Counted from the first letter of the stretch, positions 1 through 64,000 are shown. The stretch: 64,000 nt of DNA from Pseudomonadota bacterium (GCA_043821645.1 JBDRCO010000037.1:224001-288000), one strand, 5' to 3'. The notes: generated from the sequence alone by a model not told the origin. Made by a program: numbers and translations.

Positions 1-3000
1 AACGCACGAGCGCTCCAGCACATCGATGCGGCCTACACCGCCGCCCCGGATGATCTCGGCGTGGCGGAGACCTTGGTCCGGCTGGGTCGCGATGCACCCT
101 CGAGCCCCGCGATCGCGGGCGCCCTCGCCAGGGTCGCCGACGCCAGCGTTCGTGCGGGCGATCCGGCTCGCGCCAAGGAACTCTGGCGCGAGGCGGCGGA
201 GCGACATGAGGATCTCGAGGCCTACGACGACGCAGTCCGAGACCTCGAAGCCATCCTGGATCTGGACGGTCAGGACAGTGCGGCACTGCACCTGCTCGAT
301 CGGCTCTATCTCAAGCTGGAGCGTTCGTCCGATCTCGAGAACATCCTGGTTCGACAGCTCGATCTCGCAGCGAGCACACCGGTCCGTGGAGAGTTGCTGC
401 TACGCCTGGCAGAGCTTCGACGCAGTGCTCTGGGCGACCTGGTGGGAGCCGCCGAGGCCCTGGAGCGCGTCGCGCTGGAGGTCCCGGGCGCTGTGGGGCT
501 GGTGTCCGCGCTGGAGGCGCTCTCTGGCGATCTGGCCAGCGCCACGGCCGCGGATGCGATGGATGCCCGGGCGCGCATCGCGTCCTTGCTGGCACCGCGC
601 TACGAGGCCAGCGGTGACGTGGCCAAGCTGGTCGAGATCCTTGAATCCCGGCTCGATAGCGTGACTGACGTCGACGAGCGGCGAGGCTTGATGCTTCGCG
701 TGGCCAAATTGCGCAGCGAGAACATGGGACAGCCCGAGAAGGGCTTTGCGCTGCTATCGCGGGCACTCAAGGAGTGGCCCGCGGACGATACCTTGATGGG
801 TTCCGTCGAACACCTGGCCCGCGAAACGGGAGACGTCGAACTCCTGATCGGTCTGTACGAGGACATCGCTGACGTCGAGTCGGATCGGGCGCTGGCCCTG
901 CAATACCGACGTCGGATCGCGGTGCTGTGTCGGGGTCCGCTCAACGATCCCCAGCGCGCCCTTGGCCACTACGAGCACGTGCTGGACTTGCTAGGTGTGC
1001 CCAGTGAGGACGACGCGGAACAGCGTCAGGTCCGGGTGCAGGTCGTCGCGGCGATGGAAGACATCGCGCGATCTCTTCAGGCCTGGAGTGCTCTGGCCAC
1101 CGCGCTCAAACGCCGAGCTCAGCTCGACACCGATGCTGCCCACCGCCGCCAGGCGGCACTCGAGCTGTGCCGCCTGCAACTCGGCCCCCTGGGCGACACC
1201 GGCGGGGCGCTGGGCCTGGCGCGCGGTCTGCTCGAGGTGAATAGCGCCGATATCGAGGCTCTGGACATCGCCTGCGATGCGTCCGAACGCCAGAACCAGT
1301 TCGAGCTCATGGTGGAGTTCCTGCGCCGCCGGATCGACCATGCACCGGCAGGTCCCGCCCGGCTCGACCTCCGTTTCCGGCTCGGCAAGGCGCTCGATGA
1401 ATGGCTCGACCGCCCTGATGATGCCATGATCGAATTCTCGGCGGTCCTCGACGAGGATCCTCACCACGAGGTGGTCCGAACTTATCTCGAGCAGCGCTTG
1501 CAGCAGCAGGGGAGACCCCTGTCGGTCAACGCGCTCGAGTCCGCCTATGCCAAGACGGGTGACTGGAAGAAGTCCATCGAGGTGCTCGAGGGTCAGGTCC
1601 AGGAGGCCGAGAAGCGCAATGACCTGGCAGCCATGCGCTCGACCCTGCTGCGCATCGGTGACATTTACACGCGGCAGATGGAGAGTCCCGAGCTGGCCTT
1701 CGTGGCCCTGACCCGTGGCCTGCGCGCCGAGCCCGGCGAGGACGCGCTGCGCGAGCGCCTGCTGGTCCTGTCCCGCGAGCTCGATACCCTCGACAACCTG
1801 GCGGAACTCTACGAATCGACCGCCGAGAGCGCCGTGGGCCTTGGACGCGGCGAGGTGGCCTCCGAATTGCTCGAAGCTGCCGCGGCGATCTATGCCTTCG
1901 AGCTCGACGACACAGATCGTGGCCTCGCGCTGTTCGAGGAGGTGCTGGCCAAGCACCCCGGCCGGATCGCGACCCTGGCAGGGCTGGATCGTCTCTACGA
2001 ACAGCTCGAGCAGCACGACAAGCTCGAGGTGACGCTGCGAAAGCGCCTGGCTCTCACCGAGGAAGCCTCGGAGCGCGTCGAGATCCTCTACCGCCTGGGT
2101 CTGGTGTTGGCGGACCACCTGGATCGCTTGGCCGACGCGGTGCCGGTGCTCGAGCGGGTGCTGGAGAGCGATCCTGGCCATGCTGGATCCCGTCACACCC
2201 TCGCCGAGCTGTACGTCGCTGTGGGCGAGAACGACAAGCTGCAGCGGATTCTCGAATCGTTGCTCGAGGACGCACACCGTGCCGAGGATCAGGGTGAGGA
2301 GATCCGGCTACGAACCTTGCTGGCGCGGGTCCTTGACCAGGTCAGCGACATCGATGGCGCCATCACGCAGTGGGAGGCGCTGGGAGAACTGGACCCGAGC
2401 AATTTCGAGGTCCTCAACGCGCTGGAGGAGCTGTATCCCCGGGCAGGTCGCTACGAGGCCTTGCGTGTCCTGCTCGAGCGTCAGATGGAGTTGACGACGG
2501 ACAACGCGCGGCAGGCCGAGCTGTCGTCCAAGCTGGGTCTGCTCCTCGCCGAACAGCTGGGTGATCGCGAGACGGCGGTCGCGCGCTTCGAGAAGATCCT
2601 GGAGCAGGATCCGCGCAATCGCAGCGCCCTCGATGCCCTGCGGCGCATCTACCGCAGCATGGAGCACTGGGACGACCTCATCGGGGTTCTGCGTCGTCTG
2701 TTGCGGCTTCAGACGGATGCCACCGGGGTCAAGCAGGTGCGCTTCGAGCTGGCAGAAGTGCTGGGGACCCACCTGGACCGCCGCGCCGACGCCATCGAGG
2801 CCGGTCGCCGGGTGCTCGACGTCGAGCCGCACACGGAAGATGAGCTGACGCGCCTCGAGGCGGTATTCCGGGTCTGTGAGGCGTGGGAGGAGTGCGCCGA
2901 GACCCTGGACCGGCGTGTAGATCTGGCCACGGATCCTGCGGCGCAGATCCCGGTGCTGTACGAGGTGGCAGCCCTGTGGGAAGGCCCCATCGGCCGACCC

Positions 3001-6000
3001 GAGTCGGGAGCGCGTGCCTACGAGCGCATCCTGGCGATGCAGCCCGGCGACGATCGGGCCTACCTCGCACTGACTTCGATCTACACGCATGCCAACGAGT
3101 GGCGCAAGCTGGTGGCACTCAAGGAGGCACGGCTCACCGCCGTCGAGGAACGCCTCGAGCGCATCGCGATGCTCAAGGAGATCGGAGAGATCTACGAGGG
3201 GCGTCTGGCCCAGAAGGATCTCGCCTTCCTGGCCGCGTGTCGCGCCTTCCGTGAGGACGTTCTCGATCGCGGTTGCGGCGACTGGATGGAGCGCCTGGCC
3301 GTCGACACCGACAGCATCGAGGAGCTCCTCGACGTTTACGACGACGAGGTTCAACGTGTTGGCGACGAGCAGCGCGCCATCGAGATCCACCTGCGCATGG
3401 CGGATCTCGCGGCCAACCGGCTGTCGGACGTCGACGCGGCGGAGTCGCACCTCAATCGTGTGTTCGAGTATGACGCGGGCAACCGCGATGCTCTGGAGCA
3501 GCTCTTTGCCCTCTACGAGAAGCAGGATCGCTGGGAGGAGGCCATCGCCGTCCTCGAGCGCAAGGCGGAGCTGGCTGAGGACCTGGATACCAAGAAAGCC
3601 CTGCTGTTCAAGATCAGCCAGGTCCATGAGGAGCGCCTGGATCATCCCCAGGAAGCCATCGAGGTCTACAAACGCGTCCTCGAACTCGATGGCGCGGACC
3701 AGCGCGCAGTTAACAGCCTGGCCCGGCTGTACGAGGAGATGGGCAAGGACCAGGCACTGATTGGCGTGCTGCAGCGTGCCATCGAACTGGAGCCGGATCC
3801 GCAGGAGCAGCTCGCCACCCGGTTCCGGATCGCGACGATCTGGGAGAACGAGCTTGACAATGCCGAGCAGGCCATTGCCACGCACCGCACCATCCTCGAG
3901 CTGGATCCCGCCCATGGTCTGTCGCTCAAGGCGCTGGAGCGCATCTACACGCAGCTCGATCGCATGTCCGAGCTGCTGGGCGTCTACGAGAAGCAGGTCG
4001 CCCTGGCCGAGTCCATCGAGGAGCAGGTCAAGCTGCTGGCCAAGATCGCCGGCATCTGGGAAGACCGCTTTGACAATGTCGAGCAGGCCGTGGCGGCGAC
4101 CGAACGCATCCTGCTCATCCAGCCGAGCAACGAGGCTGCGCTCAAATCCCTGGAGAGGCTGTTCCGGCAAACCGCGAACTGGCCGCGCCTCATCGATGTC
4201 ATGCGGCAGCACATCGCCCTGACCCGGGACCCGGAGGAGATCGTCGCGCTCTATCTCGAGGTCGGCGAGATCTACTACCGAGATCTCAACCGAGCGGACA
4301 AGGCCGAGGAGATGTTCAACGCCGCGATGGATTTCGATCCGAAGTCACGGCGCGCCATCCATGCCCTGGGTCAGCTCTACGAGCGTTCTGGGAACTGGTT
4401 CAACGCCCTGGAGAAGCTGGCACAGGAAGTGGACCTGCGTGGTGCCGACGAGTCGGCAGTCGAGATCCACTACCGCATGGGCAAGATCAACGAGGACATG
4501 CTGCTGGATACGCAGAGCGCACGCGCCAGCTACGAGCGCGCACTGGACCTCGAACCGACCTTTTTGCCTGCCATCAAGGCCCTCAAGGAGATTCACTACG
4601 CGGCGCGAGACTACGAGACCTACCTCAAGTATCTCAACCTCGAGGCCGAGCACATCGACGACGAGCAGGAGAAGACCGAGCTTCATACCCAGGCTGCGAA
4701 GTTCTTGCAGGATCGCAGTGGGGACCTCGACCGGGCCTACGAACACTACGAGCTGGCCCTCAGCCATACCCCGGACCATCTGCCCGCAGCCATTCCGGCA
4801 GCGGACATTGCCTTCCGCAAGGAAAACTTCGAGCGAACGCGCGAGCTGCTGGAGATCGTCGTCGAGAAGCTCGACCCGGGGACCGAGACCGAGGAGCTGG
4901 TCCGGCACCAATACCGCCTGGGCTATGTCAGTCAGAAGCTGGGGCATGACGGTGAGGCGCTCAAGGCCTACCAGCGGGCCTTCGAACTCGACTCGACCTA
5001 TCTGCCGGCGCTCGAGGGCTACGGCCAGGCTCTGGTCAGCGCGCAGCGCTTCGAGGAAGCACAGAAGGTCTATCAGACCCTCCTCATCCACCACCGCGAC
5101 TCGCTCACCGACGCCGAGGTCGTCGACTACTACTGGCAACTCGGCGACCTCAGTCGAAAGCTCGAGCAGAACGAGCGCGCGCTGCGCAACCTCGAAAAGG
5201 CGCTGGAGCTGGATCCGTCCCATGCTCCGAGCCTGCGCCTGCAGGCCGAGGTCTTCGAGGTCGAGGACCAGCTGGAGGAAGCCTATGACTCCCTGAGCCA
5301 GCTCGCCGCGGTCCTTGGTGGCGATGACAAGGTCGAGATCCTGCTGCACATCGGCCGGCTGTCGCAGAAGAAGCTCACCGATCCGTATCGCGCCATCGAC
5401 GCCTACGAGGACGCTCACCGGCTGCGGGGTGACGACAAGAGTGTGCTCGAGGCGCTGTACGAGCTGTACCAGGAGACACGCCAGGGACCCCGCGCCGCTG
5501 AGGTCCTCGAGGAGCTGGTCGCCGTCGAGCCCGATGAGCAGACCCGGGTCCGGCTCAACCATCAGCTGGGCGAGATCTTCCGCGACGAAATCAAGAACGA
5601 CCACAGAGCGGCACAGTACTTCAACGCCGCTCTGGATCTGGATCCGACCTACGTGCGCTCCTTCGAGGCCATCGAGAAGTTGCTCACGGCGCGCAAGCAG
5701 TGGGCGCTGCTCGAAGAGAACTACCGGATGATGATCCAGCGCACACCCAAGGAGAACATCAAGGTCCGCACGGTCCTGTGGAAGAATCTGGCGGAGCTGT
5801 ACCGTCGGGTGCTCAAGAACGGCGAGGCGGCGATCCAGGCATACAACGTCCTGTGTGCCATGGATCCCAACAACCCGGAGTACCTCGAGACCCTGGCCGA
5901 GTTGATGAGCCGCTCACCCGAAAAGATCGATGGCGCCATAGGTACCTACCAGCAGCTTGTGCCCCTGAGTGCGGAGCCTGCGCGCGCCTGCCATGCGCTC

Positions 6001-6957
6001 CGTCGGCTCTATCTGTCCAGGCAGATGCACGATCGTGCCTACTGCGCGGTGTCGGCCCTGCGCATCCTGCGTGACGTCGATGAAGAGGAGGAGAAGCTCT
6101 ACGCCTACTTCCAGAAGTACGCACCTCAGAAGGCACAGCGGGCGCTCACCGATCGGCTATGGGAAGCACTGCTGGTGCACGAGAATGCCCAGGGTCACCT
6201 GGCCACCGTGTCCACCTTGCTGTACAAGCACGCCGGTCGCGAGTTGCTCGAGGATCCCAAGGAACTGGGCCTGGGCAAGAAGAGAGAGTGGGATCGCGTC
6301 GCCAGCTCGGCCTACTTCGCAACCCAGCTTCATTACGTCCATCAGGTGCTCAACACGCCGCAGTACGAGATCTACGCCAAGCACAAGAGCGACAGCGTGC
6401 TCACCGTGCTCCCCACGCCGTCACCGACCCTGGGTATCGGCGAGACCAATGACCTGTTCAAGGACGTGCCGCCGCGGCACATCTGGTTCGTGTGCGCGCG
6501 CATTCTGACCTACAGTCGACCTGGATTCCTGCTCCCCTTCGTGCTCGGACCCGCGGACTTCGCCGCTGCCGTCGAGGCGGCCTTCCTCTTCGCTGAGCCT
6601 CGTTTCCAGGGGCGTTCGGACCCCGAAGACGTGGCTCGCCTGGGGCGCCGCATGGCCCGGGTCAAGGAACCGCTGGGAGATGCCATGCGCGCGGTGCTCA
6701 AGAAGATCCTGGGTGAGCGCAAGCGTCCCGACGTCAATGTCTACTTCGAGGGCATGGAACTGACGGCGATCCGCGCCGCCCACCTGATGTGTGGTGACGT
6801 CGACGTGAGCACACAGATGCTACGGGCACGCGACCCCGGCCACATGCAGCTGCAGTACAAGGCCAAGATGAAGGAGATCCTGCAGTTCACGGTGAGCGAG
6901 CCTTACTTCGAGCTGCGGCAGAGGCTGGGGCTGGCGATCAAGGGCCAGGGGTCCTGA
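1..6957 (+). CDS. Giant tetratricopeptide-repeat protein, AgmK-like (adventurous gliding motility); 5'-truncated by the window edge
   Basis: Frame is open from base 1. More than 2300 aa of TPR-like helical repeats (e.g. AIEVYKRVLELDG, ALERIYTQL). The C-terminal region ending ...FTVSEPYFELRQRLGLAI resembles myxobacterial AgmK-type TPR proteins. Confidence 0.8.
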   Translation, partial: NARALQHIDAAYTAAPDDLGVAETLVRLGRDAPSSPAIAGALARVADASVRAGDPARAKELWREAAERHEDLEAYDDAVRDLEAILDLDGQDSAALHLLDRLYLKLERSSDLENILVRQLDLAASTPVRGELLLRLAELRRSALGDLVGAAEALERVALEVPGAVGLVSALEALSGDLASATAADAMDARARIASLLAPRYEASGDVAKLVEILESRLDSVTDVDERRGLMLRVAKLRSENMGQPEKGFALLSRALKEWPADDTLMGSVEHLARETGDVELLIGLYEDIADVESDRALALQYRRRIAVLCRGPLNDPQRALGHYEHVLDLLGVPSEDDAEQRQVRVQVVAAMEDIARSLQAWSALATALKRRAQLDTDAAHRRQAALELCRLQLGPLGDTGGALGLARGLLEVNSADIEALDIACDASERQNQFELMVEFLRRRIDHAPAGPARLDLRFRLGKALDEWLDRPDDAMIEFSAVLDEDPHHEVVRTYLEQRLQQQGRPLSVNALESAYAKTGDWKKSIEVLEGQVQEAEKRNDLAAMRSTLLRIGDIYTRQMESPELAFVALTRGLRAEPGEDALRERLLVLSRELDTLDNLAELYESTAESAVGLGRGEVASELLEAAAAIYAFELDDTDRGLALFEEVLAKHPGRIATLAGLDRLYEQLEQHDKLEVTLRKRLALTEEASERVEILYRLGLVLADHLDRLADAVPVLERVLESDPGHAGSRHTLAELYVAVGENDKLQRILESLLEDAHRAEDQGEEIRLRTLLARVLDQVSDIDGAITQWEALGELDPSNFEVLNALEELYPRAGRYEALRVLLERQMELTTDNARQAELSSKLGLLLAEQLGDRETAVARFEKILEQDPRNRSALDALRRIYRSMEHWDDLIGVLRRLLRLQTDATGVKQVRFELAEVLGTHLDRRADAIEAGRRVLDVEPHTEDELTRLEAVFRVCEAWEECAETLDRRVDLATDPAAQIPVLYEVAALWEGPIGRPESGARAYERILAMQPGDDRAYLALTSIYTHANEWRKLVALKEARLTAVEERLERIAMLKEIGEIYEGRLAQKDLAFLAACRAFREDVLDRGCGDWMERLAVDTDSIEELLDVYDDEVQRVGDEQRAIEIHLRMADLAANRLSDVDAAESHLNRVFEYDAGNRDALEQLFALYEKQDRWEEAIAVLERKAELAEDLDTKKALLFKISQVHEERLDHPQEAIEVYKRVLELDGADQRAVNSLARLYEEMGKDQALIGVLQRAIELEPDPQEQLATRFRIATIWENELDNAEQAIATHRTILELDPAHGLSLKALERIYTQLDRMSELLGVYEKQVALAESIEEQVKLLAKIAGIWEDRFDNVEQAVAATERILLIQPSNEAALKSLERLFRQTANWPRLIDVMRQHIALTRDPEEIVALYLEVGEIYYRDLNRADKAEEMFNAAMDFDPKSRRAIHALGQLYERSGNWFNALEKLAQEVDLRGADESAVEIHYRMGKINEDMLLDTQSARASYERALDLEPTFLPAIKALKEIHYAARDYETYLKYLNLEAEHIDDEQEKTELHTQAAKFLQDRSGDLDRAYEHYELALSHTPDHLPAAIPAADIAFRKENFERTRELLEIVVEKLDPGTETEELVRHQYRLGYVSQKLGHDGEALKAYQRAFELDSTYLPALEGYGQALVSAQRFEEAQKVYQTLLIHHRDSLTDAEVVDYYWQLGDLSRKLEQNERALRNLEKALELDPSHAPSLRLQAEVFEVEDQLEEAYDSLSQLAAVLGGDDKVEILLHIGRLSQKKLTDPYRAIDAYEDAHRLRGDDKSVLEALYELYQETRQGPRAAEVLEELVAVEPDEQTRVRLNHQLGEIFRDEIKNDHRAAQYFNAALDLDPTYVRSFEAIEKLLTARKQWALLEENYRMMIQRTPKENIKVRTVLWKNLAELYRRVLKNGEAAIQAYNVLCAMDPNNPEYLETLAELMSRSPEKIDGAIGTYQQLVPLSAEPARACHALRRLYLSRQMHDRAYCAVSALRILRDVDEEEEKLYAYFQKYAPQKAQRALTDRLWEALLVHENAQGHLATVSTLLYKHAGRELLEDPKELGLGKKREWDRVASSAYFATQLHYVHQVLNTPQYEIYAKHKSDSVLTVLPTPSPTLGIGETNDLFKDVPPRHIWFVCARILTYSRPGFLLPFVLGPADFAAAVEAAFLFAEPRFQGRSDPEDVARLGRRMARVKEPLGDAMRAVLKKILGERKRPDVNVYFEGMELTAIRAAHLMCGDVDVSTQMLRARDPGHMQLQYKAKMKEILQFTVSEPYFELRQRLGLAIKGQGS

Positions 6958-7140
6958 GCGAGCGCGGCCGCGCAGGGATCGTCGACGCGAGGTCTGACCC
7001 GGCCATCCGCAGCGCCGGGGGGCTGTCGCCGTCCCGCAAAGCGTCCGGAAATCAGCAGGGTCCAGCGTTCTCCCAGCAAGGACCGGGCGGTCGGTGAGGG
7101 CGTGGCCCCGGGCCTGCTTCTTTCACGCCGCCATGGGTCG

Positions 7141-7146
7141 TATAGT
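7141..7146 (+). promoter_or_regulatory. Putative sigma70 -10 element (TATAGT) for the RCC1-repeat gene
   Basis: TATAGT lies about 35 nt upstream of ATG 7182; the -35 element is poor. Confidence 0.35.
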
Positions 7147-7181
7147 GGGGGTCCCTGATGCGACTCGAGATGAGGGGTGAC

Positions 7182-10100
7182 ATGAGATCGTTCACGACAT
7201 TGATGATCTGCATCGCCGCAACCGCCAGCGTGGCCTGTCAACCCGTGCTTCACCCCGAAGTCAAGGAACCCAAACCGGCCAACAGCGCGGACATCTGCAT
7301 CGCACCCGGGGCGCCGTCGAACCTTCGAATCGAGGTTCAGGTCGATGGCATTCTGGTGTCCTGGGACAGCGGAAACGGCACGGCGAGTGGCTACGTGGTC
7401 GAGCGTCGCCTGTTCCTCGATCCGACCTGGGGTGAACTCGTGCGCGTGGCCGCGGGTGAGACGAGCGTGCTCGATCAGAACAACATCCTGCTCGACGCCC
7501 AGTATGGCTACCGGGTGCTGTCCTATCGCACCGTCGAAAGCACGGGGAACTCCTGCCTTTCGGATCCCACCGACGAGGCTGTGGCCACCACCTTGCCGCG
7601 CGTCCCTGAAGATGCGGCGGCGCACGCCTTTGCAGACCGCATCGAGCTGAGCTGGCGCGACGTGAATGACTTCGAGACCGGGTACCTCATCGAGCGCCGG
7701 CGCCGTCACACCGACCGCAGCTTTCTCGAGGTGATGCAGCTCGGGCGCAACGACGAGCGGTGGACGGATACGGACCTGGTCGCGGGCGACACCTATGACT
7801 ACCACATCTTCGCGCTCAACCGCACCGGGCGCTCCAATGCCGTGCTGGTATCGGCACCCGCCACGACGTCAACCCGGGTTCCACGCCCACCGCAGCTCTC
7901 CTGGTCCGCGGCTCCCTATCTCGACACGCAGTGCGTGCTGCAGCTCGAGGCGCAGGCGGTATTTGACACCGACCTCGGGGCGGCCTACGACGCCGACCGT
8001 TCCAGTTTCAGTGCCCCCCCCCTGACCTCGCCCGCGGTGACCAGCGTGGCCGAGGGCAGCGATCGCTACGCACTGTCCGCAGCCAACACCAGCCTGGCGC
8101 AGGGGCAGGTGCTCGCGTCCTGGGAGGTCTGGGACACCCTGGAGGGCGGCGCCACCCTGCAGCGCAACCTGCTCTTACAGCGCAACTCGGTGCAACGTGC
8201 CCGCGAGCGCCTGCCGCGACCCCAGATCGGCGATGACGACGGAGCAGGGCGTCAAGCCCTCATCCCGGGCTGCGCATCCTGTCAGGGGCGTCGCGGCTCA
8301 CTCGCCCTGGGCTGGGATCACGTGTGCAGCCTCACCGACCAGGGCCAGGCCCAGTGCTGGGGTCTCAACCACGTCGGACAGCTGGGCAATGGCGTGGCCG
8401 CCTGGACCAGCAACTCGGCGGTGGTGTGCTCTGGCGACGTGGGTCAGCCCTGTGCCAGAACGCTGCAGAACGTGACCGCGCTCGATCTTGGCGAGGGCTC
8501 GACCTGCGCCGTGACCGAGGACGGCGAGGCACGCTGCTGGGGTGACAATGGCGACGGGCAGCTCGGCGACGGCTTCTGGGGCGAGGAGAGCGCCTCGGTC
8601 CCGCAGACCGTGTGCCAGGGTGGGCAGCGTCGGAATGGCACCTGCGTGTCGCTGGACAATGTGGTCTCACTGAGTGCGTCCTCGGGCTACGCCTGTGCCG
8701 TCACCGCCGACGGCGGCGTGCGCTGCTGGGGTGACCAGGGCGACCATCTTGGTCAGGGGTACATGGACGACGCCTACAACCCCACCCCGGTGTGCTCCGG
8801 GGACGTCATCTCGCCCTGCGGGGCTGTCCTCGACCAGGTCGCAGAGGTGTCGGTGGGCTACGGCTACAGCTGCGCCCTCAAGCAGGATGGTTCGGTCTGG
8901 TGCTGGGGCTACAACTCCTCCGGGCAGACGGGCAATGGATCCGACGACCAGCTGTCGATCCCGCAGCCTGTGTGCGTCCAGGGCGTGGCTGCCGAAGGGA
9001 CCTGCGTGCCGCTCACGGGCGTACTGGCCCTGGAGTCAGGCAACAACCACAGCTGCGCACTGGTGGCGGGTGGCATGCTTCTGTGCTGGGGCTCGAACAG
9101 CAGCGGGCAGCTCGGGGATGGGGGAGACGACAATCGCTTCAACCCGGCTCCGGTCTGCCTCACAGGCACCTTCGACGACGAGACCTGTGTGCCCCTCACC
9201 GGTGTCGAGAGCTTCTCTCTTGGATATGGCTACACCTGCGCCGTGCGCACCGGTGGCGAGCTCCTGTGCTGGGGCTCCAACTCCGGCGACCTGCTGGGGA
9301 CCGGGCTCAACACCGGCTCCAAGAATCCCGCGGGCGCGTGCATGGGCGGCGCCTGGGACGGGACGACCTGCACTGACGAGTTTGGCCTGGTCTATGACCG
9401 CTTTGACAGCGTCGAATCGGTCTTCGCCGGCGATGACCACACCTGCGCGATTCGCACCGACGGCTCGCTGTGGTGCTGGGGCGACAACTACTGGGGGCAG
9501 CTCGGCGATGGTACCGGCGTCAACCGCGAAAGTCCGGTCGAGGTCTGCCTGACGGGAAGCCAGGACAGCTCGGATTGCGTGCCCCTGGCTGGCGTGGCGG
9601 AGGTGGTGAGCGACGACTACGCCACCTGCGCGCGCCTCGACGACACCAGCGTTTGGTGCTGGGGCTCTGCGTCCTATGGTCGCCTGGGTATTGGCACCAT
9701 GTCGTCGTGGTACCCCAACCCCGAGCCGGTGTGTGAGAGTGGCACGGGTGGCTCCTGCGTCCCCCTGACCGGCGCCGTCCGCCTGGGCGCGGGCTGGGCG
9801 CGGGCCTGTGCCCGCCTCGACGACGGGCGACTGGTGTGCTGGGGGGATTCCACCGACGGACGCCTCGGTGCGGGCAACACCACGGACGTCAGCAATCCCA
9901 TCGACGTCTGCCTGACCGGCGAGACGGGCGTCGACTGCGTGCCCCAGACCGATGTGGTCGGGCTCGACATGAGCACCACCCACTCGTGCCTGATCAATGC
10001 CGACCACGAGCTCCTGTGCTGGGGCACATACTCCACGGGCAACCTGGGCACCTTCATCGCCAACACCGTGCCCCTGGCCCTTCCCGTGTGCGCCCAGGGT

Positions 10101-12341
10101 GCCAGCGTGACCTGCGAGCCCATGACCGGCGCTCTCGAGGTGTTTGCAGGGAGCGAGCATGCCTGTGCCATCGTCGACGTGCTCGGCGCCCGCCAGGCCT
10201 GGTGCTGGGGCGACGGCTACTACGGCGAGCTTGGCTACGGCGACAGCTACGACAGCGCCTGGCCGCAGCCGGTCTGCCTGAGCGGACTGTGGGACGGGAC
10301 GGTTTGCAGCGGCAGTGTCCTCGAGGGCGTCGAGCAGATCGCCCTGGGCGATGATCACTCCTGTGCCCGGCTCACCAGTGGCGACGTGATGTGCTGGGGC
10401 TACGGCTCCTTGCTGGGTGACCAGTGGGGCTCCAACAGCGACAACCCGGTGGCCGTGTGCCTGGGCGACTCGAGTGAAGTCAGCACCTGCGAGCCCCTGA
10501 CCGGTACCCTGGACCTGGTCGCCGGCTCCGACCACAGCTGCGCCCTGCTGGCAGATCGCACCGTGCGCTGCTGGGGCAGCAATTACCCATACACCACGGG
10601 CGACGGGCTCGCGGATACCTCCACGCGCGATGGTGCGGTGCCTGTCTGCACGCGCGGCGCCCGACAGAACGACGCCTGCTCGCTCGAAGCCCTGTCCAGT
10701 GTGCTCCAGCTCAGCGCTGGCAATAGGCATACCTGCGCCCTGCGCGATGACGGCACGGTGTGGTGCTGGGGCTCCAACAACCGGGGCCAGCTCGGCGACG
10801 GAAGCACCGAGGACAGGCGCAACGCGACACAGGTCTGCGGGAGTGGCACCCGGCTCGGTGGCGATTGCGTACCGTTGAGCAATGTGGTCGAGGTTCACGC
10901 AGGCTTCTCCCACACCTGCGCCGTGCGCCGGGTCGACGTGACCACCACCGAGGTCATCTGTTGGGGCGAAGGCCGCAACGGTGAGCTGGGCGCGGGGCCC
11001 GGTGCCCTGGCGGTCTATCCGACCGAGGTCTGCGCCAGCGGCAGCGGCAATGCCTGCGCGCCCCTGTCCGGCATCGTGAGCATCACAGCCGGTGCTGTGC
11101 ACAGCTGCGCGCTCCTCGACACTGGCGAGGTCTGGTGCTGGGGCTCGGGCCTCCTCGGCCAGCTCGGCAACGGCGATCTCGACGAGAACCGCAGCGCCAG
11201 TCCCGTGCCCGTGTGCGCGCGCGGCCGGCAATCCGACGGTACCTGCGAGCACCTGCAGGGTGTCGTGGCCCTGGCCTCCGCAGGCTGGAACACCTGCGCT
11301 CTTCTGGTCTCGGGCAGCATGGTGTGCTGGGGCGACAACCAGTTTGGCCAGGTGGGCTCGGGCCTGGTGCCTGTGGACTACCGGGGGATTGCCTATCCGC
11401 TGCTCAACCCGACCCCCGTGTGCATCTCGGGCCGGGGTATCTCCTGTGAACCACTGAGCAACGTGGTTTCCATGGATATCGGCCCGTCGCACGCCTGCGC
11501 CCTGACCTCCGCCGGCGAGCTGTGGTGCTGGGGTCGCAACGACCGCGGGCAGCTCGGGGACGGCACCTGGGCCGAGGCCGGATGCAACGACTACATCTAC
11601 AGCTCGGGCGTCACCTTGATTCCCTCGGCCTGCCGATTCCTGCCTGTGCGGGTGTGCGGCGAGGGAGCGGGACCGGGCTGCACGCCGCTGCAGGGTGTGC
11701 GCAGCGTGCGCACCGGAGATACCCACACCTGTGCCATCTTGCAGGATGGTGAGCTGCGCTGCTGGGGCGACAACCGATCCGCGCAGCTTGGCGACGGCAC
11801 CAGCGTCAGCTCGTACCTTCCGCAGCGCGTCTGGAACCAGGACAGCAGCGGCTCGCTGTCCGCGCTGACCGGAGTGGTGGGCCTGTCCCTCGCCACCTCG
11901 TCGACGTGCGCGCTGAGGCAGGATGGCACCGTCTGGTGCTGGGGCCTGTCCTGGTACGGTGAGCTTGGCAGTGGGACCTGGTACGGTGACGAGGGGTGCA
12001 CGGACTTCGAGGACTACGAGGCCCAGTGCCAGTTCCATCCGCAGCCTGTCTGCACGTCGACCAGCAGCGGCCGCTGCGACGGCCAGTGCACGGCCACCCT
12101 GGGCCAGGTGGTGGCCATCGAGGGCGGTGATCACCAGCACTGTGCCCTGCTCGAAGATGGGCAGGTGCGTTGCTGGGGTGACGGTCAGGATGGTGAGCTG
12201 GGTTCGGGCAACTCGGGCTGGGGTGCCTGGACCTGCGTGGCCGGATCGCCTTGCAGCTATCGCGACGCCACGGGCTGCGTGCCCGTCGAGGATCGCGCAA
12301 CGGCCACCTGCCAGGTACTGCAGGTCACGGCGCTCGACTGA
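7182..12341 (+). CDS. Large surface lipoprotein: two FN3-like domains plus 21 RCC1/BLIP-II-type repeats
   Basis: SD GAGGGG precedes ATG 7182. Lipobox-like SVAC. FN3 motifs (APSNL...VSW; LSWRD...GYLIER). I count 21 repeats of HxCA..DGxxxCWGxNxxGQLG. Confidence 0.85.
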   Translation: MRSFTTLMICIAATASVACQPVLHPEVKEPKPANSADICIAPGAPSNLRIEVQVDGILVSWDSGNGTASGYVVERRLFLDPTWGELVRVAAGETSVLDQNNILLDAQYGYRVLSYRTVESTGNSCLSDPTDEAVATTLPRVPEDAAAHAFADRIELSWRDVNDFETGYLIERRRRHTDRSFLEVMQLGRNDERWTDTDLVAGDTYDYHIFALNRTGRSNAVLVSAPATTSTRVPRPPQLSWSAAPYLDTQCVLQLEAQAVFDTDLGAAYDADRSSFSAPPLTSPAVTSVAEGSDRYALSAANTSLAQGQVLASWEVWDTLEGGATLQRNLLLQRNSVQRARERLPRPQIGDDDGAGRQALIPGCASCQGRRGSLALGWDHVCSLTDQGQAQCWGLNHVGQLGNGVAAWTSNSAVVCSGDVGQPCARTLQNVTALDLGEGSTCAVTEDGEARCWGDNGDGQLGDGFWGEESASVPQTVCQGGQRRNGTCVSLDNVVSLSASSGYACAVTADGGVRCWGDQGDHLGQGYMDDAYNPTPVCSGDVISPCGAVLDQVAEVSVGYGYSCALKQDGSVWCWGYNSSGQTGNGSDDQLSIPQPVCVQGVAAEGTCVPLTGVLALESGNNHSCALVAGGMLLCWGSNSSGQLGDGGDDNRFNPAPVCLTGTFDDETCVPLTGVESFSLGYGYTCAVRTGGELLCWGSNSGDLLGTGLNTGSKNPAGACMGGAWDGTTCTDEFGLVYDRFDSVESVFAGDDHTCAIRTDGSLWCWGDNYWGQLGDGTGVNRESPVEVCLTGSQDSSDCVPLAGVAEVVSDDYATCARLDDTSVWCWGSASYGRLGIGTMSSWYPNPEPVCESGTGGSCVPLTGAVRLGAGWARACARLDDGRLVCWGDSTDGRLGAGNTTDVSNPIDVCLTGETGVDCVPQTDVVGLDMSTTHSCLINADHELLCWGTYSTGNLGTFIANTVPLALPVCAQGASVTCEPMTGALEVFAGSEHACAIVDVLGARQAWCWGDGYYGELGYGDSYDSAWPQPVCLSGLWDGTVCSGSVLEGVEQIALGDDHSCARLTSGDVMCWGYGSLLGDQWGSNSDNPVAVCLGDSSEVSTCEPLTGTLDLVAGSDHSCALLADRTVRCWGSNYPYTTGDGLADTSTRDGAVPVCTRGARQNDACSLEALSSVLQLSAGNRHTCALRDDGTVWCWGSNNRGQLGDGSTEDRRNATQVCGSGTRLGGDCVPLSNVVEVHAGFSHTCAVRRVDVTTTEVICWGEGRNGELGAGPGALAVYPTEVCASGSGNACAPLSGIVSITAGAVHSCALLDTGEVWCWGSGLLGQLGNGDLDENRSASPVPVCARGRQSDGTCEHLQGVVALASAGWNTCALLVSGSMVCWGDNQFGQVGSGLVPVDYRGIAYPLLNPTPVCISGRGISCEPLSNVVSMDIGPSHACALTSAGELWCWGRNDRGQLGDGTWAEAGCNDYIYSSGVTLIPSACRFLPVRVCGEGAGPGCTPLQGVRSVRTGDTHTCAILQDGELRCWGDNRSAQLGDGTSVSSYLPQRVWNQDSSGSLSALTGVVGLSLATSSTCALRQDGTVWCWGLSWYGELGSGTWYGDEGCTDFEDYEAQCQFHPQPVCTSTSSGRCDGQCTATLGQVVAIEGGDHQHCALLEDGQVRCWGDGQDGELGSGNSGWGAWTCVAGSPCSYRDATGCVPVEDRATATCQVLQVTALD

Positions 12342-12361
12342 CGGAGGGGAGGGTGGACACC

Positions 12362-13717
12362 ATGAGAACTCGAACAGGCTTTGTGCTCTGGGTGGCGATG
12401 GTCGCCCTGATCTCCTCCTCGGTCCGGGCTGCGGATCCCACGCCCATCGACAAGGAAGGTGTGGTCACACGTTCGACCAAGGTCAAGGACGATAAGGACA
12501 AGAAGTTCAATCTCAAGAAGGGGCAGCGGGTCGAAGTCCAGTACGAGCGCGACAACTGGTACTGGGTGCGCACCGCCAAGGGTAAGCAGGCCTGGGTCAA
12601 AAAGAAGTACGTGCGCCTCGAGAAGGCGACGGCAAGCGACGCGACGCCGGTCGTGAGTCCCAAGCTATCGCCGACCACGCCAGGGCAGCCCGCTGACGAC
12701 GGAAGCGTGCGTACGGTGAGCGCCCGCTCCGACGAGGCGGCACTTCCCGTATCCCGCCACGGCAAGACCAAGATCGCGGTACTGGACCTCAAGGGTACCG
12801 AGAACATGTCGCCCAAGCTGGTGGCTTTCCTCACTGGCGCCATCACCGAGACCCTCGATGCGCTGGGACCGTTCCAGTCCCTGTCGTCGACGGATATCTC
12901 GCGCGTGCTCGAGTACCAGGCGCGCAACCAGCTTCTGGGCTGCGAGGATGCGAGCTGCTTCGCCGAGATCAGTGCGGCCCTGGGCGCCGAGCACCTGATC
13001 AGTGGCGAGATCAGCCAGGTCAACGCGATGTACGTGGTGCAGCTGCGCCTGCACGACCCCAAGACTGGCCAGGTCGCCAAGCGTATCTCGCGCGAGTACC
13101 AGGGGGAGCCCGAGGCGCTGTTCCGGGAGGTGCGTGCGGCCGCCAAGATGCTGGTTCGCGACCTGCTGATGCAAAAGGCGGGCACCCTCAAGCTGGCGGC
13201 GAGCGAGGAGGGTGCGACCATTCGCGTCGACGATGTGGTGTTTGGCGTGACCCCGAGTGACCCCATCCCCGTCGCTGGCGGGCTGCACGCCCTGGCGATC
13301 GAGAAGGAAGGGTTCGTCGTCGCCAAGCAGGATGTCGAGGTACAGGAGGGCAAGACCGTCGAGGTCTACCTCAAGCTGGTGCCGAGCGAGGAGTACCGGC
13401 GCGATCACCGGCGTGGGGCCGAGCTGGTGCGGGGCGTGGCCCTGGCCACGGCCGGGGCCGGCGTGCTGTCGCTGGCTGCCAGCGGCTTCTTCTTCTACAC
13501 GGGTTTCGACAAGGCCTCGGCCCTGCAGCGCGATACCGAGATCTACAACGCGTCCGAGGTTCGCCAGGATTCAGTGCGCCTGGACCTGCGGGACAGACGG
13601 CAGGAGCTGGGTGTCCTCGACGTGGTGGCTCTGGGAACGGCCGGTGGTGGCCTCGGTGCCATGCTGATCGGCGGCGTGATCTTCCTGCTCGGGGACGATC
13701 CGGGCAAGTACGACTGA
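12362..13717 (+). CDS. Secreted protein: SH3-like domain, CsgG/TolB_N-like alpha/beta domain, PEGA domain and C-terminal hydrophobic helices
   Basis: SD GGAGG; signal peptide. WYWVRT..KQAWV (SH3b-like). KIAVLDLKG...CEDASC...LGAEHLISGEI. PEGA pattern GATIRVDD..FGVTP...GLHALAIEKEGF. Confidence 0.75.
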   Translation: MRTRTGFVLWVAMVALISSSVRAADPTPIDKEGVVTRSTKVKDDKDKKFNLKKGQRVEVQYERDNWYWVRTAKGKQAWVKKKYVRLEKATASDATPVVSPKLSPTTPGQPADDGSVRTVSARSDEAALPVSRHGKTKIAVLDLKGTENMSPKLVAFLTGAITETLDALGPFQSLSSTDISRVLEYQARNQLLGCEDASCFAEISAALGAEHLISGEISQVNAMYVVQLRLHDPKTGQVAKRISREYQGEPEALFREVRAAAKMLVRDLLMQKAGTLKLAASEEGATIRVDDVVFGVTPSDPIPVAGGLHALAIEKEGFVVAKQDVEVQEGKTVEVYLKLVPSEEYRRDHRRGAELVRGVALATAGAGVLSLAASGFFFYTGFDKASALQRDTEIYNASEVRQDSVRLDLRDRRQELGVLDVVALGTAGGGLGAMLIGGVIFLLGDDPGKYD

Positions 13718-13756
13718 GCCCGGTTTCTCGGCGTCCGTCATCCGGTCGAGCCAGCG

Positions 13757-13785
13757 TTGACTTCGCGGTGTGCGCTCACGACAAT
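13757..13785 (+). promoter_or_regulatory. Putative sigma70 promoter for ftcd
   Basis: TTGACT-17 nt-GACAAT, about 45 nt upstream of ATG 13830. Confidence 0.5.
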
Positions 13786-13829
13786 TCCGGCGCAGCGCCA
13801 GGGATGACGTCGCGTCGGAGCAGAAAACC

Positions 13830-15533
13830 ATGAAACTCGTCGAGTGTGTGCCCAATTTTTCCGAGGGCCGCGATCGCGCGGTCATCGACGCCATCGCCGC
13901 GGCCATCACCTCGGTCGACGGCGCGGCACTGCTGGATGTGGATCCGGGTGCGGCCGCGCATCGCACCGTGGTGACCTTCGTGGCGCCGCCCGAGGCCGCG
14001 GTCGAGGCAGCCTTTCGCGCCATGCGCGTGGCCAGCGAGCGCATCGACATGAGCCACCACCACGGCGAGCACCCGCGTATGGGCGCCACCGACGTGTGCC
14101 CCTTTGTGCCGGTCGCCGGTGTCACCATGGACGAGTGTGTTGCCCTGGCCCGGCAACTGGGGCAACGTGTGGGTCGCGAACTCGGCATCCCGGTGTACCT
14201 GTACGAGGCGGCGGCCACGCGCCTCGAGCGCGCGAACCTTGCCGACATCCGGCGCGGCGAATACGAGGCCCTGGCCGACAAGCTGCGCGATCCCGCCTGG
14301 CTCCCCGACTTCGGGCCTGCCGAGCTCAACGCGCGCAGCGGCGCCTCCGTCATCGGTGCCCGCGAGTTCCTCATCGCCTTCAACGTCAACCTCAACACCC
14401 GCGACAAGAAGCTGGCTCACGACATCGCCCTGGACCTGCGCGAACAGGGCCGATCGGCCCGAGGTGACGACGGAAAATTCCTGCGGGATGCCCAGGGCAA
14501 CAAGGTGGCCGTGCCCGGTCTGTTCAAGGCGGTCAAGGCTGTGGGTTGGATCATCGACGAGTACGGCTGTGCCCAGATCTCGATGAACTTGACCGACTAC
14601 AAGGTCTCGCCGCCGCACCTGGTGTTCGACAGGGCCTGCGAGCTGGCCTGGCAGCGTGGCCTGCGGGTCACCGGCAGCGAACTGGTCGGCCTCATCCCCA
14701 AGACCGCCCTGCTCGAGGCCGGGCGGTACTACTTGCGCAAGCAGGGCAAGAGCGCTGGCGTCGGTGACGACGAGCTGGTGCGCGTGGCCGTGCAGTCCAT
14801 GGGTCTCGATGACGTGGCGACCTTTGACCCGGATCAGAAGATCATCGAGCACCGCACCGGAGCCAGGGACGGCCGCCTGGTGTCCATGACAGGCCGGCAC
14901 TTCGCGGAGACCCTGGCCTCGGACGCGCCCGCACCGGGAGGTGGGTCTGTTGCGGCTCTGGCGGGATGCCACGCGGCGTCCCTGGTGGCCATGGTGGCCT
15001 CATTGACCCACGGCAAGAAGGGCTACGAGGCCGTGGCGTCGGAGATGGAGACCATTGCGGTCGAGGGCCATGCGCTCAAGGAGAGCCTGCTGGCTGCTGT
15101 CGACGCCGACACCGCGGCCTTTGATGCGGTCATGGCCGCGATGAAGCTGCCCAAGAGCAGTGACGGCGAGAAGAAGGCTCGCGACCTCGCCCTCGAGCAG
15201 GCCAACAAGTGGGCGACGCTGGTGCCGCTGTCGACCCTGCGCCAGTGCCTGCGGCCTGCCGAGCTGGCTCGCGCGGTGGCCGACAAGGGCAACCCCAACA
15301 GCCTGTCCGACGCGGGTGTCGCCGCCCTGATGGCTGCGGCCGGCGCCCGGGGCGCCCTGTACAACGTGCTGATCAACCTGCCCGGCGTGAAGGATCCGAG
15401 CTTTCGCTCGACCACGGCCAGCGAAGCTCGCGCGCTGTACCAGCAGGTGCAGCGAACCTGTGACGAGGTCGCCATTGTGGTCGAGGAGAGGCTGGCCAAG
15501 AGCCTGATGACGAGCGGCGAAGGCGACCGCTGA
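13830..15533 (+). CDS. ftcd: Bifunctional glutamate formimidoyltransferase / formiminotetrahydrofolate cyclodeaminase
   Basis: N-terminus MKLVECVPNFSEGRD; HxGEHPRMGATDVCPFVP; QISMNL; cyclodeaminase half with APAPGGGSVAA and GNPNSLSDAGV...NVLINL. Confidence 0.95.
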   Translation: MKLVECVPNFSEGRDRAVIDAIAAAITSVDGAALLDVDPGAAAHRTVVTFVAPPEAAVEAAFRAMRVASERIDMSHHHGEHPRMGATDVCPFVPVAGVTMDECVALARQLGQRVGRELGIPVYLYEAAATRLERANLADIRRGEYEALADKLRDPAWLPDFGPAELNARSGASVIGAREFLIAFNVNLNTRDKKLAHDIALDLREQGRSARGDDGKFLRDAQGNKVAVPGLFKAVKAVGWIIDEYGCAQISMNLTDYKVSPPHLVFDRACELAWQRGLRVTGSELVGLIPKTALLEAGRYYLRKQGKSAGVGDDELVRVAVQSMGLDDVATFDPDQKIIEHRTGARDGRLVSMTGRHFAETLASDAPAPGGGSVAALAGCHAASLVAMVASLTHGKKGYEAVASEMETIAVEGHALKESLLAAVDADTAAFDAVMAAMKLPKSSDGEKKARDLALEQANKWATLVPLSTLRQCLRPAELARAVADKGNPNSLSDAGVAALMAAAGARGALYNVLINLPGVKDPSFRSTTASEARALYQQVQRTCDEVAIVVEERLAKSLMTSGEGDR

Positions 15534-15573
15534 GGGGCGAACGAGGGGCCCGGGAGCCCGCTCCGGGTCAGAC

Positions 15574-16797
15574 TCAGGCCTCTCGCTGGTACACCAGCCG
15601 GCCCGCCTTGACCACGCGCTCGACGTGGTCTGCCCCCATGTCGGTGATCACATGGCGGGGCTCCGTGGTGTCGAGGATGACCAGATCACACTGCGTGCCC
15701 ACGTGCAGGCGGCCGATGTCGTCGCGACCCAGCGCGCAGGCAGCCTGGCGCGTGATGCCCAGCAGCGCCTCCTCGACGCTGAGACCACAGCGGGTGACGG
15801 CCAGGGTGGCGGCCAGCAGGAGGTTCTCGCAGTTGGCGGATCCCGGGTTGAAGTCGCTGGCCACGGCCACGCGCAGGCCCGCGTCGACGAGGGTGCGACC
15901 CGGTGCCGGCTTGCCCTTGCCCAGGTAGATCTCGCAGGTCGGCAGGATCACGGCGACCACGTCTGCCCGCCGCAGCTCCCGGATCTCCCTCTGGCGCGCC
16001 ACCTCGAGGTGGTCCGCGCTCACAGCCTGCAACTCGGCGGCCAGGCTGCAACCACCGAGACGATGAAACTGGTCGGTGTGCAGGCGGGCCTCGAGGTTGA
16101 GCTGCTGGCCGCGCATCAAGATGCGACGCGCCTGATCGACCGAGAAGGCTCCTTGCTCGACGTAGACGTCGCAGAATCGAGCCAGACCAGCTGCGGCTAC
16201 CGCGGGCAGCATCTCCTCGATCACGAGGTCCGTGTAGGCCTCCGTGCGGTCCCGGTACTCCGGCGGCACGGTGTGCGCGCCAAGGAAGGTCGGTGTGATC
16301 TCCACGGGCTGCAGGGCCGCCAGCACGCGCAGCACGCGCAACATCTTCAGCTCGTCGTCGAGCGACAGGCCATAACCGCTCTTGATCTCGATGGTGGTGA
16401 CACCCCGCTGCAGGGCGCGGTGCAGGCGCGGTATCGCCGCATCGACCAATTCCTCCTCGCTGGCAGCCCGGACCGCCTTGACCGTTTTCACGATCCCGCC
16501 ACCCGCAGCCGCGATGTCCAGATACGTAACGCCGCGCGCTCGTGCCGCGAACTCCTGACTGCGATCCCCGACGTGGAGCAGGTGGGTGTGGCAGTCCACC
16601 AGTCCTGGCAAAACGGCATGCCCCCGGGCATCGAGGATGGGGGTTCCGAGGGGCACGGGTGGGAGCTGGGCTTGGGGGCCGTACCAGGACACCAGGTCGT
16701 CGGCTGCGACCAGGGCTGCGTTGCGGATCACGCCCAGGCTGCTGCCGGCTCCAGGCTCGCAGGTGACCAGGTTCCCGATGTTGTGCACCACCAGCAT
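15574..16797 (-). CDS. hutI: Imidazolonepropionase
   Basis: PGLVDCHTH, GGGIVKTV, GVTTIEIKSGYGL, FCDVYVEQGAF, SADHLE, ASDFNPGS. Confidence 0.95.
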   Translation of the reverse strand: MLVVHNIGNLVTCEPGAGSSLGVIRNAALVAADDLVSWYGPQAQLPPVPLGTPILDARGHAVLPGLVDCHTHLLHVGDRSQEFAARARGVTYLDIAAAGGGIVKTVKAVRAASEEELVDAAIPRLHRALQRGVTTIEIKSGYGLSLDDELKMLRVLRVLAALQPVEITPTFLGAHTVPPEYRDRTEAYTDLVIEEMLPAVAAAGLARFCDVYVEQGAFSVDQARRILMRGQQLNLEARLHTDQFHRLGGCSLAAELQAVSADHLEVARQREIRELRRADVVAVILPTCEIYLGKGKPAPGRTLVDAGLRVAVASDFNPGSANCENLLLAATLAVTRCGLSVEEALLGITRQAACALGRDDIGRLHVGTQCDLVILDTTEPRHVITDMGADHVERVVKAGRLVYQREA

Positions 16798-16869
16798 GCT
16801 TCTGCTCCCGCCTCTCTGCGGCGCTCCCCGCCACCTGATGTTCTGGCGCGTGATCCGCTGGCGCTGGAC

Positions 16870-17595
16870 TCAGGGCTTTCCACGTGCAGGCAAGGTCTTG
16901 CCACCAGGCAGCTCCAGGAGCCGTGCCAGGGCTCGGGCTGCGGTACGAGCCGTGGCTGCGACCAGTTCGCCATTGTCGGCAAAACCATCACACTCGAACC
17001 AGCAACCGCGCGCCGACAGTCTCAGCCGGGCACCGCGATGATCGAGGGCATAGCGCACCAGGCGTCGCGCCTCCTCGTCGTCCAGGATAGGGGCGAGCGA
17101 TGGCATCGGGTCGTCGTGAGCGAGGGCGGTGGCGCGCTCCTCCAGATCAGGCCAGGGTAGGGGCCACACGGTCCTCGCCGCGGTCACGAGGTGACTGGCC
17201 CCGGAACCGCCCGCCAGGATGAGATCGGGGCCGTGATACAGGGCGGTCTCGGCCTCGACAACACACAAAGCCTGCTCCTCGCCAGGTTGGGCGCGATGCT
17301 CACGGTACAGCCTGAAGCGCTGGCCGCTTTCGTCAAACAGGACCGCGCCGCGTCCGGGATCGCGCCGGCTGCGTTGCACCTGCCCGCCCAGGGCCGCCGC
17401 GGCTTGATCCAGGCTGCCTGCCGCCGCGAGCAGTCGCGAACGACGGCGCTGGAACAGCCACAGGCCCAGGCCAGCACCCGCGAACAGGATGACCAGAAGT
17501 AGCGTTCCGCCCACGACCCACTCCGTCGACGTTGACACCGTGGCAGGGCCACCTGCGATGCGTCTATGATGCCACGACCGGGCGTGAGGTTCCAC
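16870..17595 (-). CDS. Hypothetical protein with an N-terminal transmembrane helix (start may be GTG 17538)
   Basis: Hydrophobic stretch WVVGGTLLLVILFAGAGLGLWLF followed by RRR; fills the gap upstream of hutI on the same strand. Confidence 0.6.
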   Translation of the reverse strand: MEPHARSWHHRRIAGGPATVSTSTEWVVGGTLLLVILFAGAGLGLWLFQRRRSRLLAAAGSLDQAAAALGGQVQRSRRDPGRGAVLFDESGQRFRLYREHRAQPGEEQALCVVEAETALYHGPDLILAGGSGASHLVTAARTVWPLPWPDLEERATALAHDDPMPSLAPILDDEEARRLVRYALDHRGARLRLSARGCWFECDGFADNGELVAATARTAARALARLLELPGGKTLPARGKP

Positions 17596-17630
17596 GGTCC
17601 CCTCACGGTGCTGGGTCAGCGAGAGGGTGC

Positions 17631-19826
17631 ATGCGTGTCGTCATAGCCAGCGTGCCCTTTGCCACTCCCTTTGCTCCGGCCCTCGGTGGTCCCCTGGTGG
17701 CCGCCGAGTTCGAGGCGCAAGGCGTTGAGGCCAGGGTTGTCGACGGGTCCCTGCTGTGTCTGGAGAGCCTGTGGTCGCCGGACTGCCTGCGCAGGGGTAT
17801 CGAACACCTGCGCGATCAACTGGGTCACCTCGAGCGGCACGACACGCTGTCGCGCGCCGCCTTCGCCGGCTACCAGGAAGCCACCCGCGCCGTGCTCGGT
17901 GCACAGCAGGTCCTTGCCCAGGTCGGGGGCGCACTGGCGACACTTCGAGGCCACGGAACGGGCGAGATCCCCGAGCCGGCCACCTATGATCGCGCGCTCG
18001 GGATCGTGCAGGCAGCCCTCGGCCTGGCCTCGGCGCCTTTCTGGCCCGAGCAGGTCTCCCTGCACCGGTACCGTCCCCCGGCTCCGCTGCGCAGCGTCGA
18101 CGATCTGCTGCGCCATGCGCGCAGACCTGTGGCCGAAAGCTTGTTTGGCGAGGCCCTGAACTCCATCGTCACCGCGGCGGTGCTTGAGGACGGTGGGCCC
18201 GGGCCGGATCTGGTGGGCCTCTCGATCACTTTCCCCGAGCAGCTCGGACCCGCGGCCATGCTCGGGCGCTGTCTGCGCGAGCGTGGCTTTCGCGGTCACA
18301 TTGCCTGGGGCGGCGCTCTCATGGCACACCTGGCTGACGATCTGCTGCGTGCGACGCCGCTGCTGCAGGCGGGTCTCGTCGACGTCATTGTGCCCCATCC
18401 CGGAATTCAACCCCTGCTGCGATGGCTCGAGGCGGGATCGTCCACGATACCCGTGGCTGGAGCCCTGGTGCCAGGGCAGCCCTGGGTGCCCGGGACCCTC
18501 GACGTCCACGAACACGCGCGCTGGGTCGAGGCCATGCCCACGCCTCGCTTCGACGATCTGCCGCTGGATCGCTACCTCAGCCCACGCCCCGTGCTGCCCC
18601 TGCTGACGACGCTGGGCTGCTACCACCAGCGCTGCACCTTCTGCGATCACTTTCACTCCGTCTGTCGTTACCGGCCGCGATCCGTGAACCATGTTCTGCG
18701 CGACCTGCGTGTCCTTCACGAACGCTTCGCGTGCCGCGACATCTACCTCGTCGACGACTGCACACCACCCCGGATGCTGCGCCAGCTCGCCCAGGGGCTC
18801 CTGCAGTGGCGTGACGACGGGGGTCCCGAGCTTGGATGGATCACCGAGTGCCGCGCCGAGCGCGCGCTCCTGGCAGAGGGTCTGCTCACAGATCTCGGGC
18901 GAGCCGGCTGCCGCATGCTGCTGTTCGGTCTGGAGTCCGCCGACGACGGGGTCCTCGAGGCCATGGGCAAGGGCACGGACAGCGCGACCCTGAGTGCGGT
19001 GCTGCGGGCGGTTCACGCCGCTGGCATCGGCACGTGGTGCTTTTACATGGTTGGCTACCCCGCCGAGGACCCTGTGGCGGCCCAGGTCACCCAGGATTTT
19101 CTGGCCGCCCACGCCGAGGTGGTGGACGTGCTGGCAGGCGGACCCTTCGTGGTCACGCGACACGCCCCGGTGGCCCTGGATCCGGGGCGGCATGGCGTCC
19201 GGCTCGTCGGCGAGCGCGCCTCGGGATCCCGCAAGGCTCCGCCTCCTCGTCTCGACCTGCTGCTGCCGCACCAGGGCGGCCGGATGAGCGAGGCCCAGCA
19301 GGGGCGTGTGCTGCGCGCGCTGCTCGAGGACCCGCACCTGCAGCACTACCGGCACCCGCTGGTGGTCGAGGCGCATACCCTGTTCCTGGACCGTCGCTAC
19401 TACCACCAGCACGACCTGCGGCCTCCTTCCGCAGCTTCATCCCCACCCTCGGCGTCCACGGACGTCTGGCGTGCCTGTCTCGTCGAGCCGGTACCAGACC
19501 TCAGCGTGCAATACTTTCGCTTCCCCACCCAGGCCAGCCGCGTGCCATCGGCAGGCAAGATCACACAGGCTCCGACCGCGGTGCTTTTCGACCTGGCCCG
19601 GGGGCGTTCACTCGAGGTCACGGTGCCGGTGGCCGCCCTGGTCGAACGCTGCCTGGCGGCGCCGCGAACCGTCGACGAGCACATCCATCACACCGTGGAG
19701 CTGGGGCAAGGGGACGACGCCGAGGTGGAGCAGGCGATCACGCAGCTGGTCGAGGCCGGTTTCCTCGTGGTCCAGCGCGAGCGGTCGGACTTGACACCGG
19801 GTACCAGTCCAGGGGAGACCCCATGA
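17631..19826 (+). CDS. Cobalamin-binding-type radical SAM protein with a C-terminal PqqD/winged-helix-like extension
   Basis: N-terminal B12-binding-like Rossmann segments (PDLVGLSITF..Q, WGG). PRFDDLPLDRY; GCYHQRCTFC; YLVDDC; LLFGLES...MGKG; YMVGYP. Confidence 0.85.
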   Translation: MRVVIASVPFATPFAPALGGPLVAAEFEAQGVEARVVDGSLLCLESLWSPDCLRRGIEHLRDQLGHLERHDTLSRAAFAGYQEATRAVLGAQQVLAQVGGALATLRGHGTGEIPEPATYDRALGIVQAALGLASAPFWPEQVSLHRYRPPAPLRSVDDLLRHARRPVAESLFGEALNSIVTAAVLEDGGPGPDLVGLSITFPEQLGPAAMLGRCLRERGFRGHIAWGGALMAHLADDLLRATPLLQAGLVDVIVPHPGIQPLLRWLEAGSSTIPVAGALVPGQPWVPGTLDVHEHARWVEAMPTPRFDDLPLDRYLSPRPVLPLLTTLGCYHQRCTFCDHFHSVCRYRPRSVNHVLRDLRVLHERFACRDIYLVDDCTPPRMLRQLAQGLLQWRDDGGPELGWITECRAERALLAEGLLTDLGRAGCRMLLFGLESADDGVLEAMGKGTDSATLSAVLRAVHAAGIGTWCFYMVGYPAEDPVAAQVTQDFLAAHAEVVDVLAGGPFVVTRHAPVALDPGRHGVRLVGERASGSRKAPPPRLDLLLPHQGGRMSEAQQGRVLRALLEDPHLQHYRHPLVVEAHTLFLDRRYYHQHDLRPPSAASSPPSASTDVWRACLVEPVPDLSVQYFRFPTQASRVPSAGKITQAPTAVLFDLARGRSLEVTVPVAALVERCLAAPRTVDEHIHHTVELGQGDDAEVEQAITQLVEAGFLVVQRERSDLTPGTSPGETP

Positions 19827-19879
19827 AGGAGCCACAGAGACAGCAGGTGCGGTCTCTGGCCACAGCAGAGGAGGATCGC

Positions 19880-20104
19880 ATGCCCGAGGCCATCATCATC
19901 TACGGCAAGGACAGCTGACCCTACACCTCGGACGCCCGTGAGGCGTTCGCCAGCCAGGGCCGCCAGGTCGAATACCACGATGTCACGCGCGACCGTGGGC
20001 AGCTGCAGGCCATGCTCAAGGCCTCTGGCGGCCGTCGCCAGGTGCCCGTCCTCGTCGACGCGGGCAAGGTGACCATAGGCTACGGCGGCTCCTGAGGCGT
20101 GTGA
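19880..20104 (+). CDS. Glutaredoxin-like double-selenocysteine protein, Uxx-star type (74 aa; U13 and U72)
   Basis: SD GAGGAGG then ATG. Reading UGA as Sec gives MPEAIIIYGKDS-U-PYTSDAREAFASQGRQVEYHDVTRDRGQLQAMLKASGGRRQVPVLVDAGKVTIGYGGS-U-GV*. UPYT occupies the glutaredoxin CPYC position and the cis-Pro motif QVPV is present. A hairpin follows each UGA. Confidence 0.88.
19930..19948 (+). promoter_or_regulatory. Putative bacterial SECIS hairpin for UGA 19916-19918
   Basis: GGACGCC-CGTGA-GGCGTTC, a 7-bp stem with a G-containing loop starting 11 nt after the UGA. Confidence 0.65.
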
Positions 20105-20110
20105 GCACAA

Positions 20111-20128
20111 GATCCGCGGTCGCGGATC
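20111..20128 (+). promoter_or_regulatory. Putative bacterial SECIS hairpin for UGA 20093-20095
   Basis: GATCCGC-GGTC-GCGGATC, a perfect 7-bp stem starting 15 nt after the UGA; no U-tract. Confidence 0.55.
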
Positions 20129-21128
20129 AGGTCGTCCCGGGGACGGGGTTGGCAAACAGCTCGACACCGCCACCGGTGTGCCAGAACACCACGGTCTCGT
20201 CGGCGGCGATGCGCTCCTGCTCGAGGTAGTCCAGCAGCGCAGCCGCTGCCTTGCCGGTGTACACGCGATCGAGAAAGATCCCCTCGAGGCGCGCGAACAC
20301 CTCGATCGCATCCAGGGTCTCCGCCGTGGGCACGCCGTAGCCCTCTCCAACGTAGCCGTCGTCGACGCGGACGTCGCGGGCGCTGACCCGGGTACCGGTG
20401 AGCCGCGCAGCCTTCTGGGCCAGCATGAAGACATCGTTGGCCAGACCGAGCTGATCGCTGGCCACCGAGATGCCCGTCACCCGTCCTGACCATCCGGCCA
20501 GGGCGCGCCCGACCACCAGTCCCGCCTGGGTGCCGCCGGTGCTCGAGGCCAGGACGATGTGATCACAGGTGTCGCGCAGGCGCTTGAAGTCGCGCATCAG
20601 CTCGCCGAATCCTGCCACGTAGCCCAGCACGCCCACCGCCGAGGACCCGCCGAGGGGCATGACGTACACGTGTCGGCCGCGCGCTCGCAGCACCTCCGCC
20701 AGATCCACCGCAGCCTGCTCCCAGTCGTCCCAGTCCTCGGAATCGCAGAACTTGAGCTGGGCGCCCAGGATCTCGTCGAGGATCAGGTTGCCCGAGGGTC
20801 GGGCCGGAGGGGTGCCGCCGAGCACCAGGTAGCAGTCCATCTCGGCGCGCGCGGCAGCGGCGGCGGCCATGCGGCAGAAGTTGGACTGCACGGCGCCGAC
20901 GGCGATCAGGGTGTCGGCGCCGGCGCGCTGGGCATGTGCCATCAGGAACTCGAGCTTGCGCGCCTTGTTGCCACCGAAGGCAAAGCCCGTGAGATCGTCC
21001 CGCTTGCAGAACAGCCGGCAGCCGTAGAGGCGGCTCAGGCGGCTCAGGGGGGTCAGGGGGGTGGGCAGTTGAGCCAGGGACACCCTGGGATGCTGGGCCA
21101 GAAGCTGCTCGAACTGGGCCGGTTCCAT
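20127..21128 (-). CDS. dcyD: D-cysteine desulfhydrase family PLP enzyme (ACC deaminase/DcyD superfamily)
   Basis: PTPL, KRDDLTG.AFGGNKARKLEF (PLP Lys), QSNFCR, SSTGGTQAGL, DRVYTGKA, WHTGG. Thr at the positions where true ACC deaminases have Glu/Leu. Confidence 0.85.
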   Translation of the reverse strand: MEPAQFEQLLAQHPRVSLAQLPTPLTPLSRLSRLYGCRLFCKRDDLTGFAFGGNKARKLEFLMAHAQRAGADTLIAVGAVQSNFCRMAAAAAARAEMDCYLVLGGTPPARPSGNLILDEILGAQLKFCDSEDWDDWEQAAVDLAEVLRARGRHVYVMPLGGSSAVGVLGYVAGFGELMRDFKRLRDTCDHIVLASSTGGTQAGLVVGRALAGWSGRVTGISVASDQLGLANDVFMLAQKAARLTGTRVSARDVRVDDGYVGEGYGVPTAETLDAIEVFARLEGIFLDRVYTGKAAAALLDYLEQERIAADETVVFWHTGGGVELFANPVPGTT

Positions 21129-21290
21129 GTGTGCCTCGGATTCGGGTCGCATCTTAGGCAGCGGACGACGTTGTCACCAGGGGAGAGCGGTCGGTGATCT
21201 CCGAGCAGTGGGTTGGCTTTTTTTATAGAATCCTATTTTTCGAGGGTGTCATATATCTGTATGATATAACAAGAGAATAAACCGCTCATG

Positions 21291-21319
21291 TTGACATTCG
21301 GACCCCCACTTGCTACGTC
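21291..21319 (+). promoter_or_regulatory. Putative sigma70 promoter upstream of the Fic gene
   Basis: Consensus TTGACA, 17-nt spacer, weak -10 TACGTC; AT-rich upstream region. Confidence 0.45.
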
Positions 21320-21330
21320 GCGGCCCATGT

Positions 21331-21378
21331 TTTTGGCTGTGATCGCCAGATAAGAACACGCTTTTGAGTGTGATCGCC
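21331..21378 (+). repeat. 17-bp imperfect direct repeat TTTTG(GC/AG)TGTGATCGCC, 31-bp period
   Basis: Copies at 21331-21347 and 21362-21378; core GTGATCGC occurs again at 21422-21429. Confidence 0.6.
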
Positions 21379-21577
21379 CCTGTGGCGAGTGGCGGTCGGG
21401 GTGGACGCGTTGGCAGCGGGGGTGATCGCGACAGCGACCCAGGTTCGGAACGGCCAGAATCGTTGAGGCTGCTTGTGCAACTGCGCCGCGCCCTCTGCGG
21501 GGGGGCGGGCCCACAACACGAGCGCGGGATCCGGGTGTACCGAGGAGGTCCCGACGCTTGCAGTGAGTGAGCGCACG

Positions 21578-22363
21578 ATGATGGAAGAGCTCGATTTCCG
21601 TTCACGCTACATGGAGCTGGATGACAAGACCGACGAACTGAAGGAGTGGATTGACGAGTACGGTCCGCGCTGTTGCGAGTTCAGCGAGCACTTCGAGATC
21701 TCGTGGATCTACCACGAGAATGCCCTCGAGGGCGTGGTGCTGACCTACCACGAGATCAAGGCGGCCATCGACCAGAAGATCATCAGCGACGTCAATCTGA
21801 TCTCGACCTACCAGGAGATCAAGAACCAGAAAGAAGCTGTCGAGTTCGTGCGCCGCGCCGCCGGCAACAAGCGCACACGCATCAATCTCGAGTTCATCAA
21901 GAAGCTGCACGGCATCCTGTGCAATGACGTCGAGGGCAGCGAGGTGGGTCGATATCGCCGCGACATTCCGCTGCACCGCACGTACTTCCACGAGATCACC
22001 CAGCCGGCCAAGATCGCGCCGCGCCTCGCACAGCTCCTGCAGGGCGCCAACAGCAATGACTTCCGGCGCTGGCACCCGATCAAGCAGGCCGCGGCCTTTC
22101 ATCACGAGTTCATGCAGATCTTCCCCTTCTCGGAGCACTCGGGAATGGTCGGCCGCATGCTCATGAACTACTACCTGATGCGCGCTGGCTACATGCCGGC
22201 GGTGATCCACTCTGTCGACCGGCAGCGGTACTACGAGAGCCTGCGCGGTGTGCCGCGCGCCCTGCGGGAGCTCATCGTGGATTCGATGGACAATTCCCTC
22301 GAGAGCGGGATTCGCTACCTGCACGAGCTGGTGCAGGGACCCCAGAGCATGAGCGCCCAGTAA
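21578..22363 (+). CDS. Fic/Fido-domain protein with a degenerate catalytic motif
   Basis: YHENALEG (inhibitory-helix position), IKKLHGIL, GRYRR, HPIKQAAAFHHEFMQIFPFSEHSGMVGRMLMN, RQRYYESL. Confidence 0.85.
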   Translation: MMEELDFRSRYMELDDKTDELKEWIDEYGPRCCEFSEHFEISWIYHENALEGVVLTYHEIKAAIDQKIISDVNLISTYQEIKNQKEAVEFVRRAAGNKRTRINLEFIKKLHGILCNDVEGSEVGRYRRDIPLHRTYFHEITQPAKIAPRLAQLLQGANSNDFRRWHPIKQAAAFHHEFMQIFPFSEHSGMVGRMLMNYYLMRAGYMPAVIHSVDRQRYYESLRGVPRALRELIVDSMDNSLESGIRYLHELVQGPQSMSAQ

Positions 22364-22385
22364 AGCGCGCCCGACGCCCCCTGGA

Positions 22386-23558
22386 TCAAAAAGCAAATCG
22401 ATAGCCGATCGCTGCCCGCGGCCCGAGCACGCGCGTGCGCATGGCGCGCCGCGGATCGGCATCGGAACGCGCCTCGGCATCGGGCGCATACAGGAAGCCC
22501 AGCTCCGCGGTGAGGGCGCCGAACGAGGTGTCCAGACCGCTGGTCAGCGCGCCACCTGCACACCACCCGAGCCCGGCCAGCCCGGTCTCGATGCGCCGCG
22601 CGTCCCCGCCGCGTAGCAGCACTTCCTCGACGAGACTGCCGAAGTAGGGGACGACGCCTCCGTCGACCCGCGCCCCCAGGAACCAGCGACCCGCGCCGGT
22701 GTCGACGCGGAGAGCCTCACCCTCGACAAACAGGACCACGGGGATCAGGTGCAAGGTCAGGAGGACCTGGGTGGGTGCCACCACGGGATTCATCACTGCA
22801 CTGGCCAGGTTCAGGCCGTAGCCGACGCGCAGGCCGGCAGAGAGCCTCTCGTCGAGAAACGGAGGAAAGTAGCGAAGCGACAGCTCGACCCCCGGAACGC
22901 CCAGGCCGAAGGCGACGCCGAGCTCGACACCGACATATCTCGTGGGCTGGTAGGGTGCCGACGCCGAGACCGTGGCGCTGCCCCCTGGGGTGGTCGCGGG
23001 CGAGGGTGTCGTGCTCCTGGTCGGGGAGGGTGCCGCGCTCTCTGCCGGCGGCGGGCTCAGGGACACCAGATCCGGTACCATGGCGTCGTCGTTGACGTCG
23101 GGGCCCGGGGCGTCGGAGGCCGAAACCTCCACCGCCGTGACGGCCAGCACCACCTGATCCACGTCCTCGGTCGGCGACTTGACCTCGATGGTGAAGCGCC
23201 GCGTTCCCGGCGGAATATCCGCCACGGCGACCAGCGGGCGGGTCAGCTTGCCTCCCCGCGCTCGCCTGTCCTCGGACAGCACCTGGCTCTGGTCGAGCAG
23301 GACCTGGCGGTCCGCCTTGACCCGCAGCTGCAGTTGCGCGCGGTTGCGGTCTTTCTTAAGCCGGGCGCGCACAGCGATCTCCACTGTGGCCGGAGGCTCG
23401 ACGTCGAAGATCAGCGCCTTGCCCGAATAGACAACATAGGGTCGCCTATCCCCGGAATGATCGATGACAGCGGGTGTCAGGCTCGCCCGCGGGGTCACCG
23501 TGCCTGGTGCTGCACTGGCGGTCGTGGCGAGGGCCAGAAGCATGGGGATCAAGATCAT
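22386..23558 (-). CDS. Secreted protein with a Pro/Thr linker and probable C-terminal outer-membrane beta-barrel
   Basis: Signal peptide LLALATTASA; PST-rich linker; alternating hydrophobic strands; ends YRFAF with terminal Phe. Confidence 0.65.
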   Translation of the reverse strand: MILIPMLLALATTASAAPGTVTPRASLTPAVIDHSGDRRPYVVYSGKALIFDVEPPATVEIAVRARLKKDRNRAQLQLRVKADRQVLLDQSQVLSEDRRARGGKLTRPLVAVADIPPGTRRFTIEVKSPTEDVDQVVLAVTAVEVSASDAPGPDVNDDAMVPDLVSLSPPPAESAAPSPTRSTTPSPATTPGGSATVSASAPYQPTRYVGVELGVAFGLGVPGVELSLRYFPPFLDERLSAGLRVGYGLNLASAVMNPVVAPTQVLLTLHLIPVVLFVEGEALRVDTGAGRWFLGARVDGGVVPYFGSLVEEVLLRGGDARRIETGLAGLGWCAGGALTSGLDTSFGALTAELGFLYAPDAEARSDADPRRAMRTRVLGPRAAIGYRFAF

Positions 23559-23640
23559 GGCTCATCCTATCGCGAGCGCGCTCCGTGGCCAACGCACAGA
23601 GGTTCTGGCACGGCCGTCCGCGCGGTCTCGACGGCGCACC

Positions 23641-23670
23641 TTGACACGCCCGAAAGGGCCACGGTATTCA
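23641..23670 (+). promoter_or_regulatory. Putative sigma70 promoter for the TPR gene
   Basis: TTGACA-18 nt-TATTCA. Confidence 0.4.
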
Positions 23671-23886
23671 CACACATCTCGAGCCTGCGGGGCGGGGCGG
23701 CTGCGCCGGGATCCAGGAGGTGTTCGGGCCTCAAGTTCCTGGAGTATGCTCGGCACATCGCGGCACAGCGGGAGCCGGGCAGGGGGACCTGTGGTGGGTC
23801 GTCCTTGACGAGCAAGGGCGACGGGACCAGCCACGGGATGCACGTGGGCCGGCAAGCCGGTACACGCCAGCGCGGAGAGCGAATTC

Positions 23887-25494
23887 ATGGCAGAACAAAC
23901 CGGTAGCAGCACGGACCGCGATCGCTCGGATCAGGGCATCCTCGACGAGCCCTACAGTGCGGGCGACGAGCTACGCAAGAAGGGCCGCGAATCGCCGTTC
24001 CGGGCGGTGCTGCACGTGGCCATCGTGCTGGTGCTGTGCGTTGTCGGTGCCGCGATCTACTGGAGCTACGTCCAGGACAGCAAGAAGATCACGGAGCTGG
24101 TCAAGGAGGCGCGCGATCTGCAGAAGGCCGATGACTACGCCTCGCTGCTCAAGGCGCGGGCCAAGTTCATGGATGCCATCGCCATCCGCGAGGACGCCCG
24201 TGCGATCGGGGGTGTGGCCGCGGTGGACACCAGCCTGCTCGAGCTTCATGGCATCGAAAAAGCCGGTGACATTGACGTCAAGGCCGAGGCCCAGAAGTAC
24301 ACGGCCCTGGCCACGGAGCTCGACGTTCCAACGGGAGACCGCTTTGCCGCCGAGGCCTACCTGATGATCTACCAGGGCAAGCCCGACGAGGCCGAGAAGT
24401 ACCTGCGCGGCGTGCTCGAGCGCGGCGCGGCCGATCCCAGATTGCTCGATGCCGTGGGCCTGGCGCTGATGGTGCAGGGCAAGACCCGGGATGCGCGCGA
24501 GGCCTTTCGCAAGGCCATTGACCTGTCCGCCGGCGCCCCGCGCTACGCCGCTGCCATGGGCGACGCTTACTTCCGGGACGGGGAGTATGCCAACGCCTGG
24601 ACCTTCTACAATCGCGCTGCCGTGGCCAACGCCGAGCACGCCAAGGGCCGCATCGGCAAGCTGCTCGCCAAGGCCAAGCAGGGCGGCAAGCTCAAGGTCT
24701 TTGCGGAGCAGCTGCAGCAGGTCCTCGACGAGCCCGCCGAGCGACTCTCGCCCAAGGATCGCAACTTTGCCGAATACGCTGCGGCCGAGGTGGCACTAGG
24801 CCGAGGGCGCCGCGATGAAGCCCAGAAGTTCGTCGACACGGCGCTGGCCCGCGACAAGAACGACGCTCGCCTGCACTACCTCAAGGGCCGCATCCTCGCC
24901 GAGGAGAGCAAGGTCGACGAGGCGCTGCGAGACTTTGACGAGGCCATCAAGCTCGACCCCTACACGGCGGCCTACTACTTCGACATCGCCGAGATCCTGC
25001 GCGATGCCGGCCGTCCCTCCGAGGCCGTGGATCGTATCCGGCTGTACGGCCAGAAGAACTACCAGTCCGACGAGTACAAGCTGAAGCTGGGCATGGCGCT
25101 CGTCGATAAGGGAGACCTCGCCGAGGCCGAGGATATCTTCAAGAAGATGGTCGAGGCCGACGAATATGACGCCGACGCGCTGTTTGGGCTCGGCTATGTC
25201 TTCGAGGCGCAAAAGAAGTGGGAGCCTGCGCGGGAGGCCTATGGGACCGCGGACCAGCGTCGGCAGGGTTGGGGCGATCCGTGGCTGCGCATGGGCCATG
25301 TGGCCCTGGGCGAGGGCGACGCGGGAACGGCGCGTGAGTATTTTGACGAGGCCATCAAGCGCTACGAGAAGACCGGAGCATCGCGCAAGGCACGGGCCAA
25401 GGCCTGGATCGGCGTTGCCATGACCTGGGAGAAGGAAGGCAAGGCCAAGCCTGCGGCCAAGGCTCGCGATACCGCCGAGAAGCTCCTGAAATAA
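23887..25494 (+). CDS. Membrane-anchored tetratricopeptide-repeat protein
   Basis: Single TM segment (VLHVAIVLVLCVVGAAIYW) followed by about 10 TPRs (e.g. ALRDFDEAIKLDP, ALFGLGYVF). Confidence 0.85.
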   Translation: MAEQTGSSTDRDRSDQGILDEPYSAGDELRKKGRESPFRAVLHVAIVLVLCVVGAAIYWSYVQDSKKITELVKEARDLQKADDYASLLKARAKFMDAIAIREDARAIGGVAAVDTSLLELHGIEKAGDIDVKAEAQKYTALATELDVPTGDRFAAEAYLMIYQGKPDEAEKYLRGVLERGAADPRLLDAVGLALMVQGKTRDAREAFRKAIDLSAGAPRYAAAMGDAYFRDGEYANAWTFYNRAAVANAEHAKGRIGKLLAKAKQGGKLKVFAEQLQQVLDEPAERLSPKDRNFAEYAAAEVALGRGRRDEAQKFVDTALARDKNDARLHYLKGRILAEESKVDEALRDFDEAIKLDPYTAAYYFDIAEILRDAGRPSEAVDRIRLYGQKNYQSDEYKLKLGMALVDKGDLAEAEDIFKKMVEADEYDADALFGLGYVFEAQKKWEPAREAYGTADQRRQGWGDPWLRMGHVALGEGDAGTAREYFDEAIKRYEKTGASRKARAKAWIGVAMTWEKEGKAKPAAKARDTAEKLLK

Positions 25495-25499
25495 AGCGG

Positions 25500-26000
25500 C
25501 TACTGCGCCAGGATCAACGTTCTGGGATCTACTGGCGTGCGCTTGGCCCCGACCACCTTCCAGTCTCCGTCGCGCTTTACAAGCTGCAGCTCCAGCTTCA
25601 TGGCCTCGGCCTGACCGGGCACCGCTTCGGTGAGTTGCTTGAGTTCGCCAACCCCGCGGGCGACCAGCGCCAGGACCTCGGTGCTCGCCCTGTCGCCCTG
25701 GACCTGGACCTCGATGGAGCGCAACACCACCCGCGGCGCCGCCCCTTGGCGCAGGAAGCGGAACAGCAGCATGCGCAGCTCTTTACGACCGAGGCCGCCA
25801 CCTCCGCTGTCGTCGACGTCGAAGCCGATCTGACCTCCGAAGTCCTCGGCCACGGGCGCGAGCACTCCCTCGAGATCTCGTTCGCTCGCCGCCCTGGCGG
25901 CATCGCGCACCAGGACGCGGATCTTCTCGGCATCGTCCACCCGCTTGCGGCACCCGGCGGTGGCCAGCAGCACGACTCCCAGCACGCACCACCAGCCCAC
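25500..26000 (-). CDS. NTF2/SnoaL-like (DUF4440-type) lipoprotein; start uncertain
   Basis: Lipobox LLATAGC; ERDLEGVLAPVAEDF; IEVQVQGDRA; KRDGDWKVV. Confidence 0.7.
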   Translation of the reverse strand: MGWWCVLGVVLLATAGCRKRVDDAEKIRVLVRDAARAASERDLEGVLAPVAEDFGGQIGFDVDDSGGGGLGRKELRMLLFRFLRQGAAPRVVLRSIEVQVQGDRASTEVLALVARGVGELKQLTEAVPGQAEAMKLELQLVKRDGDWKVVGAKRTPVDPRTLILAQ

Positions 26001-26062
26001 CGATCTGAGCGGTTGACGCTGCGGACAGCGCAGCAGAGAATCCGTGGCCTCGGAGACGGCGC

Positions 26063-26884
26063 ATGACGAAGAGCAGCAGGACATGGTTGGCTCTCCTGGG
26101 AGCGATGGCGATCGCTGCTCCGGGACAGGCTCGCAACACGGCAGCGTACTTCAGCCTCAACCCGGGCTATCAGTGGTACGACACGAGCGAGCTTATCATC
26201 GACAAGGATCCGGACACACCGGCGGCGGAGCTGGTGCCCACGCCAGGCTTCATGCCCGAGCTGCGCCTGGGCATCAATCTCAGTGGCTACGGCGGCGCCG
26301 AGGCCTTCATCGCTGGCCATTGGTGGGGCAGCGGCAACCAGTCCGGTGGCGGCGGGGTAGCCGGAGGCTTGTTGCGGCTGACACCCCTCGAATTCTTCCA
26401 GTATCTGTGGAAACCCATGGAGTCTCGCTTTGTCGATCTCGGCTTCAGCTTCGGAGCTGGCTACACCATCGTCGGCGAGGACTTCGGCTACCAGGGGTGG
26501 TTCCTGCAGTACGGCGTCGACCTGTCAGTGTTCATCCTGCCCTTTCTCTCCATCGGCTTCGAGCTGCCGATCCGGCAGATGCTGTACGCGCCGCTGCGCT
26601 ACACACATTTCAGCAGCAACCGTGGCCTGTGTACCCGCGGTGGCGCAGCCTACGATCGGGACGGTCGCGAGGTGCATCGCACGGCGGTACGCGAGCTCAA
26701 CCTGCCCGATGGCACCAACGTCGGTGCCCTCGAGGTGGACGCGGATGGCAAGGTCACCGGCAACTTCATCCTGACCGAGGTCGAGTCCAGTGAGGCCGGC
26801 GACATGTGCAAGGGCCCCGGCCCCGCGGCCTGGCAGTACACGCCCATGGTCAAGATCACGTTCCTGGTGGATTTCGGTATCTGA
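26063..26884 (+). CDS. Probable small outer-membrane beta-barrel protein
   Basis: Signal peptide ending GQARN; aromatic-rich amphipathic strands; a large insertion bracketed by two Cys; C-terminal strand KITFLVDFGI. Confidence 0.65.
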   Translation: MTKSSRTWLALLGAMAIAAPGQARNTAAYFSLNPGYQWYDTSELIIDKDPDTPAAELVPTPGFMPELRLGINLSGYGGAEAFIAGHWWGSGNQSGGGGVAGGLLRLTPLEFFQYLWKPMESRFVDLGFSFGAGYTIVGEDFGYQGWFLQYGVDLSVFILPFLSIGFELPIRQMLYAPLRYTHFSSNRGLCTRGGAAYDRDGREVHRTAVRELNLPDGTNVGALEVDADGKVTGNFILTEVESSEAGDMCKGPGPAAWQYTPMVKITFLVDFGI

Positions 26885-26943
26885 CGACGCGGGCCGCCCG
26901 CGGTCGGTCGAGCATCGACCCGCCGTGCGACGAGGAGGATGGC

Positions 26944-27747
26944 ATGCGACGACCGATGGCCCCGCTGTTGCTGACTCTGCTGGCGGCGAGTGCGGCGTGC
27001 ACCACCTTTGGCTTCCCGCAGTCCAATGCCCGGCCGCCCGACGAGCTCAGCGATAGAGGGCGCATGATCGCGATCCCCGCCGGGACCTTCAAGATGGGGG
27101 ACAACCTCGGAGAGCCGCACGAGTTTCCCGTGCATGACGTCGAGCTCGGGGGCTTTCGCATCGATGCCACCGAGGTCAGCAACGCACAGTATCAGCGCTG
27201 CACCGAGGCGGGGGTGTGCCGCGCCACCCGCGAGATGGAAGAACCTAGCTTCAACCCGCCCTCACATCCCGTGGTGGGGGTGACGTACAACGACGCCCGG
27301 ACCTACTGTGCGTGGCTCCGCAAGCGCCTCCCCACCGAGGCGGAGTGGGAACGTGCTGCGCGCGGTGGTGGGGATCGCCGCTATCCCTTCGACGGTGCGA
27401 TGGGACCCAACCACGGCAACGTGAGGGGCGCGGCCGATGGCTTCATCTACACCGCGCCGGTGCGTACGTTCCCCGCCGGGTGCACCTCCGAGGGTGTGTG
27501 TGATCTTGCGGGAAACGCTGCCGAGTGGGTCGCCGACTGGTTCTCACCGACCTACTACGCCGAGAGCCCGCCCGAGAATCCCAAGGGACCCGAGGCGTCA
27601 ACCCGCCTGCGCTCGGTGCGTGGTGGCTCGTGGACCGGCAACACCTACGAGGCGCGATCGACCGCCCGGGGCTCCATGGACCCTGCATTCAGCAAGAACT
27701 CGGTCGGTTTTCGCTGCGCCGCGAGTGCCGGAGACGCAGCTCCTTAA
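26944..27747 (+). CDS. Formylglycine-generating-enzyme (SUMF1/FGE-sulfatase) fold lipoprotein
   Basis: SD GAGGAGG; lipobox SAAC; IPAGTFKMG, TEVSN.QY, HPVVGVT, RLPTEAEWERAARG, DLAGNAAEW, RGGSW, VGFRC. Confidence 0.9.
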   Translation: MRRPMAPLLLTLLAASAACTTFGFPQSNARPPDELSDRGRMIAIPAGTFKMGDNLGEPHEFPVHDVELGGFRIDATEVSNAQYQRCTEAGVCRATREMEEPSFNPPSHPVVGVTYNDARTYCAWLRKRLPTEAEWERAARGGGDRRYPFDGAMGPNHGNVRGAADGFIYTAPVRTFPAGCTSEGVCDLAGNAAEWVADWFSPTYYAESPPENPKGPEASTRLRSVRGGSWTGNTYEARSTARGSMDPAFSKNSVGFRCAASAGDAAP

Positions 27748-27871
27748 TTGTCTGCAACCTGCACGAAAAAATAAACCAAGAATAAGATAATAGGGTAAAA
27801 ATGAAACAGGCGAGAGGAGAAGCTGTATATCAAGTCAAATTATCGCCAAAAATTACCAAATTTAGTCAGAT

Positions 27872-27971
27872 AATGCCAGGATATATGAGATCGACCTGAG
27901 CGCTGCAGCGGGATGCCCATGAACAGAGACAAGGCATTGAAAAGACAAGATTCATGCATCATCCTGGCATT
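27872..27971. repeat. 11-bp perfect inverted repeat (AATGCCAGGAT / ATCCTGGCATT) inside an AT-rich intergenic island
   Basis: Arms at 27872-27882 and 27961-27971, separated by 78 nt. Confidence 0.6.
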
Positions 27972-28090
27972 CATTCCGGTCGCGAATTTGATCTTTGCAG
28001 GGGTGCGTGGCTTGTTGGGTCTGTGACCACGTGCAGCGACGATGACGACGGAGTGCGGGGTCCAGGACAGTGCGATCTCGGGAGAGCAGC

Positions 28091-28381
28091 ATGACGAAGA
28101 CCACCAAGAAGACATCCACCAAGACGGCCACCAAGCGCATGCCCAAGGGGGCGGCCAAGGTTCTCACCAGCCTCGAGGAGAATGTGGTGCGCATGCGCCA
28201 CGGCCTCAACGAACCCGGGGAGTCCGAGCTGGGCACCAAGGCTGTCACGCCCGAACTTGCAGAGATCCTTTTTGCCATCGAGGCCAGGGCCTACGAGATG
28301 ACCGGTCGGGCCGCCGCGAGCAGCAGCAAGAAGCCCTCGCCCAAGGCCAAGATCGTGTCTGCTCTCAAGACCCGCTCCTGA
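28091..28381 (+). CDS. Small basic protein resembling a stand-alone sigma70 region 4
   Basis: SD GGAGAG. LTSLEENVVRMRHGL...IEARA aligns by eye with RpoD LTPREEKVLRMRFGI...IEAKA. Lys-rich termini. Confidence 0.7.
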   Translation: MTKTTKKTSTKTATKRMPKGAAKVLTSLEENVVRMRHGLNEPGESELGTKAVTPELAEILFAIEARAYEMTGRAAASSSKKPSPKAKIVSALKTRS

Positions 28382-28517
28382 GGTCTGGCACTTTTTCGCG
28401 CGGGTCTGCGCGCCCCGCGTGAACGCACCACGCGACTGCCATGACACAGCACCAGGACCCACGAGCCGTCCGACCTGACGCGACACCAGCCTCCCACCGT
28501 CCCGGCTGGAGCCAGAG

Positions 28518-28937
28518 GTGAACCTCGGCGGCTCCATCCTCGTGGCCGAGGACTCGCGCCTGCTCCTCGAGCTGCTGCGCGACGCCTTGCTGGCGCACGG
28601 GATAGGTCAGCACGTCGTGGCCTGCGGCACCGGCGAGGTCCTCCTGGAACGGGCCCAGGAAGCCCTGGCGGCCGGAGACACGCCGGCGCTGTACATCCTC
28701 GACATCGTCATGCCGGGTGCCAGTGGACTCGAGGTGGCGCGCTCCCTGCGCGCAGCCGAGCGCTCCCTCGGCGCCAGGACCACACCCATCCTCCTTTACT
28801 CCTCCCTGCAGCGAAGCCCCGAGATCGACGAGGTCATCGAGAGCTGCTGGCCCGTGCGCTTCTGTCACAAGCAGGATGGCGCGCGATCCGATCGCCTGGC
28901 ACTGGCCATCGTGGAGACTCTGCGCGAGCTCGCCTGA
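28518..28937 (+). CDS. Single-domain response regulator (receiver)
   Basis: ILVAEDS, YILDIVMPGASGLEVARSLR, PILLYSS, FCHK. Confidence 0.9.
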   Translation: MNLGGSILVAEDSRLLLELLRDALLAHGIGQHVVACGTGEVLLERAQEALAAGDTPALYILDIVMPGASGLEVARSLRAAERSLGARTTPILLYSSLQRSPEIDEVIESCWPVRFCHKQDGARSDRLALAIVETLRELA

Positions 28938-28970
28938 GGGGCGTGCGGGATGCCTTTTTTGCAGGGACGC

Positions 28971-28979
28971 TGCTATGCT
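28971..28979 (+). promoter_or_regulatory. Putative extended -10 (TGcTATGCT) for the FHA gene
   Basis: TGN-TATGCT about 55 nt upstream of the start. Confidence 0.4.
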
Positions 28980-29032
28980 GACGGCGCGAGGCAGGGCGGG
29001 CTTCGTGCCCACCGCCATTCCAGGAGCGGGGC

Positions 29033-29605
29033 GTGACGTCGGATCATCCAGAGCAGCCCGGAGGGTCGTTGCCAGCCGAGGCCGAGAGCCCTCGTTCCAC
29101 CGAGCCTGCGCCCGCTGCTGCAGCCGCGGGTGGACCGACCCTGGGCGCGCCCCTGCCACCGGAGCCACGCACCGACCCCCACGGCTTCGAGCACCGGCCC
29201 CCGGTGACCATCGACATGCCGGCCCCGAGCTTCGAGGAGACCCGGGTCACCGAGGCGGTGGTTCACAAGCGCCGCATCAAGCGCCAGATCCAGCGCGCAC
29301 GTGCCCAGGCCTACGTGATCGTGCATCGGGCCGGGGTGGCACCAGCGCGGGTGCCCATGGAGCGCGACCACCTGGTCTTTGGTCGCGATCCCGCCGAGTG
29401 CGACATCGTCCTCGACGGCGGCGTGGTCTCGCGGAGCCATGCGCGCATCGATCGCAGCCAGGACGGCTACTACACGCTACAGGACTGCAAGTCCCGCAAC
29501 GGTACCTACGTCGAGGGCGTGCCCATCCGTCGCCGCAACCTTCTCGACGGCGATACCTTCGAGGTGGGTGAACACCTCATCGAGTTCCATCTCGGCGAGT
29601 CGTGA
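29033..29605 (+). CDS. FHA-domain protein with a Pro-rich N-terminus
   Basis: FGRDP..CDIVL, VSRSHA, SRNGTYV, LLDGDTFEVG. Confidence 0.9.
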   Translation: MTSDHPEQPGGSLPAEAESPRSTEPAPAAAAAGGPTLGAPLPPEPRTDPHGFEHRPPVTIDMPAPSFEETRVTEAVVHKRRIKRQIQRARAQAYVIVHRAGVAPARVPMERDHLVFGRDPAECDIVLDGGVVSRSHARIDRSQDGYYTLQDCKSRNGTYVEGVPIRRRNLLDGDTFEVGEHLIEFHLGES

Positions 29606-29611
29606 CCCTGG

Positions 29612-30631
29612 TCACGGCGTGCGCTGGGATCGGGCACGCTCGAGCACCTGCATCACCTTGGGGCTGGTGTCCGCGGGGTCGAGTTGCAGATCTGGCCGCG
29701 CGCCGAGCGCCGCGCGCATGGCCTCCTCGGCGCGTTCTATCTCGTCCGACGCCACGTAGCACGACGCCAGCCACACTTGCGCGGCCACCCGGGGCCAGGT
29801 CGGGAGCCCGGGATCGAGCAGGGCGCGGCGAAAGTACGCCACGCAGGCCAGGAAGTCGCCACGGCGATGGAGGGCAACACCGTCGCGCAGCAGGGGGCTC
29901 TGCAGCGCCTGGGCGTACGCCTGCAGGGGATCCTGGAGCTGCGCAGGCACGACGCCTCCGTCGGTCGTGGAGCCTGTACCGGCGTCCGTGGCCTCTACCG
30001 CCGAGGACTCGGTCGCGGCGCTTCCCTCGTCGGGAGCCCCTGCCGGCGCGCGCAGAGCATTGAGACGCGTTCGCACCGCCTCCTCGTCAGACCAGGAGGC
30101 AAACACCGGCACCAGGATCTTCTCGCCTGCCTCGACGGCGTTGGTCTTGCGGTCGCCGTTGATCTTGCGCAACAAGAACCGTCCATCGGTGTTCCGGTAG
30201 TACGTCTTGGAGAGCGTCCGCAGGTTGTCGCTCTTCTGCGCCGTGTGCCAGATCAGCGCAGGCACCGTGAGCGCGGTGCCCGCCGCCACGGCCTTGTCGC
30301 CGGGGAGTCCATTGATCGCGGCCAGGAGTGGCCCGCGGGTCTTGCGCTTGAGATGGGTTCTCGCCAGCGTGCTCAATGGGCTGCTGCGGCGAACCGTCGT
30401 GCGAAAGCTCACCGGCACCCTCAGCACCGTCCCCGCGGCCACCGCCTTGCCTTCCTCGAGCCTGTTGGCCGTTGCCAGCACCGGGGCAGCGGACGCTCGC
30501 CCGTAAAGGTCACGCGCCAGCCGGCTCATGGTCGATTCCACCGGCACCGTGTAGCTCAGGGAGCGCGCCTCCGTGGGTCGCGCCAGCAGCACGATCGTCG
30601 CCGTCAGCAGGGTGGCTCGCCAGGCGCTCAT
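29612..30631 (-). CDS. Secreted protein with three LysM-like repeats and a C-terminal TPR-like domain
   Basis: Signal peptide; repeats of the form YTV...LARDLYG...LATANRL...GTVLRVP; helical C-terminus ...LDPADTSPKV. ATGA overlap with the kinase stop. Confidence 0.75.
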   Translation of the reverse strand: MSAWRATLLTATIVLLARPTEARSLSYTVPVESTMSRLARDLYGRASAAPVLATANRLEEGKAVAAGTVLRVPVSFRTTVRRSSPLSTLARTHLKRKTRGPLLAAINGLPGDKAVAAGTALTVPALIWHTAQKSDNLRTLSKTYYRNTDGRFLLRKINGDRKTNAVEAGEKILVPVFASWSDEEAVRTRLNALRAPAGAPDEGSAATESSAVEATDAGTGSTTDGGVVPAQLQDPLQAYAQALQSPLLRDGVALHRRGDFLACVAYFRRALLDPGLPTWPRVAAQVWLASCYVASDEIERAEEAMRAALGARPDLQLDPADTSPKVMQVLERARSQRTP

Positions 30632-31944
30632 GGTCGCTGCTCCCGGCGCTCGGTGAGCTCGATGTTGAAGGTGATGGTGCGATCGGGCTCTATCTCCACC
30701 ACGCGACGCTCATCGCGAAAATGCTCGTTGCGCAGCTCCACCACGTGGCGGCCGGGCGCCAGGGGCAAGGCACGCATGAAGGGCGTCGTGTCGACGTAGG
30801 CGCCGTCGATGAAGACCCGTGCCCACGGCCACACGTTGACGCGCAGGTGGCCGTTGCCCGTCGCCGCCATGGCTCCGCGCCTGCCCACATCCTGGGGCCA
30901 CCACTCGATGACGCTGGCACCCAGGCTCGCCGACAGCAGACCCGCAGCACCGATCAGAGCCACGCGCCTCAGGCCAGGCCAGCGCGAGCGCGAGAAGGCC
31001 AGATCCATCTCGGTCAGGCTGGTCTCGGTGAGCACCGCGCGCGGCAGCACGGTCAATGCATCCTCCTCGGAGACCAGACCACGATGGTGCAGGAAGGCGA
31101 CGAGGCGGCTGCGCAGATTGATGCGTATCTGCCGCGACACGTAGCGCTCGAGGGCGACGCGCAGTGCCTCGGTGGAAGGGTAGCGCCGCTCGAGAGGCTT
31201 GCGCAGGCAGCGGCTCACGATGCGCTGCAGCACCAGCGGGATGTCGGGCTGGATGGTGCGGGGCGAGGGGTAGCTATCCTTGAGGATGGATTGCATGACC
31301 GTGCGCTGCTCGGTATCCCGGAACGGCTTGCGGCCGGTGAGCATCTGGTACAGCACGATGCCAAAGGAGAACATGTCCGAGCGCCAGTCCACGCGCTCAC
31401 CCATGATCTGCTCCGGAGACATGTACGAGGGCGTGCCCAGGGCGATGCCCGGCCGCGTCAGGTCTCCCAGGGCCTCGGCGCGGGCGATGCCGAAGTCCAT
31501 CAGCTTGACCTCGCCCAGCTTGCTCAGGACCACGTTGGAGGGCTTGATGTCGCGATGGACCATACCCCGGAAGTGCGCATACTCCAGGGCCCGGGCCAGC
31601 TGCAGAGCGATGGCGGCCGCCACCTCGGGTGGCAGGCGATCGACCCGCGCCAGCAGATCGTACAGGCTCACACCTTCGACGAATTCCATCACGATCGAAC
31701 GGGTGTCGCCCTCGCACACGTAGTCGTACACGTGCACGATATTCTCGTGCTGGAGCTTGGCCACGCTCAGGGCCTCGCGCTGGAAGCGCTCGATGATCTG
31801 CGCGTCGTGGGTGAACTCGGACTTGAGTTCCTTGATGGCGACCGGGCGGTCCAGCGCCTCCTGCGTGCCACGGTAAACCACGGCCATGCCGCCCTGGCCT
31901 ATCTCCTCGATGACCTGGTAGCTGCCGATGCGCCGCTCGCTCAT
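30628..31944 (-). CDS. Hanks-type Ser/Thr protein kinase with TM helix and PEGA domain
   Basis: IGQGGMAVVY, VAIK, HRDIKPSN, DFG, GTPSYMSPE, DMFSFG; TM segment; PWARVFIDG..VDTTP...PGRH. Confidence 0.95.
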   Translation of the reverse strand: MSERRIGSYQVIEEIGQGGMAVVYRGTQEALDRPVAIKELKSEFTHDAQIIERFQREALSVAKLQHENIVHVYDYVCEGDTRSIVMEFVEGVSLYDLLARVDRLPPEVAAAIALQLARALEYAHFRGMVHRDIKPSNVVLSKLGEVKLMDFGIARAEALGDLTRPGIALGTPSYMSPEQIMGERVDWRSDMFSFGIVLYQMLTGRKPFRDTEQRTVMQSILKDSYPSPRTIQPDIPLVLQRIVSRCLRKPLERRYPSTEALRVALERYVSRQIRINLRSRLVAFLHHRGLVSEEDALTVLPRAVLTETSLTEMDLAFSRSRWPGLRRVALIGAAGLLSASLGASVIEWWPQDVGRRGAMAATGNGHLRVNVWPWARVFIDGAYVDTTPFMRALPLAPGRHVVELRNEHFRDERRVVEIEPDRTITFNIELTERREQRP

Positions 31945-32061
31945 GCTGTGCTCTTCCGGGATCGCACGCGGGTATCTTAGCTCAAGTGCGCGCCGCGCAA
32001 GACCTCATGTGTCCTACGCGGCGACTTGCATTCTCCGTCGACGCGTCGGACATTGTCCGGG

Positions 32062-32481
32062 ATGGTCATCTACGATCTCTGTTGCGCCCAGGGACACTCC
32101 TTCGAGGGCTGGTTCGAGTCGGCCCAGGAGCATGCCCAGCAGAGCGCCCGGGGGCTTGTGGTCTGCCCGCACTGCGGTATCGCCCAGGTCGAGAGGGTGC
32201 CCGTGGCTCCCCACGCCCTGCGCAGCCGCGGCGATTCCGCACCGCCACCCCCAGCCGACCTCCCGGCTCGCATGCGCGAACTGCTGCACCACGTGGCCAG
32301 CGCCGTGCGCGCGAACTCCGAGGATGTGGGGCCGGCCTTCGCCCAGGAAGCCCGGCGCATTCACGGCGGGGAGACGCCCGCGCGCAGCATCCGAGGGACG
32401 GCGTCTGCCCAGGAGGAGCGGGATCTGATCGCGGACCACATCCCCTTCGTCAAGGTGCCGATGCCGGAGCCCGATGCCTGA
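32062..32481 (+). CDS. DUF1178 family protein
   Basis: MVIYDLCC..GHSFEGWF, CPHCG, VG..FAQEARRIH.GE...RSIRG.A. Confidence 0.9.
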   Translation: MVIYDLCCAQGHSFEGWFESAQEHAQQSARGLVVCPHCGIAQVERVPVAPHALRSRGDSAPPPPADLPARMRELLHHVASAVRANSEDVGPAFAQEARRIHGGETPARSIRGTASAQEERDLIADHIPFVKVPMPEPDA

Positions 32482-32612
32482 GCGACATCGCGGCTGCACC
32501 CGGAGTCCTGGGATGGCGCCGTTCACGCACGCTGTGCCACAGACCCACGGCGCTGGAGGTGTGGGGCCCCGGTCAGGGCACCGCTCCAGTGAGCGGAGAG
32601 GGGGAGGGGGAC

Positions 32613-32876
32613 CTACTTGCTCTTGGCGCGATTGGCGGCCTTCATCAGGCGCGAGACGCGGCGGGATGCGGTGCGCTTGTGCATGGCGCCCTTGGTCACC
32701 GCGCGGTCAAAGGCCTGGCTGGCCTCGGTCACGCTCTTGTCGCCGGGGGCTCCCGCTGCGATCGAGGTACGGGCCTTCTTGACCAGGCCACGAAGGTTGC
32801 TGACGACTGCGCGATTTCGCACGCGACGAGTCTCGTTCTGCTTGTGGCGCTTGATGGCCTGCTTGTGGTTAGCCAC
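32613..32876 (-). CDS. rpsT: 30S ribosomal protein S20
   Basis: MANHKQAIKRHKQNE.RRVRNR...DRAVTKGAMHKRTASRRVSRL. Confidence 0.97.
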   Translation of the reverse strand: MANHKQAIKRHKQNETRRVRNRAVVSNLRGLVKKARTSIAAGAPGDKSVTEASQAFDRAVTKGAMHKRTASRRVSRLMKAANRAKSK

Positions 32877-33049
32877 GTTCCTGCTCCTTGTTTTCTCGGG
32901 GCCATCTCAGGCCCCCTGCACCGCCAGGCTCTGAACCCGGTGGCATGCGATCCACCAGCGCACCAACCTGGTACACCGGCCTGCGCCCAGGCGCCGGTCT
33001 GACGCCTTTCCGCGAGAAGCGGCCTTCCTAGCAATGCCCCAGGCCCCTG

Positions 33050-33361
33050 TCAATTGCCGCTGTCGACCCAGCCCAGGCAGGTCTGGAGTTCCGCCCGGCA
33101 CTGTTCAGGCTCGCGCGCCTCGACACCGAGGATGCAGGCCTCGCTCGCGGCGTCCACGCTCAGGCTCTCGCGGCAGCCCAGCTCGCAGGATTCGCGGTCG
33201 GTGCGCTCGCCGCTCTCGATCTTTCTCAGGTTCGGATCGTCGGCGGGCGTGAAGGTCACGTCGCAGGCCAGGCTATGATCGCAGATCGCCAGACAGTCCG
33301 GGCCCGGGCAGGCGCAGACCCACCCCGAGATCGACAGCACGACGAGCGCGATCCTGGGCAT
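33050..33361 (-). CDS. Small Cys-rich lipoprotein with one 8-Cys module
   Basis: Hydrophobic N-terminus ending VCAC; pattern CxxxC-5-C...CxxxC...C...C...C. Confidence 0.7.
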   Translation of the reverse strand: MPRIALVVLSISGWVCACPGPDCLAICDHSLACDVTFTPADDPNLRKIESGERTDRESCELGCRESLSVDAASEACILGVEAREPEQCRAELQTCLGWVDSGN

Positions 33362-33366
33362 GGCAC

Positions 33367-33396
33367 AAACTAGGCCGGGTCGGGCCGTGCCGTCAA
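33367..33396 (-). promoter_or_regulatory. Putative sigma70 promoter giving a leaderless mRNA
   Basis: On the minus strand TTGACG-18 nt-TAGTTT, then 5 nt to ATG 33361; no SD. Confidence 0.55.
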
Positions 33397-33464
33397 ACTC
33401 CTGCGGTGAATGCCCGGGTCTGACCGGCCGTCACTCTCTCAGGGGGGAAACTGGGCGCCGTGTG

Positions 33465-33473
33465 TGGTAGAGT
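33465..33473 (+). promoter_or_regulatory. Putative extended -10 giving a leaderless mRNA
   Basis: TGG-TAGAGT, then 6 nt to ATG 33480; no SD. Confidence 0.5.
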
Positions 33474-33479
33474 CGCACC

Positions 33480-34067
33480 ATGATCTGTATCCATCGCTGG
33501 AAGGGGCCGGGACTGCTGGTGGCGGCGGGATTCGCGCTGTCGCTGGTGGGCTGCGAGTACCTGCTGCCCAAGTCGAACGCGCAGATCTGCGAGGACTACT
33601 GTCAGCACAGGATGGACTGCCAGGTCGAGGACACCAGCCAGGCCACCGTGTGCAACCAGGACTGTGTCTCCGCCCTCGAGGCCGGCAACGAACCCACCGA
33701 GTTCGCCTGTGATGAGCGGTCCACCTGCGACGCCCTGCAGGCCTGCATCGCCTGCATCCCCTACTGCGACAAGTTCGTCAGCTGTGAATTTGGCAGCGAG
33801 GCGTCGTGCGTGAGCTCCTGCGAGAGGGAACGACAGGCGGGGCGCGAGGCGCTCGGCGAGACCTGTGTCGTCGAGGAAGCCTGCGACGAGGGGTCGCTCT
33901 GCATCCTGTGCGATCAGTACTGTCGCAAGCTCAAGAGCTGCAATGTGTCGACGGATTCCAGCTGCGCATCGAGCTGCGTGACCTTGCTGCAGAGCGGCGC
34001 GGACGAGGCGCCCTACCAGTGCGTCGTCGACAGCGTGTGTTCGGAGGTCCCCAATTGCGGAATCTGA
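33480..34067 (+). CDS. Cys-rich lipoprotein with three tandem 8-Cys modules
   Basis: Lipobox LVGC; three repeats C-3-C-5-C-(7-10)-C-3-C-14-C-5-C-5-C. Confidence 0.8.
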   Translation: MICIHRWKGPGLLVAAGFALSLVGCEYLLPKSNAQICEDYCQHRMDCQVEDTSQATVCNQDCVSALEAGNEPTEFACDERSTCDALQACIACIPYCDKFVSCEFGSEASCVSSCERERQAGREALGETCVVEEACDEGSLCILCDQYCRKLKSCNVSTDSSCASSCVTLLQSGADEAPYQCVVDSVCSEVPNCGI

Positions 34068-34831
34068 CCTGTGTTCTTGTGCTCGGACTGCTGGCGGCGA
34101 CGCCGGCCCTGGCCCAGGAGGGCAGTCCATCTGCCGGACCGCGGCTGCGGCTTTTCGTCGGCGACTACGAGGCAGCGGCCGGAGCGCCCCTCGACGCTGG
34201 TACGGCCAACGAGATCCTCGCCGCGCGCATGAGCCGGCTGGGCGAGGTGTTCTCGCTGGTGACCAAGGAGGAGGTGCGCAAGGTCCTGGACTACGAGGCC
34301 GTCAAGCAGCTCATCGGTACCGAGGATGACGCAGCGGGGCTGGTGCAGCTCGGCGAGACCATCCGGGCGGATCGGCTGCTCTACGGCCGTATCGGCAAGG
34401 TCGGCGAGACCTACGTGGCGACCCTGACCTTGCTGGATCTGCAAAGCGGTGTCGTCGAAAAGCGCGTCGCCGGAACCTTCAAGGGCGCCCAGGACCTGGC
34501 CATCACCCGGCTTAACGAGCATGCGGATCAGATGCTGGCCTACCTCGTCATGAGCTACGCGCCGGACAAGGTGCAGAAGACGCGGCGGGTTGCGGTCAAG
34601 CTCGGCACGGAGCCGCCGGTCCCCGAGCCTGGACCCGACGCTGGAGCCATGGGCTGGCGCACTCCCACCGGCGCGGCCTTCGCTGGCCTGGGGCTGGGCC
34701 TGGCCGCGGGAGCCGGGACCGTGCACGCCCTCACCTATGACCAGATCACACCCTGGGTCCCGGTGGCCCTGTATGGCGCAGGGGGCGTGCTGGTGGTCAC
34801 CGGCGCCGCTCTGATGCTGTGGCCGGAGTAG
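34055..34831 (+). CDS. Secreted CsgG/TolB_N-like domain protein with C-terminal hydrophobic helices
   Basis: TTG start 7 nt after GGAGG; signal peptide ...PALAQ; domain visibly paralogous to the central domain of 12362-13717. Confidence 0.7.
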   Translation: MRNLTCVLVLGLLAATPALAQEGSPSAGPRLRLFVGDYEAAAGAPLDAGTANEILAARMSRLGEVFSLVTKEEVRKVLDYEAVKQLIGTEDDAAGLVQLGETIRADRLLYGRIGKVGETYVATLTLLDLQSGVVEKRVAGTFKGAQDLAITRLNEHADQMLAYLVMSYAPDKVQKTRRVAVKLGTEPPVPEPGPDAGAMGWRTPTGAAFAGLGLGLAAGAGTVHALTYDQITPWVPVALYGAGGVLVVTGAALMLWPE

Positions 34832-34865
34832 CCAGCGCCCGTCGCCGGCACGATGGCTGGTACTC

Positions 34866-35840
34866 ATGACGCCTGATCGCGCGCTCGAACGCGCTGTTCG
34901 CCGAACCCGCCAATTCTTGCTGCAGCACCCGGTGGCGACGACGCGGGGTTGGCTGGTGGCGGTCTCGGGCGGCGCCGACTCCCTGGCGCTGTGGCGCATC
35001 ACCGCGGCTCTGGGTCGCGATCTGGGCTTTGCCGTCGAAGCTTTGCACGTGGACCACGGACTGCGACCGAGCTGTCATGATGAGGCACAGCGCGTGCGGT
35101 CCTGGGCGCCCCTCCTGGGTACGCCCTGCCACGTGGTCAGCGTGCGGGTGCCATCCACCGGTCAGGGGCCCGAAGCGGAGGCGCGCCAGGTGCGCTACCA
35201 GGCGCTGGAGGCGGTGCGGGCGCAACGCGGTCTCGACGGTGTGGCCCTGGGCCATACCCTCGACGACCAGGCCGAGACCGTGCTCATGCGCAGCCTGACA
35301 GGCTCCGGGCTGCGTGGCCTGGCAGCCATGCACCCGTTCGCCGAGGGGCGCTGGCGGCCCTTGCTGTGGATGCGACGTTCCGAAGCCAGGCAGGTGGCCC
35401 AGAATCTCGGTGTCGACATCGTGGACGACGCCAGCAACCGCGATCGTCGCCTGCGCCGGCCCTGGCTGCGCCACGAGGTTCTACCGCTGATCGAGGGTGT
35501 GCTGGGTGATGTGGCGCCGCAGCTGGCAGCTCTTGCCGAACAGGCCGAGGGCGCCAGCGATCTGATCACTCGCGCGCTGGCCAGCCATGCTGCCGTACCA
35601 GCGGGCCCAGGCGTGGTGGTGGCGTCCAGGTCCCAGGTGGGCACACTCGCCCCGTGGCTACGCGCCGAGTGGCTGATGCTGAACCTGCAGCACCTGGGGG
35701 TGCGGCCTCGCAGGGCACGGGTGAGTGCGCAGCGCTTTGCCCGCCTGATCGATGGCACGGCACCCTTCGCACTGCACCTCGCCGGGGCGCGGGTGCGGGG
35801 CTCTGCCCTCGAGCTGCGGATCGAGGTCACAGGCCCCTGA
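34866..35840 (+). CDS. tilS: tRNA(Ile)-lysidine synthetase (short form)
   Basis: [47 protein letters not shown]; lies upstream of ftsH. Confidence 0.93.
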
Positions 35841-35920
35841 AGTGCCCTGCGATCGTTCAGACTGGCCGCAACCCGCCTCCGTGCTTAGCCATGTCCATGC
35901 ATGGTCGCGTCGAGAGGCTG

Positions 35921-35929
35921 TGCTATATT
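35921..35929 (+). promoter_or_regulatory. Putative extended -10 (TGcTATATT) for ftsH
   Basis: TGN-TATATT about 60 nt upstream of GTG 35990. Confidence 0.45.
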
Positions 35930-35989
35930 CCGCAGAGTGGAGCCCCGCGTGCCGGGGGTGTTCTCTCCGCGAATGCCGAGGAAAAAGCC

Positions 35990-37921
<1,932 letters not shown>

Positions 37922-37950
37922 GAACAAGCAGTCTGCGTCACACTCCCCTC

Positions 37951-38850
37951 ATGCAGAGTGTCCCTACAACACAACCTGCGCCCATCGTCGTGGCTGGACG
38001 GGAATTCGCGTTCGGTGCGCGCAGCTACATCCTGGGCATCCTCAACGTGACCCCGGACAGCTTCAGCGATGGTGGACGCTTCGTGGATGCCGAGGCTGCG
38101 GTACAGGCGGGCTGCGAGCTGGTGGAGCAGGGCGCGGATCTCGTCGACGTGGGCGGCGAGTCCACCCGGCCCGGTGCACGGGCCGTGACGGTCGAGGAGG
38201 AGCTCGACCGCGTGCTGCCAGTGATCCAGGGTCTGGTTGCCCGCGGTGTGCAGACGATCTCGATCGACACCCGCAAGGCCAGGGTCGCCCAGGCTGCACT
38301 GCAGGCGGGGGCCGGCCTGGTCAACGACGTGTCCGGTGGTCGTTTCGATCCCGAGCTACTGGACGTAGTGGCGGCGGCGCAGGTGCCCTGCGTTCTCATG
38401 CACACCCGCGACCTGCCCGAGCGCATGCAGCAAGGAGAGATCCACTACGAGGACGTGGTTCGCGACGTGGGGCGCTGGCTGAGCCTTGGGGTCGATGCCG
38501 CTGTGCGGCGAGGTGTGGACTCCACCCGCATCGTCCTGGATCCCGGCATAGGCTTCGGCAAGACCGTGGAGCACAACCTGGCTCTGACGCGCGGCCTGGG
38601 GGCGCTGCGGGCCCTGGGGCATGCCGTCTTGTACGGGTCGTCGCGAAAGAGCTTCCTGGGGGTGCTGCTTGGTGGAGCCGCAACCGTGGACAGGCTCGAG
38701 GGGACCCTGGCCAGCGTGGCCATCGCCGTGCAGCACGGTGCCGACATCCTGCGCGTTCATGACGTGGCGTCGGTGCGCCGGCTGCTGGCGGTGGTGGACC
38801 CCCTGGTGCGCGGCCTTACGGCCACGGCGATTCCCGCGAACAGGGCTTAA
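37951..38850 (+). CDS. folP: Dihydropteroate synthase
   Basis: GILNVTPDSFSDGG, DVGGESTRPG, SIDT, DPGIGFGK, SRKSF, LRVHDV. Confidence 0.97.
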   Translation: MQSVPTTQPAPIVVAGREFAFGARSYILGILNVTPDSFSDGGRFVDAEAAVQAGCELVEQGADLVDVGGESTRPGARAVTVEEELDRVLPVIQGLVARGVQTISIDTRKARVAQAALQAGAGLVNDVSGGRFDPELLDVVAAAQVPCVLMHTRDLPERMQQGEIHYEDVVRDVGRWLSLGVDAAVRRGVDSTRIVLDPGIGFGKTVEHNLALTRGLGALRALGHAVLYGSSRKSFLGVLLGGAATVDRLEGTLASVAIAVQHGADILRVHDVASVRRLLAVVDPLVRGLTATAIPANRA

Positions 38851-38963
38851 TTCCCACAGAATATGTGGCATGCTGAGAGTCCACTGGCGCTGCTCGATGG
38901 AGTGGCGTGTGGGTCTGCTGTCGACGGAGACTGCGGAGCGGTACCGTCGGAGAAGCCACGACG

Positions 38964-39779
38964 ATGATCGAGTTCCTGTCCCAGATCAGCACCGCCAGCC
39001 TGCGGGAGATCGTGGTCTCGGCCGTCGACGTGGCCATCGTCTACTACGCGATCTACCGCGTGCTCCTGCTCATCCGTGGTACGCGCGCGGTGCAGATGCT
39101 GGTCGGGCTGTTGCTGGTCATCATGACCTACTTCGCCAGCCGCTACTTTCAGCTGGCGACGCTCAACTGGTTGCTCGACAATTTCTTGCAGTCCTTCGTG
39201 GTGCTCCTGATCATCGTGTTTCAGTCCGACATTCGACGTGCCCTGGTGCATTTCGGTCGGCGTCCACTTCTGGACAGGTTGAGCCGCCAGGAAAAGGCCT
39301 TCTCGATCGAGGAGGTCACGCGCGCGGCGAGCCGCATGGGGCAGAACCGCATCGGGGGCATCATCGTGCTCGAGCGCGCCGCGGATCTCGGCGACTACAT
39401 CCAGGAGGGTGTGCTCATCGACGCCAGGATCTCGCGTGAGCTGCTGCTGGCGATCTTTCACACGCGCTCTCCCATCCACGACGGGGCCGTGATCCTTCAG
39501 CAGGGTCGCGTGGCCGCTGCAGGTGTGTTTCTTCCCCTGACGGCCAACCCCAACGTGTCCAAGGCTCTCGGGACGCGGCACAGGGCCGCGATCGGGGTGT
39601 CCGAGGAGGTGGATGCCGTGGTGGTGGTGGTGAGCGAGGAGAGCGGGAAGATCTCGCTGGTGGTCGAGGGTCAGATCACCCGAGATCTGGATCCTCCCAC
39701 CCTGCGCAAGGTACTCACGTCGCTCTTCACGTCCCAGCTTTCCAAGGCGGCGCGTCGCCTGAGTGGCGCAGGCGCCTAG
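38964..39779 (+). CDS. cdaA: Diadenylate cyclase CdaA (DacA)
   Basis: Three N-terminal TMs; FQSDIRRAL; HDGA; GTRHRAA; VVSEESG. Confidence 0.95.
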   Translation: MIEFLSQISTASLREIVVSAVDVAIVYYAIYRVLLLIRGTRAVQMLVGLLLVIMTYFASRYFQLATLNWLLDNFLQSFVVLLIIVFQSDIRRALVHFGRRPLLDRLSRQEKAFSIEEVTRAASRMGQNRIGGIIVLERAADLGDYIQEGVLIDARISRELLLAIFHTRSPIHDGAVILQQGRVAAAGVFLPLTANPNVSKALGTRHRAAIGVSEEVDAVVVVVSEESGKISLVVEGQITRDLDPPTLRKVLTSLFTSQLSKAARRLSGAGA

Positions 39780-39865
39780 GTGCGGGCAGGAGACATCGTG
39801 GTGAGGCTGCTTCGACGACAGCAGGGGGGCGTACCCGATGCTCCTGTGACGAGGAGGAACTCCGC

Positions 39866-40867
39866 ATGGGCACGTTGAGGATGCTCCTGCGGCGCGTTTT
39901 CCTCGAGAACGCGGGCACCAAGCTGGTGGCGCTCGCCGTGGCACTACTGCTGTTCTACTTCGTGCGCGAGGGACGCCAGGAGGTCAAGAGTCTGAGCGTC
40001 GACGTCGAGCTGCTGCTCCCGAAAGGTGTGGTTCAGACCAACGAGATCGCACGCCAGGTCGAGGTCGCCCTGGTCGGCCCCAAGGCCAACATCGATGCCA
40101 TCGGTCGCGAGGACCTGGGCGCGCTCAAGGTCGACCTCACACCTTTTGGCATCGGCTCCTCGACCTACTTTTTTCACAAGGAGATGTTCCCGGAACTCCC
40201 CAAGGGCGTCACCGTGACCTCGTTCGCTCCGTCCTACGTCGCGGTACGTCTGGAAAAGGAGGTCAGCCGCATCCTGCCGGTAACCCCCATTCTCAAGGGA
40301 CAGCCAGCGCACGGTTATCGCGTCGACCGCTACACCCTGAGTGACGTCGAGGCGACGCTGATCGGTCCCACCAGCCTGGTCGACCGCACGGACTTTTTGG
40401 AGACCGCTGCCGTGGACATCACCGGCGCCACCCAGACCGTGGAGCGCGAGGTGCCGATCCGTCTGCCCGCGCCGAGTACCCGGTTGTCCCTGAGCGATCC
40501 CATCCTGGTCACCGTGCATGTGGTCGAGGACATCGTGGAGCGCGTGCTCGAGGGCATTCCCGTGGCGCGGCCTGCGGGCTTCGAGCTCCGCATCGAGCCC
40601 GCAAGCATCGACGTCACGGTCAAGGGCCCCTTGCGCCTCGTCGAGAAGATGACTCCGGGGGAGCTGGCCGCCCAGATCGAGCTGGATCCGCGAGCCAAGA
40701 AGGGGATGCAGCAGGTGCCCGTACTGCGCGTCGAGGGCTTGCCCGCAGAGGTGGCTCGCGTGAGCAAGCTCCCCAGGGTCACCGTGCACATCGACCGCAC
40801 GGGTGTGAGAACTTTGCCCCCCTCCCCGCAGCCTCGAGAACCGGACAAGGGCAAGGCCACACCATGA
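39866..40867 (+). CDS. cdaR: CdaR/YbbR-like regulator of diadenylate cyclase
   Basis: [16 protein letters not shown]; YbbR repeats (G.PAHGY, DITGAT, V.VKGP); position between cdaA and glmM. Confidence 0.85.
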
Positions 40868-42246
40868 TCACGCGGCAGCTCTTCGGAACCGATGGGGTGC
40901 GTGGCATCGCCAATGTTCCGCCCATGACGGTGGAGGTGGCATTGGGTGTAGGTCGCGCCACGGGACTCCTGGTGCGCGAACGCGGGCTCGATAGCTGGCG
41001 TCGCACTGCCGGCGCGCGCCGGCGCGTGGTCATCGGCAAGGACACGCGGCTGTCCGGCTACATGCTTGAGAACGCCTTCGCCGCCGGGCTCATGTCGATG
41101 GGAACGGATGTGATCTTCGTGGGGCCCCTACCCACACCCGGTGTCGCCTTCGTGACCAGGAGCATGCGAGCCAATGCCGGCGTGATGATCAGCGCCTCGC
41201 ACAACCCCTTCGAGGACAACGGCATCAAGATCTTTGCGGGGGACGGATTCAAGCTCCCCGATGAGACGGAACTGGCCATCGAGCAACTCATCCGGGACGG
41301 CAACGTGGACAAGGTGCGGCCACGGGGTGGCGCCATAGGAAAAGCCAAGCGCATCGACGACGCCGGCGGCCGCTACATCGTCTTTCTCAAGAATACCTTC
41401 CCGGATCACCTGTCTCTCGACGGGCTGCGCATCGTGGTCGATTGCGCCAATGGCGCATCGTACAAGGTGGCGCCAACGGTGTTCGAGGAGCTGGGTGCCG
41501 AGGTCCATCCGCTCTCGGTGCAACCCGATGGTCGCAACATCAACCGGCGCTGCGGGTCCCTGCACCCATCGGTGATGTGCCGCGAGGTCAAGCGCAGGCA
41601 GGCGCACATCGGTATTGCCCTCGACGGCGATGCGGATCGCGTGATCGTCAGCGACGAGAACGGCGAGGTTGTCGACGGCGACCAGATCATGGCCATCTGT
41701 GCCCGGGAGCTGATGCGGCGTGGGCGGCTGGCCCACGGAACCCTGGTGTCCACGGTCATGTCCAACATCGGGCTCGAGCGCAGCCTGGCCGAGGTCGGCG
41801 GCCGGGTCGTGCGCACGGCCGTGGGTGACCGCTACGTCGTCGAGAGAATGCGCCAGGATGGCTACACCTTTGGCGGCGAGCAGTCCGGCCACCTCATCTT
41901 CCTCGACCATGCCACCACTGGCGACGGCGTCCTGGCGGCGCTGTCGCTGCTGGCGGTCATGGTGGAGCAACAGCGCCCGCTGTCGGAGCTCCGCAAGTGC
42001 ATGGAGCTGTTCCCGCAGACACTGATCAACCTTCAGGTGCGCGAGAAGAAACCCCTCGAGGAGCTCACCGAGGCTGGCCGCGTGGTGCGCGAGGTCGAGC
42101 AACGCCTGGGGCAGGGTGGCCGCGTGCTGGTCCGCTACAGCGGCACCGAGAAGAAGGCCCGGGTGCTGGTCGAGGGCGAGGACGCGGTGCTGGTGGAGCG
42201 CTGCGCCGAGGACATCGCCGAGGCCCTGCGCAGGGAGATCGGCTAA
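40864..42246 (+). CDS. glmM: Phosphoglucosamine mutase
   Basis: [43 protein letters not shown]. Confidence 0.97.
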
Positions 42247-42261
42247 CCGGCCAGCCCGCGA

Positions 42262-43089
42262 CTACCAGCGAATCACACCTTCCCCGACGACGATGATGCG
42301 CCCTGTGGCGTCGCGCAGCACGACGCGCTGGCGGGCTCCGGGGCGATTGTTGCGCATGGCCACCTGCAGCAACATCTGCTGCACGGCACCGAGGTCGGCG
42401 ACGGCGGGTCCGGTCACGGGCTCGGCGTCTTCCGGTGGTAGCACCTGCGCCCGGCGGTCCACGGGGCGGCCGAAGCGATGCTCGGCAAAGGCCATCTCCT
42501 GGCCGGCCATGACCCATAGAAGCACGGCGAGGACGGGCAGTGTGTAGTGGCCCACGACCAGCCCGAACACGCCGAGTGCCACGGCCAGGCCGCGCGCCAC
42601 GAAGACGGCGATGCGGGTTGCGCGATAGCCCCCCAGGCGTGTCTGCAGTGCCGCGCGGAAGATCCGGCCGCCGTCCATGGGCAAGGCCGGCAGCAGGTTG
42701 AACACGGCGAGCATGGTGTTGATCACCGCCAGTTCGCGCGCGAATCCCGATCCCGCCAGCACCCAGCCCGCACCGCCCAGCAGGGCCAGCGCCGCCGAGG
42801 TCACGGGTCCTGCAATGGCGATCGCGATCTCGTCGCCCGGTGTGCGCGGCAGGCTGGTCATCTTGGCCACCCCGCCGAAGAAGTGCAGCTCGATGCCGGC
42901 GATGCCCACGCCCAGGCGGCGCGCGATCAAGCTGTGCCCGAACTCGTGCACAAGCACCGACGAGAACACCAGGACCGCCAGCCCCAGGTTGTCGAGGCCA
43001 AACAGCAGCAGCGCGAGCAGCAGCGACCAGTGCGCCTCGACCGCGATGCCGAAGGCCGTGAACAGCTTGATCCGTCCCAGTCCAAACAT
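42262..43089 (-). CDS. Site-2 protease (peptidase M50) family
   Basis: HEFGH, FFGGVA, IAIAGP, FNLLPALPMDGGR; multiple TMs. Confidence 0.92.
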   Translation of the reverse strand: MFGLGRIKLFTAFGIAVEAHWSLLLALLLFGLDNLGLAVLVFSSVLVHEFGHSLIARRLGVGIAGIELHFFGGVAKMTSLPRTPGDEIAIAIAGPVTSAALALLGGAGWVLAGSGFARELAVINTMLAVFNLLPALPMDGGRIFRAALQTRLGGYRATRIAVFVARGLAVALGVFGLVVGHYTLPVLAVLLWVMAGQEMAFAEHRFGRPVDRRAQVLPPEDAEPVTGPAVADLGAVQQMLLQVAMRNNRPGARQRVVLRDATGRIIVVGEGVIRW

Positions 43090-43258
43090 GACGACTCCAT
43101 CGTGGATGCCGTGTGCCCTGGATGCAAGACGTTGCCGGCCCGGGGGGAGCACCGCGGCATCACTCCATCAAGATAGGCGCGTGGGCGTCTGAGGCAACAC
43201 CGGCGGCGCCTGGTTCACGCATGGGAAGAAATGGGTGAGAAGGGGACCGACCGACCGG

Positions 43259-43918
43259 TCACACGTCCATGGTCTTGAGTGCCGGTGACACCTCGAAGGC
43301 GCAGCCGGTCTTCTGCTTGATCTCATCGACGCTGACCCCCGGCGCCAGCTCGCGCAGGGTGAGGCCCTGGCCACGCTTCACGTCGAACAGGCACAGGTCG
43401 GTGACGATCATGTCGACGCAGGCCTTGCCGGTGAGGGGCAGGTTGCACTGCTCCAGGATCTTGTGATCGCCGTTCTTGGCCACGTGCTCCATGGTCACCA
43501 CGACCTGGCGAGCGCCGGCCACCAGGTCCATGGCGCCGCCCATGCCCTTGACCATCTTGCCCGGGATCATCCAGTTGGCGATGTCGCCCATGCGCGACAC
43601 TTGCATGGCACCGAGCACGGTGAAGTCGACATGGCCGCCGCGGATCATGGCGAAGGACTCGCCTGACGAGAAGTAGCTGGTGCCGGGCACCTCGGTGACG
43701 GTTTGCTTTCCGGCGTTGATAAGGTCCGGGTCCTCCTCGCCCTCGAAGGGGAAGGGGCCCACACCCAGCATGCCGTTCTCTGACTGCAGGATGACCTCGA
43801 TGCCGGCCGGGATGTGGTTGGCGACGAGGGTGGGGATACCGATGCCGAGGTTGACGTAATAGCCATCGCGGAGCTCGGCGGCGACGCGTTTCACGATCTG
43901 ATCACGAGTGAGTGCCAT
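43259..43918 (-). CDS. scoB: 3-oxoacid CoA-transferase subunit B
   Basis: [18 protein letters not shown] (catalytic Glu), [16 protein letters not shown]. Confidence 0.93.
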
Positions 43919-43929
43919 GTCCGTCCTCC

Positions 43930-44682
43930 TCAGGCTCGCGGCCGCGTGGTGCGCTGCTCTATCCATTTCTCGTAGCCGTTGCCCTGGAAGATGCGCTGCA
44001 CGTAGATGCCCGGGGTGTGGATCTGGTCCGGTTCCAGCTCGCCCGGCTGCACCAGTTCTTCGACCTCGACGATGGTCACCTTGGCCGCCGCGCACATCAT
44101 GGGTGCAAAGTTGCGCGCGGTCTTGCGGAACACCAGATTGCCGTGGGTGTCACCCCGGTAAGCCTTGATGATGGCGAAGTCTGCGGTGAGTGCGCGCTCG
44201 AGCACGTACATCTTGCCGTCGAACTCGCGGCACTCCTTCTTCTCGGAGCCCTTCTTGACGCCGCCCTGGCCGTCGTAGAGCTGGGGCAGACCACCGTCGG
44301 CGACCGCGGTGCCGTAGCCTGTGGGTGTGTAGAACGCCGGGATACCCGCCCCACCTGCACGCAGGCGCTCGGCCAGGGTGCCCTGGGGATTGAGCTCGAC
44401 CTCCAGCTCACCTTGCAGGAACTGTCGCTCGAACTCCTTGTTCTCGCCGACATACGACGACACCATCTTCCGGATCTGGTGGGCATTGAGCAGGATGCCA
44501 AGCCCGAACTTGTCGGTGCCACAGTTGTTGCTGATCACCGTCAGGTCCTTGAGACCCTTTTTGTGCAGAGCGGTGAGCAGGTTCTCGGGATTGCCCGACA
44601 GCCCGAAGCCGCTCGCCATGATGGTGACGCCATCCGTGAGGTCGTGGATCGCGTCGATCGCACTGTTGAAGACCTTGTCCAT
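43930..44682 (-). CDS. scoA: 3-oxoacid CoA-transferase subunit A
   Basis: [59 protein letters not shown]. Confidence 0.93.
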
Positions 44683-44732
44683 CGTAGCCTCCTCCTCCGA
44701 CCGGTCGGCAGTAGCATCCGTCCGTGGCAGGG

Positions 44733-45938
44733 TCAACGGCGGCTACCGATGGCTCCGCTGTCGCGCAGCCGGGTGATGGCGTCGTCGTCGAGACCCAGCA
44801 CTTCGCGCAGGATGTCATCGGTGTCCGCGCCGAGGAGCGGCGGGGCGCCCTCCACGCGGCCCGGGGTCTCGGACAGGCGCACGGGCACGCCGGTTACCTG
44901 CACCGTGCCCGCGGTCGGGTGGTGCAGATCGACGACCATGCCCCGCTGTCGCAGGTGGCCGAGTTCCAGCACCTGCTTGGCGTCGAGGACAGGGCCCACC
45001 GGGATGCCTGCGCCCTCGAGATCGCGGATCCAGTCCTGCACGTCGCGCTCGGCGATGCGGGGTTCGATCAGGTCCAGCAAGGCCTCGCGGTTCTCGACGC
45101 GGCTGGGGTTGTGGGCGAAGCGCGGATCGTCCTTCCACTCCGGGTGCCCGAGCAGATCCGCGAGCAGGCCAAAGAACTTGTCATTGGCGGCGCCGATGAC
45201 GACGTGACCGTCGCGAGCGCGAAAGGTCTGGTAGGGCACGATGCTGGGGTGGGCATTGCCGTGACGCGGCGGGGCCTGGCCGGTGGCGGCGACGAAACCC
45301 GCGTGGTAGGCCAGCAGCGAGACCTGGCCGTCAAGGAGCGACACGTCGACATGCTGGCCGCGGCCGGTGCGCTCGCGGGCGTAAAGCGCGAGGACGGTGC
45401 CGTAGGCGGCGTAGATGCCAGCGACGATGTCGGCGATCGAGGTCCCGTGCTTGAAGGGCGCGCCGTCCGCAGGTCCGGTCAGGGAGGTCAGGCCGCTCAT
45501 GTTCTGCAGGATGGGGTCGTAGCCCGGCCGTCGCACATAGTCCGGGTCCCCGTGGTGGCCGAAGCCGGTCACCGACACGTAGACCAGGCGCGGGTGGACG
45601 GCGAGCAGCTGCTCCTCGCCCAGGCCCATCCTGGTCAACACGCCGGGCCGGAAGTTCTCGACCAGCACGTCGCTGGTGGCGATCAACCGCCGGATCAGGT
45701 CCAGGCCCCCGGGGTTCTTGAGATCCACGGTGAGGCTGCGCTTGCCGTGGTTGATGCTCAAAAAGTACGCGCTCTCACCCTCGACGAAGGGAGGACCGAA
45801 GCGCCGGGTCTCGTCGCCACCGTCGGGGTGCTCGACCTTGATCACCTGCGCCCCCATGTCGGCGAGCATCTGGGTGCAGTAGGGGCCGGCCAGCACCCGG
45901 CTCAGGTCCAGCACGCGGATCGAATCCAGTGGTCGCAT
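44733..45938 (-). CDS. CaiB/BaiF family (class III) CoA-transferase
   Basis: RVLDLSRVLAGPYC, VLVENFRPG, GYD, SIADIVAG (catalytic Asp), PPLLGADT. Confidence 0.95.
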   Translation of the reverse strand: MRPLDSIRVLDLSRVLAGPYCTQMLADMGAQVIKVEHPDGGDETRRFGPPFVEGESAYFLSINHGKRSLTVDLKNPGGLDLIRRLIATSDVLVENFRPGVLTRMGLGEEQLLAVHPRLVYVSVTGFGHHGDPDYVRRPGYDPILQNMSGLTSLTGPADGAPFKHGTSIADIVAGIYAAYGTVLALYARERTGRGQHVDVSLLDGQVSLLAYHAGFVAATGQAPPRHGNAHPSIVPYQTFRARDGHVVIGAANDKFFGLLADLLGHPEWKDDPRFAHNPSRVENREALLDLIEPRIAERDVQDWIRDLEGAGIPVGPVLDAKQVLELGHLRQRGMVVDLHHPTAGTVQVTGVPVRLSETPGRVEGAPPLLGADTDDILREVLGLDDDAITRLRDSGAIGSRR

Positions 45939-46086
45939 GGCTCACCTCGCGGTGGCGCGAGCATGGCACGCGGGCCGCGCGGCCCCAAGCCGGTTTCGCG
46001 CGCGCTGCCTGTCGCCAGGACGCGAAGTGCGCTAGCATGGCAGGACAGCGCGGGGGGATGCTGACCGGTCATCGCGGAGGTAGCGG

Positions 46087-46425
46087 ATGCTGCGCACGCT
46101 GTTCAAGATCACGACCCTGGCCGCAGCCGTGGCGGCACTGCTGATCCTGGGCGCTGCTGGCGTCCAGCAGGCCAGCGCCCAGATCGCCCAGAAATCCTCA
46201 TTGCCGACGGAGGAGGGCGACTACACGGTTTTTGACACGCCCCAGGCCACGCTGTTGCTCGACCGCAAGAGCGGCAACCTTTGGCGCATCGGTTACACCG
46301 AGGTGGGTGGCCAGCGCTACTGGTTTGGAACCTTCGTACCGCGGGAGCCTCCGAGCAGCTTCGCGGACTTCCAGCAGCGCGTGCGCAAGGCGATTCGCGG
46401 TGCGCCGCGAGAGGGCACCCCCTGA
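46087..46425 (+). CDS. Small secreted hypothetical protein
   Basis: SD GGAGG; signal peptide ...QQASAQ; beta-rich mature part. Confidence 0.7.
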   Translation: MLRTLFKITTLAAAVAALLILGAAGVQQASAQIAQKSSLPTEEGDYTVFDTPQATLLLDRKSGNLWRIGYTEVGGQRYWFGTFVPREPPSSFADFQQRVRKAIRGAPREGTP

Positions 46426-46575
46426 CGCGGACCCTGTGAAGATGGCGGGCGGGTGAGGGCAGCAATATCGCTGCCGGGGGAACGAGAGATGGATGGCCGC
46501 GCACCGTCGAAGCGGTAGCATGCTGGCCGTCCCGAGACCTGCGGGGCGAGCCACCCGGCCCCCGGAGAGGACGTG

Positions 46576-47352
46576 ATGCCCTGTCCCCTGTGTGAAGCCC
46601 CTGTGCTGGGCACGCCCGACAATTGCCCTGAATGTGGTCACCCCCTGCGCCCGGCGGCTGGTTCGACGGGGTCCTACAGCAGCGCGCCAGGGTTGCAGCC
46701 TGTGAGTCCTCCATCGCAGCCCGGGGTGTCGCCGGTACGGCCTGGTCCTGCCTCCCCTCGATCCGGCGGGACAGCGCCAGTATTGCCGGGGACCCCGATC
46801 CCGGTGGGGGCCAATCCCTTCACTCGTCCGCCGGTGACACTGCCTCCGCCGCAGGACAGCCTCATCGAGCACACTGCTCTCGGCGATGTGGGCGCGGTGG
46901 TGCCAGAGACGGTCGACGGTCTCATCGATTCGAGGCTGTTCGGGGCCTATGTTCCCGAAGGCGTCGACGCGCCCCCCATCGAGGGACTCGAGACGACGCA
47001 GGTCGCACAGGTCACCATCATGGACGACAAGGTGCCGGAGCTGGAGGCCACGTCCTTCATCGATCAGCCCGTTGCTGAGCCCAATTTCGCAGATGCCGGC
47101 CCCTTGGACGGCCTCATCGACTCCCGCCTGTTCGGGGCCTATGTCCCCGACGGTGTCGATGCACCCATGCTGGAGGGACTCGAGATCACGCGTTTTGACG
47201 CCGATGAAATGCCCAAGCCAAAGGCGAGTGCGCGGCGGGGCGACAAGGTCGCCGACGGGGACTTCGAAGGCTACTGTCCCGGCTGTGCGGTCAACGTCAA
47301 GTCGCGCATGTGCCCACAATGCGGGAATCCGGCGCGCCCTCGCGGCTGGTGA
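46576..47352 (+). CDS. Protein with N- and C-terminal zinc ribbons around a Pro-rich, internally duplicated core
   Basis: CPLC..CPEC at the N-terminus and CPGC..CPQC at the C-terminus; SD GGAGAGG. Confidence 0.75.
   Translation: MPCPLCEAPVLGTPDNCPECGHPLRPAAGSTGSYSSAPGLQPVSPPSQPGVSPVRPGPASPRSGGTAPVLPGTPIPVGANPFTRPPVTLPPPQDSLIEHTALGDVGAVVPETVDGLIDSRLFGAYVPEGVDAPPIEGLETTQVAQVTIMDDKVPELEATSFIDQPVAEPNFADAGPLDGLIDSRLFGAYVPDGVDAPMLEGLEITRFDADEMPKPKASARRGDKVADGDFEGYCPGCAVNVKSRMCPQCGNPARPRGW
46915..47190 (+). repeat. Intragenic direct repeat of about 84 nt (28 aa), period 192 nt
   Basis: DGLIDSRLFGAYVPEGVDAPPIEGLETT (46915-46998) versus DGLIDSRLFGAYVPDGVDAPMLEGLEIT (47107-47190). Confidence 0.9.
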
Positions 47353-47375
47353 GTCTGACGCGTAGCGGGGCCTCG

Positions 47376-48290
47376 ATGTCCACCTCCCAGGATCGCAGCC
47401 CGCGCCGCCCCCGGCTCCCGGACTGGCTGCGCGAGCACAAGCTGAATCCGGGCGCGGGTCGTGCGGTTCGCCGCATGCTGCGCGCGGCGCAGGTGCACAC
47501 CGTGTGTGAGGAGGCGCGCTGCCCGAACCTTGGCCAGTGCTTCGAGCGAGGCACCGCGACCTTCATGATCCTCGGCGATCGATGTACCCGGGGTTGCCGC
47601 TTCTGCAACGTGCAGCGCGGTCTGGCAGAGGCTCCGGATCCGGATGAGCCTGCCAGGGTGGCGCGGGCGGCCCTGGCGCTCGGGCTCCGCCACGTCGTCG
47701 TCACCAGCGTCACTCGCGATGATCTCGAGGACGGCGGCGCGGATTCCTTTGCGCGTGTCCTGCACGCCTTGCGCGAGGCCCTGCCGCAGGCGTCGCTCGA
47801 GGTGCTGGTTCCGGACTTCCGGGGCGACCTGGACGCGGTGGCGACGGTGCTCCACGCCCGGCCAGATGTGTTCAACCACAACGTCGAGACCGTTCCCAGG
47901 CTCTATCCCCGGGTGCGTCCCGGGGCGGATTACGCCCGAAGTCTCGCCGTGCTGGCTCACGGGCAGTCGGTACAGGGACTGCTGGTCAAGAGCGGTCTCA
48001 TGGTGGGCCTGGGTGAGACGGACGAGGAGATCGCATCGGTGCTGGGGGATCTGGCTGCCGTCGGGGTGCAGGTGGTGACCATCGGGCAGTACCTGCAACC
48101 GCGCCTCGACGCCCTGCCGGTGGAGCGCTACGTCGCTCCCGAGCACTTCGAGCACTACCGGGAGCTCGGACGTCGCGCGGGTCTGCTCGAGGTCTTCGCG
48201 GGCCCTTTCATTCGCTCGAGCTACCTCGCCGACGAGCTCCGGCAGCGAGCACGCGAACCCCAGCCGGGAGCACAGCATGACGAGGCCTGA
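47376..48290 (+). CDS. lipA: Lipoyl synthase (alternative start GTG 47349)
   Basis: CEEARCPNLGQC, CTRGCRFC, TSVTRDDL.DGGA, NHNVET, KSGLMVGLGE, RSSY. Confidence 0.97.
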   Translation: MSTSQDRSPRRPRLPDWLREHKLNPGAGRAVRRMLRAAQVHTVCEEARCPNLGQCFERGTATFMILGDRCTRGCRFCNVQRGLAEAPDPDEPARVARAALALGLRHVVVTSVTRDDLEDGGADSFARVLHALREALPQASLEVLVPDFRGDLDAVATVLHARPDVFNHNVETVPRLYPRVRPGADYARSLAVLAHGQSVQGLLVKSGLMVGLGETDEEIASVLGDLAAVGVQVVTIGQYLQPRLDALPVERYVAPEHFEHYRELGRRAGLLEVFAGPFIRSSYLADELRQRAREPQPGAQHDEA

Positions 48291-49362
48291 TCCCGGTGGC
48301 GCTCAGCGCCCCGCGGCGTTCGCGCACCATGCGCGGTGCGGTCGCGTGTTCGCACCCTGGCTGCTCGTGCTTTCGCTGCTGTGTTCGAGTTGTGCGTCGT
48401 CGCCGGAGCCGCGCCAGGACCCCGTGCCCGTGGTCGACCAGGCTCAGGCAACACCCGCCACCGCCAGCGGCGAGGACCAATCTGTGATGGTGGCACCCGT
48501 GGGCTCTCCCGAGGAACCGGCGGCAGGCGAGGCGCGTCACCTGGCCGAGCTCAGACAGCTGACCTCGACCGGTCGCAACGCGGCGGCGCGCTTCGCCGGC
48601 GATGGATCCTCGCTGGTCTTCGTGACACTGCGTGCTCCGGTCCCCTACCAGCGGCTGGTGCAGATACAGCTCGGCGGCGACGGCGAGGAGATCGTGCCCA
48701 TACCTGGACGGCCCGGCTTGCAGGGTGTGAGCCTGGTGGAGGGCGGGCTGATCGTGGTGCTGGGTCAGGACCTCGGTCCTGCGCCGCGGGGGGTCCTCGA
48801 GATCCTGGCCGAGGGCGCTGCAAAGCCCCTCGTGGCGGCCAGCGAGACCCTCGACGTGGCCGACCTTGCCGTGGCGTGGGGGAGCCGCGAGCTGTTCTTC
48901 AGCGCACGTCGTGACGGACGGCGAGCTCTGTTCGTGGCCAGGCTTGACGGGAGCATGCTGACGCGCCTCACCGATGGGACCTTCGAGGACGCCTGGCCCG
49001 CCCCCACGCCCGACGGCACGCAGGTCGCCTTTCGGCGCGAGCTTGAGGAGGAGCACAGCGAGATCTTCCTGCTGGAGCGGAGCAGCGGCGCGATCCGGCC
49101 ACTGACCGGACTCGGTGGGCGAAACTGGACTCCGGCCATGCATCCCTCCGGGGAGCAGGTGGTCTTTGGGTCTGGCTACTACGGGGAGCGGGATCACGAG
49201 CTGATGGTGGTCAGCACCCGTGGACTGCAGGTGGAGCGGGTGACCCAGGCTTCGGGCTTCGACGGCCAGCCCTGCTTCGACCCGCGCGGCGAGATCCTGG
49301 CGTGGACCTCCTCGCGCCAGGGAGGTGTGCCCCAGGTCTGGGTCGCGCGCTGGCTGCGCTGA
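48277..49362 (+). CDS. TolB-like / PD40 beta-propeller lipoprotein
   Basis: Repeats RQLT...F..DG, PAPTPDGTQVAF, PAMHPSGEQVVF, PCFDPRGEILAWTSSR; Cys after a hydrophobic leader. Confidence 0.8.
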   Translation: MTRPDPGGAQRPAAFAHHARCGRVFAPWLLVLSLLCSSCASSPEPRQDPVPVVDQAQATPATASGEDQSVMVAPVGSPEEPAAGEARHLAELRQLTSTGRNAAARFAGDGSSLVFVTLRAPVPYQRLVQIQLGGDGEEIVPIPGRPGLQGVSLVEGGLIVVLGQDLGPAPRGVLEILAEGAAKPLVAASETLDVADLAVAWGSRELFFSARRDGRRALFVARLDGSMLTRLTDGTFEDAWPAPTPDGTQVAFRRELEEEHSEIFLLERSSGAIRPLTGLGGRNWTPAMHPSGEQVVFGSGYYGERDHELMVVSTRGLQVERVTQASGFDGQPCFDPRGEILAWTSSRQGGVPQVWVARWLR

Positions 49363-49454
49363 GGGCGAAGCGTGGATCCGGATCGGCACGCCGGATCCAG
49401 ACCCATGTGGATACTATGCGCTGGTGGGATGACAGACTTCTATCGAGGTGTGGA

Positions 49455-52097
49455 ATGAAATGGAATGTGGGCAAGGGGCTCGTGCTCGGTCTCCTCGGCG
49501 TGCTGACGGTCGTTGCAGGATGTGACGGTTGTGGTGGCGAGACCGTGACCGTTTGCACTTCGGACGACGACTGCAAAGACGGCGCCTGCGTCAATGGCGA
49601 GTGTCGACCGCGCAGTGCTGGCGTCGACGCTGGCGCGATCGATACCGGCGTGGTGCACAGCGACGCCGCCCAGGCCGATACCTCCAGTCCAGACACTGCC
49701 AGTCCTGACACCTCCAGGCCTGACACCGCAGTCCCGGACAGTGCCCGAGCCGACACCGCGCAGCCGGACGCCGCCACGCCCGATCTGGGTGGTTCGGACC
49801 AGTACAGCGATGGTGACAACGACGGCGTGGACGACGCGGTGGACAACTGCCCGGGTGTGGCGAATCCACTGCAGGAGAACGCTGACGGCGACGCCCGGGG
49901 CGACGCCTGCGACAACTGCCGCTATGCGTCCAACGACAACCAGGCCGATTCCGACTTCGATCATGTGGGCGACGCCTGCGACAACTGCATCAACGCAGCC
50001 AACCCCACCCAGACCGACAGCGACCTGGACGGGCAAGGCGATAGCTGCGATTCCAGCAACGACACCATCCGTACCGGTGGCGCGACCCATGCCTGCCTGC
50101 AGGACCCCTCTCTGGGCTCCCTGGAACCCGAGCCCGAGCTGAGCTGGACGGGCTCGGTCAGCGACGTGCCCGAGAGCAACCAGGTCATGATGACGCCCTC
50201 GGTTGCGGATCTGGATGGCGACGAGGCACCGGAGATCTTCTTCATCAGCTTCGAGCCCTACATCGGCGCCAGCGGCGACGTGTACAACCCGACCCTGTAC
50301 GGCATGCGCAAGGGCGTGCTGCGCGCATTGCACGGCGCCACCCAGACCGAGGTGTTCGCAGTTCCCACCGATAGCCTTGGTAATCCAATCTACCTGGCGC
50401 CAGCCTCCAACCTGGCCCTGGGCGATCTCGACGGCGACAACAGGCCCGAGATTGTGGCCGTGCGCAAGGCCAGCGGCCAGGTGGGCCTGGTCGCCTTCGA
50501 CGGGGACGGCAGCGTGTTGTGGGACTGCACCGACGGCACCGCGACCGCCTGCGATGCCGACACAGGCCAGCCCCACATCTGGGGTGGGCCAGCCCTGGCA
50601 GACCTGGACCAAGACGGGCAGCCCGAGATCCTGTACGGCAACCAGGTCTTCGATCGCAATGGCCTGCGCCTGTGGCGAGCGCCGGATGCCGCGATGGGGC
50701 AGGGCGACTCGGTGCTGGTCAACGAGACCAGCTGGAACACCACACCCGTGGGGGCGCTGTCGCACGCCGCGGACATCGACGACCCGCCCGACGGCAAGCT
50801 CGAGATCATCGCCGGCAACACCGTGTTCACGATGGGTACCGGCCTCACCGACTGGAGTGTGAAGACCGGCTTCGATCACCACGTTCGCAGCGGTAGCCCG
50901 GCCAAGCCGAGGCTCTGGGACGGTCTGGGTGCCGTGGGCGACTTTGACCTGGACGGCGTACCCGAGCTCATCCACGTGGCCCAGGAGAGCGTGGCCATCC
51001 TGAGCAACGACGGCAGCATCGTCAGCGAGATCGCCATCCCGCGCGGCCAGCGCAGCCTGTTCTCGGCGGGTGGCGCACCGACGGTGGCCAACTTCATCGA
51101 CGACGACGACAACCCCGAGATTGGCGTGGCCGGCCGCGAGCTGTACGTGATCTTCGACGTGAACCCGGGCACCTTGCAGCTCAGCGTGGCCGCCCAGTTC
51201 GCGACCCAGGAGTTTTCGTCCAGCCGCACCGGCTCCAGCGTGTTCGATTTCGACGGCGATGGCTCGGCCGAGGTGGTCTACAACGACGAGTGCAGCCTGC
51301 GCATCCTGCACATCGACGCCGCCAACACCAACCCGGTGACCCGGGTGCAGGTGGTGTACGAGACCCAGAACAGCAGCTTCACCACCTTCGAGTACCCCGT
51401 CATCGCCGACGTCGACGGCGACGGCAACGCCGAGATCGTGGTCTGCGCCAATGACTTTGGCCGCACCACCTTGCCCCCCACGGACCTCCCGACCTACGAC
51501 ACGGTGATTCCCTACTACTGCGCCAGGGACAACCCGAGTTATCAGGTACGCCACGGCCTGTTCGTCTATGGCGACCGCAACGACACCTGGGTGCCCACGC
51601 GCACCATCTGGAACCAGCACACCTACCACGTCACCAACATCACCACGTCGGGTCGGGTGCCGCAGTGGGAGCAGCGTTCCTGGGTTGAACACAACACCTA
51701 CAGACTCAACAGCCAGGGCTCGACTGGCGGACCACCGGCTCCGGATCTGGCGCCGGGCTCCACCGCGACCCTGGCGCGCTGCCCGGTCGAGGTGCTCATC
51801 GGTGCGTGGGTCGAGAACCAGGGCGAGCTCTTCGTGCCCGCCGGACTCGAGGTGGCCTTTTACAATGGCGAGCCAACGCCCTCGAACACGGCCTTCGCGG
51901 TGGCGCAGACCGTTCATCGCCTGATGCCTGGCGAGTCCGAGCTGGTCAGCGTGGCCTGGTTGCCCCCGGCAGGTGGCGCCACCGTGGTGGTGCTGGTCGA
52001 CGACGACGGGACGGGAACGGGCACCGGCGCCCACAGCGAGTGTGGCAGTGGCGACGTCAGCAACAGGACCCAGCTTACCGTGGCCGCCTGTCCATAG
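49455..52097 (+). CDS. Surface lipoprotein/adhesin: EGF-like Cys motif, TSP type-3 repeats, FG-GAP/VCBS propeller, CARDB-like C-terminus
   Basis: SD GAGGTG; lipobox VAGC; DGVDDAVDNCP..AN..Q.N.DGD..GDACD repeats; ADLDGD..PEI repeats; WNQHTYH; PDL...VENQG...VAFY. Confidence 0.88.
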   Translation: MKWNVGKGLVLGLLGVLTVVAGCDGCGGETVTVCTSDDDCKDGACVNGECRPRSAGVDAGAIDTGVVHSDAAQADTSSPDTASPDTSRPDTAVPDSARADTAQPDAATPDLGGSDQYSDGDNDGVDDAVDNCPGVANPLQENADGDARGDACDNCRYASNDNQADSDFDHVGDACDNCINAANPTQTDSDLDGQGDSCDSSNDTIRTGGATHACLQDPSLGSLEPEPELSWTGSVSDVPESNQVMMTPSVADLDGDEAPEIFFISFEPYIGASGDVYNPTLYGMRKGVLRALHGATQTEVFAVPTDSLGNPIYLAPASNLALGDLDGDNRPEIVAVRKASGQVGLVAFDGDGSVLWDCTDGTATACDADTGQPHIWGGPALADLDQDGQPEILYGNQVFDRNGLRLWRAPDAAMGQGDSVLVNETSWNTTPVGALSHAADIDDPPDGKLEIIAGNTVFTMGTGLTDWSVKTGFDHHVRSGSPAKPRLWDGLGAVGDFDLDGVPELIHVAQESVAILSNDGSIVSEIAIPRGQRSLFSAGGAPTVANFIDDDDNPEIGVAGRELYVIFDVNPGTLQLSVAAQFATQEFSSSRTGSSVFDFDGDGSAEVVYNDECSLRILHIDAANTNPVTRVQVVYETQNSSFTTFEYPVIADVDGDGNAEIVVCANDFGRTTLPPTDLPTYDTVIPYYCARDNPSYQVRHGLFVYGDRNDTWVPTRTIWNQHTYHVTNITTSGRVPQWEQRSWVEHNTYRLNSQGSTGGPPAPDLAPGSTATLARCPVEVLIGAWVENQGELFVPAGLEVAFYNGEPTPSNTAFAVAQTVHRLMPGESELVSVAWLPPAGGATVVVLVDDDGTGTGTGAHSECGSGDVSNRTQLTVAACP
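49662..49781 (+). repeat. Eight tandem degenerate 15-nt repeats encoding a D(T/A/S)xx(P/A) pentapeptide linker
   Basis: DAAQA DTSSP DTASP DTSRP DTAVP DSARA DTAQP DAATP. Confidence 0.85.
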
Positions 52098-52124
52098 ACC
52101 GATCTCAGTCGAGCCAGATCGAAC

Positions 52125-52204
52125 GGTGTGGGGCGCAGGGGCTAGGCGTTTTTTCGCAGCTTGCGAGAACGAAACGACTTGCCCCGTCGCGGGGGCCCCA
52201 CACC
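52125..52204. repeat. 80-nt long palindromic element between convergent genes (REP/MITE-like or bidirectional terminator)
   Basis: Perfect 10-bp outer arms GGTGTGGGGC / GCCCCACACC, inner arms GGGGC / GCCCC and TTTTCGCA / TGCGAGAA. Confidence 0.6.
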
Positions 52205-52261
52205 ACGCACTCCATGCGGATGCAATCGATCAAGCCTGCATGTCTGACCCGGGATTCGTGA

Positions 52262-53422
52262 TCAGGTCCGCAGGTTTTGCAGCCTGTCGCACGCTTGCTC
52301 CAGCGTCTCCAGGTTCTTGCAAAAGGCGATGCGGACGATCTGTCGCCCCTCGCGGCGACCCTCGTAGAACGCGCTGACCGGGATCGCGGCGACGCCATGC
52401 TTCTCGGGCAACATGCGGCAAAACGCGTCGTCGTCGTCGAAGCCGAGGCCGGCGATGCTGGCCGCGATGTAGTAGCTGCCCTGGGGATCCTGGAACTCGA
52501 AGCCCAGCTCGCGCAGGCGTCGGCACAGATAGCTGCGCTTGGCCGCGTAGCTGTCGCGCAGCGCACGGTAGTAGCTGTCGTCTAGGGCGATGGCCTGGGC
52601 CATGGCTTCCTGCAGGGGTGGGGGCGAGCAGAAGGTCACGAACTGGTGACTGGAGCGAATGGCGCGCGACAGGGCCGGGCTGGCCACGGCCGTGCCGATC
52701 TTCCAGCCTGTCATGCTGAAGGTCTTCGCTGTCGACGAGATGCACACGCTGCGCTCGCGCATGCCCGGCAGGGTGATCAGGGGCACGTGCTCGGCGCCAT
52801 CGTAGCACAGGTGCTCGTAGACCTCGTCGCACAGCGCGATGGCGTCGTGCTCCTGGCACAGGCTGGCGACGAGACCGAGCTCGGCGCGAGTGAACACCTT
52901 GCCGCAAGGGTTCATGGGCGTGTTGACGACGACCAGCCGGGTGCGGGACGAGAACGCTGCGCGCAGTGCCTCCTCGTCGAGGCTCCAGTCGGGGGCGCGC
53001 AGGGCGACCCTGCGCAGGGTGGCACCGGCCATGACGACGCTGGGCGGGTAGCTGTCGTAGCAGGGGTCGAATAGCACCACCTCGTCGCCGGCTTCGCACA
53101 GGCCCATGATCGACGAAAACAGCGCCTCGGTGCCGCCGGAGAAGATGGTGACCTCGTGCTCGGGGTCGACCTCGAGGCCGTAAAAACGCTGCATCTTGGC
53201 GGCGACGGCCTGGCGCAGAGCGGGCATGCCGTGGCTCGGCGCGTACTGGTTGTGACCATGCAGGATGTGCTCGCAGGCGACGCGCTTGATCTCCTCGGGC
53301 CCGTCGAAGTCGGGGTAGCCCTGGCTCAGATTGATGGCCTGGTGCTGGCGCGCCAGACGGGTGAACTCGGTGAACACCGAGGTGCCAAAGGGAGCCAGCC
53401 GGCGGGTCATGGGATCGCGCAT
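52262..53422 (-). CDS. Class I/II PLP aminotransferase (YbdL / methionine aminotransferase-like)
   Basis: AINLSQGYPDFDGP, NQYAP, NTPMNP.GKVF, DEVYEH, SSTAKTFSMTGWKIG, RIAFCK. Confidence 0.93.
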   Translation of the reverse strand: MRDPMTRRLAPFGTSVFTEFTRLARQHQAINLSQGYPDFDGPEEIKRVACEHILHGHNQYAPSHGMPALRQAVAAKMQRFYGLEVDPEHEVTIFSGGTEALFSSIMGLCEAGDEVVLFDPCYDSYPPSVVMAGATLRRVALRAPDWSLDEEALRAAFSSRTRLVVVNTPMNPCGKVFTRAELGLVASLCQEHDAIALCDEVYEHLCYDGAEHVPLITLPGMRERSVCISSTAKTFSMTGWKIGTAVASPALSRAIRSSHQFVTFCSPPPLQEAMAQAIALDDSYYRALRDSYAAKRSYLCRRLRELGFEFQDPQGSYYIAASIAGLGFDDDDAFCRMLPEKHGVAAIPVSAFYEGRREGRQIVRIAFCKNLETLEQACDRLQNLRT

Positions 53423-53532
53423 GTCTTCACCTCGGGGCCTGTCCAGGACCGGAACAGGTCTAGCGCGCTTGCCCGCCGCGGTCGATGGTGCGCTGCGTCG
53501 TGCGCGACCCGTCGCCAGGGTCCTCGTGCAAA

Positions 53533-53561
53533 TTGACGCCCGCTCCCGCCGCCGCTAGGGT
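53533..53561 (+). promoter_or_regulatory. Putative sigma70 promoter for the cNMP-binding gene
   Basis: TTGACG-17 nt-TAGGGT, 19 nt upstream of ATG 53581. Confidence 0.6.
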
Positions 53562-53580
53562 GCAGCCGGGGAACATCCGC

Positions 53581-54225
53581 ATGGCCGACGACCCTCTTTT
53601 TAAGCGCTTTGGCAAGGCCTTCCAGGCCGGCACCGTGCTGTTTCGCGAGGGTGAGCCTGGCAACGAGATGTACGTCGTGCAGTCCGGCAAGGTTCGCATC
53701 TCGGTCACGGTGCGCAAGGTGGAGAAGGTCCTGGTCGACCTGGGCGCAGGCGAGTTCTTTGGCGAGATGTCCATCCTCAACGGTGCACCGCGCTCGGCCA
53801 CGGCCACGGTGGTCGAGGACAGCACGCTGATGGTCATCGATCCCCGGACCTTCGACGCCATGGTGCGGGGCTCGGCCGAGATCGCGATCCGCATGATCAA
53901 GAAGCTGGCCGGCCGGCTGCAGGAAGCAGACGACCAGATTTCCAACCTCATGCTGCGCGACCACACCAGCCGCGTGGTGCACAGCATCCTGTCGCTGTGC
54001 CGGAAGGGACAGCAGGACGAGGGCGGCATCCGCATCCGCACCACCCCGGAGGACCTCGGCGCCAAGATCGGACTCGAGCGCGAACAGATTGACGCGGTGC
54101 TGCAGCGCCTTGATCGCGCCAACCTGGTGCTCGCCACCGACGATGGTTTGCACGTGTCCAGTGAGGATAGGCTGCGCGAGTTCCTGGGCTTTCTGGAGAT
54201 GAAGGAGAAGTTCGGGGACCTATAA
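53581..54225 (+). CDS. Crp/Fnr-like cyclic-nucleotide-binding protein with a C-terminal winged helix
   Basis: LFREGEPG.EMYVVQSGKV, GEFFGEMSIL.GAPRSATA; HTH-like TPEDLGAKIGL.REQI..VL.RL. Confidence 0.9.
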   Translation: MADDPLFKRFGKAFQAGTVLFREGEPGNEMYVVQSGKVRISVTVRKVEKVLVDLGAGEFFGEMSILNGAPRSATATVVEDSTLMVIDPRTFDAMVRGSAEIAIRMIKKLAGRLQEADDQISNLMLRDHTSRVVHSILSLCRKGQQDEGGIRIRTTPEDLGAKIGLEREQIDAVLQRLDRANLVLATDDGLHVSSEDRLREFLGFLEMKEKFGDL

Positions 54226-54348
54226 ATGCACGGCGGAGCGGACCGCTGCGGGCTATGCTGAGCGCTGCAGAGCACGTCCGTTCCGGAGGCCTCGCGCCTG
54301 CAGGGTCGCGCTCGGCGGACCACCAGGGCAGAAAAACGGGAGTGATGC

Positions 54349-55113
54349 ATGGAAGTTCGAGTGCTGGGCTGCCACGGCGGCGAGTCTCCGCAGCACCTGC
54401 CCACCAGTCTGCTGGTGGATGGGCACCTGGCGCTCGACGCCGGCAGCGTGTGCCGCTCGCTGTCCCTCGAGGCGCAGCTCCAGATCGAGGAGATCATCAT
54501 TGGTCACGCACACATGGATCACATCAAGGACCTCGCGTTGCTGGCGGAGCAGGGCGTGGGCCGGCGCACCAAGCCCATCGACGTTCACTGTGGCCCGGAC
54601 AGCGCGCGCGCGCTCAAACAGCACTTCTTCAACGATGTGGTGTGGCCAGACTTCACGGTCCTGCCCAGCAAATCCAAGCCCATGGTGCGCCTGCGCACCG
54701 AGCGCGCGGCGCGCAAGTTCAAGGCCTGTGGTCTCGACGTGACCATGATCCCGGTGCACCACCCGGTCGAGTCCATGGGGATGCTGGTGCAGCAGGGCCA
54801 GCGCGCGTTCGTGTATTCCAGTGACACCGGACCCACCGACAAGCTGTGGAAAGCCGCGGCCAAGGTCGAGGGCCTGGCAGCGGTGTTCCTCGAGCTGTCC
54901 TTCCCCAACAGCATGCAGGCCCTGGCCGACAAGGCCGGTCACCTGACGCCCTACTCGCTGGCTCTGGAGCTGCAAAAGCTGCCGGATCCTGCGGTGCCCG
55001 TTTTCCTGTATCACCTCAAGCCGTCGCACACGGTCGAGATCCGACGCGAGCTCAGGGCGCTCAGGCGTGACAACCTCAGCGTGCTGTCACCGGGCGACGT
55101 CATCGAGATATAG
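54349..55113 (+). CDS. Metallo-beta-lactamase-fold 3',5'-cyclic nucleotide phosphodiesterase (class II-like)
   Basis: VLGCHGGE, LDAGS, GHAHMDHI, HFFND.VWPDF, HPV, SSDTGPT, ELSFPN, GHLTP, YHLKP. Confidence 0.88.
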   Translation: MEVRVLGCHGGESPQHLPTSLLVDGHLALDAGSVCRSLSLEAQLQIEEIIIGHAHMDHIKDLALLAEQGVGRRTKPIDVHCGPDSARALKQHFFNDVVWPDFTVLPSKSKPMVRLRTERAARKFKACGLDVTMIPVHHPVESMGMLVQQGQRAFVYSSDTGPTDKLWKAAAKVEGLAAVFLELSFPNSMQALADKAGHLTPYSLALELQKLPDPAVPVFLYHLKPSHTVEIRRELRALRRDNLSVLSPGDVIEI

Positions 55114-55149
55114 CGCGCGATCCCGAGAGCCGGATCGTCGAGGTCATTC

Positions 55150-55998
55150 ATGGCGTGGTTCAGCAAGGTGGCGCCCGGTCCCAGGGGACCCGTCGAGACC
55201 AAGGTCAAGCTGCCCGAGGGTGGGCTGTGGGAGCGCTGCCCCTCGTGCAACGAGATCGTCTACAAGGATGAGAGGGAGAAGAACTTCCAGGTGTGCCCAC
55301 GCTGCACACATCACTACCGGGCCAGTGCTCGCCAGCGCCTACTGTGGACCTGTGACGCCGCCAGCTTCGTCGAGCATGACGCCAACCTGGCACCGTCGGA
55401 TCCGCTCGATTTCAAGGACAGCAAGCGCTACCGCGATCGCATCAAGGCGTCGCGCAAGGCCGGGCCCGAGGGCGAGGCCTTTGTCGGCGGCATGGGCAAG
55501 ATCCAGGGCATCCCGGTGAGCATCGGTGCCTTCGAGTTCTCCTTCATGGGTGGATCCATGGGCTCGGTGGTGGGCGAGAAGGTGGCGCGACTCTTCGATC
55601 GGGGTCGCGAGCACACCTGCCCGGTGATCCTGTTCTGTGCCTCGGGCGGCGCGCGCATGCAGGAGGGCATCCTGTCGCTGATGCAGATGGCCAAGACCAC
55701 CGCGGCCCTGGCCGCCTTCCGTGGCGTCAAGCAGCCCTACATACCCATCCTCACCGACCCCACCACCGGGGGTGTGGCGGCGAGCTTTGCCATGCAGGGC
55801 GACGTGTCCATCGCCGAGCCCAAGGCCCTGGTGGGCTTTGCCGGGCCGCGGGTGATCGAGCAGACCATCCGCCAGAAGCTCCCCGAAGGTTTTCAGCGCA
55901 GCGAATTCCTGCTGCAGCACGGCATGCTGGATCTGATCGTGCCCCGCCCCGAGCTGCCAGCGACCCTCGCCAGGCTGATCCGCCTGCTGGTCAACTGA
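55150..55998 (+). CDS. accD: Acetyl-CoA carboxylase carboxyltransferase beta subunit
   Basis: LWERCPSC...VCPRC zinc finger, FMGGSMGSVVGEK, SGGARMQEG, PTTGGV.ASFA, FAGPRVIEQT. Confidence 0.97.
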   Translation: MAWFSKVAPGPRGPVETKVKLPEGGLWERCPSCNEIVYKDEREKNFQVCPRCTHHYRASARQRLLWTCDAASFVEHDANLAPSDPLDFKDSKRYRDRIKASRKAGPEGEAFVGGMGKIQGIPVSIGAFEFSFMGGSMGSVVGEKVARLFDRGREHTCPVILFCASGGARMQEGILSLMQMAKTTAALAAFRGVKQPYIPILTDPTTGGVAASFAMQGDVSIAEPKALVGFAGPRVIEQTIRQKLPEGFQRSEFLLQHGMLDLIVPRPELPATLARLIRLLVN

Positions 55999-56014
55999 CC
56001 GCCGTTCACCTCGC

Positions 56015-57289
56015 ATGAACTACCGCGACGTCCTGGAAGCTCTGCGCGAACGCTCCGGCGGCGGATCCATCTACACCCTGGATCGCATGGCGCTGCTGCT
56101 CGACGCACTGGGGCACCCCGAGCGACGCTACCCGACCTGGCTGGTGGCCGGCACCAATGGCAAGGGCTCGGTGGCCGCCATGCTCGAAGCCATCGCGCGC
56201 GAGGCCGGGCTGCGCACGGGGCTCAACACCTCGCCGCACCTCAACCGGCTGAGCGAGCGCATTCGCGTCGGCGGTGACGAACTCCGCGAGCCCGAGCTGG
56301 TCGTCCTCTTCGAGCGGGTCGAGGCGGCACGGCGCAGCGCGGGTATCGACATCACCTTCTTCGAGACGGTCACGGCCATGGCCATGCTGGGCTTCGCCGA
56401 GCACGGCGTGACGCGCGGGGTGTTCGAGGTCGGCCTGGGTGGCCGGCTCGACGCCACCAACCTGCTGGATCCGCAGGTGAGCGCCGTGGTCAGCATCGAT
56501 CTCGACCACGTGGGCATTTTGGGCGAGACCCGCGATCGCATTGCCCGCGAGAAGGCGGCCATCGCACGTCGTGGGCGGCCGCTGGTGCTGGGGCTGCTGG
56601 GGGCAGAGGCCATGACCGCCAGCCTCGAGGTGGCCGCGCGCATCGGCGCCAGGGTGGTGCAGGCCGAGACGCACCTGCGGGATCTGCAGCACGATGCGCC
56701 GCGCATCGAGCATCCCCTCGGCTGCGTGGCGTTGCAGCCCGCGTTGCAGGGGCCCCACCAGCTCGCCAATGCGGCCGTGGCGGCCCTGGTCGCCCTGGAG
56801 AGTGGTCTGCCTGCCGAGCTCATCGCCCGCGGTATTGCGGCGACGCGCTGGAAAGGCCGGATGGAAAGGGTCGACAGGGGAGGGCGCCCCTACCTGCTGG
56901 ACTGCGCCCACAACGAGGCTGGCGCGCTCGCCCTGGGCCACGCCCTGCACGGCCAGGTCCACGGCTACGAGCTGGTGCTCGCCACCAGTGGCGGACGCGA
57001 TACCGCAGCCTTCGTGCGAGCGCTTGCCCGGGGCCTAGGCTGGCCTGCCGCGGTGCAAACCTGCCAGCCGAGTGGGCACAGGTTGATCCCGGCGACCGAG
57101 GTTCGCGATCGCGTGAGCCAGGCTCTGCCTCCGGGGATAGACATCGCCACCGCCGCCTCGGTGCCGCAGGCCCTCGAGCGTGCCCCCCGTGCACCGCTGT
57201 GCCTGGTCACCGGGTCCATCTTCCTGGTCGCCGAGGCCCTGGCCGAGTTGCGCGGCGAGGCGCAGGATCCCTTCGCCACCGGCCGGTAA
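56015..57289 (+). CDS. folC: Folylpolyglutamate synthase / dihydrofolate synthase
   Basis: AGTNGKGS, TSPHL, ERIR, TFFE, EVGLGGRLDATN, DLDH, LDCAHN, TGSIFLV. Confidence 0.95.
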   Translation: MNYRDVLEALRERSGGGSIYTLDRMALLLDALGHPERRYPTWLVAGTNGKGSVAAMLEAIAREAGLRTGLNTSPHLNRLSERIRVGGDELREPELVVLFERVEAARRSAGIDITFFETVTAMAMLGFAEHGVTRGVFEVGLGGRLDATNLLDPQVSAVVSIDLDHVGILGETRDRIAREKAAIARRGRPLVLGLLGAEAMTASLEVAARIGARVVQAETHLRDLQHDAPRIEHPLGCVALQPALQGPHQLANAAVAALVALESGLPAELIARGIAATRWKGRMERVDRGGRPYLLDCAHNEAGALALGHALHGQVHGYELVLATSGGRDTAAFVRALARGLGWPAAVQTCQPSGHRLIPATEVRDRVSQALPPGIDIATAASVPQALERAPRAPLCLVTGSIFLVAEALAELRGEAQDPFATGR

Positions 57290-57578
57290 GCGCACCCGTC
57301 CGGAGTCACGCAGATGTCAGGGGGTTGGGGCCGCTGCTTGAAGCACAGTTGATGTGGGTCTTGAAGCCTGTCCAGATTCTGGTGACGGTTCGCACGGTGG
57401 CCAGCCCGACCTCAAGCGGCGCCTGAACAGTGCTTGAACTCATCTCTGTAACTCCATGAAATACAAATCATCCGTACCTGGGTATGCCGAAAAGTTGCTG
57501 CGCTGGGTGGGCGCTGTTAGCCTTGGGCAGCACGGGCATTGCCCACAGGTGATCATGCCCGCTGTGCGAGGTGAACAG

Positions 57579-58403
57579 ATGGCGCGGTTCAATGGGATGG
57601 CGAGCCTGGCGATGCTGAGTGTGCTGACCCTGGGCGGCAAGGCCGGGGCCGACTCCACCAACACGATCTCGGCGGTGCAGATGGCGCGCGACGCCGCGGG
57701 GCGGACCATACGCATCCGCGGATCCACCCAGCCGACTTTTCAGCGCTTCACGTTGAACGACCCCTTCCGACTGGTGCTCGATTTCGTGGACGCCTCGATC
57801 AGCGGCGTGCCGGCCTACACCTCGGTGGGTGACAGCCTGATCGAGAGCATCAAGGTCGAGGACCAGGGCGTGAGCGGTTCCAGCCTGAGCCGGGTGATGG
57901 TGACCTTCCGACAGGAGACGGACTTCCGTGTGTCGACCGAGGGCACCGACGTGATCATTGCAATGAACGGCGCTGGCGCCGCAGGCGATGTCGCGGAGCG
58001 CCCCGAGCCGGTGACCACCCTGGCCCAGGCCGATACCGGCGGCGAGACCAGCAACGACGTGTCCCTGGACGGATCCACCCGCGCCGTGAGCATGGTGGGT
58101 TTCCGCTTTCATCAGGACGTGTCGCGGATCTTCGTGCGCACCAATGACAAGGTTCGCTACTCGGTGCGCGAGATGGGCGAGCGCAGCGTGGTCATCGAAC
58201 TGCAGAACACCCAGATCCCGCTGCGCAACAACGAGCGCTTTCTCGATACCCAGTACTTCGGTTCGCCGGTGCAGCTGATCCAGCCCGAGTCCATCGAGGG
58301 AGGCACGCCCACGGTTCGCATCAAGATCAATCTCAAGAACAATGTGGCCTTCACCCACAAGCAGGTTGACAACGAGATCTGGGTCGACTTCCCCAACGGC
58401 TAG
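57579..58403 (+). CDS. Periplasmic protein with two AMIN domains (start uncertain)
   Basis: SD GAGGTG; signal peptide; FTLNDPFRLVLDF..A and SRVMVTF (AMIN); second copy with VVIELQNT...VRIKINL. Confidence 0.8.
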   Translation: MARFNGMASLAMLSVLTLGGKAGADSTNTISAVQMARDAAGRTIRIRGSTQPTFQRFTLNDPFRLVLDFVDASISGVPAYTSVGDSLIESIKVEDQGVSGSSLSRVMVTFRQETDFRVSTEGTDVIIAMNGAGAAGDVAERPEPVTTLAQADTGGETSNDVSLDGSTRAVSMVGFRFHQDVSRIFVRTNDKVRYSVREMGERSVVIELQNTQIPLRNNERFLDTQYFGSPVQLIQPESIEGGTPTVRIKINLKNNVAFTHKQVDNEIWVDFPNG

Positions 58404-58530
58404 GAACCCACACCCTCGTTCCTGGCAACCCCACCTGTCCTCTCTTCCCGTTGTGTCGTCGAGCCACGCAGGGTAAAACCGGGCCTCCGGCGCAGGTCGC
58501 TGTCGCGCCACGTGCCAGAGAGGGTGAACC

Positions 58531-59247
58531 ATGCGGATCCGCACATCGCTTCGCTGGTGGGGTGCCATCGGTGGCCTGTCCCTGGCGCTGTCCTGTACGC
58601 CGGGCTCCGGCAACGACGACGACGATGCCGCGCCACAGCCCCGGCAGTGTCTGGAGCACTGTGCCCAGACCGCTGACTGCAACACCGACTTCGAGTGCCG
58701 GGGCGCTCGCTGTGTGTACACCGGGGCGGTATCCACCCCGCAGTGCACCGACGACAGCTCGTGCACACCCATCCTCAGCGGCTGGCTCGAGCTGACCACC
58801 TGCGACAGCTCCACCGCCTGCGTGTACGGGGTCTGCGTGGTGGTGGCGGGCCAGGGCCACTGCGCCATGCCGCCGCCCTGCACCGGTCTCACCGAGGTGG
58901 TCGAATGGCCAGGGCTCGACGGAAACCCGGTGAGCGCCTGCGGCCGCACGGGCTACCGCTGCAGCAGCGGCCAGTGCTGGAAGCCCTGCGCCGACGGCGA
59001 CTGTGGCGGATCCACACCGATCTGCGGCGATGACGGGCGCTGTCGCTGCGAGGGTTCGAGCTGCGACGGCAACCTCGGCGGCACGGTCTGCTTGCCCGAT
59101 GGGCACTGCGGATGCCAGGCCGGTACGGACTGCCCCGCGGACACCGCGGACACCTGCTTCTCCGGCATCTGTGGCTGCGGATCCGCTGCCATCTGCACCG
59201 ACCCCACCGTGCATACCAGCACGACCTGGGTGTGCGAGGTGCCGTGA
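58531..59247 (+). CDS. Cys-rich lipoprotein (EGF/EB-like modules)
   Basis: Lipobox ALSC; many CxxxxDC / CxxGxC motifs; GTGA overlap with lptD. Confidence 0.8.
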   Translation: MRIRTSLRWWGAIGGLSLALSCTPGSGNDDDDAAPQPRQCLEHCAQTADCNTDFECRGARCVYTGAVSTPQCTDDSSCTPILSGWLELTTCDSSTACVYGVCVVVAGQGHCAMPPPCTGLTEVVEWPGLDGNPVSACGRTGYRCSSGQCWKPCADGDCGGSTPICGDDGRCRCEGSSCDGNLGGTVCLPDGHCGCQAGTDCPADTADTCFSGICGCGSAAICTDPTVHTSTTWVCEVP

Positions 59248-61736
59248 GGCGAGCCGCGGTCAGCTCCGGGCTGGTGCTCGCCGCGCTGGCCTCCCTGGCC
59301 GCGCGCATGCCCATCGAGGTCCCGCTCATCGCCGGGCCCGAGGTGAGCGCCGATCCTGACGTGGTTCCCGTGATCCCTGGCCCGGCCACCCAGCCCAGCT
59401 TGGATCAGCCTGCCCCGGCGGGCGGAATGCGCATCCTGGCGGACCATGTGCGGTACCAGCACGGCAGCCAGGTGGTCTTCATCGAGGGTAACGTCGAGGT
59501 GCACCAGCCACCCTTCGTGGTCCTGGCCGACGAACTCCGGGTCGACTTCGCCCGCCACCGCATCGATGCCCTGGGCCGTGTTCGCGTCATCGAGCGCAAC
59601 CGCCTGATCACTTGCCGGGAGGCCAAGGTGCAGATGCCCCTGGGCCAGGCCAGCCTCCGCGACGTGCACTTCGAGATCCGTTCCACCGACGTGCCGGTGC
59701 AGCAGGCGCGAGACCTCCAGGCCATGGGGCGTTCGTGGCCAGGGGCCCTGTGGTTGTTCGGTCAGGCCTCCGAGGTGCGGCGCGAGGCCTCGGGCGCCCT
59801 GGTGCTCAAGGATGCCACGGTCACTCCCTGCGACTGCGGAGACGACGCGCCCTCCTGGAGGCTGACCTCGTCGCACATCGACGTCATCACGGATCACGGC
59901 GCCTGGGCCCGCTGGCCCGTGATCTACATTGGCGACATCCCGGTGCTGACCCTGCCGGCCTGGTACGTCCCGCTGAGCGACCGCCAAAGTGGGCTGCTGG
60001 CGCCGCGCTTCGCCCTGCGCGATGGCTTCTGGTGGATGCAGCCGGCCTACCTGACGCTCGGCCGAAGCGCAGACCTCACGGTCACGCCCGGTGTGGTGCT
60101 GCAGCGCGGGCCCCGTCTGGAACTGGAGCTGCGCTGGGCACCTGTGCGAGGCAGCGACGGCCAGGTTCAGCTCGCGGGGCAGTGGGACGAGAAGTACCTG
60201 GCGGCGCAACACGTGGACCGCAGCACGTGGTGGGGCGGCAGCACCGACACCGGCGAGTTCGTGCCGGCCACCCGCGGAGCGCTGCGCCTGTTCCATCGCA
60301 GCAGCGGCTCGGACCAGGCTGCGGTGGTGGATGTGCGCGTCACCAGCGACCGCCACGTGGCCGGCGATTTCGGCGACAGCCTGGGCGCGCGCATCGAGCC
60401 CTACGTGCGCTCCGCGGCCCAGATCTCGAAAAGACTCGGATCCGAGGTGGTGGTGGGCGCGCAGGCGGCGGCCTACCAGGATCTGAGACAGCAGCAATTG
60501 CTGTTCTTTCCCCTGCCCGGCGAGACGCCCTACCGCGCGCCGCTGCTGTTCAGCCGCCTGTTGCCAGTGGGTCTGGGCCCCGTCGTGATCGAGGGCGATG
60601 CGGATCTGCTGCGCGCCGGTCTGGTCGGCGCAGGTCCAGCCAGTCCACTTGACCCGCAGGTGCTGCACGAGGCCTGGCGGGCTGCGGCCTGGGGCCGGGC
60701 CAGCATTCCTGTACGCCTGTTCGAGGTGGTCTCGCTGAGCGCTGGCGCCGGAACCCGCCAAGCGCTGTTCCTCGACGACAGCGGCCAGGCGCGGACGGGT
60801 GGTGTGGCCCTTCTCGATGCGCGGCTGTCCACCGAATTGCACCAGGTGTACGACCTGGGCCAGCTGCTCGAGAACCTGCCGGGCGCAGACCTGGTGCCAG
60901 GGACGGGTGCAGACCGTGCCAGGACCTACACCACCCTCACCCTGCGCCACGGCATCGAACCTTATGTGCGCTACGTCGGTGTGCCTGTGCGCTTCGAGGA
61001 TGGGCGTGGTCCCTGGCCCGTGGTCGACGAGCGCGACCGCTTTCGCCCGACCCACCAGCTCCTGGCAGGTGTGCGCACCACCCTGCAGCAGACGCGAGCC
61101 CGTCGCGGGCAGCATCTGGCCGAGCTGACCCTGGCCCAGGGCCTGGATGCACGACGACTTGCCGAGGCGCTTGCGTTGACCGGTCAGGGCACGCCCGACA
61201 AGCCGGTCGAGAGGCTGCGCCTGGGTCTGTCCGACGCCTACCTGGCAGGTGTGGTGCGCTATCGCGGTCTGGCCAGCCGCCTGTTCGTGGCGGTGGATCC
61301 GGAGACCGCTCGCGTGGGCGCGCTGCTGTCGCGGATCCGCATCGCCTTCCCGAAATCGCTGACCCTGGCCCTGTCCTACGACCTGCTGGGCAGCGTGCCC
61401 ACCGATCAGCTCTACGCCGCCAACCACGAGCTGTTCGGGGACACCGCCATCCCGCTACCCGAGGTACCGCTGGCGGACAGGCTGGCTGCCTCCTGCGCCA
61501 TCTCACCGCTGCCCTCGACGCGCCTGAGTTACGGTGTGGAGCTGGCCATGCTGGCCGGTCGCCAGGGCGAGATCTTCGACCGCGTGCTCACCCACGGCGG
61601 CGAGATCGTCTACCGCTCGAGCTGCCAGTGCTGGGAGGCCGGCGCCCGGGTGCGCTTCTGGCCCGATCGAGCCTTGCCCGATGTGGGCTTCATCCTGACC
61701 ATCTCGGGGTTTGGCGAGCAGATTAGCCTTTTTTAG
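59244..61736 (+). CDS. lptD: LPS-assembly protein LptD
   Basis: OstA-like N-terminus (ILADHV..., EGNVEV, ADEL), TPCDC..PSW, P.SDRQSGLLAP, YLTLGRSADLT, C-terminal YRSSCQCW barrel strands. Confidence 0.85.
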   Translation: MRRAAVSSGLVLAALASLAARMPIEVPLIAGPEVSADPDVVPVIPGPATQPSLDQPAPAGGMRILADHVRYQHGSQVVFIEGNVEVHQPPFVVLADELRVDFARHRIDALGRVRVIERNRLITCREAKVQMPLGQASLRDVHFEIRSTDVPVQQARDLQAMGRSWPGALWLFGQASEVRREASGALVLKDATVTPCDCGDDAPSWRLTSSHIDVITDHGAWARWPVIYIGDIPVLTLPAWYVPLSDRQSGLLAPRFALRDGFWWMQPAYLTLGRSADLTVTPGVVLQRGPRLELELRWAPVRGSDGQVQLAGQWDEKYLAAQHVDRSTWWGGSTDTGEFVPATRGALRLFHRSSGSDQAAVVDVRVTSDRHVAGDFGDSLGARIEPYVRSAAQISKRLGSEVVVGAQAAAYQDLRQQQLLFFPLPGETPYRAPLLFSRLLPVGLGPVVIEGDADLLRAGLVGAGPASPLDPQVLHEAWRAAAWGRASIPVRLFEVVSLSAGAGTRQALFLDDSGQARTGGVALLDARLSTELHQVYDLGQLLENLPGADLVPGTGADRARTYTTLTLRHGIEPYVRYVGVPVRFEDGRGPWPVVDERDRFRPTHQLLAGVRTTLQQTRARRGQHLAELTLAQGLDARRLAEALALTGQGTPDKPVERLRLGLSDAYLAGVVRYRGLASRLFVAVDPETARVGALLSRIRIAFPKSLTLALSYDLLGSVPTDQLYAANHELFGDTAIPLPEVPLADRLAASCAISPLPSTRLSYGVELAMLAGRQGEIFDRVLTHGGEIVYRSSCQCWEAGARVRFWPDRALPDVGFILTISGFGEQISLF

Positions 61737-61865
61737 GGGGCGTCGGGCGCCCCCTGTGCTGGCTGACAGGGAGCCCCCGCTCTCGAACCCGTTCTGCACG
61801 TTGCGTGTAGGCGAGCCCATGGTCTTCGTGTAGGAAGGCTGCAACCACCTGGGGGTCACCGCATC

Positions 61866-63455
61866 ATGAACAAGATCATCGCGCTCCTCATCATGCTCGC
61901 CCTCTTTGGCTGCAAGTCCGAGCCCCGGATTGTCGACGAGGCCTCGGTGTACGCCAAGGTCAAGAAATACGTGGCGGGCAACGCCGCCAATCTGCTCCAG
62001 CCCGAGCGGCTGCCCCCCATGGTGCTCACGACCTATGGGGTCCCCAGCCACGAGCAGGCGCGTTTTTTGGAGATCTACCGGCGTTTCCTCGACTACCGCG
62101 CTCGGCTGCCACAAGAACTGCAGCGTGCGGACGCCGCCATGGAGATGACCCTCGAGCTGTCGCAGGACGACCCCGGGGACGCACTGCTCGGCGTCACCGT
62201 GCCAAGGGCGCCCACTGCTGATGACCCCGCCTACGTGGCTTACCTGCTGCATCTGGGACCGGGTGTGGATAGCGCAGCCGTCGCGGACCCCGGCTACGTG
62301 GGGCAGCTGGCCGGGCTGTTCCAGGTGACGCCTCGCGCCATACAACGCGGCCTGTGGATCGCGCTGCAGCAGGACCAGGACAGCCTGGCCAATGCCCTGG
62401 TCGGATTCATGGAAGGCGAGCTCAAGAAGGGCACCACGCTCACCCCGGACAGCTTCGCGGACAAGGTGCTGGTACCCTTCTTCACCTACGTGAGCAGGGG
62501 CTTCACGCTGACACCGGAAAACGAGGCCGCCATCGCCGAGGGCTTCGGACGAACTCTCGGCGACCCCAAAGAATTCGAAAAAGTCTTCGAGGAGTTGCGT
62601 TACCACCTCAACGGCGAGGAACCTCAGGTCCGGCGCCTGCACGCGCTCAACGCCAAGCTGCTCGAGAAAGACCTGTTTTTCTATCTGGTGCCGGGCCAGC
62701 TCACGCTGTATCGACCGCATCCCTACCGCATCGATATCGGCCGCAAGGACCTTGTGGGCATCCGCGCCCTGAAGGCTCGCGGCCCGGCGCTGCGGCGGCC
62801 CTTTGCAGGATGCTGGCCCTATGCAGACCGCGAGATCTTCTTGCCCGTGGAGCTGGTGGCCAGTCAGCGCGACGTCACCCGCGCGCTCATCGAGCACGGG
62901 ACCCTGCCCTTTGCCACCACCCCGGAGTCCGAGCAGCTGTGGCGGGATCAGGGACTGGAGCTCGACGCCGCCAGGGTGAAGTCGCTCTACCAGGGACTCG
63001 CGGGCAAGGCCTTCGAGGGTGCTCAGGATGCAACCCTGCTCGCCGATCTGTTCTTCGACGCCGCCGTGATGCAGTCGCGCTGCCAGGTGGACCTGGGACC
63101 GGGCAGCGGCCTGGACAGCCTCGATGTCGCGATCGCCGCCCACGGCGCGCAGATCACCTCGGGTCGCCGCCCCGAGCTGCACCTGCTCACCTTCATCCAG
63201 GACGTGCAGGAGCAGCGCCAGAAGAGCACCGACATCGATCACAACAAGCGGCTGGACGCCGTGCTTGGCACCCTTTGGAAGATGGCCCTGCAGCGGCAGG
63301 CAGATGCCCTGAACCGCGACGGGCTGCGCAAGGCCATGCGCGCGTTTCACGATGCGCACCGCACGCTCAAGGGCAACAAGCCACTACCTGCGCTGGCGAC
63401 CTTCGAGCGCGACATCGTCCAGACCCATCTCGCCGGCGCGCCCGCGCTTCCCTGA
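61866..63455 (+). CDS. Hypothetical lipoprotein (529 aa)
   Basis: MNKIIALLIMLALFGC lipobox; long ORF with host-like codon usage; no motif recognised. Confidence 0.8.
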   Translation: MNKIIALLIMLALFGCKSEPRIVDEASVYAKVKKYVAGNAANLLQPERLPPMVLTTYGVPSHEQARFLEIYRRFLDYRARLPQELQRADAAMEMTLELSQDDPGDALLGVTVPRAPTADDPAYVAYLLHLGPGVDSAAVADPGYVGQLAGLFQVTPRAIQRGLWIALQQDQDSLANALVGFMEGELKKGTTLTPDSFADKVLVPFFTYVSRGFTLTPENEAAIAEGFGRTLGDPKEFEKVFEELRYHLNGEEPQVRRLHALNAKLLEKDLFFYLVPGQLTLYRPHPYRIDIGRKDLVGIRALKARGPALRRPFAGCWPYADREIFLPVELVASQRDVTRALIEHGTLPFATTPESEQLWRDQGLELDAARVKSLYQGLAGKAFEGAQDATLLADLFFDAAVMQSRCQVDLGPGSGLDSLDVAIAAHGAQITSGRRPELHLLTFIQDVQEQRQKSTDIDHNKRLDAVLGTLWKMALQRQADALNRDGLRKAMRAFHDAHRTLKGNKPLPALATFERDIVQTHLAGAPALP

Positions 63456-63849
63456 CCGGGGACAGCTCCGGATCCGGGGAGAAAGGCCGTGCAGCCCCCT
63501 GTCCTCTCTTGTCGCCGGCCCTTGGTCCCCCCAGCTTGAATTCCTCCCGTGGCCCTTGCGCACGGGCTTGTCACCTTGCGTGGTGGCACGTAAGGTCCCC
63601 CGGCCGCGTCACCGGAGCACGGGCCAGCGAGGACCATGTGTGTGAACGCAGGAACACGAGCCCAGGCATGACGACAGGACGACCAGACCGCACCCTGTGT
63701 GTCCCCGACACCGGGACACCGCACCCCGGACGCGCTAGCGCGGTGTGCCGGCGCCCGCCCCCCTGAGACACGCTCGCTTCTGAGTTCCGACGACGACAAC
63801 CCGGAGCCGGTTGCCGGCGCCCACCAGGGCGGGCTGGCGAGAGGGCGAC

Positions 63850-64000
63850 ATGACCGAGGCAGAGCTCAACAAGTTGCGCACCAAGATCGGGCGGCGCCGC
63901 ACCTTTGCGATCATCTCCCACCCCGACGCGGGCAAGACCACGCTCACCGAGAAGCTGCTGCTGTACGGCGGAGCCATCCACCTGGCCGGCTCGGTCAAGC
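63850..64000 (+). CDS. prfC: Peptide chain release factor 3; 3'-truncated by the window edge
   Basis: [50 protein letters not shown]; absent from the ORF track because no stop lies inside the window. Confidence 0.95.

Follow-up and report, generated by a model that had tools for sequence, protein, structure and literature searches.

A predicted two-selenocysteine glutaredoxin-fold protein of UXX-star family 1 with a SECIS-like hairpin after each internal UGA

The described systems closest to the gene reported here are (i) family 1 of the UXX-star selenoproteins (NF041114), whose members share U-x-x-T near the N-terminus, a selenocysteine (Sec) third from the C-terminus, and two Sec residues in all; (ii) UXX-star families 2 and 3 and the HUGP/GUXX-star fusion selenoprotein (NF045501), which contain the same glutaredoxin-like module and end in U-x-x-stop; and (iii) the classical dithiol glutaredoxins (PF00462; E. 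coli Grx3 3grx/1fov, 2klx), which have the same fold and the same position for the attacking residue. Several UXX-star families were defined by Haft and Tolstoy in 2025, as relayed in the available text of a 2026 review (PMC13188914), where family 2 is listed with one Sec. Table 1 of the same review contains family 1, with a UxxT motif and two Sec, under the name “Distant Grx-like protein 1” and credits it to the 2008 Global Ocean Sampling study (PMC13188914). The name and the UxxT motif also appear in the accessible portion of a 2022 review (PMC9312934), while the accessible portion of the 2008 paper has a table row reading “Grx-like, UxxC” (PMC2398784). No experimental paper on UXX-star family 1 was found in the literature searched, the matches being the reviews and the Global Ocean Sampling survey only.

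The window analyzed here is one continuous stretch of 64,000 nucleotides (64 kb). The gene of interest and the features around it are the following.

17532-19826, + strand: radical SAM protein of 764 residues (PF04055, 35.9 bits over residues 359-510)
19868-19874, + strand: Shine-Dalgarno-like GAGGAGG, read from the sequence, 5 nt upstream of ATG 19880
19880-20104, + strand: coding sequence of the predicted 74-residue UXX-star family 1 selenoprotein (Sec13, Sec72), terminal TGA included (translation and NF041114 match)
19916-19918, + strand: UGA codon 13, predicted Sec in U-P-Y-T (TGA or TGC/TGT in the aligned loci; opposite the first Cys of CPYC)
19919-19959, + strand: SECIS-like element 1, within the coding sequence (fold, bSECIS model, conservation)
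20093-20095, + strand: UGA codon 72, predicted Sec third from the C-terminus in U-G-V-stop (TGA in 80/80 loci)
20102-20104, + strand: true stop codon TGA (the aligned codon is a stop in 79/80 loci)
20111-20128, + strand: SECIS-like element 2, in the 3′ untranslated region (fold, bSECIS model, conservation)
20127-21152, − strand: PLP-dependent enzyme of the D-cysteine desulfhydrase/ACC deaminase/D-cysteate sulfo-lyase group (CuyA, 318.7 bits)

The segment 19880-20104 is very probably a genuine two-Sec member of UXX-star selenoprotein family 1. Its read-through product scores 112.3 bits against NF041114 (“UXX-star selenoprotein family 1”; curated cut-off 72, E = 9.3e-33), with residues 5-74 spanning model positions 1-70 of 70, i.e., the whole model. 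The broader model NF041212 (“Uxx-star family glutaredoxin-like (seleno)protein”) is passed as well, at 87.1 bits against a cut-off of 66, and the two matches together bear out the Uxx-star-type layout named in a preliminary description of this DNA. The general Pfam Glutaredoxin domain (PF00462) is recognized at 41.8 bits. The window copy differs from family 1 in no family-defining feature and is 51-67% identical to 79 aligned read-through homologs. The nearest selenoprotein homologs (66%) are from an unclassified bin, Vicinamibacterales, and Polyangium. The best explanation taken whole, namely a 74-residue, glutaredoxin-fold UXX-star family 1 selenoprotein in which both UGA codons are read as Sec, is very likely to be correct. 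Since the family is already listed with UxxT and two Sec, the gene is genuine but not new: family, motif, and Sec number are catalogued, and the find is one more routine member rather than a new kind.

Assignment to the neighboring families fails by a wide margin. The protein lies far under the cut-offs of the UXX-star families 2 and 3 models (NF041211, 48.8 vs 100; NF047338, 53.4 vs 97) and of the fusion selenoprotein (44.8 vs 325), to which it aligns over the model's C-terminal 73 positions. All equivalog models for glutaredoxins (GRX_bact, 38.8 vs 90; GRX_euk, 26.7 vs 87.25), NrdH (17.2 vs 85.75), and mycoredoxin (26.7 vs 89.5) likewise stay under cut-off. The active site of classical Grx1/Grx3, either a C-P-Y-C dithiol or a C-x-x-S monothiol, is absent, as the window protein has U-P-Y-T and thus presents U/C-x-x-T at the glutaredoxin active-site position.

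The layout of the gene can be followed directly in the sequence. The Shine-Dalgarno-like GAGGAGG, ATG 19880, and the TGA codons at 19916, 20093, and 20102 are all present as given in the preliminary description, and retranslation returns an identical read-through peptide. The frame is open from TGA 19916 to TGA 20093, which is followed by GGC GTG and TGA 20102; a UGA, exactly two codons, and a stop make up the UXX tail, and the same arrangement recurs in 79/80 related loci. The gene had been called invisible to standard ORF callers. This holds for naive callers, as a plain ORF listing gives no ORF of 40 aa or longer in this frame; NCBIfam, however, provides a curated model. GC content by codon position is 0.68/0.49/0.88 and resembles that of the neighboring genes (0.77/0.51/0.80 for the radical SAM protein and 0.72/0.49/0.87 for the PLP enzyme). 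Two other frames overlap the same DNA. An antisense ORF at 19688-20434 (− strand; GC 0.60/0.70/0.73) shows no coding pattern and no family match, and an ORF at 18836-19918 (+ strand) that overlaps the gene likewise has neither a coding GC pattern nor a family match. A read-through screen of the window, in which every in-frame TGA with coding-like GC3 on both sides was collected, returned 35 candidates; none of the eight that were scanned, selected for falling into a gap between called genes or for linking long frames, matches any selenoprotein family, and most are off-frame junk.

Relatives of the gene were read at the DNA level. A scan of species-representative genomes returned 566 relatives, and the best 80 of these 566 loci (L001-L080) were examined codon by codon. 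The query used for locus selection carried Cys at both positions of interest, so the selection does not favor TGA. The codon at position 1 is TGA in 58 loci, TGC in 17, and TGT in five (Cys in 22 altogether), whereas that at position 2 is TGA in all 80 and never Cys. Two codons past position 2 a stop is found in 79 of the 80 (TGA 33, TAG 24, TAA 22). The two residues in between are G-V in 50 loci, E-V in 20, and other pairs in 10, while the N-terminal motif is UPYT in 50, CPYT in 21, and another U/C-x-x-T variant in nine. Relatives from several phyla have the two TGA positions in common, and each of the two UGA codons is a conserved trait of the family. Individual loci deviate in their tails: L063 (10214-10228) lacks a stop after U-x-x and reads U-S-A-M-T..., which may reflect a sequencing error or a longer tail, and L009 and L068 have a tandem pair of TGA codons after U-G-V.

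A tree was built from 80 aligned sequences, comprising the window and 79 loci with L063 left out and the two Sec columns excluded. The Sec/Cys state at position 1 changes at least eight times on this tree, and three of the changes are forced by well-supported branches. The Cys protein of L038 and the Sec protein of L073 are near-identical. Invariant columns across the 80 sequences include both Sec positions, T16, P56, and G67/G69.

Protein databases give the complementary view. A word-indexed search yielded 30 aligned homologs, most of which have C-P-Y-T and end exactly before position 72, while some have W at both positions. A HMMER search with the family profile against 1.84 billion representatives gave 1507 matches at E ≤0.001, and the best 150 of these 1507 were classified. 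At position 1 they have Cys (92), W (18), or G/S (2), or do not cover the site (38); at position 2 they end just before it (93), have Cys (16), W (11), or R/T (2), or do not cover it (28). Several of the 16 proteins with Cys at position 2, which are more distant representatives, end in C-x-x. Each position is thus represented by Cys/Sec pairs, and this is the criterion by which selenoproteins are normally recognized. The expectation that homologs would carry Cys or UGA at the two sites holds, the exceptions among the 150 being R and T at position 2 and G and S at position 1.

Two readings would remove Sec from the gene altogether. The first treats both TGA codons as mutations that disabled what was once a glutaredoxin gene, or the frame as open by chance. 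The emptiness of the plain ORF listing here is in its favor, as is the lack of visible Sec machinery within 64 kb: a tRNA scan and an Rfam scan of the window found no tRNA, tRNA-Sec included, and no Rfam family, and SelA, SelB, and SelD have no match among the 43 window ORFs scanned. (The 48 loci scanned for tRNA-Sec, out of the 80 related ones, contain none either.) A decayed gene would hardly share TGA at the same two positions with relatives from several phyla, however, nor retain full-length similarity to the family model, an intact coding GC signature, and conserved SECIS hairpins, and a pseudogene or chance frame is accordingly regarded as highly improbable. The second reading is a stop-codon reassignment in which TGA is read as Trp or Gly throughout the organism. 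The W at both positions in some database homologs could be taken for such recoding of TGA to Trp (11/150 at position 2, 18/150 at position 1), but these residues probably result from the source pipeline having rendered TGA as Trp. Homologs carry Cys, rather than Trp or Gly, at both positions; the flanking genes of the window themselves terminate at TGA (19824-19826 and 20127-20129), and TGA also serves the family as its terminal stop in 33/80 loci. The probability of reassignment is negligible. Insertion of Sec at both positions of the window gene is instead the predicted outcome.

The published bacterial SECIS model demands a loop of 3-9 nt, a stem of 4-16 bp, a G within the first two loop bases, a UGA-to-loop distance of 16-37 nt, and an energy of -7.5 kcal/mol or lower (Fig. 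2 legend, PMC13188914). A hairpin at SECIS distance had been described after each of the two UGA codons, and both satisfy the model's four constraints; each predicted Sec codon of the window gene is thus followed by a SECIS-type hairpin in the structural sense, which is a statement about structure alone and not about function. Such hairpins have an appreciable background in this GC-rich window, where 132 of 1374 TGA triplets (9.6%) precede a model-compliant hairpin and 3.2% precede one of -10 kcal/mol or better. The folding energy of the whole segments after the two UGAs is unremarkable (z = -0.84 and -0.74, with 40 and 41 of 200 shuffles folding equally well or better). The hairpins alone are only moderately unusual; it is consequently the family match (E = 9.3e-33), together with conservation among relatives, that carries the case.

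Hairpin 1 lies inside the coding sequence. Its inner stem pairs 19929-19936 with 19942-19949 (8 bp including one G-U) around the loop CGUGA (19937-19941), and an outer helix pairs 19919-19922 with 19956-19959. The 7-bp hairpin first reported at 19930-19948 is therefore present, with a stem that is one pair longer (19929-19949). The UGA-loop spacing is 18 nt and the energy -11.8 kcal/mol, both compliant with the model. At least three contiguous base pairs close the loop in 45/58 Sec loci vs 0/22 Cys loci (Mann-Whitney p = 1.9e-9), a p-value that overstates independence because the two classes cluster on the tree (at least eight changes). In an alignment of 59 sequences read in fixed register, 69.5% of cells are paired, compared with 36-53% once partners are slid. 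The covariation score of 0.224 stands against 0.07-0.17 for slid partners and is reached by none of 500 shuffles, although the test is biased in favor of the hairpin since the structure was taken from the window's own fold. Compensatory changes are present, one pair having 18 double-sided changes. Other measures do not separate the classes: the strict contiguous-stem model at position 1 is matched in 4/58 Sec loci vs 3/22 Cys loci; an MFE-based SECIS caller, which is fragile and missed the window's own hairpin 1, detects 13/58 Sec vs 2/22 Cys loci (Fisher p = 0.22); and Sec loci show no difference from Cys loci in total MFE after position 1 (p = 1.0). L038, a recent switch to Cys, still keeps hairpin 1. 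In the proposed mechanism, UGA 19916 would be decoded as Sec under the direction of this intragenic hairpin.

Hairpin 2 is formed by 20111-20117 paired with 20122-20128 (7 bp) around the loop GGUC (20118-20121), and folding reproduces it as initially described. It complies with the model at a spacing of 22 nt and -10.9 kcal/mol, and its 3′ arm overlaps two nucleotides of the stop codon of the convergent gene (20127-20129). A hairpin occurs at the same place in 79/80 loci, in non-coding sequence and with stem sequences unrelated between loci. Its stem has at least 6 bp in 70/80 loci vs 26% of shuffles and begins 12-18 nt from the U of the UGA in 73/79; a G is among the first two loop bases in 78/79, and the strict model is matched in 63/80. 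Conservation of both hairpins is thus supported, by presence in 79/80 loci for the second and by covariation and pairing in Sec loci for the first.

The position of hairpin 2 past the end of the gene and between convergent genes, where terminators occur, opens a further reading: only UGA 19916 would be Sec, a 71-residue product would end at UGA 20093, and the hairpin would be a transcription terminator. Gene callers do terminate the protein before position 2 in 93/150 cases (best 150 of 1507). A terminating codon would be expected to vary as the real stop does (TGA 33, TAG 24, TAA 22), whereas position 2 is TGA in 80/80 loci; the codons after it are kept (G-V in 50 loci, E-V in 20), and in more distant relatives the site is occupied by Cys, with x-x-stop after it. 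The hairpin, moreover, stands at a fixed distance from the UGA with its early loop G in 78/79 loci, and a terminator scan found no T-run terminator. A single-Sec protein is therefore very improbable, and two Sec residues remain the preferred assignment. For the second of them, UGA 20093 would be decoded under the direction of hairpin 2, which lies beyond the true stop. That stop, 6 nt after the Sec-UGA, is itself a UGA in the window gene and in 33/80 relatives. No model-compliant hairpin lies at SECIS distance from the terminal UGA 20102, because the loop is only 13 nt away; being two codons on, UGA 20102 would be too close to hairpin 2 and would lead to termination.

The fold was modeled with AlphaFold2 from the 80-sequence alignment with Sec written as Cys (mean pLDDT 91, pTM 0.77). 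The predicted elements are a strand (5-9), a helix (14-25), a strand (30-34), a helix (39-49), and two strands (57-60 and 63-66), with residues 72-73 in a bridge. The best Foldseek matches are the glutaredoxins 3ic4, 4tr0, 7c12, and 3grx (TM 0.73-0.78), and the predicted structure corresponds to a thioredoxin/glutaredoxin fold without the last (C-terminal) helix. Aligning the family profile to solved glutaredoxins places Sec13 opposite the first Cys and Thr16 opposite the second Cys of CPYC/CPHC, in agreement with the suggestion that the first UGA sits at the nucleophilic Cys. Relative to classical dithiol glutaredoxins, the window protein thus has Sec for the first Cys, Thr for the second, and no last helix; its active-site motif lacks a second Cys, and the chain ends three residues past a conserved G-x-G-G turn.

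These features suggest a redox chemistry in which the two ends of the chain cooperate. Sec13, at the start of helix 1, would occupy the site of the glutaredoxin attacking Cys, with Thr16 replacing the usual second Cys, and Sec72, on a short tail after the G-x-G-G turn, would be the resolving partner of the Sec13 adduct. The latter role is inferred for Sec72 from the position of the G-G turn, which in glutaredoxins lines the active-site groove. The cycle would lead from a pair of selenols to a Sec13-Sec72 selenenylselenide and back, delivering electrons to a substrate. Mammalian thioredoxin reductase offers an analogy: its C-terminal Gly-Cys-Sec-Gly is on a short tail beside a redox centre. The window protein is alike in having a predicted Sec within a few residues of the C-terminus, but the resemblance would be one of mechanism only, the two being unrelated in fold, size, and SECIS type. 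The chances that a Sec13-Sec72 redox couple is the working mechanism are judged to be slightly under even. An intramolecular diselenide, as originally put forward, is plausible for the window protein. In 22/80 relatives the pair would be Cys-Sec rather than Sec-Sec, so that the chemistry common to the family would be that of two paired chalcogens, of which the C-terminal Sec is obligatory, and need not be that of a diselenide.

The same two residues might instead bind metals or metalloids, with a selenol pair (or one selenol plus one thiol) chelating a soft element such as Hg, As, Cu, or Zn in a chaperone or scavenger without redox cycling. Sec as a metal ligand has been proposed for UXX-star proteins by Haft and co-workers, as relayed in the available text of PMC13188914, and genes for a ZIP-type transporter (12 loci) and a TOBE-domain ABC ATPase (12 loci) occur within a few kb of family members. 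These neighbors are found in at most 12/81 loci and in particular clades, however, while most of the conserved neighbors are of the housekeeping type; nothing metal-related is present among the window's own neighbors, and Sec13 occupies the very position that is catalytic in a thiol-disulfide oxidoreductase fold. Metal binding is accordingly considered unlikely in comparison with a redox function.

The genomic neighborhood was searched for a functional partner. The radical SAM gene ends 53 nt before the ATG of the selenoprotein on the same strand. Its product shows weak similarity, far below cut-off, to B12-binding radical SAM methyltransferases (PhpK, HpnJ, and a RiPP C-methyltransferase), and its N-terminal ~330 residues have no Pfam match. 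Radical SAM enzymes require a reductant, and the selenoprotein could be the dedicated reductant, or a repair partner, of this enzyme, with the two genes co-transcribed; no promoter-like or terminator-like site was found in the 53-nt gap. Yet homologs of the radical SAM protein occur in 0/80 related loci, and no radical SAM cluster is among the annotated conserved neighbors, which makes a dedicated partnership very unlikely. On the other side, the best model for the PLP enzyme is CuyA, whose 318.7 bits are under the cut-off of 450, and its gene is convergent with that of the selenoprotein.

No gene is conserved alongside the family as a partner. The largest neighbor cluster covers 19/81 loci, and homologs of the window's seven specific neighbors are found in 0/80 loci, with generic TPR matches only, in six. 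Pfam was run on 17 neighbor-cluster representatives, i.e., the 15 largest clusters and two of the next four. Those with a match are of the housekeeping type (APH-type kinase, nucleotidyl transferase, TP_methylase, CN hydrolase, deformylase, and PTS), and five of the 17 have no Pfam match. Because no partner gene is conserved alongside it, the selenoprotein would work on its own, as a small redox carrier.

The rest of the window is varied. Upstream are a TPR protein exceeding 2300 residues, whose frame is open at the window start (1-6957, +), a 1731-residue RCC1-repeat protein (7146-12341, +), and two proteins of histidine degradation: a formiminotransferase-cyclodeaminase-like protein (FTCD_N, FTCD, and FTCD_C; 13761-15533, +) and the imidazolonepropionase HutI (15574-16869, −; TIGR01224, 418 bits vs a cut-off of 298). 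Downstream are a Fic/DOC domain protein (21473-22363, +; PF02661, 59.5 bits, no NCBIfam match), an adjoining 390-residue ORF without a family match (22386-23558, −), and, at 28479-32004, a response regulator, an FHA protein, and a Ser/Thr kinase carrying a PEGA domain. Together with the TPR and RCC1-repeat proteins, the last three give the window a myxobacterial appearance, which may point to its taxon.

For annotation, a two-Sec selenoprotein should be entered here, where an intergenic gap would otherwise be left. Public gene calls for UXX-star family 1 are systematically wrong: the 93 of the best 150 representatives that end before the second Sec include 36 consisting of only the fragment between the two UGAs. 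The family is widespread, a single scan of species-representative genomes returning 566 relatives. Tentatively, and with doubt outweighing confidence, three elements may be joined into one account, in which Sec72 is indispensable, a single 3′ hairpin separates the Sec-UGA from the stop-UGA by spacing alone, and the tail with Sec72 functions as a swinging arm, taking electrons away from the Sec13 site. If this is true, the gene would offer, in compact and natural form, a means of measuring the spacing rule of bacterial Sec insertion.
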